NCBI GenBank assembly: GCA_009103225.1
Contig: RHPI01000773.1
Span: forward strand, 86,003 to 150,002
Direction of reading: 5' to 3'
DNA: 64,000 bases
From: Chlorokybus atmophyticus
Lineage: Eukaryota; Plantae; Mesostigma and Chlorokybus algae
Shown: positions 1-64,000 of the stretch, in pieces
How positions within the stretch are numbered: position 1 is the first letter of the stretch
How the letters are laid out: the number at the start of each line of letters is the position of its first letter
Translations under genes and position numbers: made by a program
The notes under the pieces: model-generated
What the model saw: only the letters and a program-made list of their open reading frames with translations
Told to the model about the DNA's origin: nothing
The model's database searches: none

Positions 1-567
1 GGGGGGGGGGGAGTGCACCCATCCAGTAGCAGGGCGGGTGCAATTGGACTTGACCAGCAGTACAGGGTTGGACGGCGCTGACTGGGGCCTGCGGCAGCTA
101 CCCAGGATGTATGCTTGGCTAGACGCAACCATTACCGCTGGAGTGATGGCATGACATCCGCATGCATACTCCGTCATGGTCCATGTCAATCCATATCAAA
201 GCATCTGCCTTGCACATTGGTGACACCCTCAAGCAAACTACATCAATGGACACAAAGCTGTTCTACTGTTTGTTTCTGCTGTTTACGATACATAAGACAC
301 AAGCCAGTCAACACATACGGCATGCAAGAGGAACAGCATTCCAAAACGGGATGCTTTACAAAACTTATCTACACACTAGTACCCCACTTCACAACTTCCA
401 GCGCGTGTGGTAACTCAGCACCCATCATAGCCGAGCCATAAGCTCAAGGCAATGTCTGATAGCGCTTATTGCTGTGCTATACTCTCCTACTATAAAACGC
501 CAAGCCCATATATACACTACTTGCAACTTGCACATTGGTTATTGCAAACAGAGTTGTGGTCCTGCGG

Positions 568-2949
568 CTACTTGCACAGCTTGCCAGCGACCCATGCGTT
601 GTTGCTAACATTGAGATCAGCGTCACCATAACACGTGTTGGCACTCCCACAACCAAAGAGCTTGCACACCTGCAGACAATGAGCAACTGTGAGACACAAG
701 TGCTTGCATGCGTGCGTGCGTGCGTGCGCGTCTATGGTGGTGGGGGAGGGGCGTGCATGCGTGCGTACATTGCTGTAGTGTCCGTCGCTGGTGTAGTACG
801 CCCAATGTGTGCATGCGAGGTTGCGCTTGCACTTGTGGCAGCATGTGTCGGCGTCGGGGACGCGGTTGATCCACTTGATGCGGGTCAGCGGGGGAGTCTT
901 CCACAAACCCGTCGACACCGGCTTCGAGCAGAAAGACTTGCACACACGCTCGCCGTTGAGACGCTTCTGCAAAAGGATTTGATACACTAAGTCAGCGAGA
1001 TGCACACACACACACACACACACATGCACTACAGCAATCACACTGACAGTGATGGCAACATACATGTTCAAAGAAGCCATGGTCACAGATGCATTGATAC
1101 CCGCCCGTCACAGGTTGGCATCGGCCGTGGGTGCCGCACGGGTTGGGTTTGCAGACTGCGTGCACACAAAGGTAGTCACAACATTGCAACCTTTGGCAAG
1201 TGACTCATGCAGTCTCACACGCATGCATGTGTCACACTACTCACCGTGACGAGTAGGTGGTGGGGGTGATGATGCTGGCGGTGGGGGTGGCGGCGGGGCT
1301 GATAGCACTGGTGCTGGTGGTGACAGTGCTGGCGGTGGGGGTGGGGGTTGTGTTGGCGGCGGTGGAGGCAGCGGCTGAGCGAGCAGAAGCACAAGAATGA
1401 GTCCATCACAGTTGCATTCAAAACTATAGACACAACCCACCACCAACCCACCTTACATACTCCGGCCCGACACGCGCCGTCCGGGCAGGGCGTCCCATCC
1501 GATTTCCCGAAACAGAACTCTGCTCAGATACATGATACAGAGTCTAAGTCGCGCACACCACACAGAGACGGATGCAACGACCAGAGCACCCACCCACCCA
1601 CCCACCCACGCACCTTGGACGATGACAGTAAACGAGCATGCTGTTTCAAGCACATTGGCCCCCGCTCCATTCTGGAACGTCTCTTGCACGGCAAGTACAC
1701 GCCCTTTGTCGCCGACCGCCGGTGTGAATGTGGCTGTTGTACGCAGCGGTGAAGCCACTCTTATCCCCGCTGTCGGTGTGATATCAAAGACACCATCCGG
1801 TGCAGGTGTGATGGAATAGAGTGGTGTGATTCTGGTAGTGTTGGCCGTGGCGGTGATGCCGAGGGTGAGGACATCCTCCACGGGGACGTTACACTGCACT
1901 CCCGTGGCTTCGCGTGTGCATTGAGGTGGGAGAGGTGTGTCAAAGCTGCACACGGGTGGCTGCGCAGATACACTCACAATCTCCACGATGAAGTCCAGCG
2001 CGTGCATGGCGGGGAGGTTGCCAACATGGTCCTCCTCCACTATCACCTGCACGGCGTAGAGCTGCCCCACCTGGGTGCTGTCTGTGGTCCAATCCAGCGT
2101 GCATGAGGGGGAGACTGTGAGTGTGTCTATTGCGCTCGGGTTGGAGGAGATGTAAGACTCGCTTGTTGCGGCACGTCGACACGTAAAGGAGTCCAGGTCT
2201 GGGTCAAGCACAGGCAACTGGATGGTGTTGTCCTCACTTGGACCAGCAACTTGGATGATGGGAGGGGAGGAGGAGACCACGCCACCAGTGTTGCCATGGT
2301 TCATGTCGATGACGGTTTGGACAAGGAAGGAGCTGTCCGGCGAGTTGGATAAAGTAGAGATGCGGCAACAATCGTTGATGTAGACTGAGTATGGGCCCGG
2401 CCCGCTGAAACTTTTTGTAATCTGTCACAAGAAGTGCAAGTCAGTCTCAGATTAGACTTGAGTCTATGTGTGTGCGTGTATGTGTGTTACCTGGGCCTGG
2501 CCGTCCACAATGTCTCGTGCGGTGTTTGTCCCCGTAACAGCGAGGTTCAAAGAGATAGCTGTGGCAGGAGAGGTGTCGCCAAAGTAGAGCGTTGTAGAGG
2601 TGAAGATGTCGCCATTGGATGGTGGCACCGTGAAGTAATAGCTCAACCTCCAGCTCTGGAGTGTAAGTGTAGCAATACTTGTAAGTGATGCACAGAGGCA
2701 GCATGCGCACGCATTATGTTGGTTGACACGTACCTGGGTGACGGTGATGATGACGTCGTAGGGGCCAGCGTTGGCGCTGGTGTCTTTGCGCCAGGACGTG
2801 AAGCTGTAGCGAAAATGGGTGGCTTGGGCTGTGCCGGCATGGCTGGCCAAAGCGACAAACGCTACAAGCCAACACCATGGCGGTGTTGTTGCTGAAGCTC
2901 TGTCTGACTTCGTCATGCTCATTGCTGCATACACAGAGCGACTTAGCAT
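568..2949 (-). CDS. Multi-exon secreted modular protein: signal peptide, Sib/integrin-beta-like N-terminal region, short Cys motif, Pro-rich linker, EGF-like domain, PAN/Apple-like C-terminal domain
   Basis: Hydrophobic signal WLVAFVALASHAGTAQA is followed by THFRYSFTSWR. The large exon reads INDCCRISTLSNSPDS...PVLDPDLDSFTCR...LYAVQVIVEE, then come EFCFGKSDGTPCPDGACRAG, poly-Pro, CKPNPCGTHGRCQPVTGGYQCICDHGFF and CCHKCKRNLACTHWAYY...CKLFG, with the stop at 568. The splice phases I checked (large exon through the EGF/PAN junction) are consistent GT-AG. The start could instead be 2922 or 2916. Confidence 0.7.
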
Positions 2950-4005
2950 GGCACGCACAGAAGAGAGACCGGTAAGGCACCTTGGGAGCAGGTGGCTGGG
3001 TGACAGCTGTTGCATTCATGCACAGCGTACAAGCATGCGCACGCCTATGCAAGTCGCCACATGCATGCAATGGACGTGTGCCAAAGACCACCAGCTTACC
3101 TTGATCAAGGCGGGCCAGGCGGCTGAGCTGCTGGCGCTGGCCTGCAGGGGCGAGAGAGGAGATGAATCTGAGAAGACTGTTCCTGCAGTGTTTTTATACC
3201 CGCGTGGCTGAGCAAGCTTTCACCCGTCGCAGAAAAACACTTAGTCAGCCCATGGTACGCAACGATACGATATGCAGGACGCTCCCTTTGCCACCCAATA
3301 GCGTCCGTCCTCCTTCTGTGGAGCTGCTTTTTGAACGATTGTCCAATAAGTTTATACGTCTTTTGAGAACCCGTCGCAAACGCACTGCAAGCTTGATGCC
3401 GTTACTACGAAACCGCCGCGTTGCTGTACAAAAAGCCAATGAGACTTCATCGGCAGTTTGCCAGGGGAGTGTGATCGAATGTTGCCGGCGCACATGCACG
3501 TAATACGACTGGTATGTGCTTGTTCCCCCGAAAACACTCCCTTACATGTATACATGACACGGGTGCCAACCAGCGGCTGTGGTGGGTAGTGTCCAGCGCT
3601 ACCCTATCAAAACACAATAATACGGTTGGCTGTACACGAGCAATAACCCAAGCGCTACACTGTGCTGTCTATCGTGCACACGCAAAGAAAGGCCTGCATG
3701 CACTGCAGCTAGAGCCTTGATAGCAATCGCTTGCGCGGTTTAAAACGTGACTAATATGCGCTAGCGGAAGGCAGTCTCACCATGATGGATACCGCGTCTT
3801 CAACTCACGAGCATCTAACGCTCGGCGAGCGCACGGGTGGCCAACAAGTCCATCAATAGGCAAATCATTCAACCTTGCGATTCAATCGCCAACGAGATCA
3901 ACGTGTCCGTCACATTTAACTTCTAGATGCGTGTTTCAAGCACGAGAAATGCATTATTTAAGCATTTAACTTTTGATTATATTAACTCCACAATTTTTCA
4001 TAATA

Positions 4006-4651
4006 TTAAGGATAATAGAGAAATGTTGCCAACGCGCTGAGATCGTATGCCAAACGGGGTTCCTCTTTGCTGGAATATGTTGAGTCATTAACACACCGCA
4101 GCGTAACGTCTGCTGAAATATAGCAGACGTTGCGCGTCGCCATGTTTAATCGTGACGTGTTTGAACACGGCATACGCAAAACGCGACAAACTTCGTGCAG
4201 GCTAATTTGCCGCGCGCGAGTTGCATGTGGTAGAGAATGGTCCAAGTAGTTGAAGCGCTTCTTGCGCTCCGCACTATGTGCAGCCGATCCCGCTAGACAA
4301 TGGCTGCCGCTGATGGTGACGTCGAGCAGCATGACTAAGTCTCAACCCCGCTTTGAAGCAACGTTGTTCATATAACGTCCCTGACGCTCACCCTTTTGGA
4401 TAGGACAAGAAGCACCTCTGTCTGGTCGCGATAACGGTGTAGGTTTCCTCCCGAGTGATGTCAGCAACAGCGGTGCGCATCGTGGCACAGCATCGTGTGT
4501 CACAATGCGATGGCCGTGGCGCATACACAGTGTCATATGCTCGGCTCGGGCAATAGCGCGCTGATAACCACATGAACAAAGCTGCACGCGTGTCAGGAGT
4601 GGGCCCCGCTCTTGGCACTGCGTGACTTGGTTGGCCACATGGTGTAGTCAA
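4006..4651 (-). mobile_element. Possible decayed restriction-like endonuclease (RLE) fragment of a non-LTR retrotransposon
   Basis: The minus strand reads KRG*DLVMLLDVTISGSHCLAGSAAHSAERKKRFNY, resembling the RLE pattern R-x-D...DVT...AA..AE.(R/K)K..KY. It has stops and frame breaks, and I see no RT domain. Confidence 0.35.
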
Positions 4652-4872
4652 TCAAGCAAATAACGCATAGCTGTGCGGAACTCAAAGTCCGAAAAGCGGT
4701 GATCCGGGCGCGCAAGGATGGCCGTCAACCAAGCACTTGCGCCTCCTCCCGAAGCCGACCATCAGCTTGTAATTGCAAGCGAGCAGTGTCCGCGACGAAA
4801 AAAAATCGATGCCAATTCTGTCTATAGCTACGCGCGAGCTGTGGTGTTAATGGCTGCGGTTAGGTCACCTCT

Positions 4873-4893
4873 GTAGCAAGACGGTCTTGCTAC
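4873..4893. repeat. Perfect inverted repeat, 10-bp arms with 1-nt centre
   Basis: gtagcaagac-g-gtcttgctac. Confidence 0.9.
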
Positions 4894-5109
4894 GAACGTA
4901 GGCTCTGTGACGTTGTGAAAGCACGCAACGACGCTGGTGCGAAGTGGCTCTATCCCCGTTACACACGGACGCACTCTAAGTTTTAAGCCCTAATAGCCCT
5001 CTACTGTAGCTGCTAACGGTAGGCGTGGGATCTTTTGGGGCTTGATAGGCTTATGAGATCGCAGCAGGTCGCTGCAAGTAGCGTCTACAGTACGTAGTAG
5101 GCCAAGGCC

Positions 5110-5133
5110 TAGGCTACTAGGCCTAGTAGCCTA
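5110..5133. repeat. Perfect 24-bp palindrome
   Basis: taggctactaggcctagtagccta equals its own reverse complement. Confidence 0.9.
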
Positions 5134-5733
5134 CACCAGACTCGCGTTGCCCAAAGCCAGACTTACTTACTAAGCCTAGGCCTGCTGGTGCGCCGGTCGG
5201 ACTGGCCGGTGGCCGCTGTACACTGAGTTGCAGTGACGGTTTAGGCGGTGATTATGACTTATACCGATTGCTTTTGCCGCCTATGATAGGCGCCTGTCCT
5301 GCCAGCTCACGTCATATGCATACAACGTGCCATTGCAGGTTTTGTCTTGAGGTCATGCATCCAGCTCAAGCCAGTTCAGAAGCGATGAGGTCTGGTCTGC
5401 GCAGCTCCTACACTCACTTGTGTGTAGGATCACATCAATCAGTCATACCAAGCAGAGCAAAGCAGACCAGAGCAGAACCAGCCAGAGCATTGCTGCATGT
5501 GTGGAACTTGACATTGTAGGTGACATATTTTCCATGCAACTTGCTCGGGACAATTTATGGTGCATGTGGTATACATAGAGTTACATAGGACAGGTCTACT
5601 AGCTGCCTGCCACCCAAAGAAAGTCTCACAGAAGTCTGCAGCGTAGTCCGCTGCAGATCGCACTATGCATATATATGTACACAACCAACCAGAACACATC
5701 CTCATTATCACGCTCCTCCAACCACCACACATC

Positions 5734-8464
5734 TTATCTCTGAGTCGACACGCGCACACCATCCTGCCACTCTTCTTTCACAACCTCTCCAGATGCTCGC
5801 GTGAGCACGCCAGCTCCATGCCTCAATCCTTTGCTGAACCCACCCTTGTATCTGTCCCCGGAGGCATACACAACAGTGCCAACGCCTTCCGGGACATCAT
5901 TTTCCCACCCGCCCGTAACGCTCACCCGAGGCCACATGGGCGTAGTGACCGAGGCCGTGGCGGCGGCCGTCGAGCCACACGCCGTTGTACACGCTACCGT
6001 CGGCATAGCGGAACTCGCCACAGCCCCAGGGACGACCACGCCGCCACTCGCCATCGTACTCGCTGCCGTCCGGCCACGCCATCTTTACCCTGCCGTACCT
6101 GCCAGTAACATGTTGTGTCACAAGCGCATGCTACATGACTCGAGACTTCAGTACACACAAGCGCACATGCACACACGCATGCAAATACGCACTTGCATAC
6201 ATCACATGCAGCCGCACACATACACACACTCACAGTCATACACATCTACATGTGCACACGTGTACTCGCCTTGAGGCTCCGCGATCGCGCATGAGCAGTT
6301 CCGAGGTCCGCACTCGCAAAGGCAGCTCGCATCTGTCCTCTTCTGTTGCTGGCAGCCACCCCACACCATCATCCACTTCTTCTTCTCCCTCTCCTCTCAA
6401 ACCCACAACTTCAGCCACTGACTTCAGCCAAGCGTTGTTGGATGACAAAGCGAGCACGCCCTCCTCTTCTCCACTCGTAGAAGGCTGCCCCGCCCCAACA
6501 TCATCATCGACAACATCCCCAAGCACACCACCCGTGTATTCATCACGCCACTCATTGACATCAGCTTCCACCACTTCTTGTTGTTGTGTCAACCCAACAT
6601 CCCCGAGCCTCATAGCAATGATAGTAGCATCAATAGTGGCGTCAATGCCACTATTATCGCCGCTATCAGCTCTCTCGTGGAAGGCGAGTATCCGGCACGA
6701 GGTGGACACGTACTCCTTCAACGCGTCCACAACAACTTCACTTGTGATTGATTGAGTGTTGTTGTCGGTCACCACGCAGAGGGCGGCGTGGGCGGAGGGG
6801 AGGGCGTCCCACACAAAGGGGCTGGCGGCAGCCGAGCGCACGCACGCCGCCACATCAACGTCGTGAGTGTCATTGTTGTTGGTGTGGGTGTGGGTGTGGG
6901 TGTGGGTGTGGGTCCCGGCGTGGCCGACGTGGGCGGACACGCAGCGTGAGAGGAGGTCCCGCGCCTCATCGTTGGCGTGTGTGCTCCTCGTCAACACGTG
7001 GTCTAACGCCCTCGCGGCCCAACATGCCACCTTGTCCGCCGCTGCCATCGCCTGAGAGCCAGGTAGGTGAGAAGAGCTGATCGTGGTACCACGCTAGCAG
7101 CAATGCGTATGATGATCAACAACCGGTTGGGTTGGAACCAACTTGGGTCCTGCCGATAGCATGACGCTAACGGAGCTGTCAACATGCCATGTGTGCGCAT
7201 GCGTGCACGCACACCCTCACACGCACGCATGCGCACCCACACACGCTGATGCCCACGCACACTGATACCCGGAGATACTAGCGCGCGCGCACGTGCACAG
7301 ATACTCACACGCATGCGTGCGTTGGTGCATGCACGTGCGTGTTGGCTTGGTAGGTTCCAGCATTGTACTCACTTGCGGTAGCGTGATGTCTCGTTGCGCG
7401 ATGAGCGCATCCTGTCTCACCGTCACCACCGCGGCCCTCGCCCCCCTCACCGCCCTCGCGACCTCGCGCGCCGCCGCGGCCCGCTTGCCGCCCTCGAACC
7501 GGAACGGCTCCGCCAGCACCGCCGCCGATGGGGAAGGCGAGGAGGAGAGGCATAGGAGGAGAGAGGCGGACTCGGCGGGGTCGAGGTCGGCGGAGGCAGC
7601 CACAACGACGACGGAGGGGGAGGCGGGGTGAGGCAATGGGCGATGATCCTCTGCATGGAGGGACTGTTACGTATATACGATGAAGTGTTCGTGCGTGTGT
7701 GCACGGCCGTATGCATTGTGCGTGCGGGGGTGCGCGTGTATGCTAGCCTTCGTGTCTGTATGTGTGCACGCGCGCGCATGCATATGCCTGCGCATGCAAA
7801 TGCGTGTGTGTACGTGTGCGCCATTAGCGTGTATGCGCACGTGGGTGTGTGCCTACATGCGCATGCTCCACCTGCCTGTGCGTGCATGCGACTCTGCTGT
7901 TTGTAACTGTTGTCCCCGTCACAAATTGTATGAAGCGTTGTTCTGTACAACCCGTACCATGCAAGCTCCAATGCTGCCTCGTGCAAGCCAGATGTACCTT
8001 GCCAATCAATTCACTCAATCTCTGCGTTAGGACACACAAATACAACTGGCAAGAGTATCACAGTCTACTGCATTGTGTTTGCATTGTTTGCTTGTTTGCA
8101 ATGCGGGCTGTTAGGTTTTGTTAACAACACTGACAACACCAGGGGACAAGGTGGTGAATGAACGTGTGAGTGACTTGTTCCCTCATTGGCGCCTCTTACC
8201 TTTGGTACGCAGGGCGCTCAGGTGCGCAGCGATGGCGACGCCCCGCTTACCCACGCCTACAACGCCCCTACCACCACCACCGCCGCCGCCGCCGCCGCCA
8301 GGAGGAGGGAACGTCACAGGCTGCGGCTGAGGAGCGGCAGCAGGCGCAGCCGAGGGCGGCGGCGGCAGCGGTGGCGTTGGTACAGGTGGCGCCCCTGTCA
8401 CAGAAGGCGCAGGAGACCGCCTCCCTGCCTTCCTCCACGCCCCCGCTGCCGCCGTCGCCGCCAT
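5734..8464 (-). CDS. ARC3: Plastid division protein ARC3-like (FtsZ-like N-terminal region + C-terminal MORN repeats); apparent frameshift at ~5914
   Basis: FtsZ-like motifs VVGVGKRG and AEPFRFEGGKRAAAAREVARAVRGARAAVVTVRQDAL (cf. FtsZ PFxFEGxxR). MORN repeats WPDGSEYDGEWRRGRPWGCGEFRYADGSVYNGVWLDGRRHGLG and GWENDVPEGVGTVVYASGDRYKGGF. The N-terminus is Ala/Arg/Pro-rich and transit-like. FtsZ-like + MORN is the established ARC3 architecture. Confidence 0.8.
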
Positions 8465-8600
8465 TACCGCCAATGCCGGCGACAACGACGATGAGGACAA
8501 ACTTAGCCGTTGCCACGAACGCACGTGGTGTTGCATAACGTTTAGTATTCATTTAAAGACCGCAACTACGTTAGTTATGGTATGTGTTCCCAACGTCAGG
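8465..8600. promoter_or_regulatory. Probable bidirectional promoter between ARC3 and the CRM-HopJ gene
   Basis: Only 136 bp lie between the divergent predicted ATGs (8464 and 8601). Confidence 0.5.
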
Positions 8601-9953
8601 ATGGCGGCGGCGGCGGCGAGGTGCGTGGCGGCCTCGGCGGTGTCGGCGGCGGGCAGTAAGGGTGGAGCTCGAGCACATGATTCCCCTCCCTCTGTACCTC
8701 TGCAGAGGATACAGCCACCGCAGAAGGACGGGAATGCGGCTGAGGCGGCGAAGGAGAAGGAGCTGAGGGCGGAGGGGCTGAAGCGGACAGCCTACGTCAA
8801 TGTAGGTGAGTGATCGTATTTTGCGTTGTGTTTTGGTTTAGCTGAGTCTGCATACCAGACGAAACTTAGTGCAAAACTCAGCAACAGAAACCTCTGCTTG
8901 TTTAAGCTAGCTGTCAACTGTGTCCAGCCAACGCGTGCTCGGTGTCTCGCTTTTGTATGTTGGCTGCACGCAATGTGTCTCTGCTTTTTGTTTCGGCGTG
9001 TCTTTGCGCTGCTTTGATCGGTTGCGTGTGTCATCGAAGCGACTTTGCTACGCTTCGCACCTAAGCATGCGGTTGTGCACACGCTTTGGCATGAATACAC
9101 ATTGAGCACGCGCAACAGTCACCCGCTACAATAATGAGCATTTTGCCCGTGCGTAGTTGCATGCGCGCGTAAGTGCATGGCTGCGCGTGCGCGCGCGCGC
9201 GTGCGTGCATGTGCACACATACGTGTGGCTGTATGCGCATGCACACATGTGTGTGCGTGTTCCCGCGCGTGTATGTTCATATACGTTGCTCTCGGAAGCG
9301 ACTCGCGCTGATTGTGTTGGTTGCGATCAGGTCGGCGGGGTGTAACGCCCGAGGTCATTGCTGCTGTTCGCGAGCACTGGCGCAACACCCGCGTTGCCAA
9401 GCTTCGTTGCAACGCCACCTCCGCCACCACCGACATGAAGCGCGTGGCTTTGGAGCTAGAGGAGAGGAGCGGGGGTCGCGTGGTTCACCGCGCGGGGGGA
9501 ACCGTCCTCCTCTACCGCGGGGACACGTACGAGCCGGGCCCGGCACCGAGCACATTCGACCACATACCCACGCAAGCGCTGCGCGAGGTCCTCACCCACA
9601 CCGACCGCGGGGACGCACTTGTTTTTGCACATGTCATTGCTGCCATAGAAGAGGCGTATGACTTCCACCCCGTCGCTTTTGCTGTTGGCGTGGGCGAGGA
9701 GAGCGAGCGTGTCCACAACGAGCCCGGGAGCAATGTTGGGTCCTGCAAGGTGTTGTATCTCGGGAAACTGTTGGGTCTCAGCAAGCGTAAGACCACACGT
9801 CTGTATGGGGAGCACCTGCGCCATGTTCTCGACACGCCCAACGGTGACGACCACCCCAACTTGAGGGCCTTCTTGCGACACGGATGGGACGCCGTCGAGT
9901 TTGGTGGCGTGGCTCTCACGCCAAAGGTCCAACAACAGAACCAGGAGGTGTAG
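8601..9953 (+). CDS. Two-exon gene: Ala-rich transit-like peptide + single CRM (CRS1/YhbY) RNA-binding domain + HopJ-family domain
   Basis: Exons 8601-8805 and 9331-9953 with a phase-1 GT-AG intron. CRM: YVNVGRRGVTPEVIAAVREHWRNTRVAKLR...MKRVALELEERSGGRVVHRAGGTVLLYRG. HopJ-like: FAHVIAAIEEAYDFHPVAF...NEPGSNVGSCKVLYLGKLLGLS...LDTPNGDDHPNLRAFLRHGWDAVEF. Confidence 0.85.
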
Positions 9954-10738
9954 TGAGTGGAGGCTTGGGTGCAGTTTGTGGTAGGCAGACTTGAGCGGTG
10001 AGGAGAATAGCTTTGGTTAGAGAGCATCAGGCTGGCAACTGCTTGTTGCCAAGTTCGAGGGAAAATGTAGCACGAGGGGTTCATCCATCCACGCTGTTGG
10101 ATTTTGCTTTGTGCGACAGCGAAGTACAGTGGTTGTTTAAGAACAGCGGGACATGGAAGCTTCTACGCGTCATGTAAGTTGATCACACATGCGAGGCTGA
10201 ATGTAACATTGATCGCATGCTGCCTATGTGATGTCTCCTCGTATCCCAGGCGTTGCACCCTATGCTGGCCTGAGTAAAGCGATTATAGTGTCAACTTTCT
10301 GACCCTCGCATTATGTTGTATTGCGGCAGTGAGGTGGTATTCAATGTCTATGCAATGTTGCCCAACATGTTGCAACTGCTGCGCTACCGACCAACTGTGC
10401 TACAGTTTGCGCATCCAAATGTCTGCTAAACAGGTTCGCCTGCATTGGGGGCCTGTAATAACAGCCATTTGCAACATGCCTAAGCAATGCCACCTCCTAA
10501 GTTCATTCACCATGCGACATCGCTTTCACACCCTCACACTTCGCCAAATGGCAACAATGGCCACCACCATTGAAGTGCAATGATCTGTTCTTTCTGTCAC
10601 CCAACCTCCTAACTGGTATAAAACCAAGCGCATTATTGTGGCGTCCTACAATCTATACGGTTGAATGGGAATATCATTACGTTATCAATGTGCGGGTTGG
10701 TGAGGGGGCGGACAAGGGAGACGGCGGCTTTGTTGGCC

Positions 10739-14733
<3,995 letters not shown>

Positions 14734-17179
14734 CCATCCGTCAAATCAGCCAAGCACAAGGTTCATCCGTGAAGACGAACAATGCAATGTGAGAGGTGAC
14801 TATTGTGTGCAGCGCCTGACCTCATTGTGCAAGATCGGAGGGACGGATGTGCTGCTGGGGACTGCTTATTGTACGCAGCCGCCGCCGCCTCCTGATCTCA
14901 AGCGTGGCCGCCTAGCCAGGTTCAGCTGTAAGTACGCTTCTGCGAAGCAAACAGCTGGGCAAGAGGCGCGACGACACGCAATCGGGTGCCTCTCCTCTCT
15001 CCTGCGGCTGCTCCTTCTTCTCCTTCTGGCTCTCCTTGTTGTCCTCCTCCTCCTTTACACTGGCGCTTGACCAACCCCGCAGACCGCTCTTGATCCTGCT
15101 CCTGCTCCTACGTCTTGATTAACACGAACAAGTAAGCCTCATGCTGTGCGCAGCTTGGAGCCTCTACAGCAGCACCCACCGCCACCGCCACCGCCACCTC
15201 CGCCTCCCCACAGCCTGTGGGCTACAGGCCAGGCCAGACCAGGCCAGCGCGGGCCAAAAATGAAAACAATAAACCAGCAGATTTTGCACGCAAACGGAAC
15301 GGTGAAAGGATTGTGCGCTTTTGCAGCGGGCGACAATTGCTAACTGTAACGACAGGTTACGTGCGTGGGTCATGTGACATGACTGTGTCACTAGACTCAT
15401 CACGCCTTGTAGGCGCCACTAGACGAGTCATGTGACTGACATCATGTAAGTCACATCACATCATGTGAAGTGTGCTATCATGTGTCGTGAAGATATTATC
15501 AAATGCGCATGAGAAACGCACTTGCAAGTGGCAATAACGATAATTATACACGTGATGATTAAACATGTGAATATATGGTATACGAAGTACAAGTAACATG
15601 TGCATAATAAGATGATGATCTTTGAGAATATTGGTGTGACACCCATAGTACAAACCATAGTCAATTCTGCGTAGAGTTAAATTGCAGTTTAACAATTTGG
15701 TATTATAAGCAGCAAAATCAATAAAGTGCATTATTAACGCATAGTAATTATATACTTAACCGAAGCCACTTGGTATATAATTTTTGATTGTAATGGGATA
15801 CTACGGTAATTAGTGTAAATCAAGGGTATGCAAGCTATTATATTTGTACAAATTTGTATAATGTTATGCGTTGCATGATATGCTGCGTGCTAAATGTCAA
15901 CACTGAAAACCGCATGTGTAACATGCAACCATTGTGTTAAGAGTCTTGTGCAACGTATACAAGCTCTTGCATACGTTGCATTGGTACAAGTTTGTACATC
16001 GATGCACTTTATGATGTTATGCGTGGACATATATACGCACATGTGTACACAAAGTCTGACGGAATTTGTTGAATATGTATGTATATAGGCATTATGTATG
16101 CACAAGCATCGAATGCGGCGCGAGTCTTGGTGCTCGCAATGCGAGTAAACACTTGAGTCAGTCACCATTACAATTATTATAATTAAAATACAATGCTGAT
16201 ACTACATGACGTTGTTTGTGTAATACGTGCAATTTGCACACTTTATATTATATGTTGCATCATTGAAAACTTCATAACATCCTTCTGCAACCAAGCTCTT
16301 TTTCTTGAAACAAGTACATTGGTAAAATTCAGGGACGATGTCGCTGCACTTGTGATTGCAGCGCTTATCGCTTCACACTTGCCGAGATATTTGAACAATG
16401 GTTTATTATTATGTTCATTACTACGTTCGATAAGTCATGTGCAATACTTTGCAATGCATATAGAGTTAAGACAGCCTTAAAACACTTTGGGTGGGCTGGA
16501 TCAATTGATTAGCACACATGTTAAGATTGCTGTTGACCAGCATTACCCATTTGGTAACTTCATCAGTTTTACAAAAAGCCTCAAACGGGGGGTGAGTGTG
16601 CCGTACAGCCATGGGATGACAAGCTCTAATCTTGTACCCAGCCCCGCGACTCGACACGCGGCGCGGGTCTGGCAGGCTTTGATATACCGGTGAGGCGCCA
16701 GAGCGGCTTAAATAAAGATAAACGTTGTTGACAAAGCGAGTTGAGTTGCGGTTGCGATTAGGGTTTCCGTTTTCATGAATTGCGGGCGCGAAATGGAGGC
16801 AGTGACAGCGACAACCGCAGTAATGCGCGCGTGGGCGCGGGCGTGGCTGGCGCCGTCGCCGTTGTTGTCCTCGTCTTTGGCGGTGCCGGCGTCGCTGTGG
16901 ATGTCTTGTCTCGCTGTTCCTGGGAGAATGTGGAGCTAGAGGGAGAGGGATTCAGGACGAAAGGTATTACCTGTGTGATTGAGAGTGCTTTTCCCGGCGC
17001 CGCCGCCGCCTTTCTCTCCCCCCCTCCGCCCGGTGAGGAGGCGAGGAGGGCGGGGGAGGAGCGGGCAGGCGGGCGGGGCGGAGGCGGCGGTGGCGACGAA
17101 GCGGGTCCGCGAGGAGGGCCCTGCCGCAGCAGCAGCCGGGGCCCAGCAGCACCAGCAGGCGGCTACCAGAAGGCGGCCC

Positions 17180-19635
17180 ATGCTGCTGCGGGGTGCAGGC
17201 CAGCAGCAGCAGCAGCGCCTCAAGGTCGCGCTCCTCTCCTCCTCCTCGCTCGGCGGCGGCGGCAGCGGCAGCCCCAGGAGCAGCAACAGCAGCGGGAGCG
17301 CAGGAGCAGCGGATCAGGATATCTTTGGGGACGTTATGGCGGCGGCGACTGCGGCCACCAGCGCCGCCGCCGCCGCCGCCGCCTCGGGGGCACTGCCCAA
17401 GCATGCGGCGGCGAGGCTGAAGCTAGACGAGCTGTTTCTAGCATGGGTAGCTTTACCAGAAGCACAGCGTCTGGTATTGCAGCTGCTTGAGGATGCTCGT
17501 GAGGGCCGCCCGCTGGCCATCCCACCACAGCAGCCCGCTTCATCGCCGGCGGCAGTTACACCAGGCGCCCAGCAGCAATCGCCCCTCTCCCTGAGCGCCG
17601 GCGGCCGTGTGGTGGACCTCTTTGGCCCGCCTGTTTCCCCTAAGAAGGCCAACCAGCAACAACAACCACTACAACAACCCCTCTCCCCACCCAAATCGCC
17701 TCTTGCTGCAGCTGAGGCGTTAGCGTTGGCCTTTGCCGTCCCTACCACCACCCTCCTCACCAGCAACAACAACAACAGGCGGCGCCACTCCATCAGCGAG
17801 CCCAGGCCCCCGCAGCTACAACAACAACAACAGCAACAAGCAGGAGAAGAGGAGGCGCAGCGACCCGTCCCGCAATTCTACTGGCCCGATGGCCGCCCAG
17901 AGGAGGCTGAAGCCATGGATGCTGAAGCTACCAGGCTGGAAGCGCTCTTCACCCCGCATGACGAGGCCGGTGGGATGCCTCTGCAGGACTTTGCCACCTC
18001 TGTCGTGCGTGACGCACTCAACCTCCCTGCCTTTTTCGCCCGCCCTCTCGCAGAACGCCTCGCCACATCCTCCTCAGCCTCGCAGTCGCAGGAGGGCCAA
18101 CCCGCAGACAGCAGCAAGCCGCCCCCCGAGCGCACAACCACCGGCCCGCGCGTCACAGCCAAGGTACATCCTTGTTTATATGGTTGGAATGAAGTGTGCA
18201 GTACAGCGTTTCGATGCCATGTTGCTTTGTTGTACAATTAAACTGTTGGCGTTTTGCATTTGCATGTCAGAGTTGACAGCATGCAGAGGGTAGACACAAG
18301 ACTGCACCATGTTCCAGCTTGTCACTCCTAGGCGTTCATCCATGTCGTTGCTTCAGTCAGCATGTTGTTTGTGTTGTGTTGAGTGACGTCCAATGCCGTG
18401 TTGCTTTGCCGAGGGTATCATGTTGCTGGTTCACTCTCAACATGTCGTGGTAGATTGCATGCAGTAGTGGTAAAGTCAATGCAAGCTTCAATTGCAGTGA
18501 GAATGTACGATGCATTTTGTGTTTCTTTCAGATTAGCCATGTGCAACAGCTTGACATATGTGTGGATTTGCATGCATTGGCTGTGCTTATTTTCATGTGC
18601 TGTATGCAGGCGTTCATGTCGTGGTGGAGGGGCAATAAAGTTGCACGCATGGACACGGAAGCGCGGATTGTTGAGGTGCTGCGTGCTCCAGGCCACACAT
18701 ATCTGACAAAAGAGGACTGGCGTCCTGTAATGCGCGAGCTGCTGGACACGCACCCCGGGCTGGAGTTCTTGCATGACACGCCCGAGTTTCAGGAGCGCTA
18801 CGCTGAGACAGTGATATACCGTGTGTTTTACGGCGTGAACCGCGCTGGCAACGGTCGTATGACGTCACGCGAGATGCGTCGCAGCAACCTGGCGGCAGCT
18901 TTGCGTCAGGTGGACGCGGAGGAGGACATCAACCGCGTGCTGGCCTACTTCTCGTACGAGCATTTCTATGTGATCTACTGCAAGTTTTGGGAGCTGGACA
19001 CGGATCATGACTTCCTTATCGACCGCGAAGACCTGCTGCGCTATGGCAACCATGCGCTGACGTACCGCGTGGTGGACCGCGTGTTCGCGCAGGCGCCGCG
19101 CAGGTTCTCACGCCCGCCACCACCCGGCTCCCCCCCGCGCATGGCTTATGAGGACTTTGTGTGGTTCATCCTGTGTGAGGAGGACAAGACCACAGAGCTG
19201 TCATTGGAGTACTGGTTCCGGTGCGTGGACCTGGACGGCGACGGGGCCATTACGCCCTCGGAGATGCACTATTTTTATGAGGAGCAGCTGCACCGCATGG
19301 AGTGCCTCAGCCAGGAGCCCGTCCTGTTTGAGGATGTCGTGTGTCAGATGGCCGACATGATTGGACCCGCCGCACCTGGACGCATCACACTCGCCGACCT
19401 CAAGCGATGTCGCCTTGCAGGAAACTTCTTCAACGTGCTCTTCAACCTCAACAAGTTCATCGCGTTTGAGACACGAGACCCCTTCCTCATACGCCAGGAG
19501 CGAGAGGACCCTTCACTCACGGATTGGGACCGGTTTGCGCGCTCGGAGTATGTACGCCTTAGTATGGAGGAGGGAGAGGATGCGTCCAATGGGTCCGCAG
19601 AAGTGTGGGAAGAGTCCCTCGAAGCCCCCTTCTAG
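17180..19635 (+). CDS. Protein phosphatase 2A regulatory subunit B'' (EF-hand, PR72 family)
   Basis: [105 protein letters not shown]. Intron 18164-18609. The start codon is uncertain (17180 or 17337). Confidence 0.93.
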
Positions 19636-20037
19636 TTTGAAATCACTTGCGCAGCAAACGTTGCTTTCACAGTTGGTTGATGAATGCCAGCATGTTGATA
19701 TCTTCCTAATCTGAGCATTTTCATGCTCTCTTGTCGCTTCTTCTATGCACTGTGGTTCTGAGAGTGCTGCTGTCTGTCTGATCGATCTGATGAGCAGCAG
19801 CCTTTCTCAACACTTGCAACACAGTGACTGCAATGCTTCAGGGACGGTTCCGTGTTGGGTGTTGTCATGAGTAGCACAGCGATCATGTTTCAAGCTAATA
19901 ACGAGTTTAGCCCTGCACTCAGCAAACCCTGCTTTCCTGTTTGCTCACGTATGAACAAGACAGCACACTCACTATCCCAACTGTGAGTGTGCTGCCATGC
20001 CACTGCTGTGAAGTGTGAATACCATGAAGCGGCCAGC

Positions 20038-20081
20038 CAGTGTGTCAATCACAGTGCCATGCCACTGTGATTGACACACTG
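20038..20081. repeat. Perfect 19-bp-stem hairpin with 6-nt loop between convergent 3' ends
   Basis: cagtgtgtcaatcacagtg-ccatgc-cactgtgattgacacactg. Confidence 0.9.
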
Positions 20082-20297
20082 CTGGGCAAACGCACTTGCT
20101 CAGAAGTGCAGCTCATACCAACATTGAAGTGCCAGTGTTCCCTTCCTCTAGACCTGACCACAAAGTCCTGATCGACATGACATCACTGTGCTGCATGGGG
20201 AGAGTGCTCCAACAGCCAATCAGCAGTAGCAATAGCTAGATTACCATTGAGTCGCATCAATATTTTACAAGTCCTGTGCAATGCACAAGGGCAAGTG

Positions 20298-21779
20298 CTA
20301 TCTTTGCGCGCTGGATGTTGATGAGGGCGTGGCAGCCGGCGCGGTCAGGAGCGGGAGCTTCTCCTCGTCTGCATCATCGTCTGCATGGGCGTGGGGTTGG
20401 TGATGCTTCTTGCCGGCGTCGCGGGCTTTCATCTGCTGCAGTTTGGCGTAGTTGTACCAGCACACGGCGAGGAAGGCGAGGAAGTAACCTGCAAGGTTGA
20501 GCGCAGACACGGGGGCAGCGAAAAGGAGTGATGAGAGCGCAATTAGGAGCCAATCCTTGACCACGCCGGCCACGTTCATGGTGAGGGCGGAGGTCTTGCC
20601 TATAAGGAGGAAGACGGCGAGGTTGAGAAGGAAAGCAACGGATGCGTTGGATAGGAACACACCCGCACCGAAGCGCACGCCTCGGCCATGACCTGCGGCC
20701 TCGGCCTCGGCCAAAGCCATGATGAAAGGCAGCTCAAAGTACGCGAAAGCCGGCAGCAAGAAGGCGAAGCAGCAGGGTGAGATGTAGTAGAGACTCGTGA
20801 TGGGGTTCATCGTGACGCCGCGACTCGTGAGTAGGATCTGCACGAGGACGAGGCGTGAAGCCTCGCACGCTATGGCCGCCAGCTGCATGGTGAAGCCTGT
20901 CGCGTCAAAGAGCACCTCCCCGAACGACGCGATGGCCACGCCAATCGATATCACCACCATGTTGAGCATCGTCGCGGGGGAGTACGTCTCCTTCTTAAAG
21001 AAAATGCCAACCGAGTACACGGCCACGGGCATCAATGCCTTCAGCATCTGGATGAAAGACACCGACAGGTACAGGTACGCCGAGTTGCTAAACCAAAGGC
21101 TCGCAGCGTACAATGCGCCGATTGGCATCACCTGCGCGTGTGGTTGTGTGAATGTGTATACACACGTGTATGCACTTCTTTCTGTGTGCATGAGACTTGA
21201 ATCTTGTTTGCGCATGCCATCTCAATGCCAACCAGCAAAGGCGGTTACCATGTTACCACCTTACTGACGCTCAAATGCACACATGCTTCGATGCTACTAT
21301 ATACACGAGGCGGGGGGGAGCGTGAAGAGAGTGTATGAGCACACACACTCTCTGTCTATGCATGTGAGCTTGTGTGCGCGCATGTGTATGTGCCCATGCA
21401 CACTGCACAGCGCAGTGAGCGCAATGTCATCATGTACACAATACTTGCAATTCGCAAGTGTCAATGGGACAGTCCAGTGGGGGTCACGCACCTGGCGAGT
21501 ATACTGGTGGGCGGTCATGGATTGGAGCGGTTTCACGATGCCGAGGACTCGGACGGCGACAAAGGCAAGCACAGAGCAGAATGCCATGTGGAACAGCGTC
21601 AGAGCCAGCGGGAAGGGGAACGCGTAGAAATACAGCACCCACTTGTTGTACAGGATCACCGCCGCCGACAGCCCGATCCACAGCGCCACGTACATGTACG
21701 AGTGTGCTATCTCCCTCGCCAGACTCTTCGACGCCCCATCCCCGACAGGTGTCGGCTCCCCTCCGCCGCCCGCCGCCAT
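20298..21779 (-). CDS. Triose-phosphate transporter family / nucleotide-sugar transporter (plant 'probable sugar phosphate/phosphate translocator' type)
   Basis: [98 protein letters not shown]; two exons. Confidence 0.92.
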
Positions 21780-23365
21780 CGTGGCAGGCGGCGGCGACGG
21801 CGGCCTAGTCGTGGTCGGGAAGTTTGTTGTCGTTGTGGTTGTAACTGGTTTGGTTGTAAGCACGGCCTGGTATACGCATATGCAATGCGATTGCTTATGC
21901 GCGATTGCCCATTCACAGATGCTCTCCGAGCTGGACTGCACCCAATCTTCACTCTCCATGTGAACCAGACCGTTTGTTGCAGACTCAAATTGGTGATGAA
22001 AAGCTTGTGGAAGCTTTTTAACAAGTACCGCAAGGTAAGGTGAGAAAATTGCTAGCTTACTGCAAATGATACTGCTAACATAACGTTTATTTCTATATGC
22101 ATGTTCATTAACCCTCGTTTAGCAAGCCAATTTATGTCGTGTTTCACGTTGATACTTTGTGTGGTGTGTCGTGTGTGACATGTTGTTTCTATTAACTCTG
22201 TTAAGGATTATTGTGTTCAACACGTGTGAGTACAGGTCTTGCATTTGTTCATGCTATGTGCAAGTTGCACACGCATTCACGACGTGATTCAAAATGGTTT
22301 ATCAATTTTTAAAGGTTTGCCACATTCATGAATTGATATTACAATATATTAAGAGTAATAATTCAATGATTACAATCATGTTTACGAATATTCACGCACT
22401 TGCAAGTGCGTACCCCCACATGTATAAATTGTATGTTGTTCTTGTAGTCGTGCATTATTTAAATATAGTGACATGTATGGTATATATGATTCTGCATTGC
22501 GTGATTGCAATCCGTCATGCGTATGTCATTCACAAATGTAAACCATGATATCAACGATAAACAATTCACTCACTTTATTTTTGAATTAGCCGCGACCTTA
22601 CGATAACCATCAACAAAAATCCGCTTGATCAAATGCATTGGTGAAAGTCATTTTTGTCAACAATAATCACTTTCACCAATTGACCACATGCAATTTCCAA
22701 CCACAAGCGTTTGATACTAGTATATTAATTATAATAATCTATAGCTTTTTACGCGGCATATGGTTAAGTGATGACACGAAATGTAACAAACAAATATGAC
22801 AAGAAGTTCACATGTGTAAAATAAATATTTGTCAATTTCTTCTTAGCTTTTGAAATTATCACGCAGCATTGCGATGCGTTTCAAGTCTTTTATGTCACAA
22901 AGGTTTTAAGTTAACTGCATTGCTATTTTCAACTGACCATAGTTGGTGGCCAAGTACGCAATAGCTATACAAAATTGCGCAGTTTACCATAAACTTTACG
23001 AACATTAACTTCTTGCAACCAAGGAGCCGATGATCCCCAGCTAAGCCGCAAAGCTAAATTACCAAGCAAGCACAGCCCAGTGTTATGATGGTTGAAAATG
23101 GCAATAAGAGTATAGTGTGTTGGGTAAGAGTTGGGTTTTGTTGTCAGAGTACACAAATGATGCATACGCGTACCCATTACTGTGCCGGTACTACACGCAC
23201 ACACGATCTAGCATACCACCTTTTGTACGCACACAAAGCTGTCACCACACATCCCACATTATGCAAGCATCTCGTGTGGACAATGTCAATGCATGTGCCC
23301 ATTGCTCTTCGCATTTCTGTACACACCATGCGCGTGCGGTGGGATGCAGCAGCGACATATGGTGA

Positions 23366-24114
23366 TCAGAAGAGGATTGGCACGAGCGCGCGTCTTGAGG
23401 CAGGGTAGTCTTCTTTGAACTTTTTGTGATACCATGCATGGGTGTGTCGTGCGGCGAGGGCCAGGTTGGCCACCACCCATGCCAGCAGCAGCCACAGCGT
23501 CACGTTGCGCACACCCGCCACCATTAGCAACCCTACATACAGCACCTGATAATGCCATTGTTGCGTGTCACACGACAGACTGGACTCAACTGGACTGTGT
23601 TACGAAGGGTGTCAACGACCCAGCGCTTACGATCTCAAAGGTGTAGTGTGGGCACGACACCAGCTCAAAGGCTCCGCCACGCGGCACCGCATAGTTACCC
23701 GCGCTCTTATTGCTGCTGCTGCCCGCATGCCTCCTCAACGCTGCCTGTAAGTTTGCACGCGTTTGTTGCAATTGGCAATCGGTGCCAATATGGTCTGACT
23801 GTGGATCCTTACCAGCCGCTTGTGGCAGTCATGCTGCCCGAGCATGGCGATGAGGTACAGCGCGACGCCCACCAACTGCCTCCACCACGTCTCATCCTGT
23901 TGTGTCAACAGCAGATGACGAAGCTGCGGCATAAAATGCATGCCAGCAAAATTAGACATATGTAATGCTCACCTTATGGCGGGTGGCTTCATCCGCGTTC
24001 TTTATGAGAAGCAACTCTGCCACAAGTGTCACTGGCACAAGCATATAATAGCTGCGCCAAGGAGACAACAAGTGGCAGATGAGCATCTCCCTCCTCGTAA
24101 CACTCAAAGACACA

Positions 24115-24164
<50 letters not shown>

Positions 24165-24951
24165 TACAAGACTTCAGTACCATAGCCCGAATGCGTAGCC
24201 GGCCAAGTGCATACGTGCAGTGGCGGGCGGGTAGCTCATGACGCGGGCTGTCTCATACAGGCGCCGCGCCGCATGCAACTCGAACAGCAACAGCACTGCT
24301 GTGCTGTAGCCGTATCCGAGGCCATGCACGTGGTTCACATTTAGAACGACAAACAGCAGAACGAGTGGAGTCCAGACGCACGCCACCACGTAGAAATGCG
24401 CAAACCATGACTGCGGCACGCTCACAGACTGCGCAGGCGGGAAGTGCAGTGGTAGTAAGTAGCTGCATCCATCATACTCGACACGTGTAGAACAATATCC
24501 CATGCATGCTGTGGACAGTTGAAGACTACGTGAGGTGAATACGATGCATGCTCGTGGTCAGCCTGCCTTTGGTAAGACAGCACAGTAGCTACTTGCGTTA
24601 AGCAGTAAGGCACGAACCAGCAGCATAAACTGGATGCTGTGCAGTGAGCAATGGCTGCTGCTATGCAGGCTTGTGAGCGATTGATTGCAAAATGTAAACG
24701 CACAAGCAGCAATTACGCATACAGTAAACGCACATGACTATATACACATGAGCACTGACCCACAGTTGGGAGAGGAGCGGGCGGGCTTTGTCTGCCTTGT
24801 CGCCTGCAGCCGCTGCTGGTGACCACAGCTTACCGCGCGCTGCGGCGGCGGCGACGAGGGCGGGGAGGCGGCCACGAGGTAAAAATCCCAGCGCCGCCCC
24901 ACACGTCGCCGCCGCCCACCACGCCCTCAGCAGCCACAACAACCAGGACAT
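23366..24951 (-). CDS. Polyprenol reductase (SRD5A3/DFG10-type steroid 5-alpha-reductase family)
   Basis: ARGKLW, VPQSWFAHFYVV, ELHAARRLYET, MHLAGYAFGLWY, YAVPRGGAFELVSCPHYTFEI, VVANLALAARHTHAWYHKKFKEDYPASRRALVPILF*. Confidence 0.85.
24117..24160. repeat. (CA)n microsatellite in an intron
   Basis: About 22 uninterrupted CA units. Confidence 0.95.
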
Positions 24952-25028
24952 AGCCGCCGCCTCGTAGTTGTCGTGGGCGAAGGAGGACGAGGAGCAGGAG
25001 CAGGAGGAGGCGGCGTTGCGGAAAGGGG
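24952..25028. promoter_or_regulatory. Probable bidirectional promoter between polyprenol reductase and HRD3/SEL1L
   Basis: 77 bp between the divergent predicted ATGs (24951 and 25029); both starts are predictions. Confidence 0.45.
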
Positions 25029-28000
25029 ATGGGCGGCGTTGCTTCTCCCCAAGGTGGTTTTAGAGCAACAACAGCAGCAGGCGCGCACAGGCTGCGGCAA
25101 CACTGGCGGACACCTCTGCAGAGACGGAGGCGGCTGCTTCTGTTCCTCCTGCTGCTGGTGGGCGTGCTGCTCACTCCCTCAGACGGTAAGGCAGGAACGG
25201 CACAAACAACAAGTTATAACCAACCTCTTTTCAATGTGGTACAAATTGCAGTCTGCATGGCGCCGCAGCACATAGCTTGCCTCCACCGCTGCAGGTGGCT
25301 CGGTGTTGTTAATTGCTGTTAACTTAGAGTGGCGCACGGTAGACAGGACGCATTCACACATCATAGTGACTAGCAACATCCACAATGTCCACTGCACCAA
25401 AGGAGTGAATATCCGCTGTCTGCCATGTAGTAATTCCATGCAATTTGGATCAAGCTGGCCACGACTTGTAAGCCAACGACCAGCTGTAGACTTAATGTTT
25501 TTAAGTAAGCTGACAACAATCGCACACGCATGCTGACTATAACAAGCAGTCAACTGTCACTGCCAAAAAACGCAGCTGCATTGCTGCTGGACAGCTGTGC
25601 ACCTTATGTGCACTTCAAGGTGCACAGCTGTCAAGCAGCAGTCAGTTGGTTAAGCAGTCTGCAAACTTTGAGCATTCGAACTGCCGAGTATGCACGTCAT
25701 GTTGAGTTTGCAAGAAGCTTTCTAGACTGTATTGTCATTGGCAGGTGTGTTGTGCTCGGCCAGAGCTGAGCCAGACGAAAGTGAGGAGGCGCACTACAGC
25801 AGCAGTGCAACTGCAGATGGAGAACAGGTCTTAACACAGGTGCCAGATCAAGGGGACGCAGCTGCGCTGCACACTCACCATCACCATGATCATGATGAAG
25901 ACCAAGCATACGTACATGCACAGCAAATCCACCATGACATGGCGGAGCGCAGCTCGCAGGTACGGCAAGTTTACCAAGGCACTTTGTTGACAATACTCCA
26001 ACCACTGGCTTTGCTCTCATCACCTACACACAGGACGGCGCGAGTGCTCCACCTCGCAGATATGTGGCGCATCTAGACGATTATGGCTACGACCATACTC
26101 ACTCGCACTACGACGACTACGCAAGAGAAGACGCAGCAGTCTATCACGATGCTCGGTTGTTGCCGGGCGACTTTGGTAGTGTGGAGGGTGGCGTGGACGC
26201 GGAAGTGTTGGACCTGACTGTGGACGCCGCATACGACCGTGCGTACGAGGCTGAAGCGCAGCACTACAGTGACGAGGATGATGTTGATCATGCAGCTTTT
26301 CAGGAGGCGGAGGACCAATTGTACGACATTGAGGAAAAGCTGGTAAGTCGAATGTCACGGCACGTTGCTGCTGTTGCTGCTTTTGGCACATGATGATTAC
26401 TCTCAGGATGTGCCGTGCAGTATGCCAATGCAACCATGCGCGACATTGCTTGGGCGGTGCAAGAGCTGAAAGCCTTTGCGGAGGGCGAGGACGCGGCCTT
26501 ACGCATGGAGGCGTCGACGAGAGGGCAGGCGTTGTTTCTTCTTGCGGTGCTGTCGGCAACGGGGTACGCGGGTGAGTTGCACCCACGTGACGAGCAGGCC
26601 GCGGTGGCCTACCTGCATGCTGCGGCGGAGGCGGGCTGTTCCGAGGCGCGTATGGCCATCGCGTCGCGCCTGCTGGAGGGCCGGGGCTACGCCTTAGATG
26701 ACGCCAACTGCACGTTGGCGCTGCCCCACATGAAGGCGGCGGCGCTGGAGGCTCTCGAAGCTGCGGAGGCCGATGGATTCTTTCACCTTCCAGGTTAGAC
26801 TGTTTCTCAACTTCAAACTTGTTGGGTTAGTATTTATGCTAAATCTCTCTGTCTCTCTCTTCTCTAATACTTCCATCACCCTCCAGACACGCCCGTGCTG
26901 CTGCGGGAGAGACTTCGTGACGCGGGCTATGATGCGCGCGTGGCACCGGAGCTGCTGCAGGTTCGCGAGGAGGAGGAGCTGGAGGCCGGCGTGGCCGCGG
27001 GTGGGGATGCCGCTGCCGTCGCGCGCAGGCACCTCGGTTACAGACGGCTGGTGGGTGGGCGAGGAGTCCCGCGCGATGCGGAGGTTGCGCGCAACGAGTT
27101 TGAGGCAGCGGCGGCTGCGGGCGACGAACTCGCCGCATTCAACCTCGGGTACCTGCACATGCAGGGTGTTGGGATCGAGGGAGGCTCCAACTACACTGCA
27201 GCCAAGCGGTGGTTTGAGGAGGCCGCGCGTGCTGGCGTGCCCGCTGCGCACAACGGGCTTGGAGTTTTGCATTTCAATGGTTGGGGAGTAGATCGCAACG
27301 TTACCCGCGCCAAGGAGTTCTTTGAGGCCGGCGCTGCCGACGACGACCCGGATGCGCTTTTTAACCTTGGCACCGTGTATGCCGCCGGGCACGGCACGCC
27401 TCATGATGACGGTGCCGCGGTCGCCCTCTACACGCGCGCCACCGACGCAGGCCACTATCGTGCCCCATACGTGTTGGCAGGCATGCATGCGTTAGGGCAG
27501 GGCGTGCCGCGGCCGGACTGCAAGCGGGCTGTCGAGCTGTACCGCGTTGTTGTGGAGGAGCGCGGCAGCTGGGGTCCTGACATGGAGGACGCCGTGGCCG
27601 CCCTTGACGCTGGAGACAGCTGGGGGGCCCTCCTGCGCTACGCGCTCGTGGCCGAGCAGGGCAGCCCCGACGCCGCCGCCAATATGGCGTACGTGCTGAG
27701 GTACGCCCCCCCGCCATTGCCGCGCGCAGCTGCGTGGCTCCCGACAGGCGCGGGCGACAGGTACGTACTGGCACTGGAGGCGGCGGAGATGGCTGCATCT
27801 CGTGACGCCAAAGAGTGGCTCATTGAGGCGGGGAACCTCCACTACAAGGGTCTGGGTGCCGTGCCTATCAACACCACACGTGCGGCGGAGCTCTACGCTG
27901 CCGCAGCCAACCAGTCTCTCGCAGAGGGCATGTTCTCCCTCGCTTGGTGTTGCCAGCACGGGCAGGGTGTCGCCAAAGACATGCGCAGGGCACGCGGCCT

Positions 28001-28391
28001 GTACCTTGATGCAATCGCCACAAACTCGCAAGAGCTCCTGCCATCGGCACTTGCGCTCGTCTGGCTGCACGCGCAGTGGGCGTTCGAAATTGCTTTCGCC
28101 AGCCATGCGGCAGCGAGCATGGGGGACGCTGCTGTGTTGATTGTGCTGACGTTGGCGCTGGCAATTGTGCTGGCGCGCCTGGTAATGCGCGCACCCGCAT
28201 TGAGCGTGCAGCTGAGGCATCCACCAGAAGAGCAGCACCAGCAGGTAGCACCTGTTGCACGGAGGAGACATCGGTTGCTGCGGTGGTTGCCCTGGCTGTC
28301 GTTTTGTGCATTCTTTGCTGCTGCCTGCATTGGTCTCACCATGTTTGCGACCGGCCCCAGAGAACGACTTAGAAGAGGGTTGATTGAATGA
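25029..28391 (+). CDS. HRD3: ERAD component HRD3/SEL1L-like (signal peptide, His/Asp-rich extension, SEL1 repeats, C-terminal TM region)
   Basis: Signal LLLFLLLLVGVLLT. SEL1 repeats AAFNLGYLHMQG, AAHNGLGVLHFNGWGVDRNVTRAKEFFEAG, DALFNLGTVYAAG. The HRD3-typical segment VVEERGSWG...ALLRYALVAEQG..AAANMAY is present. Five exons. Confidence 0.85.
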
Positions 28392-30812
28392 AATGAAATG
28401 GAATGCACAATATGCGTTGCGCGTGATATGTTTGCAACGCCCACACAACTTATCTGCTTGCTCTTGCCGTCCTTCCAGCGCAGTGCATCATGCTCACTAT
28501 GTTGCTGAGCAGGGTTTCTCGCATGTCTCGCATAGCATGCTTGCACAGCTCACATACAAGCCACAGAGGGATAAGCTCAACTGAGTAGTGTGTAATGAGT
28601 AAGTTGTGTACTGCATTTGCCTGCCTCATATACGCTCGCAAAAAAACGGGGCAGCTGCAGTCCTATGCTGACATCAACACATTACCAAGGTTGGTTTGGC
28701 ATTCGTATTTTCACCCAAAAGAGCTGCTAGTTCGCACTGTGCAAGATTGCAAAGCTTTTGCTGAGGCGCAAGTACAACAAGTGACGTGTTCATCTCATCA
28801 ACTACACGAGGTGTGTGTGCATGTGCAAGCAACGTGTGATGGAATTTGACTGAATTGACTTAGTTAATATGACAAGGCTGGGTGAGGACCAATCTAACTC
28901 GAACAAAGTATGCGCGAGATGTCCATTTCACCGGTTGGAACATGGGTGAAATGCTTAACGTTTTTTGGAATGTCGCGCGACGAGCGCTTCTTGTGCGCTA
29001 TCCAAGAGTACGGAGGGGGAGGGGGGGGAGGAAGAGTGCTGACTGATCGGTGACGAAAGTCGCACACACGCAAGCTCAAACACATGCACGCTATGAAACG
29101 ACCTACACATATTGCTAGCTCAGCTTTGTGAATACAAGCAATGTGCGTTTGTGCTACTGTATCTGCATAACAGGTCACAGCCATACCTACATGTGTGGTT
29201 GTGTTGCTTGTTACAAGTGTTGTTGCCAGAAGATGCAGCACAAGCTGTATGTGCAATGCTTTTACTTTTTAGCAACAGCACTCCTGTCAATTAAACAGTC
29301 TTTCTGGCCAATCTCGCTTGACTTATTCAACATTGCAAATGGCTTGCAAAAACGATGACAAATGGTCTGTTGGTTCTTACCCACGTGAGTACATTGCGGC
29401 CTCCTTCAAAGCGAGGCGCTCGTTGACTTGGTGAGAAGTCAAGACAATTAAAGTGGGCCATGCTTGATGTCTTGCACCGTTGCCTTGAAATTATTCTCCA
29501 GTCCATTAAAGCAACGACAAAGTAAGTAAGCTGATTCGCATTGTATAACCATTCACGCGCACATGCGCACGCATACACGCGCACCGGCTACTTGCACTGC
29601 ATGTGCTTCAACCTAATCATTACACGATATTCATGAGCGTCACGCGTTTGGGTTGCAAGTGGTGGGTTGCAGCAATGAAGTCCTGGTCGATCATTGACCA
29701 AGACTTTAAGTTGAAGTGCCAAGGAAGAAGGCTTTGAGCAGCTCGTGCACATGTATCTCCTCTCGGCGTCGAGGATTACCAACTGGCTCGAAGGTTGCAA
29801 GCTCCTTTGCCACAATGACAAAAATGATTGCAAAAATCTTTGCATTGGTGTATGTGTCCAAAAGAGGAGCTAAGCCGCATGGCAATTTGTCAGTTGTGCA
29901 TGGTGAATGCACAATGCAAGCAATGAAACAGGCATGGGCTGCAGCCGTCAATGCTATTTAATCCAGTCAACCATCATGCAAAACACAATTCATCCTATCC
30001 ACTGTCATGCAGCCACTGGCCATCTGATTGTAATTGTGCGCGCATGCATCTGTGGCGTGTTGCGACACACCCAAGCATAACTTGACAGTACTAACATCAT
30101 GTGTTGTCATGCTGGCAATGCGCATTTTGGGACCTGCCATTTGGGGCCTCGCCCATCAGCAATCCTCACTTGGCCATCACCTTGGAAAAAGTGCACCAAG
30201 CGGTGCTAATTATAGATGTGAACGGGATCCAACCACATTGCTCGTTGAATACATCAAGGATAAAGGTAACTTAGCTGTTACTTTCAAGCTTGCTGCACTC
30301 TTAAGTACATAGGTTGGTAGAATGGTTCTTGCATGTGAGCAGCAATCCATGACGAATGCACAGCATTTGCGAGAACGGCAGTCGTGATGGTGGCGGAGGG
30401 TGGTGGGAGCGGTGGCGGGGGGAGTCTGCGGGTCGTTGTGGTTGTTGACGTGGTCATGCTCAAGGCTGACGCGGTATGGCATGCGTGACTGACAGGGTGG
30501 GGCAATAGAGTAGTGAAGTAGGTAATAGCAGACAGTGTGTGCCTAGCCCGTGGTTGTAATTCCGGTGAGTGTTGCTATGTTAAGGTGTCATGTCCATGCA
30601 TGTGTCGTGCTTGTTGCATACATCAGTTGCATTTTTTATACACATGCAAAGCTGAGTAACTTCATTATTATCAGATGGCACTAGCGATTCCATCCGCACC
30701 AATGAAGCAAGACTGGATACAATGAAGTGCCCAGCTCTTTGCATACCTTTTGGTTACCTCACGCCCGACGTCGCGGTCATTGCCAATGAGCACGCAGAAA
30801 CCATGCAGGTGT

Positions 30813-30942
30813 GCAAGACTTGCATGACATTCTTGCATGCAAAACAGCTTGCGCGCCATACTATTAGCATGCATGTTGCAAGACTTGCATGACATTCTTG
30901 CGCGCAAAACAACTTGCGCGCCATACTATTAGCATGCATGTT
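30813..30942. repeat. Tandem duplication, 2 x 65 bp
   Basis: gcaagacttgcatgacattcttgc...ccatactattagcatgcatgtt at 30813 and 30878, with few mismatches. Confidence 0.9.
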
Positions 30943-32671
30943 GATGTGAAAGATATTCGTTCGCAATCTGAAGTCAGTGCATTGTTACAGGTGATGCCCT
31001 ACGCAACCTACATATTTCAGCAATGCCGCAGAACATGTATGTTGTCACCTTGCGGCAACGTGACAGCAGGTTGTTATACAGGGTACAACACCAACATACA
31101 ACTGCTACTTGTGTGACAAACATGTGTTCATGGCGCCAATGCGTTGAGTAAACACAGCTACATGCATGCTTCTTCAAAAACAAGGATAAACTCTTGGCGA
31201 TTGCTAGCATGCATCCCACGATGGTATGGTTCTCGTCTGGGAGCAATGTTGAACACGGCGACGGTGGGTCTTCGGTTTTCTACCTGTAATCAATTCCAGT
31301 GCAACGGTCCTTACCCCGTTCCAGCCCGCCCCATCTGCTCACAGTCTGCACAAAAGTGGCATGAGTTCACACCAGCATGCTTCAACTTCAACTGCAGTCA
31401 GGCCAACTACCACGGGGACCGCACACAACTACCATGCAAGCTCCGGCTCCGGTTGTCTCCCCTTGCACAATTTGCGCTACGACGCAAGCAACACTCGGCA
31501 TGCAGGCATTGCTGATGGAGTCTTGCAGTTTTGTACGAGCAGCTCTGCAAACCATGCTGACTGAAGCGAATGATTGTCACTGCTTTCCGGCTGGTACTAG
31601 CAACTTGTGACAGAACACACAGGTTCAACTCCAAGTTATTGCATAAGCTCGCTTGCATATTTCAGCAGGTTGTTGTGACTCAACGTGAGGCAGCTAGGGG
31701 TTGGCGACCTCAGGCGGCATGCATTGCCGGCCACTTGCCCACTGCTTCAGCCGCTCCACCTTGCGCAGCGGCTGAAGCATGCCATGCGACCCCACCCGCA
31801 CGCAAGTGCGCCCGCCGCCGCGCTCACACAGGAAGCCGTGCCTTGGCTTTGACATCAAGTCTCCATAGACCATCATGATGCACTTACGTGGACGCCCAGC
31901 TTGTGCCGTGTACAGTGTTTGTCGGGTACCGCATATGGTAGGCTGTGCGTGTACCCCATGGAGAATGCTTACCATAGGCAGTGCTTGTAATAACCATCTA
32001 AACTTGTACTGATGCACCGCATGCATGCTTCAACTTTTGGCACAGGCGGCCGCTGGCAGCATGCATGGGGTACAATGCTGCTTTTTTGAGTGCCACTCAC
32101 TGAGCAATGGAGTGTAAGGACGAAGGACGTGTCATGTAACTTGACTCGTGTTGCTTATACTTGGGGGTGACGTGCTTGTGTCTATAGCGACACCCAACGC
32201 TTTGGTTGCCAGCTCCAACTGTGTTGCTTTGAGTAATACAGCAAACGGATTGTTATATCCGCTTCATGACTGTCGGCGCACCAACCCGCCCATGCGCGGC
32301 GCCACACCACGTCGGCGGCATCATGTCACATGATTCACGTGAGGTAGAATTGCCTTGCATTGCATGGGAACATGCTGAAGAGTATTGTCATGAGGTGAAC
32401 ACTTCACCGTCGGCACTTTGAACCGAGCCCCATGTCTAACCTAAAACCAGGCGACTATTCTATGTACCATTCTCAGCGCAAATCTTCCCTCTGTTTCACC
32501 ATTGCAACATGTGGCGCTTTGGAGCGTTAGCGCTTGTCCTGACCTGGCCGTATATTAGCCGCCAGTCCGAAGTGCATGAGAGAAAGACACACTGGGTCAA
32601 AGAGGATGCAGTGAGTCAGTCCTCTGGCTGAGGTGGTGATCAGGCGGTCGCTGTGTGGCTGTCAAGTCAGC

Positions 32672-35152
32672 ATGGCTGCCTCCACAGCAGTGCTGGCTGC
32701 ACTCTGCCTGCTGCTGCTGACGGCCTCTGGTGGGGTGGCATACAATGCGACGTGCAATTGTGCTGTACTCATGATGCAGATGTGCTGAATTGGGCCTTGT
32801 GTAGGCGTTGAGGTAATATGTTGCTGTTGTTGGTAGCTACCATGCCATAAAAGTTCTCTGTCTGCTTGGCTCGCATACTCAATTGCTTTGTTTGCAGCCA
32901 GTGCGCAGAGTGTGTGGATCAATGAGTTCCACTATGACAACGCTGGCACAGACTCCGGCGAGTTTATTGACATTGGTGCGTGCACATGCATGGGGTTGTG
33001 TTGTGCATGTGACTGGGCTCTGTGCTGCATGCGTGAGCTGCACCTGTGCAGCCATGCCAAGACACATGCTTATGTGCATGCAGGTCCCGCGGGCACGTCT
33101 GCAACGGGCTACAGCATGTATCTGTACAACTGCGCAAACGCAGGGGCTGTCACTTACACTACCGTCTTGTCCTTTACTGGCGCCTTCGCCAACCCATCTG
33201 GTATGCAATGCGGTAGCACGTCCGTGTGTTGGCATTGCTGTCGTGTTTTGTGTGAATGTGCATGCACCCAACGCGCATGTGTTTGTGGAAGTGTGTGTGT
33301 AGCGTATATGCAATGCTATGCATGTGTCTGTGAACCTTCCTTTGCACAGGTGGTTATGGGTTTGCAGTCGTAAACTATCCTGCGGACGGCATACAGAGTG
33401 ATTCGCCAGATGTTTTTGCGCTGGTAGCTAACACCACCGTTGTGCACTTCCTCAGCTATAAGGGCGTGTGTGCACGGGTACATACATGTGCATGTTACAT
33501 GCGCTTTGGTCATGACCATTCCAACGCCAACCTACCGCATGCATGTGGCAGCTTCCAATGGGCCGGCTTCCGGGCTCGCTTCCACGAATATCGGCAACTC
33601 AGAGACCGGCGCAGGAGCCGTGGGCAACTCACTGCAGGTGCGTGTGACTATGCTCGACTATGCTCGAATGTGTGACGCGACTTGGAGTACATGTGGTTGA
33701 AGTGAATGTCAACAACTCGAAAATGACAGTTGAGCGGCTCTGGATGCGCTTCTACTCGTTCATGTGGGCTGCTAATCCTAGGGGCATACCCAACACATCA
33801 GGTGCAGCCAATGTCAACCGCATTCGTAAGGGGTTGATGATGATCGGTCAACCTGTCGGTTGTCAGTTGGTTGAATTGTTGCAAGCATGAAGCAATTGCA
33901 GCAATGCCGTCATATGCGTATGCGTACAGGGAAGTGAACACCGGACAGACCTTCACCCACAGTCCCTCCCCACCACCCTCTCCTCCACCGTCTCCGCCAT
34001 CGCCTCCACCCCGCCCTTCTCCACCCTCGCTACCGTCCCCTCCACCACCCTCTCCTCCGTCACCTCCTCCGCCGTCACCTCCACCACCATCCCTTCCACC
34101 TCCTCCCTCTCCTCCTCCATCCCCTTCACCACCCTCGCCTCCACCGTCACCTCCACCACCCTCTCCTCCCTCTCCTCCGCCGTCGCCACCTCCTCCCTCT
34201 CCTCCATCGTCGCCTCCACCGCCCTCTCCTCCGTCACCTCCACCGCCCTCTTCTCCTCCGTTACTTTCCCCACCGTCTCCATCTCCTCCCCCGCCACCAC
34301 CCTCCCCATCTCCGACTCCTCCCCCTCCCTCTCCTCCCCCACCACCTCCTCCCTCCTCGCCGTCTCCTCCCCCACCCTCACCTCGGCCGTCACCTCCACC
34401 ACCCTCTGCCACCTCCTCCATCACCTCCCCCTTCCTCCCCTCCCTCTCCACCACCCCCTCGGCCGCCACCGCTCTCCGCCGCCACCCAAGTCCTCTCCTC
34501 CACCACCGCCACCCGCCAGTACGTGTTGTTGTTATTGTCATTGTTGTTTTACGATGTTGTCGTGGGTGATGTTGATTACAGCTTGCATCTGCTCACTGAA
34601 TCCGGTGGTCTGGTGCACGTGCAGTTTGCTTTCCAAACCTGTGCGAAAGTCGCGGGACGTGCGTGCCCACTCAAAGCCAGAGCGACTACATTTGCACCTG
34701 CAAGCGTGGATTCTTCCTGGGGGTGAGTTTGCAATCGTGTGCCTGCTTCACGTGCGTGGTATGTGTGTATGAGTCGCAGAGCACGATAATTGAAGAATGT
34801 GTCGGTGTGCAGACGACGGCCAATGGCAAGCCCACCTGCTCGTCATATTGCTCTCAGCCGTATGGCACATACGTGTGGAGGTCGCCACCTCTGCAGCGTT
34901 TCGCCAGCCATAACAACACCGCAAGCGCAGCCGCATGATGCAACAATTACGCACCTAAACTCAGCATTGCTTCTCATAAAGCTTCCATGCGTAACTGCGT
35001 CAACAAGCGTGGCAGTGTGTGCATCAGGTGCACTGCTGACTCGTCATGCAAGTACTGGGCGTACTACACCGGCATGTAATATGCCCTTATCACGGACGCG
35101 GAGGAAACCTACGTCAAGGTAATGTGTGAAAGGAGAGACCCCCCCCTCCCCG

Positions 35153-35190
<38 letters not shown>

Positions 35191-35404
35191 AGTACCATCC
35201 CCCTTGTATACATACTACCCCATACCGCTTCCATGCTCCTTGCACCACTCACACGTGCACATAAATACTCACTCGCTCCGCAAAAATGCTGTGCAGCCCT
35301 GCAAGTTCTACAGCGCAAGCAACAACCCCAACGCCTGCTATGGCGAGGCGCAGTATAACAAGAAGTCCAGCACCAAGCGGAGGGTCAGCAAGCTGTGTAT
35401 TTGA
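32672..35404 (+). CDS. Secreted modular protein: signal peptide, bacterial-type lamin-tail domain (LTD), (Ser-Pro)n extensin-like linker, EGF-like and PAN/Apple-like domains; contains frameshifts (possible pseudogene or assembly error)
   Basis: MAASTAVLAALCLLLLTAS|ASAQSVWINEFHYDNAGTDSGEFIDI, GPAGTSATGYSMYLYN, YGFAVVNYPADGIQ, VVHFLSYKG, ASNGPASGLASTNIG, SPPPP repeats at 33961-34518, CFPNLCESRGTCVPTQSQSDYICTCKRGFF, PCKFYSASNNPNACYGEAQYNKK...SKLCI*. Frame breaks at ~33751 and ~34405-34485. Confidence 0.65.
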
Positions 35405-36931
35405 GTGGTCGCACTGGTGATCAGCAACAGTAACAACAAGAACATGAGTTGCTGACATATTCTTATGTCTATTGCTCAAGTTTGTTTTTCAAGTGTGTAT
35501 AGCCTGCCTGAGACAAACACTGTTCGGAGATGTTCAGGTGTAAACGTAACTGATTGCGGAGGTATTGGTCAGCCAGTATGCGTGATTTTGGGAAGGGTAC
35601 TGTGCGCAAGTGTATGGCAAACATGCAGGAGCATACAAATGTACGTACATGTGTAGGCACACAACCTTGAATGATCGCTCACTTAAACATACCTACCTGC
35701 AGAGTGGACGAGAAGAGTGGAAGGGTTACGCAAGGCAGTATCAACTCCGGCATGCATGATAAGAATCGCTAGCCTTGGAATCCACTGCACCGCCACAACT
35801 CCCTACACGATATGATGTAACTGTATGATTTGACCATACAGTTATAGTGGTTAGCAAGAGGAGCAGCAGTAACGTTATCAGTTCCAAAGGCTGCATATGT
35901 CACATGAGCCTAGATGAACGTGTCTATGTGCGTGCGTGCGTGCCTGAGAAAGAAGCACATCATCACGCAGGGCGAGGGGATAGATTGAGCCTCATTGAAG
36001 TGCATAAGCGAGACAGAAGCAACATTATAGGCAGAACAGCAACTCGCATACTTAGCTGCAAGAGAGTGAGCGGAGAAGCTTTCATGGCATAGCAGAACAG
36101 GCCAGAGTCTAGCAACGCTGTGCCGGAGATGTTTACTAACGACAATTACATGATAGCGTCGCAGACGTTAACACTTGTTCGTAATAAATCTCGTGAACAA
36201 CAGCATGCCTACATGCGTCCAGCGCGAGAGAAAGAGCATGTGACATCCCGCGTTCCCAACCCTAACCTTCAGCACTAAGGTACCTGGGCACCACCGATCA
36301 GCCCGGCAGCAGCTGCGCCACGCCTTGACCCCTCCCTTCCAGAGACGAGAGTCGTCTCTCTCGCCCCATGACAGAGACGACTCCACTCCCGCTCCACTCC
36401 CCCAACGCCTTCCGCCGCCGCCCTGCCGGCTTGCAACCCAAGGGCACTGACAGCTGTCGCGTCTCAGCCCTCGCTTTCGCTCTGGCTGAGCTGAGCTCAC
36501 TGCCCGAGGCGCAGCGACAGGGGGAAGAGAGGGGTTGCAAAAGGATTGCTGCTGCTGGCGGCGAGGCGAGGCGGGGCGAGGCGTGGAAGTGTTGTGCGGT
36601 AATCCCACCCATTCATCGAGTATTGCTTAGCCTCTGCCTGCTGCTCCGGCCTGCCCCGCTGACGTAAGCTTAGACGCCCCGGAGCCGGCCGCCCAGGCAG
36701 GCTGCCCATTCCATGCCATCTTGTCGTTCAATCAGCGGTGCAAGTATGATTTATGCATGCAGCCTTTGGTAAGCCGAGCATGCTTGGATTATGCATAAGT
36801 GCATGCATGAGGAAGGTTGCGAGAGGGGCTCTGCGCCCACCCCTTAGCTGTACACCCCATTCCTTCGCACTCCACAAGCTAGAAAGGCCCGTAGTATCAC
36901 TCAGTTAGCCTCAAGCCCATACACGGCAGCG

Positions 36932-36934
<3 letters not shown>

Positions 36935-36995
<61 letters not shown>

Positions 36996-37056
36996 NNNNN
37001 NNNNNNNNNNNNNNNNNNNNNNNNNNNNNNNNNNNNNNNNNNNNNNNNNNNNNNNN

Positions 37057-37104
<48 letters not shown>
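36935..37104. repeat. (CT)n microsatellite spanning a 61-N gap, just upstream of the GNAT-like start codon
   Basis: CT runs at 36935-36995 and 37057-37104; Ns at 36996-37056. Confidence 0.95.
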
Positions 37105-37108
<4 letters not shown>

Positions 37109-37112
37109 GCAG

Positions 37113-38329
37113 ATGGCGTTCGCCCGTGCACTCTACAGCTCCATTTCCTCCGCATGTGCGGCAAAGCAGCAGCTGCGCAGCGGCATGCAGCCGGTAGCAG
37201 GCCGAAACAGAGGGTGCATCACGCAGCACGGCATCAAGCCCGCGGGCACTAGCACGTCTCTGCGAAAGCTCACCATGGCAAAAACGAAGGTGCTTCCGCG
37301 CCTCGTTGCCAGAATCACCACCTCCGCTTCCAATCAGCCGGAAGGCGACGGTGACCCTGCTGACGATGAGATTGGTGAGCTCTGCATGGTTTGGGGAATC
37401 GTTGTGTTCGTCACTCTTTGCTTCGTGTTTCACTTACTTACTTAGAGTGCTCAGTCGCTCAAACAGTGCTTGAACTGGCTTGGTTTGTCCCTCGTGCTCG
37501 TTCACAGCCAGAATTCATCTTCAACATGACAAGTCCAAGGTCAACACTTGCTACGTTGCTGTTGTCTGGTAGAAGCTATTGCAGCTGGTCAACCTGTAAT
37601 AGCTGAGCACGGTTCTTAGTTATGAGACCAGGGCACTTTGAGGTGCATGTGCTGTCATCAGGAGTCGACAATCACCTCCTGCTATAAGTTGGCATGGCTT
37701 CTCACACCCCACTGCGCGCGGAGCTGGCAGGGAACCAACTCTCCGACTGGCTCCAGCTGAAGCCTCTTGAAGGCGACTTGATCAGCACACCCCACCTCAG
37801 GTTCATCCTGAAGAATGACCTACAGTCCAAGCTTGCACGCGTGGCGTCTGATATTGATGTCGTGGACCGCTTGGTGCAGCAGCATGTGCTGCTGAATGCG
37901 GTGAGGGCCGGACGCATTACAAGAGAGAAGGCATGCGAGATGCATGAAAAAGCGATATTTTGCACGGGCCAGGTACGCATGGATTACATTCGCGGGCATC
38001 CAAACCTCCCGCAACACACAGGCGACAGCCACGTCTCCTGCACGCTGGCTGTTGCATTTGCAAGCCATCCGTCGGAGGAGACCATCAACTTGTCAGTCGA
38101 GCTTGCCATTCTCTTGCAGAGCATGGACGGGTACCACCGCAGCATCGTGTTGCCGATTGCAGTCCCAATATCGGTTTACCACATGTTTCTGTCTGGGAGT
38201 TCGGCAGGACAGGGGTGGCTGACTCAAGCAGGCTACGAAGAGATTCCTCCTGAGAAAGCACCGGAGTGGCTGAGTGGCGATCAGGTAGGCTATAGAAGAG
38301 TCAGGCCGCCGGCCTCAGATGAGCGCTAG
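37113..38329 (+). CDS. Two-exon organelle-targeted protein of unknown function with a degenerate GNAT-like C-terminus (copy 1)
   Basis: Exons 37113-37374 and 37731-38329 with a phase-1 intron. Basic, Ser/Thr/Ala-rich transit-like N-terminus. HLRFILKNDL...VSCTLAVAF...VELAILL...VYHMFLSG...WLTQAGYEEIPPEKAPEWL resembles the GNAT tail. The coding status is supported by two paralogues; the GNAT call is tentative. Confidence 0.65.
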
Positions 38330-39436
38330 GTGGTGTCTTCAAGTAATGATAAGGTTGCCACTTCAAGTTGCCATTTGCGAAGGACAAATTGGAGGAAGAG
38401 CGCGTTACACAGTTGCGGGGATGCCACAGTGTGCAAAACAACTGATGTTGGTGTGAGCGAACTGCCTGTATCTGCAGCTGACTGCACGTACTGTGCAGCG
38501 CATGTGAATGCGCATGTTTGCCTGAAAGTTAGTACCACACAAGCCCGCACAGATGCACAATTACATGAGCATGGAAAGACGGCCAAGAATCCTGCTGTGG
38601 CATGAGGATCAGGACTGGCTGGTGTTTGGAATGCGAAGGCCATGTGTGTACAGGATCGTATGCTGCATATGTGTCACCAGTGCTCGCTCGCACACAATGC
38701 AATCTCTATGTGTCGTGCTATCAACCGCAGCAGTTGCGCAAATACTGTAAGCTGGCCTCACCAAGCGTGCAATGCGAGTCTGAACAGACTTGCGCAACTC
38801 ACTGTGATGTCCAATACTGAAACGCAATCTTGAAACATGTTTGCGCTTGGCCATGGCCATTTCAAAGCAATTCAATTGGATAGATACCGCATCGCATCTC
38901 ACTACACATACATGCATGCGCTAGGTGATGCACAATGACATAATACGTATACATGCCACGCGGCCTCAAGCCAGCAACACGCGGCGGGATGCCAAATTGT
39001 ATCCCTAATTATATTGAGTTATTGTCTGACTCAGACAATAGTATCAGACAATAGTATCAAGGCTGCTACCGCTCCACTTCCTCAATGAAATTAGGAAACA
39101 ACCGTTTGTGGAATGATGATGGTGACGCACAGCTTGGCCGCGGCCTCAACCCAAGCGTCGGGGCTGCTGCATAATGTGCACTGACGAAAGCATCTGACGG
39201 TCAGTGCTCACGCATCGAGCAGTGCGTGCTGCCAAGCAGCATTGTGCGGTGCGCATGCTCAGTGCGTTCGTGCTTCACGCCAAGCCGTCACTGTGCACCA
39301 TATTGATGGAGAGCCATTCACGCAAGGGCCGCATTAGGCTTGCACTGTATGTATGTGGTGTACACCCACATGTGTGTGCGAGCGTTCGTGCATGCGTGCG
39401 TTCGTGCTTCACCCAGGGGGGAAAGGAAGGGGAAGG

Positions 39437-39979
39437 NNNNNNNNNNNNNNNNNNNNNNNNNNNNNNNNNNNNNNNNNNNNNNNNNNNNNNNNNNNNNNNN
39501 NNNNNNNNNNNNNNNNNNNNNNNNNNNNNNNNNNNNNNNNNNNNNNNNNNNNNNNNNNNNNNNNNNNNNNNNNNNNNNNNNNNNNNNNNNNNNNNNNNNN
39601 NNNNNNNNNNNNNNNNNNNNNNNNNNNNNNNNNNNNNNNNNNNNNNNNNNNNNNNNNNNNNNNNNNNNNNNNNNNNNNNNNNNNNNNNNNNNNNNNNNNN
39701 NNNNNNNNNNNNNNNNNNNNNNNNNNNNNNNNNNNNNNNNNNNNNNNNNNNNNNNNNNNNNNNNNNNNNNNNNNNNNNNNNNNNNNNNNNNNNNNNNNNN
39801 NNNNNNNNNNNNNNNNNNNNNNNNNNNNNNNNNNNNNNNNNNNNNNNNNNNNNNNNNNNNNNNNNNNNNNNNNNNNNNNNNNNNNNNNNNNNNNNNNNNN
39901 NNNNNNNNNNNNNNNNNNNNNNNNNNNNNNNNNNNNNNNNNNNNNNNNNNNNNNNNNNNNNNNNNNNNNNNNNNNNNNN
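39437..39979. other. Assembly gap (543 N)
   Basis: Run of N. Confidence 1.
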
Positions 39980-40314
39980 GGGGGTATGCACGCATATGTC
40001 CATGTGTGTTTGTGACTGTGCATGTGCGCGTGTGTACACAAGCTGCTTGCCCTTGCACATATGCGACGAATCTTACTTGATAAATCGCGTTCTGCTTTGG
40101 TCTCAATGTAAAGGGCCAGTGCAATGGTTGATTGTCTCCAAATGGTTGATTAAACTTTGGTTCACGCATCAATGTGGCACAGTTGCATTCCTGTATATAA
40201 TGATGGTGATGTGCACACAACTTTTACAATCATAGCAGCGACCGAGCACCTTCCGGAGAAAAGGCTTTTCCTTTTTGGCCCAAGAATGCCGGGCATTGGC
40301 TAGCAAAAGTTAGG

Positions 40315-40450
40315 ACAGACACAAGGAGGAGGGGGAGTCCGTTGGGTATGCTGCTGCTGAAGTCGCTGCAAGGGTGGGCCGCTAACCAACAGCCGTGCTG
40401 CAGGTGATACGGTCTGCAGTTGCATGCATGCATGTCTAACAGGGTGGGGT
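40315..40450 (-). repeat. Single diverged, inverted homologue of part of the 501-bp tandem unit
   Basis: Reverse complement atcacctgcagcacggctgttggttagcggcc...cagcagcagcatacccaacggactccccctcct vs the unit's atcacctgcacatgcgccttggtcagcggcc...cagcagcaggactcaacggactccccctcct. Confidence 0.7.
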
Positions 40451-41563
40451 GATTGGTTAGTTAGGTCGTAGAGCAACTCGTGCTGCTCGGTGGTTGCTGT
40501 TGTCTGCCTGAGGTATGTATGTGCTGAGTTGACTTGCTGCTGCTCGACATGTTCACAATGTGTGTAATGCATTCATTGCATATATAGAATAGTCTTGAAC
40601 ATATATGTACACACGTGTGTACACACATGTTGGTGTGCACCCATATCCACGTGGGTATGGGTGGGGAGGCTGGTGTTAGGAGCCCATAGCATGCAAGCTT
40701 ATGTACACGCATAACACAAGCAATGGCGCCGGCACTTCTCACATTATGCGCACATCGTGACGTGTGATGTCATGGGCATGTGTGCTGCTGAAATAACCAA
40801 TAAGCATTGAGCCTACTTGTCACACCTTATGTGATATCATAGCATTTATAAGTATAGGCCTTATATGTGCACCAATGTCATGCGCTACGCTGCATTGTAG
40901 GCCAAACGGTCCGGCAAAACACCGTAGGCAGGGGGCAGCGGCGGAGGGCCCCTCCACGGCCCCCGCCCGGGATAAAGTTTAACCAAGTTGAGCGACGAAG
41001 TCAAGCCATCTCGGTGTTGGAAAAAGCTTAGCTCACACTCGCGCTCTTTGAAGGATATGGAGGCAGGGTAGCAAGGAATAAAAGTATCACACACGCACGC
41101 ATGCATGCGAGTGCTGCTAAATACACGCCGTCTAGCCCATCTTTGTGTGCTTTGCAATTGGTGCGCAAAATGTGTGGACGACTTCTATTTTAACAACCTT
41201 TTGGCACAAACTACGGCAAGTTCTGTCGTGAATGGAAACTTTAACACCGAAGCACCATCAGACCAGATGCATCATGTTATATAGGTTGGCAATGCTTGTT
41301 AATGAATAAATGCGGGCTGCAGCCCACATGTGGTGGACGACTTCCTGGCTTTTTCTCTCCCCGCATGGGTACGTTCGCCGATCGAACACTTTGAGGGTTG
41401 CCGGCTCATGAGAGGGTAGCTGCAAGGAAGAATTGCTCACGAGCTGTAAATCCATGTAAAAGCTCGCGATATGTGGGTACCCAAGCAAACAGCACAGTCA
41501 TAAGACGGGTGGGGTGATGCAATTGCACTGTACGTCTTATCCTAAAACAGAGCGCCCCATGAT

Positions 41564-41972
41564 TGTAACAACCATCTCGGCCATGGCAAAAGTAGCTACT
41601 ATGAGGAGAGGCGTCAAAGTTTTATAATTTATTAATTTATTAATACGCGCGGCGTGACATTCCTCCCGATTTTAATCTGCGGCGACCTGTCCGCGTCCCG
41701 GCTAGGTACGGCTGTGTTGCACTGTACCGGCAAGGTACCTGACCACGCGCGCAGCCAATGCGCAGAGCGACCCGCGCGTTTAACCTTTAGAAGTCACATA
41801 AATCACAGTCGCCCTCCCCACTCATCCGCACGCAACAAGGTTTGCACCTGTGTCCCGAGCTCGCGATACCAATCACTAAAGTGTAACAACCATCTCAGCC
41901 ATGGTAGAAATAGTGGCTACCATGAAGAGAGGCGTGCGGTGTTATAATTTAATACTACGCACGCGGCGTGAC
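41564..41972. repeat. Pair of ~95-bp imperfect direct repeats 318 bp apart
   Basis: tgtaacaaccatctc(g/a)gccatgg...gagaggcgt...ttataattta...cgcggcgtgaca at 41564-41659 and 41882-41972. Confidence 0.8.
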
Positions 41973-43118
41973 AATTACTTTTGTAATGTTATTGAAGATC
42001 GTGCGGGAAATAGGCTCCGTTCTGCAGCTATTGTTGTAGAGGTCTCTGTACCTCTACAATGTGACCTCATGGACTTGGTAATGTTAATAAAAACATGGCA
42101 AACCAATAACATACACATCTCCCTCCACATTGTCAGACGGTTACCAGGGCTCCTACTGCACAAAAATAAGGTATGCAAAGGTGGTTGCCGCCTATGGAAG
42201 TAGACTATCACCACCACAACAATAGCATGCAGCTATTTCAATCAGGCTTGTAGACCAATTCTTTAGCACCAAGGTATTTACTTCCGATTGTAAGCTGAGC
42301 TTCCGGCGAGTCGAGACGAGTTGTAGTGCGGTTGCAGGTTGAGCTTGTAAGTATCCGTGCGATGTACATTGTTGTTCGCAAATGTGTATGTTCTAAGAGT
42401 CATACGACATGTTTATTGCTTGCCGTCTTTGTTTAAAACAAGCATTGTATGACGAGTGGCCACATACTAGCATGGCATGCACTCGCGTGCACAAGTGCAT
42501 GGTGTGCATATTTCTCTCATAGGCTCCGATTGCAAACATTTGGATAGTCTCAACTGGCCTATTACGCAGAGCACGCATGTATATGCACATACACTCACTT
42601 GGTGTCTGCTATGCCGACTCAATATACGCAAAACCCAATTGTCACAAATATTGTCACAAATACGAGCAAGACACTTTTGCAGGGCTGTGTCTCAGGCCGC
42701 ATTGTACAATGCCTATGAGACTTCACGTCCAAGCAATGTAATGCTAAGCACTGGTCAGTGCATATGCTTGCAGACTTGAAATCACAAGAATAGAACGCAT
42801 AACTCATAGGCACCAGACAATGCAATTAAGTCCAACTTCGTCCTTGCCATGCCCTACTGCTAGTAGTATGAACATCCCGTGTTCATGTGCTCACACAATT
42901 ATGCATCATGGCATACGCCTTGTCAAACTTCACACTATGCGCACATAGGCCAACAACGACATGGCTGACAATGGCATCAAACTGTCTTTGGGTATCACAC
43001 GGTGTATATTATGTATATTATGTAAATTACCTATATAGGACCTTGCTGTCCTCCATCTGAAGACTGTTTTATGTGTACAGATACATGTCCAAACTTACAG
43101 CCATGTATCTGGGAGATG

Positions 43119-44580
43119 CGGTGGAGGTTAAAGGTCATTACTTGAGAACGCTACCGCTCTACCTCATCAATGCCGTACATGTCTTACAGGGGACCTCATC
43201 CTTAAGCTGCTAGTGCCGAATCTGCATAGGCTAAGGGATGTGAAGCCAAGTTAGCAACTTCTTGTAGGTAGCTAACAGGCGGGCCACTTCGCTCAAGGGG
43301 CCCATTGTTAGACCTAACCATCATGGATGGTCGGATACAAAGCTGCGGTGAGTTTTGTGAGCCACCGATGTGACATCTTTTTCGCATCACCTATATTACG
43401 CATTAAACGACGTTGGTCGTCAACATTGCTGATGTTGCGAGTTGCGCCTGCGTCTCTATAGCGAGTAAGTCGGATAGTGCACGCTTTTACGACCTATAGT
43501 AGGAATGGTTTTGCAAAATCAAGTTACTCCTAATTGCAACGCGGCAATGCGCATGGTCAGCAATGCATTTTAATGACGCCTTTTTATGACGACGCTGTTG
43601 CATCTTGCAATTAATAAAGACAGACATTATTGCGACATAACAACATACGTTAGCAGATGGTCTGTCGGTGGCTATTGATATTGACCGCAACATCATCGGA
43701 CCCTAATACAATAGTATTGAGCCACGTTAGTTCGGCCAATCCGACATCTGGACAAGAAAATGGCTGAGAAACCTGAAGTGGCCCACCGCTTGTCTAGAGG
43801 CGGAATTGCAAAGTCTTACTTTGCTTGTCAGTGGTTAAATCTGCTATGGCCGCCACATGATGGAAGGACATTGCTGTGTGAAAACGCCCCCATCGGCTGC
43901 GCTTCGTCACGTAGACCGCGAAAATGAATAGGTGGGTATTTATCTCCCTCCCAAAAGGTTGGATAGTAATTCTGGTCGATCAGGTCTTAGAGTCAATACA
44001 TGTATCAATTGATTCATTCGTTGCAAGTGATGTCAGCATACAAGTTCTTACTTCCATCCCGAAAAGAAGTTAGAGTCTTCCATCCGCTACTTGATGTCTT
44101 CCTCTGAGCTGCACCCACGACTTCACCTCCCGCTGGGGCACATATGGTAGACATTATACAGTTGGGGCGCGTGCAACAAACCGGCTGAGATGCGCGCCCC
44201 GTTGTAAAAGGACTACCACAAGTGCCCTGGAGCGGGCTCGAAGGCAGACATCAAACATCGAGTGGAATAGTTACTTCTGAGAATAAAAGGTAGGAACCCT
44301 GCCACGGCCAGCGACCTCACCTGCAACACTTGGATCAACCGTTACATGTATTGACTCTAGGACCTTATTGACTGAAACAACTAACCAAACCTGTTTAGTG
44401 GGAGATCACTACCCACCCATCCAATCTCAAGACCTATGCGACGAAGTACAGCCAATGGAGGCGTTTTCACATGGAAATGTCTTTCCATGCCACATCAGAC
44501 TTAAGTAGGCAAAGCAAGCCTTTACAATACCATGAGGTAGAGCGGTGGCGTTCTCAAGTGATGACCTTTGACCTCCACCG
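43119..44580. repeat. Three related segments in inverted arrangement (foldback)
   Basis: 43119-43167 is the reverse complement of 44532-44580 (46/49 identical). ~43770-44004 is an inverted, more diverged copy of ~44343-44560, e.g. aggtcttagagtcaatacatgta vs tacatgtattgactctaggacct. Confidence 0.85.
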
Positions 44581-44589
44581 CCGAGCGCA

Positions 44590-45039
44590 ATATGGTTGAA
44601 GGTAATGTCAACAACTTGAAAGTAATAGTTGAGCGGCTCTGAATGACAAGTCAACTTATCAATTGTTAAGTTGTTGCCCTGTTCCCCGCATGAAGCAGGC
44701 ACAGCAATATTTAATGCCACCTTATGTATGTGAATAGAGAAAGTTACCACCGGGCACTCCTTCACCTGTCTCCGCCATCACCTCCGCCCCCCTCTCCTCC
44801 ACCGCCTCCGCCATCGCCTCCACCCCCCTCTCCTCCACCATCTCCTCCTTCGCCTCCACCACCGTCTCCGCCATCCCCTCCACCGCCCTCTCTTCCACCG
44901 CCTACGCCATCCCCTCCACCGCCCTCTCCACCATCACCTCCACCACCCTTTCCTCCTGCGTCACCTCCCCCGCCCTCTCCACCGTCGTCTCCCCCGCTCC
45001 CTGCCCCCTCACCTTCCCCACCACCACGGCCACCCTCCN
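44590..45039 (+). pseudogene. Decayed partial duplicate of the LTD gene (33.69-34.5 kb), including the SPPPP exon
   Basis: aatgtcaacaacttgaaagtaatagttgagcggctctgaatg matches 33706 aatgtcaacaactcgaaaatgacagttgagcggctctggatg. gcatgaagca is shared. TTGHSFT matches NTGQTFT, followed by an SP-repeat out of frame. Confidence 0.75.
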
Positions 45040-45040
45040 G

Positions 45041-48000
45041 AACGCACATGCACGTGCATGCGTGCATGGCTAACGGAGTAGTAGGGGTAGTATAGTATAA
45101 TAAATAGATTGCAAGGATTGTGGCATGCATGAGAGTGCGACACACACATGCATGAGCAGTCTACTCACCACACCATGAAGCACTCTCATTAACCACCGGG
45201 CTGCTAACCTAGCTGCTACCTACCTTCTCTACTGCCCATACCCCATTGGGCATGCATGCATGCATGCGTGCGTCATCACCTGCACATGCGCCTTGGTCAG
45301 CGGCCTTCTTGCAGCAGCAGCGGCCACACCAGCAGCAGGACTCAACGGACTCCCCCTCCTGCTTCACCCACACCCCCGCCGCCATCTCCGCAAGCCTCCT
45401 ACTGCCGTCTTGTCTGCCAGCTTAGGGCTCTGTCAGTACACGCACGCATGCATGTACGGCAGGCACGGAAACTCCCTCTGCGGCGGTGCATGTCGTGGCT
45501 GTGTGCATAATGCAGACATGCATCGGCCCTGTGGGCAGGTGAACGCACATGCACGTGCATGCGTGCATGGCTAACGGAGTAGTAGGGGTAGTATAGTATA
45601 ATAAATAGATTGCAAGGATTGTGGCATGCATGAGAGTGCGACACACACATGCATGAGCAGTCTACTCACCACACCATGAAGCACTCTCATTAACCACCGG
45701 GCTGCTAACCTAGCTGCTACCTACCTTCTCTACTGCCCATACCCCATTGGGCATGCATGCATGCATGCGTGCGTCATCACCTGCACATGCGCCTTGGTCA
45801 GCGGCCTTCTTGCAGCAGCAGCGGCCACACCAGCAGCAGGACTCAACGGACTCCCCCTCCTGCTTCACCCACACCCCCGCCGCCATCTCCGCAAGCCTCC
45901 TACTGCCGTCTTGTCTGCCAGCTTAGGGCTCTGTCAGTACACGCACGCATGCATGTACGGCAGGCACGGAAACTCCCTCTGCGGCGGTGCATGTCGTGGC
46001 TGTGTGCATAATGCAGACATGCATCGGCCCTGTGGGCAGGTGAACGCACATGCACGTGCATGCGTGCATGGCTAACGGAGTAGTAGGGGTAGTATAGTAT
46101 AATAAATAGATTGCAAGGATTGTGGCATGCATGAGAGTGCGACACACACATGCATGAGCAGTCTACTCACCACACCATGAAGCACTCTCATTAACCACCG
46201 GGCTGCTAACCTAGCTGCTACCTACCTTCTCTACTGCCCATACCCCATTGGGCATGCATGCATGCATGCGTGCGTCATCACCTGCACATGCGCCTTGGTC
46301 AGCGGCCTTCTTGCAGCAGCAGCGGCCACACCAGCAGCAGGACTCAACGGACTCCCCCTCCTGCTTCACCCACACCCCCGCCGCCATCTCCGCAAGCCTC
46401 CTACTGCCGTCTTGTCTGCCAGCTTAGGGCTCTGTCAGTACACGCACGCATGCATGTACGGCAGGCACGGAAACTCCCTCTGCGGCGGTGCATGTCGTGG
46501 CTGTGTGCATAATGCAGACATGCATCGGCCCTGTGGGCAGGTGAACGCACATGCACGTGCATGCGTGCATGGCTAACGGAGTAGTAGGGGTAGTATAGTA
46601 TAATAAATAGATTGCAAGGATTGTGGCATGCATGAGAGTGCGACACACACATGCATGAGCAGTCTACTCACCACACCATGAAGCACTCTCATTAACCACC
46701 GGGCTGCTAACCTAGCTGCTACCTACCTTCTCTACTGCCCATACCCCATTGGGCATGCATGCATGCATGCGTGCGTCATCACCTGCACATGCGCCTTGGT
46801 CAGCGGCCTTCTTGCAGCAGCAGCGGCCACACCAGCAGCAGGACTCAACGGACTCCCCCTCCTGCTTCACCCACACCCCCGCCGCCATCTCCGCAAGCCT
46901 CCTACTGCCGTCTTGTCTGCCAGCTTAGGGCTCTGTCAGTACACGCACGCATGCATGTACGGCAGGCACGGAAACTCCCTCTGCGGCGGTGCATGTCGTG
47001 GCTGTGTGCATAATGCAGACATGCATCGGCCCTGTGGGCAGGTGAACGCACATGCACGTGCATGCGTGCATGGCTAACGGAGTAGTAGGGGTAGTATAGT
47101 ATAATAAATAGATTGCAAGGATTGTGGCATGCATGAGAGTGCGACACACACATGCATGAGCAGTCTACTCACCACACCATGAAGCACTCTCATTAACCAC
47201 CGGGCTGCTAACCTAGCTGCTACCTACCTTCTCTACTGCCCATACCCCATTGGGCATGCATGCATGCATGCGTGCGTCATCACCTGCACATGCGCCTTGG
47301 TCAGCGGCCTTCTTGCAGCAGCAGCGGCCACACCAGCAGCAGGACTCAACGGACTCCCCCTCCTGCTTCACCCACACCCCCGCCGCCATCTCCGCAAGCC
47401 TCCTACTGCCGTCTTGTCTGCCAGCTTAGGGCTCTGTCAGTACACGCACGCATGCATGTACGGCAGGCACGGAAACTCCCTCTGCGGCGGTGCATGTCGT
47501 GGCTGTGTGCATAATGCAGACATGCATCGGCCCTGTGGGCAGGTGAACGCACATGCACGTGCATGCGTGCATGGCTAACGGAGTAGTAGGGGTAGTATAG
47601 TATAATAAATAGATTGCAAGGATTGTGGCATGCATGAGAGTGCGACACACACATGCATGAGCAGTCTACTCACCACACCATGAAGCACTCTCATTAACCA
47701 CCGGGCTGCTAACCTAGCTGCTACCTACCTTCTCTACTGCCCATACCCCATTGGGCATGCATGCATGCATGCGTGCGTCATCACCTGCACATGCGCCTTG
47801 GTCAGCGGCCTTCTTGCAGCAGCAGCGGCCACACCAGCAGCAGGACTCAACGGACTCCCCCTCCCCCTGCTTCACCCACACCCCCGCCGCCATCTCCGCA
47901 AGCCTCCTACTGCCGTCTTGTCTGCCAGCTTAGGGCTCTGTCAGTACACGCACGCATGCATGTACGGCAGGCACGGAAACTCCCTCTGCGGCGGTGCATG

Positions 48001-50780
48001 TCGTGGCTGTGTGCATAATGCAGACATGCATCGGCCCTGTGGGCAGGTGAACGCACATGCACGTGCATGCGTGCATGGCTAACGGAGTAGTAGGGGTAGT
48101 ATAGTATAATAAATAGATTGCAAGGATTGTGGCATGCATGAGAGTGCGACACACACATGCATGAGCAGTCTACTCACCACACCATGAAGCACTCTCATTA
48201 ACCACCGGGCTGCTAACCTAGCTGCTACCTACCTTCTCTACTGCCCATACCCCATTGGGCATGCATGCATGCATGCGTGCGTCATCACCTGCACATGCGC
48301 CTTGGTCAGCGGCCTTCTTGCAGCAGCAGCGGCCACACCAGCAGCAGGACTCAACGGACTCCCCCTCCTGCTTCACCCACACCCCCGCCGCCATCTCCGC
48401 AAGCCTCCTACTGCCGTCTTGTCTGCCAGCTTAGGGCTCTGTCAGTACACGCACGCATGCATGTACGGCAGGCACGGAAACTCCCTCTGCGGCGGTGCAT
48501 GTCGTGGCTGTGTGCATAATGCAGACATGCATCGGCCCTGTGGGCAGGTGAACGCACATGCACGTGCATGCGTGCATGGCTAACGGAGTAGTAGGGGTAG
48601 TATAGTATAATAAATAGATTGCAAGGATTGTGGCATGCATGAGAGTGCGACACACACATGCATGAGCAGTCTACTCACCACACCATGAAGCACTCTCATT
48701 AACCACCGGGCTGCTAACCTAGCTGCTACCTACCTTCTCTACTGCCCATACCCCATTGGGCATGCATGCATGCATGCGTGCGTCATCACCTGCACATGCG
48801 CCTTGGTCAGCGGCCTTCTTGCAGCAGCAGCGGCCACACCAGCAGCAGGACTCAACGGACTCCCCCTCCTGCTTCACCCACACCCCCGCCGCCATCTCCG
48901 CAAGCCTCCTACTGCCGTCTTGTCTGCCAGCTTAGGGCTCTGTCAGTACACGCACGCATGCATGTACGGCAGGCACGGAAACTCCCTCTGCGGCGGTGCA
49001 TGTCGTGGCTGTGTGCATAATGCAGACATGCATCGGCCCTGTGGGCAGGTGAACGCACATGCACGTGCATGCGTGCATGGCTAACGGAGTAGTAGGGGTA
49101 GTATAGTATAATAAATAGATTGCAAGGATTGTGGCATGCATGAGAGTGCGACACACACATGCATGAGCAGTCTACTCACCACACCATGAAGCACTCTCAT
49201 TAACCACCGGGCTGCTAACCTAGCTGCTACCTACCTTCTCTACTGCCCATACCCCATTGGGCATGCATGCATGCATGCGTGCGTCATCACCTGCACATGC
49301 GCCTTGGTCAGCGGCCTTCTTGCAGCAGCAGCGGCCACACCAGCAGCAGGACTCAACGGACTCCCCCTCCTGCTTCACCCACACCCCCGCCGCCATCTCC
49401 GCAAGCCTCCTACTGCCGTCTTGTCTGCCAGCTTAGGGCTCTGTCAGTACACGCACGCATGCATGTACGGCAGGCACGGAAACTCCCTCTGCGGCGGTGC
49501 ATGTCGTGGCTGTGTGCATAATGCAGACATGCATCGGCCCTGTGGGCAGGTGAACGCACATGCACGTGCATGCGTGCATGGCTAACGGAGTAGTAGGGGT
49601 AGTATAGTATAATAAATAGATTGCAAGGATTGTGGCATGCATGAGAGTGCGACACACACATGCATGAGCAGTCTACTCACCACACCATGAAGCACTCTCA
49701 TTAACCACCGGGCTGCTAACCTAGCTGCTACCTACCTTCTCTACTGCCCATACCCCATTGGGCATGCATGCATGCATGCGTGCGTCATCACCTGCACATG
49801 CGCCTTGGTCAGCGGCCTTCTTGCAGCAGCAGCGGCCACACCAGCAGCAGGACTCAACGGACTCCCCCTCCTGCTTCACCCACACCCCCGCCGCCATCTC
49901 CGCAAGCCTCCTACTGCCGTCTTGTCTGCCAGCTTAGGGCTCTGTCAGTACACGCACGCATGCATGTACGGCAGGCACGGAAACTCCCTCTGCGGCGGTG
50001 CATGTCGTGGCTGTGTGCATAATGCAGACATGCATCGGCCCTGTGGGCAGGTGAACGCACATGCACGTGCATGCGTGCATGGCTAACGGAGTAGTAGGGG
50101 TAGTATAGTATAATAAATAGATTGCAAGGATTGTGGCATGCATGAGAGTGCGACACACACATGCATGAGCAGTCTACTCACCACACCATGAAGCACTCTC
50201 ATTAACCACCGGGCTGCTAACCTAGCTGCTACCTACCTTCTCTACTGCCCATACCCCATTGGGCATGCATGCATGCATGCGTGCGTCATCACCTGCACAT
50301 GCGCCTTGGTCAGCGGCCTTCTTGCAGCAGCAGCGGCCACACCAGCAGCAGGACTCAACGGACTCCCCCTCCTGCTTCACCCACACCCCCGCCGCCATCT
50401 CCGCAAGCCTCCTACTGCCGTCTTGTCTGCCAGCTTAGGGCTCTGTCAGTACACGCACGCATGCATGTACGGCAGGCACGGAAACTCCCTCTGCGGCGGT
50501 GCATGTCGTGGCTGTGTGCATAATGCAGACATGCATCGGCCCTGTGGGCAGGTGAACGCACATGCACGTGCATGCGTGCATGGCTAACGGAGTAGTAGGG
50601 GTAGTATAGTATAATAAATAGATTGCAAGGATTGTGGCATGCATGAGAGTGTGACACACACATGCATGAGCAGTCTACTCACCACACTATGAAGCACTCT
50701 CATTAACCACCGGGCTGCTAACCTAGCTGCTACCTACCTTCTCTACTGCCCATACGCATTAGACATGCATGCATGCGTGC
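45041..50780. repeat. Near-perfect tandem array: 11 full 501-bp units (one is 504 bp) plus a partial unit
   Basis: Units start at 45041, 45542, 46043, 46544, 47045, 47546, 48050, 48551, 49052, 49553, 50054 and 50555. There is a +3 nt insertion (ccc) near 47875. The last unit carries a few substitutions. Confidence 0.97.
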
Positions 50781-50789
50781 GTGTGTTAG

Positions 50790-53700
50790 GTAGTGAATGA
50801 ACCCGGTGATCAACCTTACAATAGTGTTGTTGGTATGCACTAAGTCGCTCTGCATGCTACTGACTGTGAATGCCACCATGCATGTGTGCATTTCCGTTTC
50901 GCATTGTTTGTACATAGGGAGGGAGGGATGTGTGTGCAAGCGCACGCGCGTGTGTCTCCCCCAGACCTGTACACGCACAGAAAATTGCTCCATAAAACCA
51001 AGGCGGTACAGATTCGCTGCCCCTGCGTTGGTGCAAAGTGCTACTGATCTGAAAGCGTTGGCTCTGGTTGCACCAAATGTGCCAGCATTCATGGGTAATG
51101 GACGCCCAGTGACAGCGCACAAACAAGCATGTGTTAATTGGTCGTCATACATACATATAATGTATACCCAATACATGCATACTTGCTGTGAAGGTTTCGG
51201 TACATTGGTATCTGATTGGCTAACTGCGTCTATGACACAAACAATACCCCCCTGGGCCTGCTGGACAGGAACAAAACCCAGCAGCTGAACCCATGTCGTG
51301 CTACACGAGAAACACACTGTTTTCACTATGTACAAAGCGGCGATGCTACAACTGATCAAGCCCACTCATTGGCAGCGCCCGCATAGAAGTGCCGCTTGCC
51401 AGGGCAGCTTTAGCCACAGCGGGTTGGAAAGCCATCTACTTGCGTCACAGGCACACAAGTCATGCGCATGTAGCGTTAGGGCACAAACCGTCTGCGACTG
51501 CCACACAGCCCTGTGGGAACACATGTGCATGCAAGGGGACATGGCCAACTGGGTCTATGCTGGCGGCCCTGACTCTCGGATATGCATGCATAAGCACATA
51601 GCGCCGCGTGCACATACTTACACACTGTACGTGTGAGACACGCACAAGTACATATAGTCGCACACAGACACGCGCGTCCCATCACACGCGCGTGCACACA
51701 CATTGACATGGAGAGAATCCCCTCCTTCAGGAGAGCCTTGCTCCTCCCCCCTCGCTTCCCCTCTCTCTTCTTTCACCTGCCCCGCACTCCCACACCACTG
51801 ACGCGCAAGTGCGCGGACCGCCTGTGGGAGCATCATGCGTCATGATGACCACAGTCACTCGAATTAGATGCTGGGCTGGTGGGGACAGATCAGTCGGTGT
51901 GGCGGGATTGGTGCGTAAGTAGATGGGCGGGAGGGGGGAAGGGGATGGGTGACCATATGTGTGCATGTGCAGCCTGTGTGTGCAAATTGCTGTCGTGGGG
52001 AGGGGGGCATGGGTAAGTGTGCGCGTGTGCATGCGTATCTCGGGAGCTGCTTGAGGCACAGCTTGANCCTTAGGCAATGCTACGTGATGAGTTCTACCTG
52101 CTTAAGCATTGCCCCCTTAAAAGCGATATCAACTAATGCAACCTTGTTTTAAGTACGTTAATGGCTTACCATCTCCATCAAAATTGTCATGCCTAGTGCC
52201 CGCGCATACCGGCCTTCATCGAGCATGCCTACATTAAAACCAGCGCCCGGCCTACCAGCATACCAGCGCGCGCGCGTCACTGACCAGTTGCTAGGTCATG
52301 ACTTCAGAGTAGCTCACGACCATAGCCTACATAGGCACCGCGCGTAGCTGTTCAGTTATGTGAGTTCATTTATAAGTTGTGTTCTATATCAAGTGGTGAT
52401 TGATATGATCATTAACTTATTTTTTGAGCAGTCATGATTTGGCTTGTATATATAGGCACAGTGTTCACCGGATCAGCTGGTGACACTGTGAGTGAGAAAG
52501 CTAAGAGCTTGTAAAACGACTTGAACTGCGAACACGCCATCCCGGTTACCAAGAACCCCCTCACTGTGTGAGAGCCTGTGCATGCTCGTGTGCATCATGC
52601 TTGGCATTGCTGTAAGCTTGGTGTGCCTGGTTACAGTGTGTTTGTTGGCATCAGTTAGGGCATGGTATCCACGTGTTGCTTGCTCATTCACCTCACTTAA
52701 CAGTGTAACACATTTTCCGCTCGTGCAAAGAATTGTGTAAACAGCACTACCTATAGTAGTGGCTTGGGGGGAGACGGGTGCGTGTGTGTGCTTGCTGTGT
52801 GTGAAGAGGGTCGGAAACGGGGGAGTGCGAATGCACTTGACTGTGAGCTGACAGTTCATTGCTCTGTTCTTGCGTTGCAACTGCTGATGTTTGCGTACCA
52901 GGTCGGGCAACCTTGCAAGGCCGTCCTGCAAAAAGGAGCACACACACCACTAGGTCGCTTCGTTTCGGGGGTGTCCAAAGCAAACACATGCGCACACTCT
53001 TTTTTCGACCTCAACAAGTCATGCGTTGATATTCAGGGCCTACTGCTCTCTTGCACCCTCTCATCGCATTTACTCTCATCTACTACTTACCGATGCTGAG
53101 CATACAGACGGAGCAGACGTCGGAGGCGCGGTTGGCGTGAGGGGCGTCACGAGCGTCTGCTTCCACAATTCGTTGGCGCTTCCGCCCGGAAAGTAGTGCT
53201 GGTCGTAGTACTTCACGCGGTTGCGGTTGTACACGTCCGCGACAGCTGAAGCAGGGGAGGAGGACGGGACAAGGTTGACAAATAGAGCAATGTAGTGCAC
53301 TCACATGCACGCTGTCACACACCCAGAAGCGTGCAGGCAGAATAAGAGCGCACACACGCACGCACAATTTTAACGACAACAACATGCATGCAACAACTTG
53401 CGCTCGCTGGCATTGTGTGCATGCGCGCGTACACATACACATGCACAGTTACAGATGTTGACGCGCGTGCACACGTGCGGAAAGACGAACAAGGCTGTTG
53501 TCACTGTTGGCCTCTGTGACCAGGTGGTAGCGGACAGGTGCCGGGCACAAACCTTTGGTTGGGGTAGTTGCGGGGCAGCTTGCACTCCGTCAATAGAAAC
53601 CTGTCGCCCTGAGTTTGGAACAGCACGCTTGTTGCCGTCGTCAGCACACATGCCTGCAGCGGCTCCTCCGCTGCACGTATGTGGAACATACATGCACAGT

Positions 53701-53905
53701 GTCAGCACAGCAACACAAGCAGCCAGCAACACAACACAGGACCTTCTGTCAACTTACCAACGAGTGTGCGAGTTACCAACACCCTGTACATTACTGCTAC
53801 TCGCAGAAAGGGTTCGTTGCGGCGGGAGATGCCGTACTCAAGGTCGTGGCGCGTGCCTGCCAGCGTCGCAGCATTGCACCCGCGCGTACACGTCTTCCTG
53901 GAGCG
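50790..53905 (-). CDS. Putative multi-exon gene of unknown function
   Basis: Stop-free, exon-like segments bounded by AG/GT: VNRSRKTCTRGCNAATLAGTRHDLEYG..., AVADVYNRNRVKYYDQHYFPGGSANELWKQTLVTP..., ATTIGSAVYTILCTSGKCVTLLSE, VTGRPLPMNAGTFGATRANAFRSVALC.... I recognise no family and could not resolve the frames. Confidence 0.3.
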
Positions 53906-54409
53906 GTTCACCTGGGGTGCACGAGGAACACTGAACCCCCGCTGTCAGGGGACTCGGCACGTACGGCAGCGCATCTGCAGGGAAGGAGGAAGACTGTATG
54001 CGTGCGTGCATACGTACAAACAGCTCCTAGCCGCTTGGCCTGCAGAAGGGCGGCGGCGCACTCTTCCGCCAGCAGCTCACACCTGACCACCGCCGGCTGG
54101 TTGTCACCTCTCGTGTGACTCCACTAACTCGGAGGTAGGTGTGAGGAACTGTCGTCGGGGGTTGGTAAATGTGTACACGAGTGGTCACACTGATTGACTG
54201 GCAATGATCACCAACAGCAAAGGAACATGAGTTGAGACTTTCACTTGCATATGATGTAGTAAATATGTGTATATAATGGTGCTGAGCCTGTCAAAACTGT
54301 GCAGAGTCACTTAATCAGCTAGTGTGTGTGCGATTGTGTGCGCGTGCGCGCAGGCAATCAGATGTAAAGAGCATTTTGTAACGTGCAGATGTTAAACGCA
54401 TGAGTGCAC

Positions 54410-55279
54410 ATTGATACGCACATGCGTGGGCACATGTACACACAATCTGGATTAAGTGCCCCTGTGTCCCAAGTAAGGTCAAAGGGTAACCACCTGCAAA
54501 GTGGACGACAGGGGCAGAGGGCTCAGCAAGAAGCGCTAACTCCAGCATGCACGACAGCCATCGCTGGCCTTTAACGCCTCTGCATCCCCAGCCCCCTTCT
54601 CTCACGTCATATGCATCTTATCACATGTCACACTTGCAACGGTAGGCAACAGGCGTAGCACTACTGTTGTCTGCTTTGAAGGCTGAGAAGTGTCATAACA
54701 GCGTACGTGAACGCGTCTGCATCTGCGTGTGTGTGCGCGTGCGCCAGTGCGTGGGTGGGTGTTTGGGGGGGGTTATATTCGTGCGTACGTGTGAAAGAGT
54801 AGCAGCAAGAGAGAAGCACATTATCACGCAATGAGGGAATAGATCGAGTACACGTAGAGAGCATGAGTGAAAGCGAGACAGAAGCAACAGTACATGTAGA
54901 AAGCGCACATAGCATAGCTGCAAGAGGGTGAGAGGAGAGAAGCTAGCATAGCATAGCAGCACGGGCGAGAATCGCTGGCATTTGCTGTGCCGAAGATGTT
55001 TGTTCACGACAACGCCATGACTAGCGTCGCAGACGCTGGCATATGTTTGTGAGGAAAAGCGTGTGAATGAGCATACCTACAGGCATTCAGCACGCGAGAA
55101 AGAGCGTCGGCGACCTCCCCCTCCCACCCCTAATACCCCCAGCACTTTGGTACCTGTGCACCACTGACCGTGCTGCTGCCGGGCTGGGCCAGCCCCGCAG
55201 CATCTTCGGCTCGAATTGCCCGCTTTCGTCGAGAAGGCACAAGTCGTCTCTTCCCCGTAATCCCCCTCCCCCAGCGCCT

Positions 55280-55318
<39 letters not shown>

Positions 55319-56650
55319 CAGCCGGCGTGCATGCCATTGGCATTGACAAACAGCTGTCACGTCTCAGCCCATCTCTCTCGCTGAGCTTAGCATACTGCCT
55401 GAGGCAGAACGAGGGCAAGTGGCAGGGTAATTCAAGGGTTGCCGCTGCTGGTGAGGCGAGGCGAGGCAAGACGGCTGCGCGTTTCCCCATCCATCATCGT
55501 CCAGCGTTGCTGAGCCTCTGCGCTCTGCTCAGGTCAGGCAGGCTGCCCTGCCTTCCTTGCTTGGGGCTTTGCCATCTGTTGCCATATATTGTCGTTCAGT
55601 CAGCGGTACAAGCATGATCCATGCATGCAGTCCTTAGTCCGTAACCTGTGCATGCATGATTCATGCAGGAGTGCATGCATGAGGGAGGTTGCGAGAGGGG
55701 CGCTGCGCCCCTTGTATGAATACCTTCCCTCCCACTCCACAAGCTAGATAGGCCCATAGCACCACTCACTTAGGCCCATGCACAGCATCATACTCTGTCC
55801 CTCACGCAGATGGCATTCGCCCGGGCAGTCTACAGCTCAACTGCCCTGGCACGTGCTGCGCAGCAGCTGCGGAGCATCATGCAGCTGATAGCACCCCGAC
55901 GCAGAGGATGCTTCACGCAGCTGCGCACAAGCAAGCCTCTCCCAACCATTAGCACGCCAATGCCAAAGCTTACCATGGTATACACGAAGGTGCTCCCACG
56001 CCTCCTCGCCACCTCCGCTTCCAATCAACCGCAAGGCGACGGTGACCGTGCTGAGGATGCCGATGCTGATGATTATGAAGTTGGTAAGCTTTGCATGGTG
56101 TGGGAGTCATTATATTCAGTCACTCTATCTGCTTCGTGTTTTGCTTCAAATGCTCAATCGCTCAAACACTACTTGGGTTGGCTTGATACCTCCCTCGTGC
56201 AGCCACATTGCACCTGTATGTCACATGACAAGTCCGAGGTCAACAGTTCCTATACGTTGCTTTCTCTGGTGAAAGCTGCTTTAGGTAAAGCGTGGTCCAC
56301 CCAAGCTACAGTAGCTGAGCATAGTGTCCAGTAAGAGACGCTTTGTGTTGCATGTACTGTCATCGGTGCCAACAATCACCTTCCGCTCTGTTAGTTACCT
56401 ATACCGGTAGCATACCTTTCTCACACCCACTATGCGCAGTGTTGGCAGGGAAGGAATATGCCGACTGGCTCCAGCTGGAGCCTCTTTACGAACCTGAGAA
56501 AGTCCACCTCAGGTTCATCTGGAAGAGTGAGCTTGAGTCCGAGCTCGCATGCGTGGCTTCCGATGTCAGCATGGACAGCTCGCTGCAGCAGCGCATCCTG
56601 CTGAATGCGGTAAATGCCGGACGCATTACGAGAGGGACGGCGCGAGATGT
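54410..56650 (+). repeat. Segmental duplication cassette copy 2 (3'-truncated)
   Basis: Collinear similarity to 35.69-37.9 kb and 56.96-59.4 kb. Confidence 0.8.
55810..56650 (+). pseudogene. Truncated copy 2 of the GNAT-like gene
   Basis: Exon 1 is 55810-56083 (MAFARAVYSS...); exon 2 starts at 56449 (GKEYADWLQLEPL...RILLNAVNAGRITRGTARD). Homology stops abruptly at ~56650, where cassette 3 sequence soon follows. Confidence 0.7.
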
Positions 56651-56959
56651 AGTGCACGTGCATCATGTCCAAACGCATGCAACACATCACACGCATGCGT
56701 GTGCAACAGCACGTCATATATATCCAGTACACCACACCACGATTGCAGCATACCCTCTTTTGTACCACACTCACCTCTATACCACATATACGACTGAATG
56801 CGCCGCGGCACAGTCAATCACATGTGAAGGCACGCTGTGACATGCAAATGGCAAAGGCAACGCGTATGTTGCCTACTTGCATGTTTCTGTGCATGAGCAT
56901 ACATATGCCATATTCTATGTGCATACACGAGTTCCGAACCGAATTGTAAGTGTGGCACA

Positions 56960-59900
56960 CTTGTGCGCACATGCGTAGGCACATATCCACCCAATCCTGG
57001 ATGCGTGTCTTCATTATGGTAAAAGGTAACCACCGGCAGAGCGAGGGACACGGGAAGAGGTTTCAGCACCGCAGCGCTTACTACGACTTGCATGACATGA
57101 ATCGCTGGCCTCAAACGCCGCTGCTCCACCTTTATCTCACGTGATGTGGGTCCATGTGGTGTACATCAAATGCAGGTCATGCACATACACAACGTGTAGT
57201 CCAGTCAGCACGCAGCAACACATGCAAGGTGTCGTACAAATGACAATTAGTTGACCACCGGGCTACTACTAGCACGCTAATCTACTGCCTCTACCCCGTT
57301 AGACATGCAGCAGTCAGTATGCAGTTGGTAATCACCTGCCCACATGGGCGTTGGTTAGTTGTTGGCGCTTTCGGTCACGCAGACAGCATGCACATTGGCG
57401 ACCAGAACTCCCCCCCTCCCTCTCTCCCTGGCTCCGCCTCCTTCCTCGCCCTCTGCTAGCGACGCAGCAGGGTTTGCTGGGTTGTGTCGTAGTTGCGTTG
57501 CACTGCCGACGTCAGCAGTGCCTGGTCCAGTGCCCTCCGCACAGGTTGTGCTGTGTTCGGTTCGGGTGCTGGGCTGGTTAGGTGCTCGTTGGGGTTGGGT
57601 GGTGGGGTTGGCAGTACTGATGTCTGCCACAAAGACTGCCAAATGTTACCTCACATCAACCGTGTCCACATGCTTGCGTGCTTGTGTGACACGAAGAGTG
57701 AGTAAGAACTTGACAACACGCAGTGGGAGGGGATAGATAGAGTCTGATATGGAGGGTGCGTGCGAGCGCGACAAGTTACAGGTAGGACAGCAACGTGCAT
57801 AGCATAGCTGCAAGAGCGAAGGAACCTTGCATACGATAGCGGCAACAGAGAGTGAGCGAAGCGACAACGGCATGCTTAGCGTCGCAGACGTATAGACCTA
57901 CTAGCATGGGACAATATGTACAGCCCCTGCCGCCAACCTACCGGCGTTTATCCCAAGGACTTTGACCCGCTGATGGCTGTCGTGCATCCCAAGGGCACTG
58001 ACAGACAGCTGTCACGTCGTGGGCGCAGCTCTCTCTCACTGCCCGGAAGGGGCGGGGGAAGGGCGGGGGGGGTGGGAGACGAGGACTGCGTCGGCGAGGC
58101 GAGGTGTTGCAAGCAACCAGTTTCCATCATTCAGCGCTGCTCAGCCCCCTGCCGCAGGCGGCGTGCTGCTCAAGGCCTCGCCAGCCCCCGGCTCAGGTAG
58201 ACGCGCAGCCGGCCAGGCAGGCTGCCCTGCCTTCCTTGCTCCCAACTCAGGGTTAGAGCGTTGCCATTGGTTGCCGTAGTTGTCGTTCAGTCAGCGGTGC
58301 AAGCATGACCCATGCATGCAGTCCCTAGTAACCTGTGCATGCATGACGCTTACATGCAAGAGTGCTTGCACCAGTTAGGTTGCGAGAGAGGCTGTGCGCC
58401 CAGTACTCAGCGTGTTTTGAGTTGTGGGTGCACAGCCTTTGCTAGTCCACTCAACAACCATCTCTCTCTATAGTATGTCAAACGGTCACAAGGTACAAGA
58501 CTAATAGTTCTCGCAGTACCATTCAGTCAGCCTCGCGCTCGACATATAGCAGCCTCACACGCTCTTCCGCACACAGAAAGCAGACACAACAAATGCTTTG
58601 AGCTATCTGCCCGCAGATGGCGTTCGCCCGCCCTGTCTGCAGCTCCTGTTCCCAGACTTGTGCGGCGCAGAAGCTGCGCAGCATCGTGCAGCCGGTAACA
58701 AGCCGAGGATGCGTTACACATAGCATCAAGCCTTCCGCAAGCAACAACAGGCCTTTGTCAAAGCTTTCCATGCCAAAAAGGAAGGTGCTCTCACGTCTCA
58801 CCAGCACAGTCACCACCTCCTCCGCTTTCAATCAGCCGCAAGGTGACCGTGCTGACGGTGGTAAGCTCTAAGCATGGCTTGGCCCGTCGTTGCTTCAGTC
58901 TCTCTCTTTGCTTCCAGTTTTGCTCACAGTTCTCATGCTCAACCAATGCTTGAACTGGCTTGTTAAAGCTCCCTCTTGCCTCGTTTGATGCCACAAACTT
59001 GTGTTGTTACCCGGAGAGTTCGCAACAACTTCATTATTTCTGTTCTAAAAGTGTAAAAGTGTGCTCAGCTGTTGTGCTACAACAGCTGAGCACAGTTTTG
59101 GGGTGTGACATTGAGGCAGTTTTTGAAGCGCATTTGCTGTTGTCAGGAATCAAATGTCACCTCTCTGCAAACTGGAAATGCTCCTCACTCCTACTATGCG
59201 TGGTGCTGGCAGCTGCAGGGAAGGGTTTTGATCCCGACTGGCTCATTCTGGAGCCTCTTGAAGCCAGCACAATCCCCCACCTCAGGTTTATCAAGAAGAG
59301 CGAGCTAGAGTCCGAGCTCGCATGGCTGGCGTCCGATGTCCGTGTCGTGAGCCGCCTGCTGCAACAGCGTGTGCTGCTGGATGCGGTGAAGGCCGAGCGC
59401 ATCACGCGAGAGAAGGCGTGCAGGCTGTTTGACACAGCATTGGTGTGCACAGGCTGGGTGCACATGGATGACCACAACCTCCTCTGGCATCCAGCACGCC
59501 CGCACACCAGCGACAGTCATGTCTCCTGCACGCTGGCTGTTGGCTTTGCGAGCCAGCTTTCGGTGGAAATCGCCGAAAACTCGTGCGAGCTAGCCATGCT
59601 CATGATGGACATAGATGGGTACAACGACATTGTGGCGCCTGCTTACGTCTCTTTGAACATTTACCACATGATTCCTCTCGAGAAAGCCCCAGAATGGCTG
59701 TTTCGCGATCAGGAAGGCTACTGGAAAATAAATCCGCGCGCCTGACGTGAGCACTGGGTGGTTTTCTTCAACTATGGCAACTGTCATGTCAAGCTGCTAG
59801 TTAGTAGATAACACGCCCTTCCTCCTCTCGAAAGAGCAAGGCCACGTAATGTGCGGGGCTGCCACAGTGTGCGCGTGAGAACTGATGAGCGCTAGGTTGT
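56960..59900 (+). repeat. Segmental duplication cassette copy 3 (contains a homologue of the 501-bp unit at ~57270-57450)
   Basis: 56960-57150 matches 54410-54610; 57700-57890 matches 54800-55035; gene copy at 58617; the 3' flank gctgccacagtgtgc matches 38420. Confidence 0.8.
58617..59745 (+). CDS. Two-exon GNAT-like gene copy 3 (19-aa in-frame deletion relative to copy 1)
   Basis: Exons 58617-58860 and 59219-59745, phase 1. DWLILEPLE...HLRFIKKSELESELAWLASD...DSHVSCTLAVGFAS...IYHM|IPLEKAPEWL. Confidence 0.65.
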
Positions 59901-60806
59901 TGGCGTGATAACCAGTTAAAGCCTTTGTTCAATGATCAAGGTAAAATTCAAGGTGCTCCTTCCGGAAGAGCATGTCACATAATGTACGTGGCTGCCACAA
60001 TGTACAAAAGAAGCGGAAGGGCTGCGCGTTTGAGTGACCAACTGGGCGCTAGGTTGTTGGCCTAACAACCAGTTGAAGCCGTTATTCAATGATAAGGGTG
60101 CAAGTAAAGTTGACGAGAAGGATCAGTGCATTGCATATTGTGAACTACTCCGAATTGCTACAGCATGCAAACCGCACGATATTATAACTTGTGTAGAGTA
60201 ATGCTGAGGTAGTGTCCAGCTACACGGTTTGACCATTGGGAATTGGGAGTGTGCATTGCTATAGACGATCTTGCCAAATTTAGTGAGCTCAGTGAGCTTA
60301 CGCACTACCCGCGCTTGGAGAAGACAAAATGCTATGCGGCATGCATTGGAGGCCTAGGAATGGCATCAAACCGAATGCATACCGTGTGTAATAGCATAAT
60401 CAAGTGAGGCACCTCTCATGTACCATCAATATATGCCACGTAACGCTGAACCAAGTTGTTTTGGTGGCTGAAGGAAGTACGTGTTTTAATCCACACCGAC
60501 TTCACGCTGATGAGAATCTGCACGTCAACAATTCCTACAGAATGACAACCCACTTACCTCGGTGGGCCACAAATGCATCGCATCTGCAATAACAATTGCG
60601 GCTTTCATGTACATGTACATGCTAGCAAACGTTGGATGCAGCTAAACATGCGGGAAGTGAAGAAACACATGCAACTGGTTATGGGTAACAACAGACAGTG
60701 TGCACTATCGAATCCGATTTTTCTAATTGCCTGGACAGCTCCCAACATGAGAGCTGTTTAACTTTACACGTGAGGCGCCCTTCGAGACCCAAATCATGTT
60801 CACAAG

Positions 60807-60859
60807 GTTATTGGGGTAACCCCCAATAACTTATGTTCACAGGGTTGAACCCTGTGAAC
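60807..60859. repeat. Two adjacent perfect hairpins
   Basis: gttattgggg-taac-ccccaataac (60807-60830) and gttcacagggtt-g-aaccctgtgaac (60835-60859). Confidence 0.9.
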
Positions 60860-63800
60860 GGCATGCTTGCCACTCAAGGTGTCGGGATGCGCCATGTGAG
60901 CGCAGTCTAAGTGACTACCTCTCAGAGTCAGATATCGGCCGATCGGTGTCATTTGATGTCATTCAACAAGTTATGGTCGTCGGGGCTACCGTTGTTGGCG
61001 ACCACCATTAGCATGGCATCGCCAACCAATGGCGAAAAAACCTCTGCAGGTGCATCGTCGCGTGCTCTTTTTTCTTAACGCGGGTCGAGGGGCCTGCTGC
61101 TTAGATCCGGGGGTGACTGCAGTACAGTGGCGAGTGTCGTCAATGGAGCGCCGAATCAGATTCAAAGTTCGGCAATTATAAACCCCCCGATTCAGAATAA
61201 ACAGGGCATTCGGCCTCAGGCTTTGCTATTTAATAAGTAAGCAATATGTTTGGTGAATGAATTTGCCACGGAGTGGATACTATGGTTGAAGTTATGATGA
61301 CCGGAATGTTCAGCTAAACATTCTGGTCATCGCAGCTCGAGCGTGCTTTAATTACTCGAAACACTTTAAGCGCCACGAAACGGGGCCATGTACATCAAGT
61401 TTTTTGCCGACGCATATCATCATGCCATTAGAACGATCCTCCACCGAATTGGCCTCCGCGCTTGCGAGCATGGAGGCAAGCAATGCCGACTACGTCAAGG
61501 TGCCTTCAGCTACACCTGCGTGGCATAAAGGCATTGAGCAATAGTTGCGCAACACTTGTGAGCCCCTGCGGCGATGTTGCACGAGGCACGCAAAAGGACG
61601 TTAACAGACGGACAAAGAGAAGACTCCCGCCGCCTCACCTTGTCACACACATGTGGCTGGGCAAAGTTGTGGGGATGAGCGTCATTCAGCTCATTGGCTT
61701 AAACGCTCGTGCCCGCACCATTGAATTTCAAACATTGGCAAGTTGCTACTGCCCAACACGGCGTTAACGGTTATGTGTAAGCAACACTGCCACCACCTTA
61801 ACAACCATGTAGTAAACTAGAGCATCTTTTAGAGAAGTAGAGACAGTTTCAATGAGGGCGAAACAAACAAGTAGTGACATGGATGATAACTGTTGGTTTA
61901 AACACTTGATAGTTACTTGATAAAGACATTACATGCAAGATGCATGTATCCGATAAAGTACAATACACATATGTGATAAATGTGCCATTATATAACATAT
62001 GAATACTCGCTATTGAGTGAGGTAAATCTGCATATGCCATATGCCATGTGCCGCCTATGGATAGTTATTAATTTGCAAGTATGTGCGTCAGCTGCTTGGT
62101 GGTTTAGCGGGCAACCATTATATTATAAGCAACAGTGCCGCTTGAGACTCTCAAGTGACACTAGTTTGCCTTTTGTAACACAATGTTATGACGTCGTAAC
62201 ATTGTCAAGCAAACTTTGCAAATGATGCATCAATTTAATGGGTGTTGCAAATGTAGTCACTCTGATTATAATCAATGCTATGAAGCAATCCAACAGAAGC
62301 TTGGCATGAATAACACTCAAGAAATATTAGCTGGCTAGATCACATAACAACATAATAACTGTGATGGTTATTTTTGCTTATTTGTAACGACTCGGGATAT
62401 GTCAAGCCATGTGCACATCAGGAGAACCACATTTATGCATGAAAGCCGATGATATGGATTTCGATGATGTATCACCGATTCGATAAGCATAAGGTGCAAG
62501 CTACGCAACAATTATGTGCGTCTTGTTTTACTCACGTGTTGATCGATCATTAATAATTTATATACTTGATTCTATTACACGCTTTTTTTACCCAATCGTG
62601 TGACGATTCCACACTTACCTGTTTGCTGAACACTTGGCAAACTTATGCACAAGCACTAGGACTTACAGCACCCCGTAGATGGAAGTCCCTCCAGCCCAAG
62701 ACACTCAGGGAGGAGCCCAAGATGACATAAGCTCACCTCCAGCTCCCAGCGCGCGCACACACGCACGCACGCACGCACGCACACTAGGTGGCACACATGT
62801 GCACGTACATGTAGCACACACACTTACACTGAGTGGTGCACAATCACAGACACACCACCTGCCACATGGGATGGTAGGGAGAGCCCCTTCAACAGCTACT
62901 AGCCAGGCACCCCACACACAAGTGGTAAACTACCAGTGCACACATGATGCCCACTAACAGCTACAACTCAGCTACTTATACCCTTGTTGCTCTCCAACCT
63001 GACACATTAACCAATAGCTCACACGAGCCTTGATAGTGTGCGCTGAAATGTCAGCACATGCTAACATATTCCCTACCTGGAGAATATTAACCCACCTCGG
63101 GAAGATCACCTGTCACATCACTTATACCTCGGGAACATTAAACTTAGCCCTGAGAGTGTATAGACATTAGCTGCCACCAACAGTTACTTACTGCCCACAG
63201 CAAAAATACAATGGCAATCTTTGTCACCATGACATCAACTTGACATTATCTGCCAGTGGCAGTGCACAACTGCTATGGGACTACCATATATGGCAATTCT
63301 TGTCACAACACTGTAACATGAGGCTCCATAGTGGTAGACATTGAACAGCTCTGTGCTAGCGCATATCAATGCCCTGTGTAGTTCTGTGTTCATGAATCCC
63401 AAGGAGACAAGGACGTGTCCGTGTGGTTCGACCTGTCCAGCACTACACGGCTTGACAAGTGATAAGTCCACATGGGCTATGTAATCCACACGAATAGCAC
63501 ACTTTCACACTCTTACCATCAAAGTAAGTAAAAGAGAGTGACTTTTGCCAGTGTTACGGCCTAGCTACTATAGCTGGTCATGTACAGTGTATATATAAGT
63601 TTAACTAGCGAGAGACAAAAGTCTAATAATCCTTGGTTGGATTATCTTGGTTTGTTATACAAGCTTTGAATGCGTGTGTTTGTGTTTGAGCTTTAACACG
63701 AGTGCAATGAATCGCTAATTATAGGCCTGGCTAGTTAGAGAATTTTAATGCATCTAATTAGAAGTGGTTGACTAGGAATGACCCTATTCATGTATGTATG

Positions 63801-64000
63801 GGCGTCTTGAGTAGGAAGATAAAAGCACATGGCTTTGGTATAATGATTTATTAACGCGATGTGGGCTTATGGGGTTAATCGCGTGAAACATCATAGGAAA
63901 AAGCATGTGTAATTATAAGGTTCATTTAGGCCAATCCAAGGCAGCTTATTTGGATCAGTTGACTAGAGCGAAGTAGCCTACCTAGGTTCGCTGATAAGTG

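What the first reader, a model, noticed from the sequence alone, without database searches (positions are those of the whole stretch)
8601..9953. CRM (group II intron/ribosome RNA-binding) domain fused to a HopJ 'type III effector'-family domain
Seen: one continuous reading frame in exon 2 joins most of a CRM domain (ending VLLYRG, ~9520) to a full HopJ-like domain (~9612-9930; N..G.N.GSCK, TP.G.DH.N.R.F...GW), behind an Ala-rich transit-like peptide. Established: plant CRM proteins act in organellar intron splicing and ribosome maturation and usually carry only CRM domains. HopJ-family proteins are small, mostly stand-alone bacterial proteins with unclear biochemistry. Inference: a Rosetta-stone fusion suggesting HopJ-like domains act on RNA or RNPs in the plastid. 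I know of no description of this architecture.
Basis: partly seen in the sequence, partly recalled or inferred. Interest (0 to 1): 0.8.

Follow-up and report, generated by a model that had tools for sequence, protein, structure and literature searches.

The report
Algal RNA-binding domain fused to HopJ
A green alga has a real, spliced gene that joins a predicted RNA-binding CRM module, of the kind plant organelles use for splicing and ribosome maturation, to a small HopJ domain of unknown job; the pairing turned up in no other searched protein, but HopJ joins many unrelated partners, so it likely rides along rather than acting on RNA itself.

Summary
One frame (9312-9953) carries Pfam CRS1_YhbY (E 5e-16) and HopJ (E 1e-27). 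A 1,081-nt contig from a run guessed to be RNA spans 8590-10195 and skips the 8806-9330 GT-AG intron, giving a 275-aa protein. The host is a green alga outside land plants. The CRM matches the first domain of CRS1/CFM2/CFM3-type proteins and keeps GxxG. The Rosetta-stone inference is weak. The fusion was seen in one species. HopJ fuses with eight other families, none RNA-binding. It is acidic, already occurs in other algae, and HopJ1 was reported as dropped or reclassified among effectors. One point favours the inference: rsmI sits near hopJ in 29 of 35 Flavobacteriales loci, but that is one lineage. Most likely this is a lineage-specific organellar CRM protein with a passenger HopJ module. 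New variant of a known kind; interest 0.38.

The parts
8590..8600 (+). 5' end of the transcript contig (the true start may lie further upstream; an in-frame ATG exists at 8577)
8601..8805 (+). Coding exon 1: Ala/Ser-rich N-terminus, then the first helix and strand of the CRM domain
8601..8678 (+). Putative organellar targeting peptide (residues 1-26, no acidic residue; 12 Ala and 4 Ser in the first 30); inferred, no predictor was available
8757..9521 (+). Single complete CRM domain, split by the intron (8757-8805 + 9331-9521); GxxG loop (GRRG) at 8805 + 9331-9341; best match is the first CRM of CRS1/CFM2/CFM3-type proteins
8806..9330 (+). 525-nt phase-1 GT-AG intron
9331..9953 (+). Coding exon 2: rest of CRM, linker, HopJ domain, stop TAG at 9951-9953
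9522..9566 (+). Pro-rich linker of about 15 aa, the least confident part of the model
9567..9926 (+). Complete HopJ-family (PF08888) domain with the near-invariant Asn, Gly, Ser, Lys (9732-9749) and His, Asn, Arg (9852-9866) kept
9954..10195 (+). 3' untranslated region as far as the contig reaches

Best explanation
This is a spliced nuclear gene of a green alga for a 275-aa protein that is likely imported into an organelle (probably the plastid), where its single CRM domain is predicted to bind structured RNA (rRNA precursor or an intron) while the HopJ domain likely works as an independent, acidic passenger module that does not contact RNA. SHOWN: gene structure, transcript, both domains intact in sequence and predicted fold, CRM of CRS1-subfamily first-domain type with GxxG, host-like codon use in both halves, many other fusion partners of HopJ. 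INFERRED: import, RNA binding, and origin by a lineage-specific fusion of a CRM gene with an algal HopJ gene so that both share one targeting peptide. INFERRED, weakly: the conserved polar residues (Asn-x-Gly-Ser-x-Lys and His-x-Asn-x-Arg) bind a small ligand, making HopJ an accessory domain like the structurally similar non-catalytic N-terminal part of some DapD enzymes.
For: The CRM aligns without a break across the splice to the first CRM of 26 of 26 multi-CRM hits (first domain best in each, 39-61 bits). It folds like YhbY, its exon-2 part is basic (+6), and GxxG contributes to RNA binding (PMC9275481 passage). The HopJ half is net -3; 104 of 106 stand-alone HopJ proteins are net negative, median -6, maximum 0. 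Other HopJ partners are Dabb, GHMP kinase, DUF1244, SelR, CN_hydrolase, VF530 and 4HBT (8 of 124 HopJ hits) and MoaE. Only VF530 is described as nucleic-acid binding, and as DNA-binding. Seven hits are tandem repeats. Named algal homologues have 43-102 residues before the domain. GC3 is 0.78 (CRM), 0.71 (HopJ) and 0.73 (control exon), p 0.30 and 0.63. [quoted passage not shown]
Against: No localisation, binding or genetic data. The acid-free N-terminus is only 26 aa, and the divergent neighbour's predicted start is also Ala-rich, so Ala-richness says little. rsmI (16S rRNA methyltransferase) lies within 4 kb of hopJ in 29 of 35 Flavobacteriales loci and directly upstream on the same strand in 19, which points towards ribosome maturation. 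The HopJ tree is unresolved: the window domain falls outside the 98%-supported clade holding the three named chlorophytes in a quick tree, though joining it is not rejected (AU p 0.585). Z 7.3 is in the range the tool calls common. No close relative of the host is in the databases (best 76% for a conserved neighbour), so the age of the fusion is unknown.
Confidence: 0.5

Rival explanations
1. Rosetta stone: HopJ-family domains are accessory ribosome-maturation or RNP factors, and here the CRM tethers one to organellar rRNA or introns.
For: The fusion itself. The rsmI-hopJ linkage in 29 of 35 Flavobacteriales loci. rlmD lies within 4 kb in 5 further loci and rsgA is adjacent in 1. Near-invariant His, Asn, Arg and Lys could bind phosphate (inference).
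Against: rsmI linkage is one lineage: 0 of the 45 other loci. Representatives of the 80 immediate-neighbour clusters are very mixed, mostly metabolic, transport or DNA repair. rlmD is on the opposite strand. None of eight other fusion partners is RNA-binding. The domain is acidic. The fusion was seen in one species only.
Confidence: 0.25
2. Same architecture, but the protein is mitochondrial and acts on the mitoribosome or on mitochondrial introns, like single-CRM CFM9 or the CRM-fold chain of the Polytomella mitoribosome.
For: Short N-terminus without acidic residues. The CRM model matches Polytomella mitoribosome chain 8a22_Xh (Z 7.0, rmsd 2.2, 63 aligned). Single-CRM CFM9 is mitochondrial (PMC7072668 passage).
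Against: All 26 CRM hits among the top 150 are multi-CRM proteins of CRS1-subfamily architecture; the one functionally named hit is 'CFM2, chloroplastic'. The N-terminus has only 2 Arg and 1 Lys in 30 residues.
Confidence: 0.13
3. A recent, nearly neutral chimera in which one half is decaying.
For: Seen in one genome. The HopJ half has a long end branch (1.03 against a median of 0.41) and has changed three well-conserved positions (Tyr 89% to Leu, Leu 95% to Thr, Phe 88% to Tyr).
Against: All family positions conserved at 99% or more are kept. The model is confident (pLDDT 97, rmsd 1.4 to 2qhq). The frame is intact and spliced, and codon use is uniform.
Confidence: 0.1
4. Assembly or gene-calling artefact, or bacterial contamination.
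For: The best RNA holder may be the same biological source as the assembly (caveat), and only one run holds the stretch.
Against: A single contig bridges the intron and both domains with 0 mismatches. The flanking genes are spliced eukaryotic genes. GC3 matches the host.
Confidence: 0.02

Closest known systems
CRS1-subfamily CRM proteins (CRS1, CFM2, CFM3) of land plants
   Same: The CRM is most like their first domain (about 37-43% identity over the exon-2 part; best domain in 26 of 26); GxxG loop kept; nuclear gene with an N-terminal extension.
   Different: One CRM instead of three or four (PMC7072668); 275 aa instead of 621-1313 aa; carries a non-CRM domain; algal host.
Single-CRM plant proteins (CFM4, subfamily 4; CFM9, subfamily 3) and bacterial YhbY
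   Same: One CRM domain, small size, same fold (1ln4, 1jo0, 1rq8).
   Different: Scores only 13.3 bits on the YhbY equivalog against a cut-off of 78.5 (exon-2 part only); none of the 26 CRM hits in the top 150 is single-CRM; the extra HopJ domain.
HopJ family PF08888 (VPA0580, PDB 2qhq/2qm2; P. syringae HopJ1)
   Same: Pfam hit, about 34% identity, Z 19.6, rmsd 1.4 over 113 residues; near-invariant motif residues kept.
   Different: Eukaryotic, intron-containing, fused behind a CRM; no sign of a secretion context. HopJ1's effector status is disputed.
Other HopJ fusions (Dabb-HopJ, MsrB/SelR-HopJ, MoaE-HopJ, HopJ-4HBT, DUF1244-HopJ, VF530-HopJ, HopJ inside a nitrilase or a GHMP kinase)
   Same: An intact HopJ module added to an unrelated protein.
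   Different: The partner here is the only RNA-binding family among them.

Membership tests
CRM (CRS1_YhbY) domain family | Pfam PF01985 above the curated cut-off | tested here: met
   59.1 bits against 27, on the exon-2 part alone
CRM (CRS1_YhbY) domain family | YhbY/IF3C-like fold | tested here: met
   Model residues 1-70 match 1jo0, 1rq8 and 8a22_Xh at Z 6.9-7.1; Foldseek probability 1.0 to 1ln4
CRM (CRS1_YhbY) domain family | GxxG loop | tested here: met
   GRRG across the splice junction, aligned to the GxxG of plant domains
CRM (CRS1_YhbY) domain family | Binds organellar RNA | not testable with these tools
   Needs RIP or CLIP, or in vitro binding
CRS1 subfamily (CRS1/CFM2/CFM3) | Three or four CRM domains | tested here: not met
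   One CRM; the transcript contig and stop codon leave no room for more
CRS1 subfamily (CRS1/CFM2/CFM3) | CRM sequence closest to this subfamily | tested here: met
   26 of 26 CRM hits in the top 150 are multi-CRM proteins (24 or more with 3-4 domains), first domain best; no CRM tree with subfamilies 3, 4 and CAF was built
CRS1 subfamily (CRS1/CFM2/CFM3) | Plastid targeting | tested here: inconclusive
   Composition only; no targeting predictor available
YhbY equivalog (TIGR00253) | Score above 78.5 bits, stand-alone domain | tested here: not met
   13.3 bits on the exon-2 part; the protein is fused
HopJ family (PF08888) | Pfam hit above cut-off, fold of 2qhq, conserved N-x-G-S-x-K and H-x-N-x-R | tested here: met
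Type III secreted effectors | Bacterial gene with a T3SS context and translocation | tested here: not met
   Spliced algal nuclear gene; no T3SS family among representatives of the 80 neighbour clusters of 80 bacterial homologue loci; hopJ1 reported among families discontinued or reclassified, though translocation in one strain is cited elsewhere
DapD N-terminal domain (Campylobacter/Pseudomonas type) | Common ancestry with the HopJ fold | tested here: inconclusive
   Z 7.3, rmsd 2.9, 92 aligned, 13% identity; no sequence-profile match at E up to 10

The most novel reading that the evidence does not exclude
The so-called HopJ effector family is in fact a widespread, unrecognised ribosome-maturation or RNP accessory factor (next to rsmI in Flavobacteriales, imported into algal organelles), and this algal protein is the natural fusion that aims it at organellar RNA through a CRM domain related to the land-plant CRS1/CFM2/CFM3 splicing factors.
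Probability: 0.22. Interest if true: 0.72.

Novelty: new variant of a known kind. Interest (0 to 1): 0.38.

Why it matters
The plant CRM subfamilies are described by CRM number alone (PMC7072668 passages), so a CRM of first-domain CRS1 type standing singly with a foreign domain in an alga is a new architecture. It bears on how the multi-CRM splicing factors arose. It also offers a way into PF08888, a family with a solved structure, near-invariant polar residues, about 2,500 estimated matching genome stretches and a misleading effector name but no known biochemistry. The value is limited because the fusion was seen in one species and HopJ fuses freely.

Tried and rejected
No genome is held for the window, so paralogues (stand-alone HopJ, multi-CRM genes) could not be sought in the host. 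The single-sequence word search found nothing at E 0.001 or better among 576 candidates; it missed even plain HopJ relatives, so it carries no weight. The ESM Atlas gave no usable hit. The metagenome scan gave 319 pattern matches and 0 confirmed. Runs X2 and X3 (same study label) hold next to none of the stretch (shares 0.04 and 0.00), which is uninformative. No listed holder is on record as RNA; X1 is a guess. A catalytic Cys in GSCK was considered and rejected: that column is not among those conserved at 60% or more in 130 domains. The idea that 8200-8500 is an upstream exon of this gene was rejected: it is spliced into the minus-strand neighbour (joint 7650/8200, CT..AC). Recent horizontal transfer or contamination of the HopJ half is not supported by GC3. 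The careful trees did not finish; quick trees place the window domain in no starred group. Beta-lactamase hits (E 0.08-0.76) are noise. The fold search found no enzyme fold for HopJ beyond 2qhq and DapD, which does not exclude one. Barkan et al. 2007 is not held. No complex prediction was run.

Full report
OBSERVATION. The frame 9312-9953 is open for 213 codons. Pfam finds HopJ (E 1.4e-27, residues 99-202) and CRS1_YhbY (E 5.3e-16, residues 6-69, profile positions 22-84), both above cut-off; the four other frames in that call gave one weak hit (E 0.057). Of three listed runs, only X1 holds the stretch. X1 is guessed to be RNA. In 5500-12500 it shows nine joints, eight with GT-AG-type ends. One 1,081-nt contig covers 8590-8803 and 9329-10195 without mismatch, and its joint is the only one listed in 7900-10500. 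X1 may be the same source as the assembly, so it confirms the transcript but not independent occurrence. The splice 8805/9331 gives 828 nt and 275 aa with no internal stop, and restores a complete CRM that aligns across the junction to plant domains. The GC-rich stretch at 8200-8480 is spliced into a divergent minus-strand gene whose likely ATG (8464) lies 137 bp from ours, so a further upstream exon is unlikely.

HOST. A PP2A B'' exon in the window is 76% identical to Klebsormidium nitens, the best of 1,043 hits (120 listed). In a quick tree of 18 of those 120 plus the query, it lies outside the 98%-supported group holding the land plants, on a long branch. No chlorophyte was in that tree. 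I conclude that the host is a green alga outside land plants, nearest to streptophyte algae, with the class not determined. The class matters because the plastids of Mesostigma and Chlorokybus are tabulated without group II introns while Klebsormidium has 12 (PMC4877394, passages). The RNA target could therefore be rRNA or a group I intron rather than a group II intron.

CRM HALF. Among the best 150 of 471 hits in 1.84 billion representatives, 26 are CRM proteins with 2-4 domains and 124 are HopJ proteins; none has both (Pfam on 61 + 89). The spliced CRM scores best against the first domain in all 26. The one hit with a functional name is 'CFM2, chloroplastic'. Reviews describe CRS1-subfamily proteins as having three or four CRMs, and subfamilies 3 and 4 as having one (PMC7072668, passages); GxxG contributes to RNA binding (PMC9275481, passages). 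The window protein keeps GRRG, and its exon-2 part is net +6. The model of exon 2 (pLDDT 89) matches YhbY structures and a Polytomella mitoribosome chain. It works like a CRM RNA-binding module but fails the domain-number test for the CRS1 subfamily.

HOPJ HALF. The domain alone models at pLDDT 97 and matches VPA0580 (2qhq) at Z 19.6, rmsd 1.4 over 113 residues. The only other chain with Z of 5 or more among 48,161 is the N-terminal region of Campylobacter DapD (Z 7.3, rmsd 2.9, 92 aligned; next row 2.7), with no profile match. [quoted passage not shown] Across 130 domains, His (100%), two Asn (99%), Arg (99%), Ser (94%) and Lys (90%) are conserved and kept here; the Cys of GSCK is under 60%; three well-conserved hydrophobic positions are changed in the window. 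The domain is net -3, and 104 of 106 stand-alone homologues of 100-125 aa are net negative. GC3 does not differ from the CRM half or a control exon.

HopJ is not confined to bacteria. One paper reports HopJ-annotated proteins in the diatom-symbiont compartment of a foraminifer (PMC5824892, passage). Eight of the 124 hits are fused to seven other Pfam families and seven are tandem repeats; MoaE is an eighth partner. Two earlier notes of this scan describe HopJ-DapD fusions in ultra-small bacteria; I did not check them beyond the fold likeness. On effector status, hopJ1 is among families 'discontinued as T3SE families or reclassified' as not translocated (PMC6317194, passage), and it is repressed rather than activated by HrpL in the apoplast (PMC4173789, passages). 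Against this, translocation is cited for DC3000 (bioRxiv 2022.08.26.505380, passages), and it is still listed as a core hop or T3SS gene in PMC2745422 and PMC12298160 (passages).

PHYLOGENY. Quick trees (the careful searches did not finish) place the window domain in no starred group (130 rows; 55 of 130 rows). A 16-row clade holding the three named chlorophytes has 98% support without it. I defined that group after seeing the tree and left out 3 of its 19 rows. On 32 of 130 rows, forcing the window domain into that group is not rejected (AU p 0.585; the constrained tree scored higher). The origin is unresolved and vertical inheritance is allowed.

BACTERIAL CONTEXT. Eighty loci were kept of 591 confirmed, from a quarter of the genome collection; 35 are Flavobacteriales. 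rsmI (TIGR00096 above cut-off) lies within 4 kb in 29 of those 35 and directly upstream on the same strand in 19, and in 0 of the other 45. rlmD is near but on the opposite strand in 5 loci, and rsgA is adjacent in 1. One representative of each of the 80 immediate-neighbour clusters (146 neighbours) shows very mixed functions and no T3SS family.

IS THE FUSION ELSEWHERE? A two-domain profile of 166 positions scored single domains at about 90-117 bits and the window protein at 207 (inflated, since it is in the alignment). Against 5.8 billion proteins of 36-361 aa it gave 1,700 hits. The best 120 are six tandem-HopJ proteins and 114 at 132 bits or less, none with PF01985. Longer proteins were not searched this way, the search depends on shared words, and close relatives of the host are absent, so this shows rarity rather than uniqueness. 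Literature: 'HopJ'+'CRM' 0 papers; 'HopJ type III'+'chloroplast' 1; 'HopJ'+'algae' 3; the 40 listed of 86 have no HopJ mention; some searches were seen as listings. PMC7912774 passages added nothing on algal CRM. Subscription journals, supplements (genome-annotation tables could list this gene) and InterPro architectures were not seen.

MECHANISM. Most likely (0.5) this is an imported, probably plastid, single-CRM RNA-binding protein carrying an independent HopJ module that shares its targeting peptide after a lineage-specific fusion. Gene, transcript, domains and HopJ's many partners are shown; import, RNA binding, independence of the halves and a small-ligand role are inferred. Rivals are HopJ as a ribosome or RNP accessory factor (0.25), a mitochondrial version (0.13), a decaying chimera (0.10) and an artefact (0.02).

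VERDICT. A real and apparently undescribed architecture, a new variant of a known kind. Interest 0.38; 0.72 if the ribosome-maturation reading (probability about 0.22) proves true.

Noticed in passing
window 5558-8464 (minus strand): Spliced gene head-to-head with the CRM-HopJ gene; the likely start codons are only 137 bp apart around an AT-richer patch. No Pfam hit in three of its frames.
   Followed up: partly
window 10558-13508 (minus strand): Convergent kinesin gene (Pfam Kinesin) with five joints seen in X1; kinesin-13-like by recalled motifs.
   Followed up: partly
window 1456-3015 (minus strand): Multi-exon gene with a signal-peptide-like stretch and a weak match to SIBA-E_N (integrin beta-like, E 4e-4, below cut-off), unexpected in a green alga.
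   Followed up: partly
window 45179-50584: Eleven near-identical tandem units of about 501 bp, each giving the same 131-aa open frame; satellite or repeated exon.
   Followed up: no
window 36909-38326, 55774-56837, 58954-59742: Three similar-looking open frames, apparently a local paralogue family; no Pfam hit for the two tested.
   Followed up: partly
window 32837-34566: A frame resembling a bacterial-type lamin-tail domain (recalled; no Pfam hit) upstream of a long Ser-Pro repeat, extensin- or pherophorin-like.
   Followed up: no
L002:3320-4931 and 28 other Flavobacteriales loci: Conserved tdk / rsmI - hopJ - (UDG family) - recJ neighbourhood; a lead for HopJ function.
   Followed up: partly
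model of window 9567-9929 against PDB 2rij_A: The HopJ fold's only non-family structural neighbour is the N-terminal region of Campylobacter DapD (Z 7.3).
   Followed up: partly
L078:3430-4333 and protein P0389: moaE is directly upstream of hopJ in one genome and fused to it in another protein.
   Followed up: no
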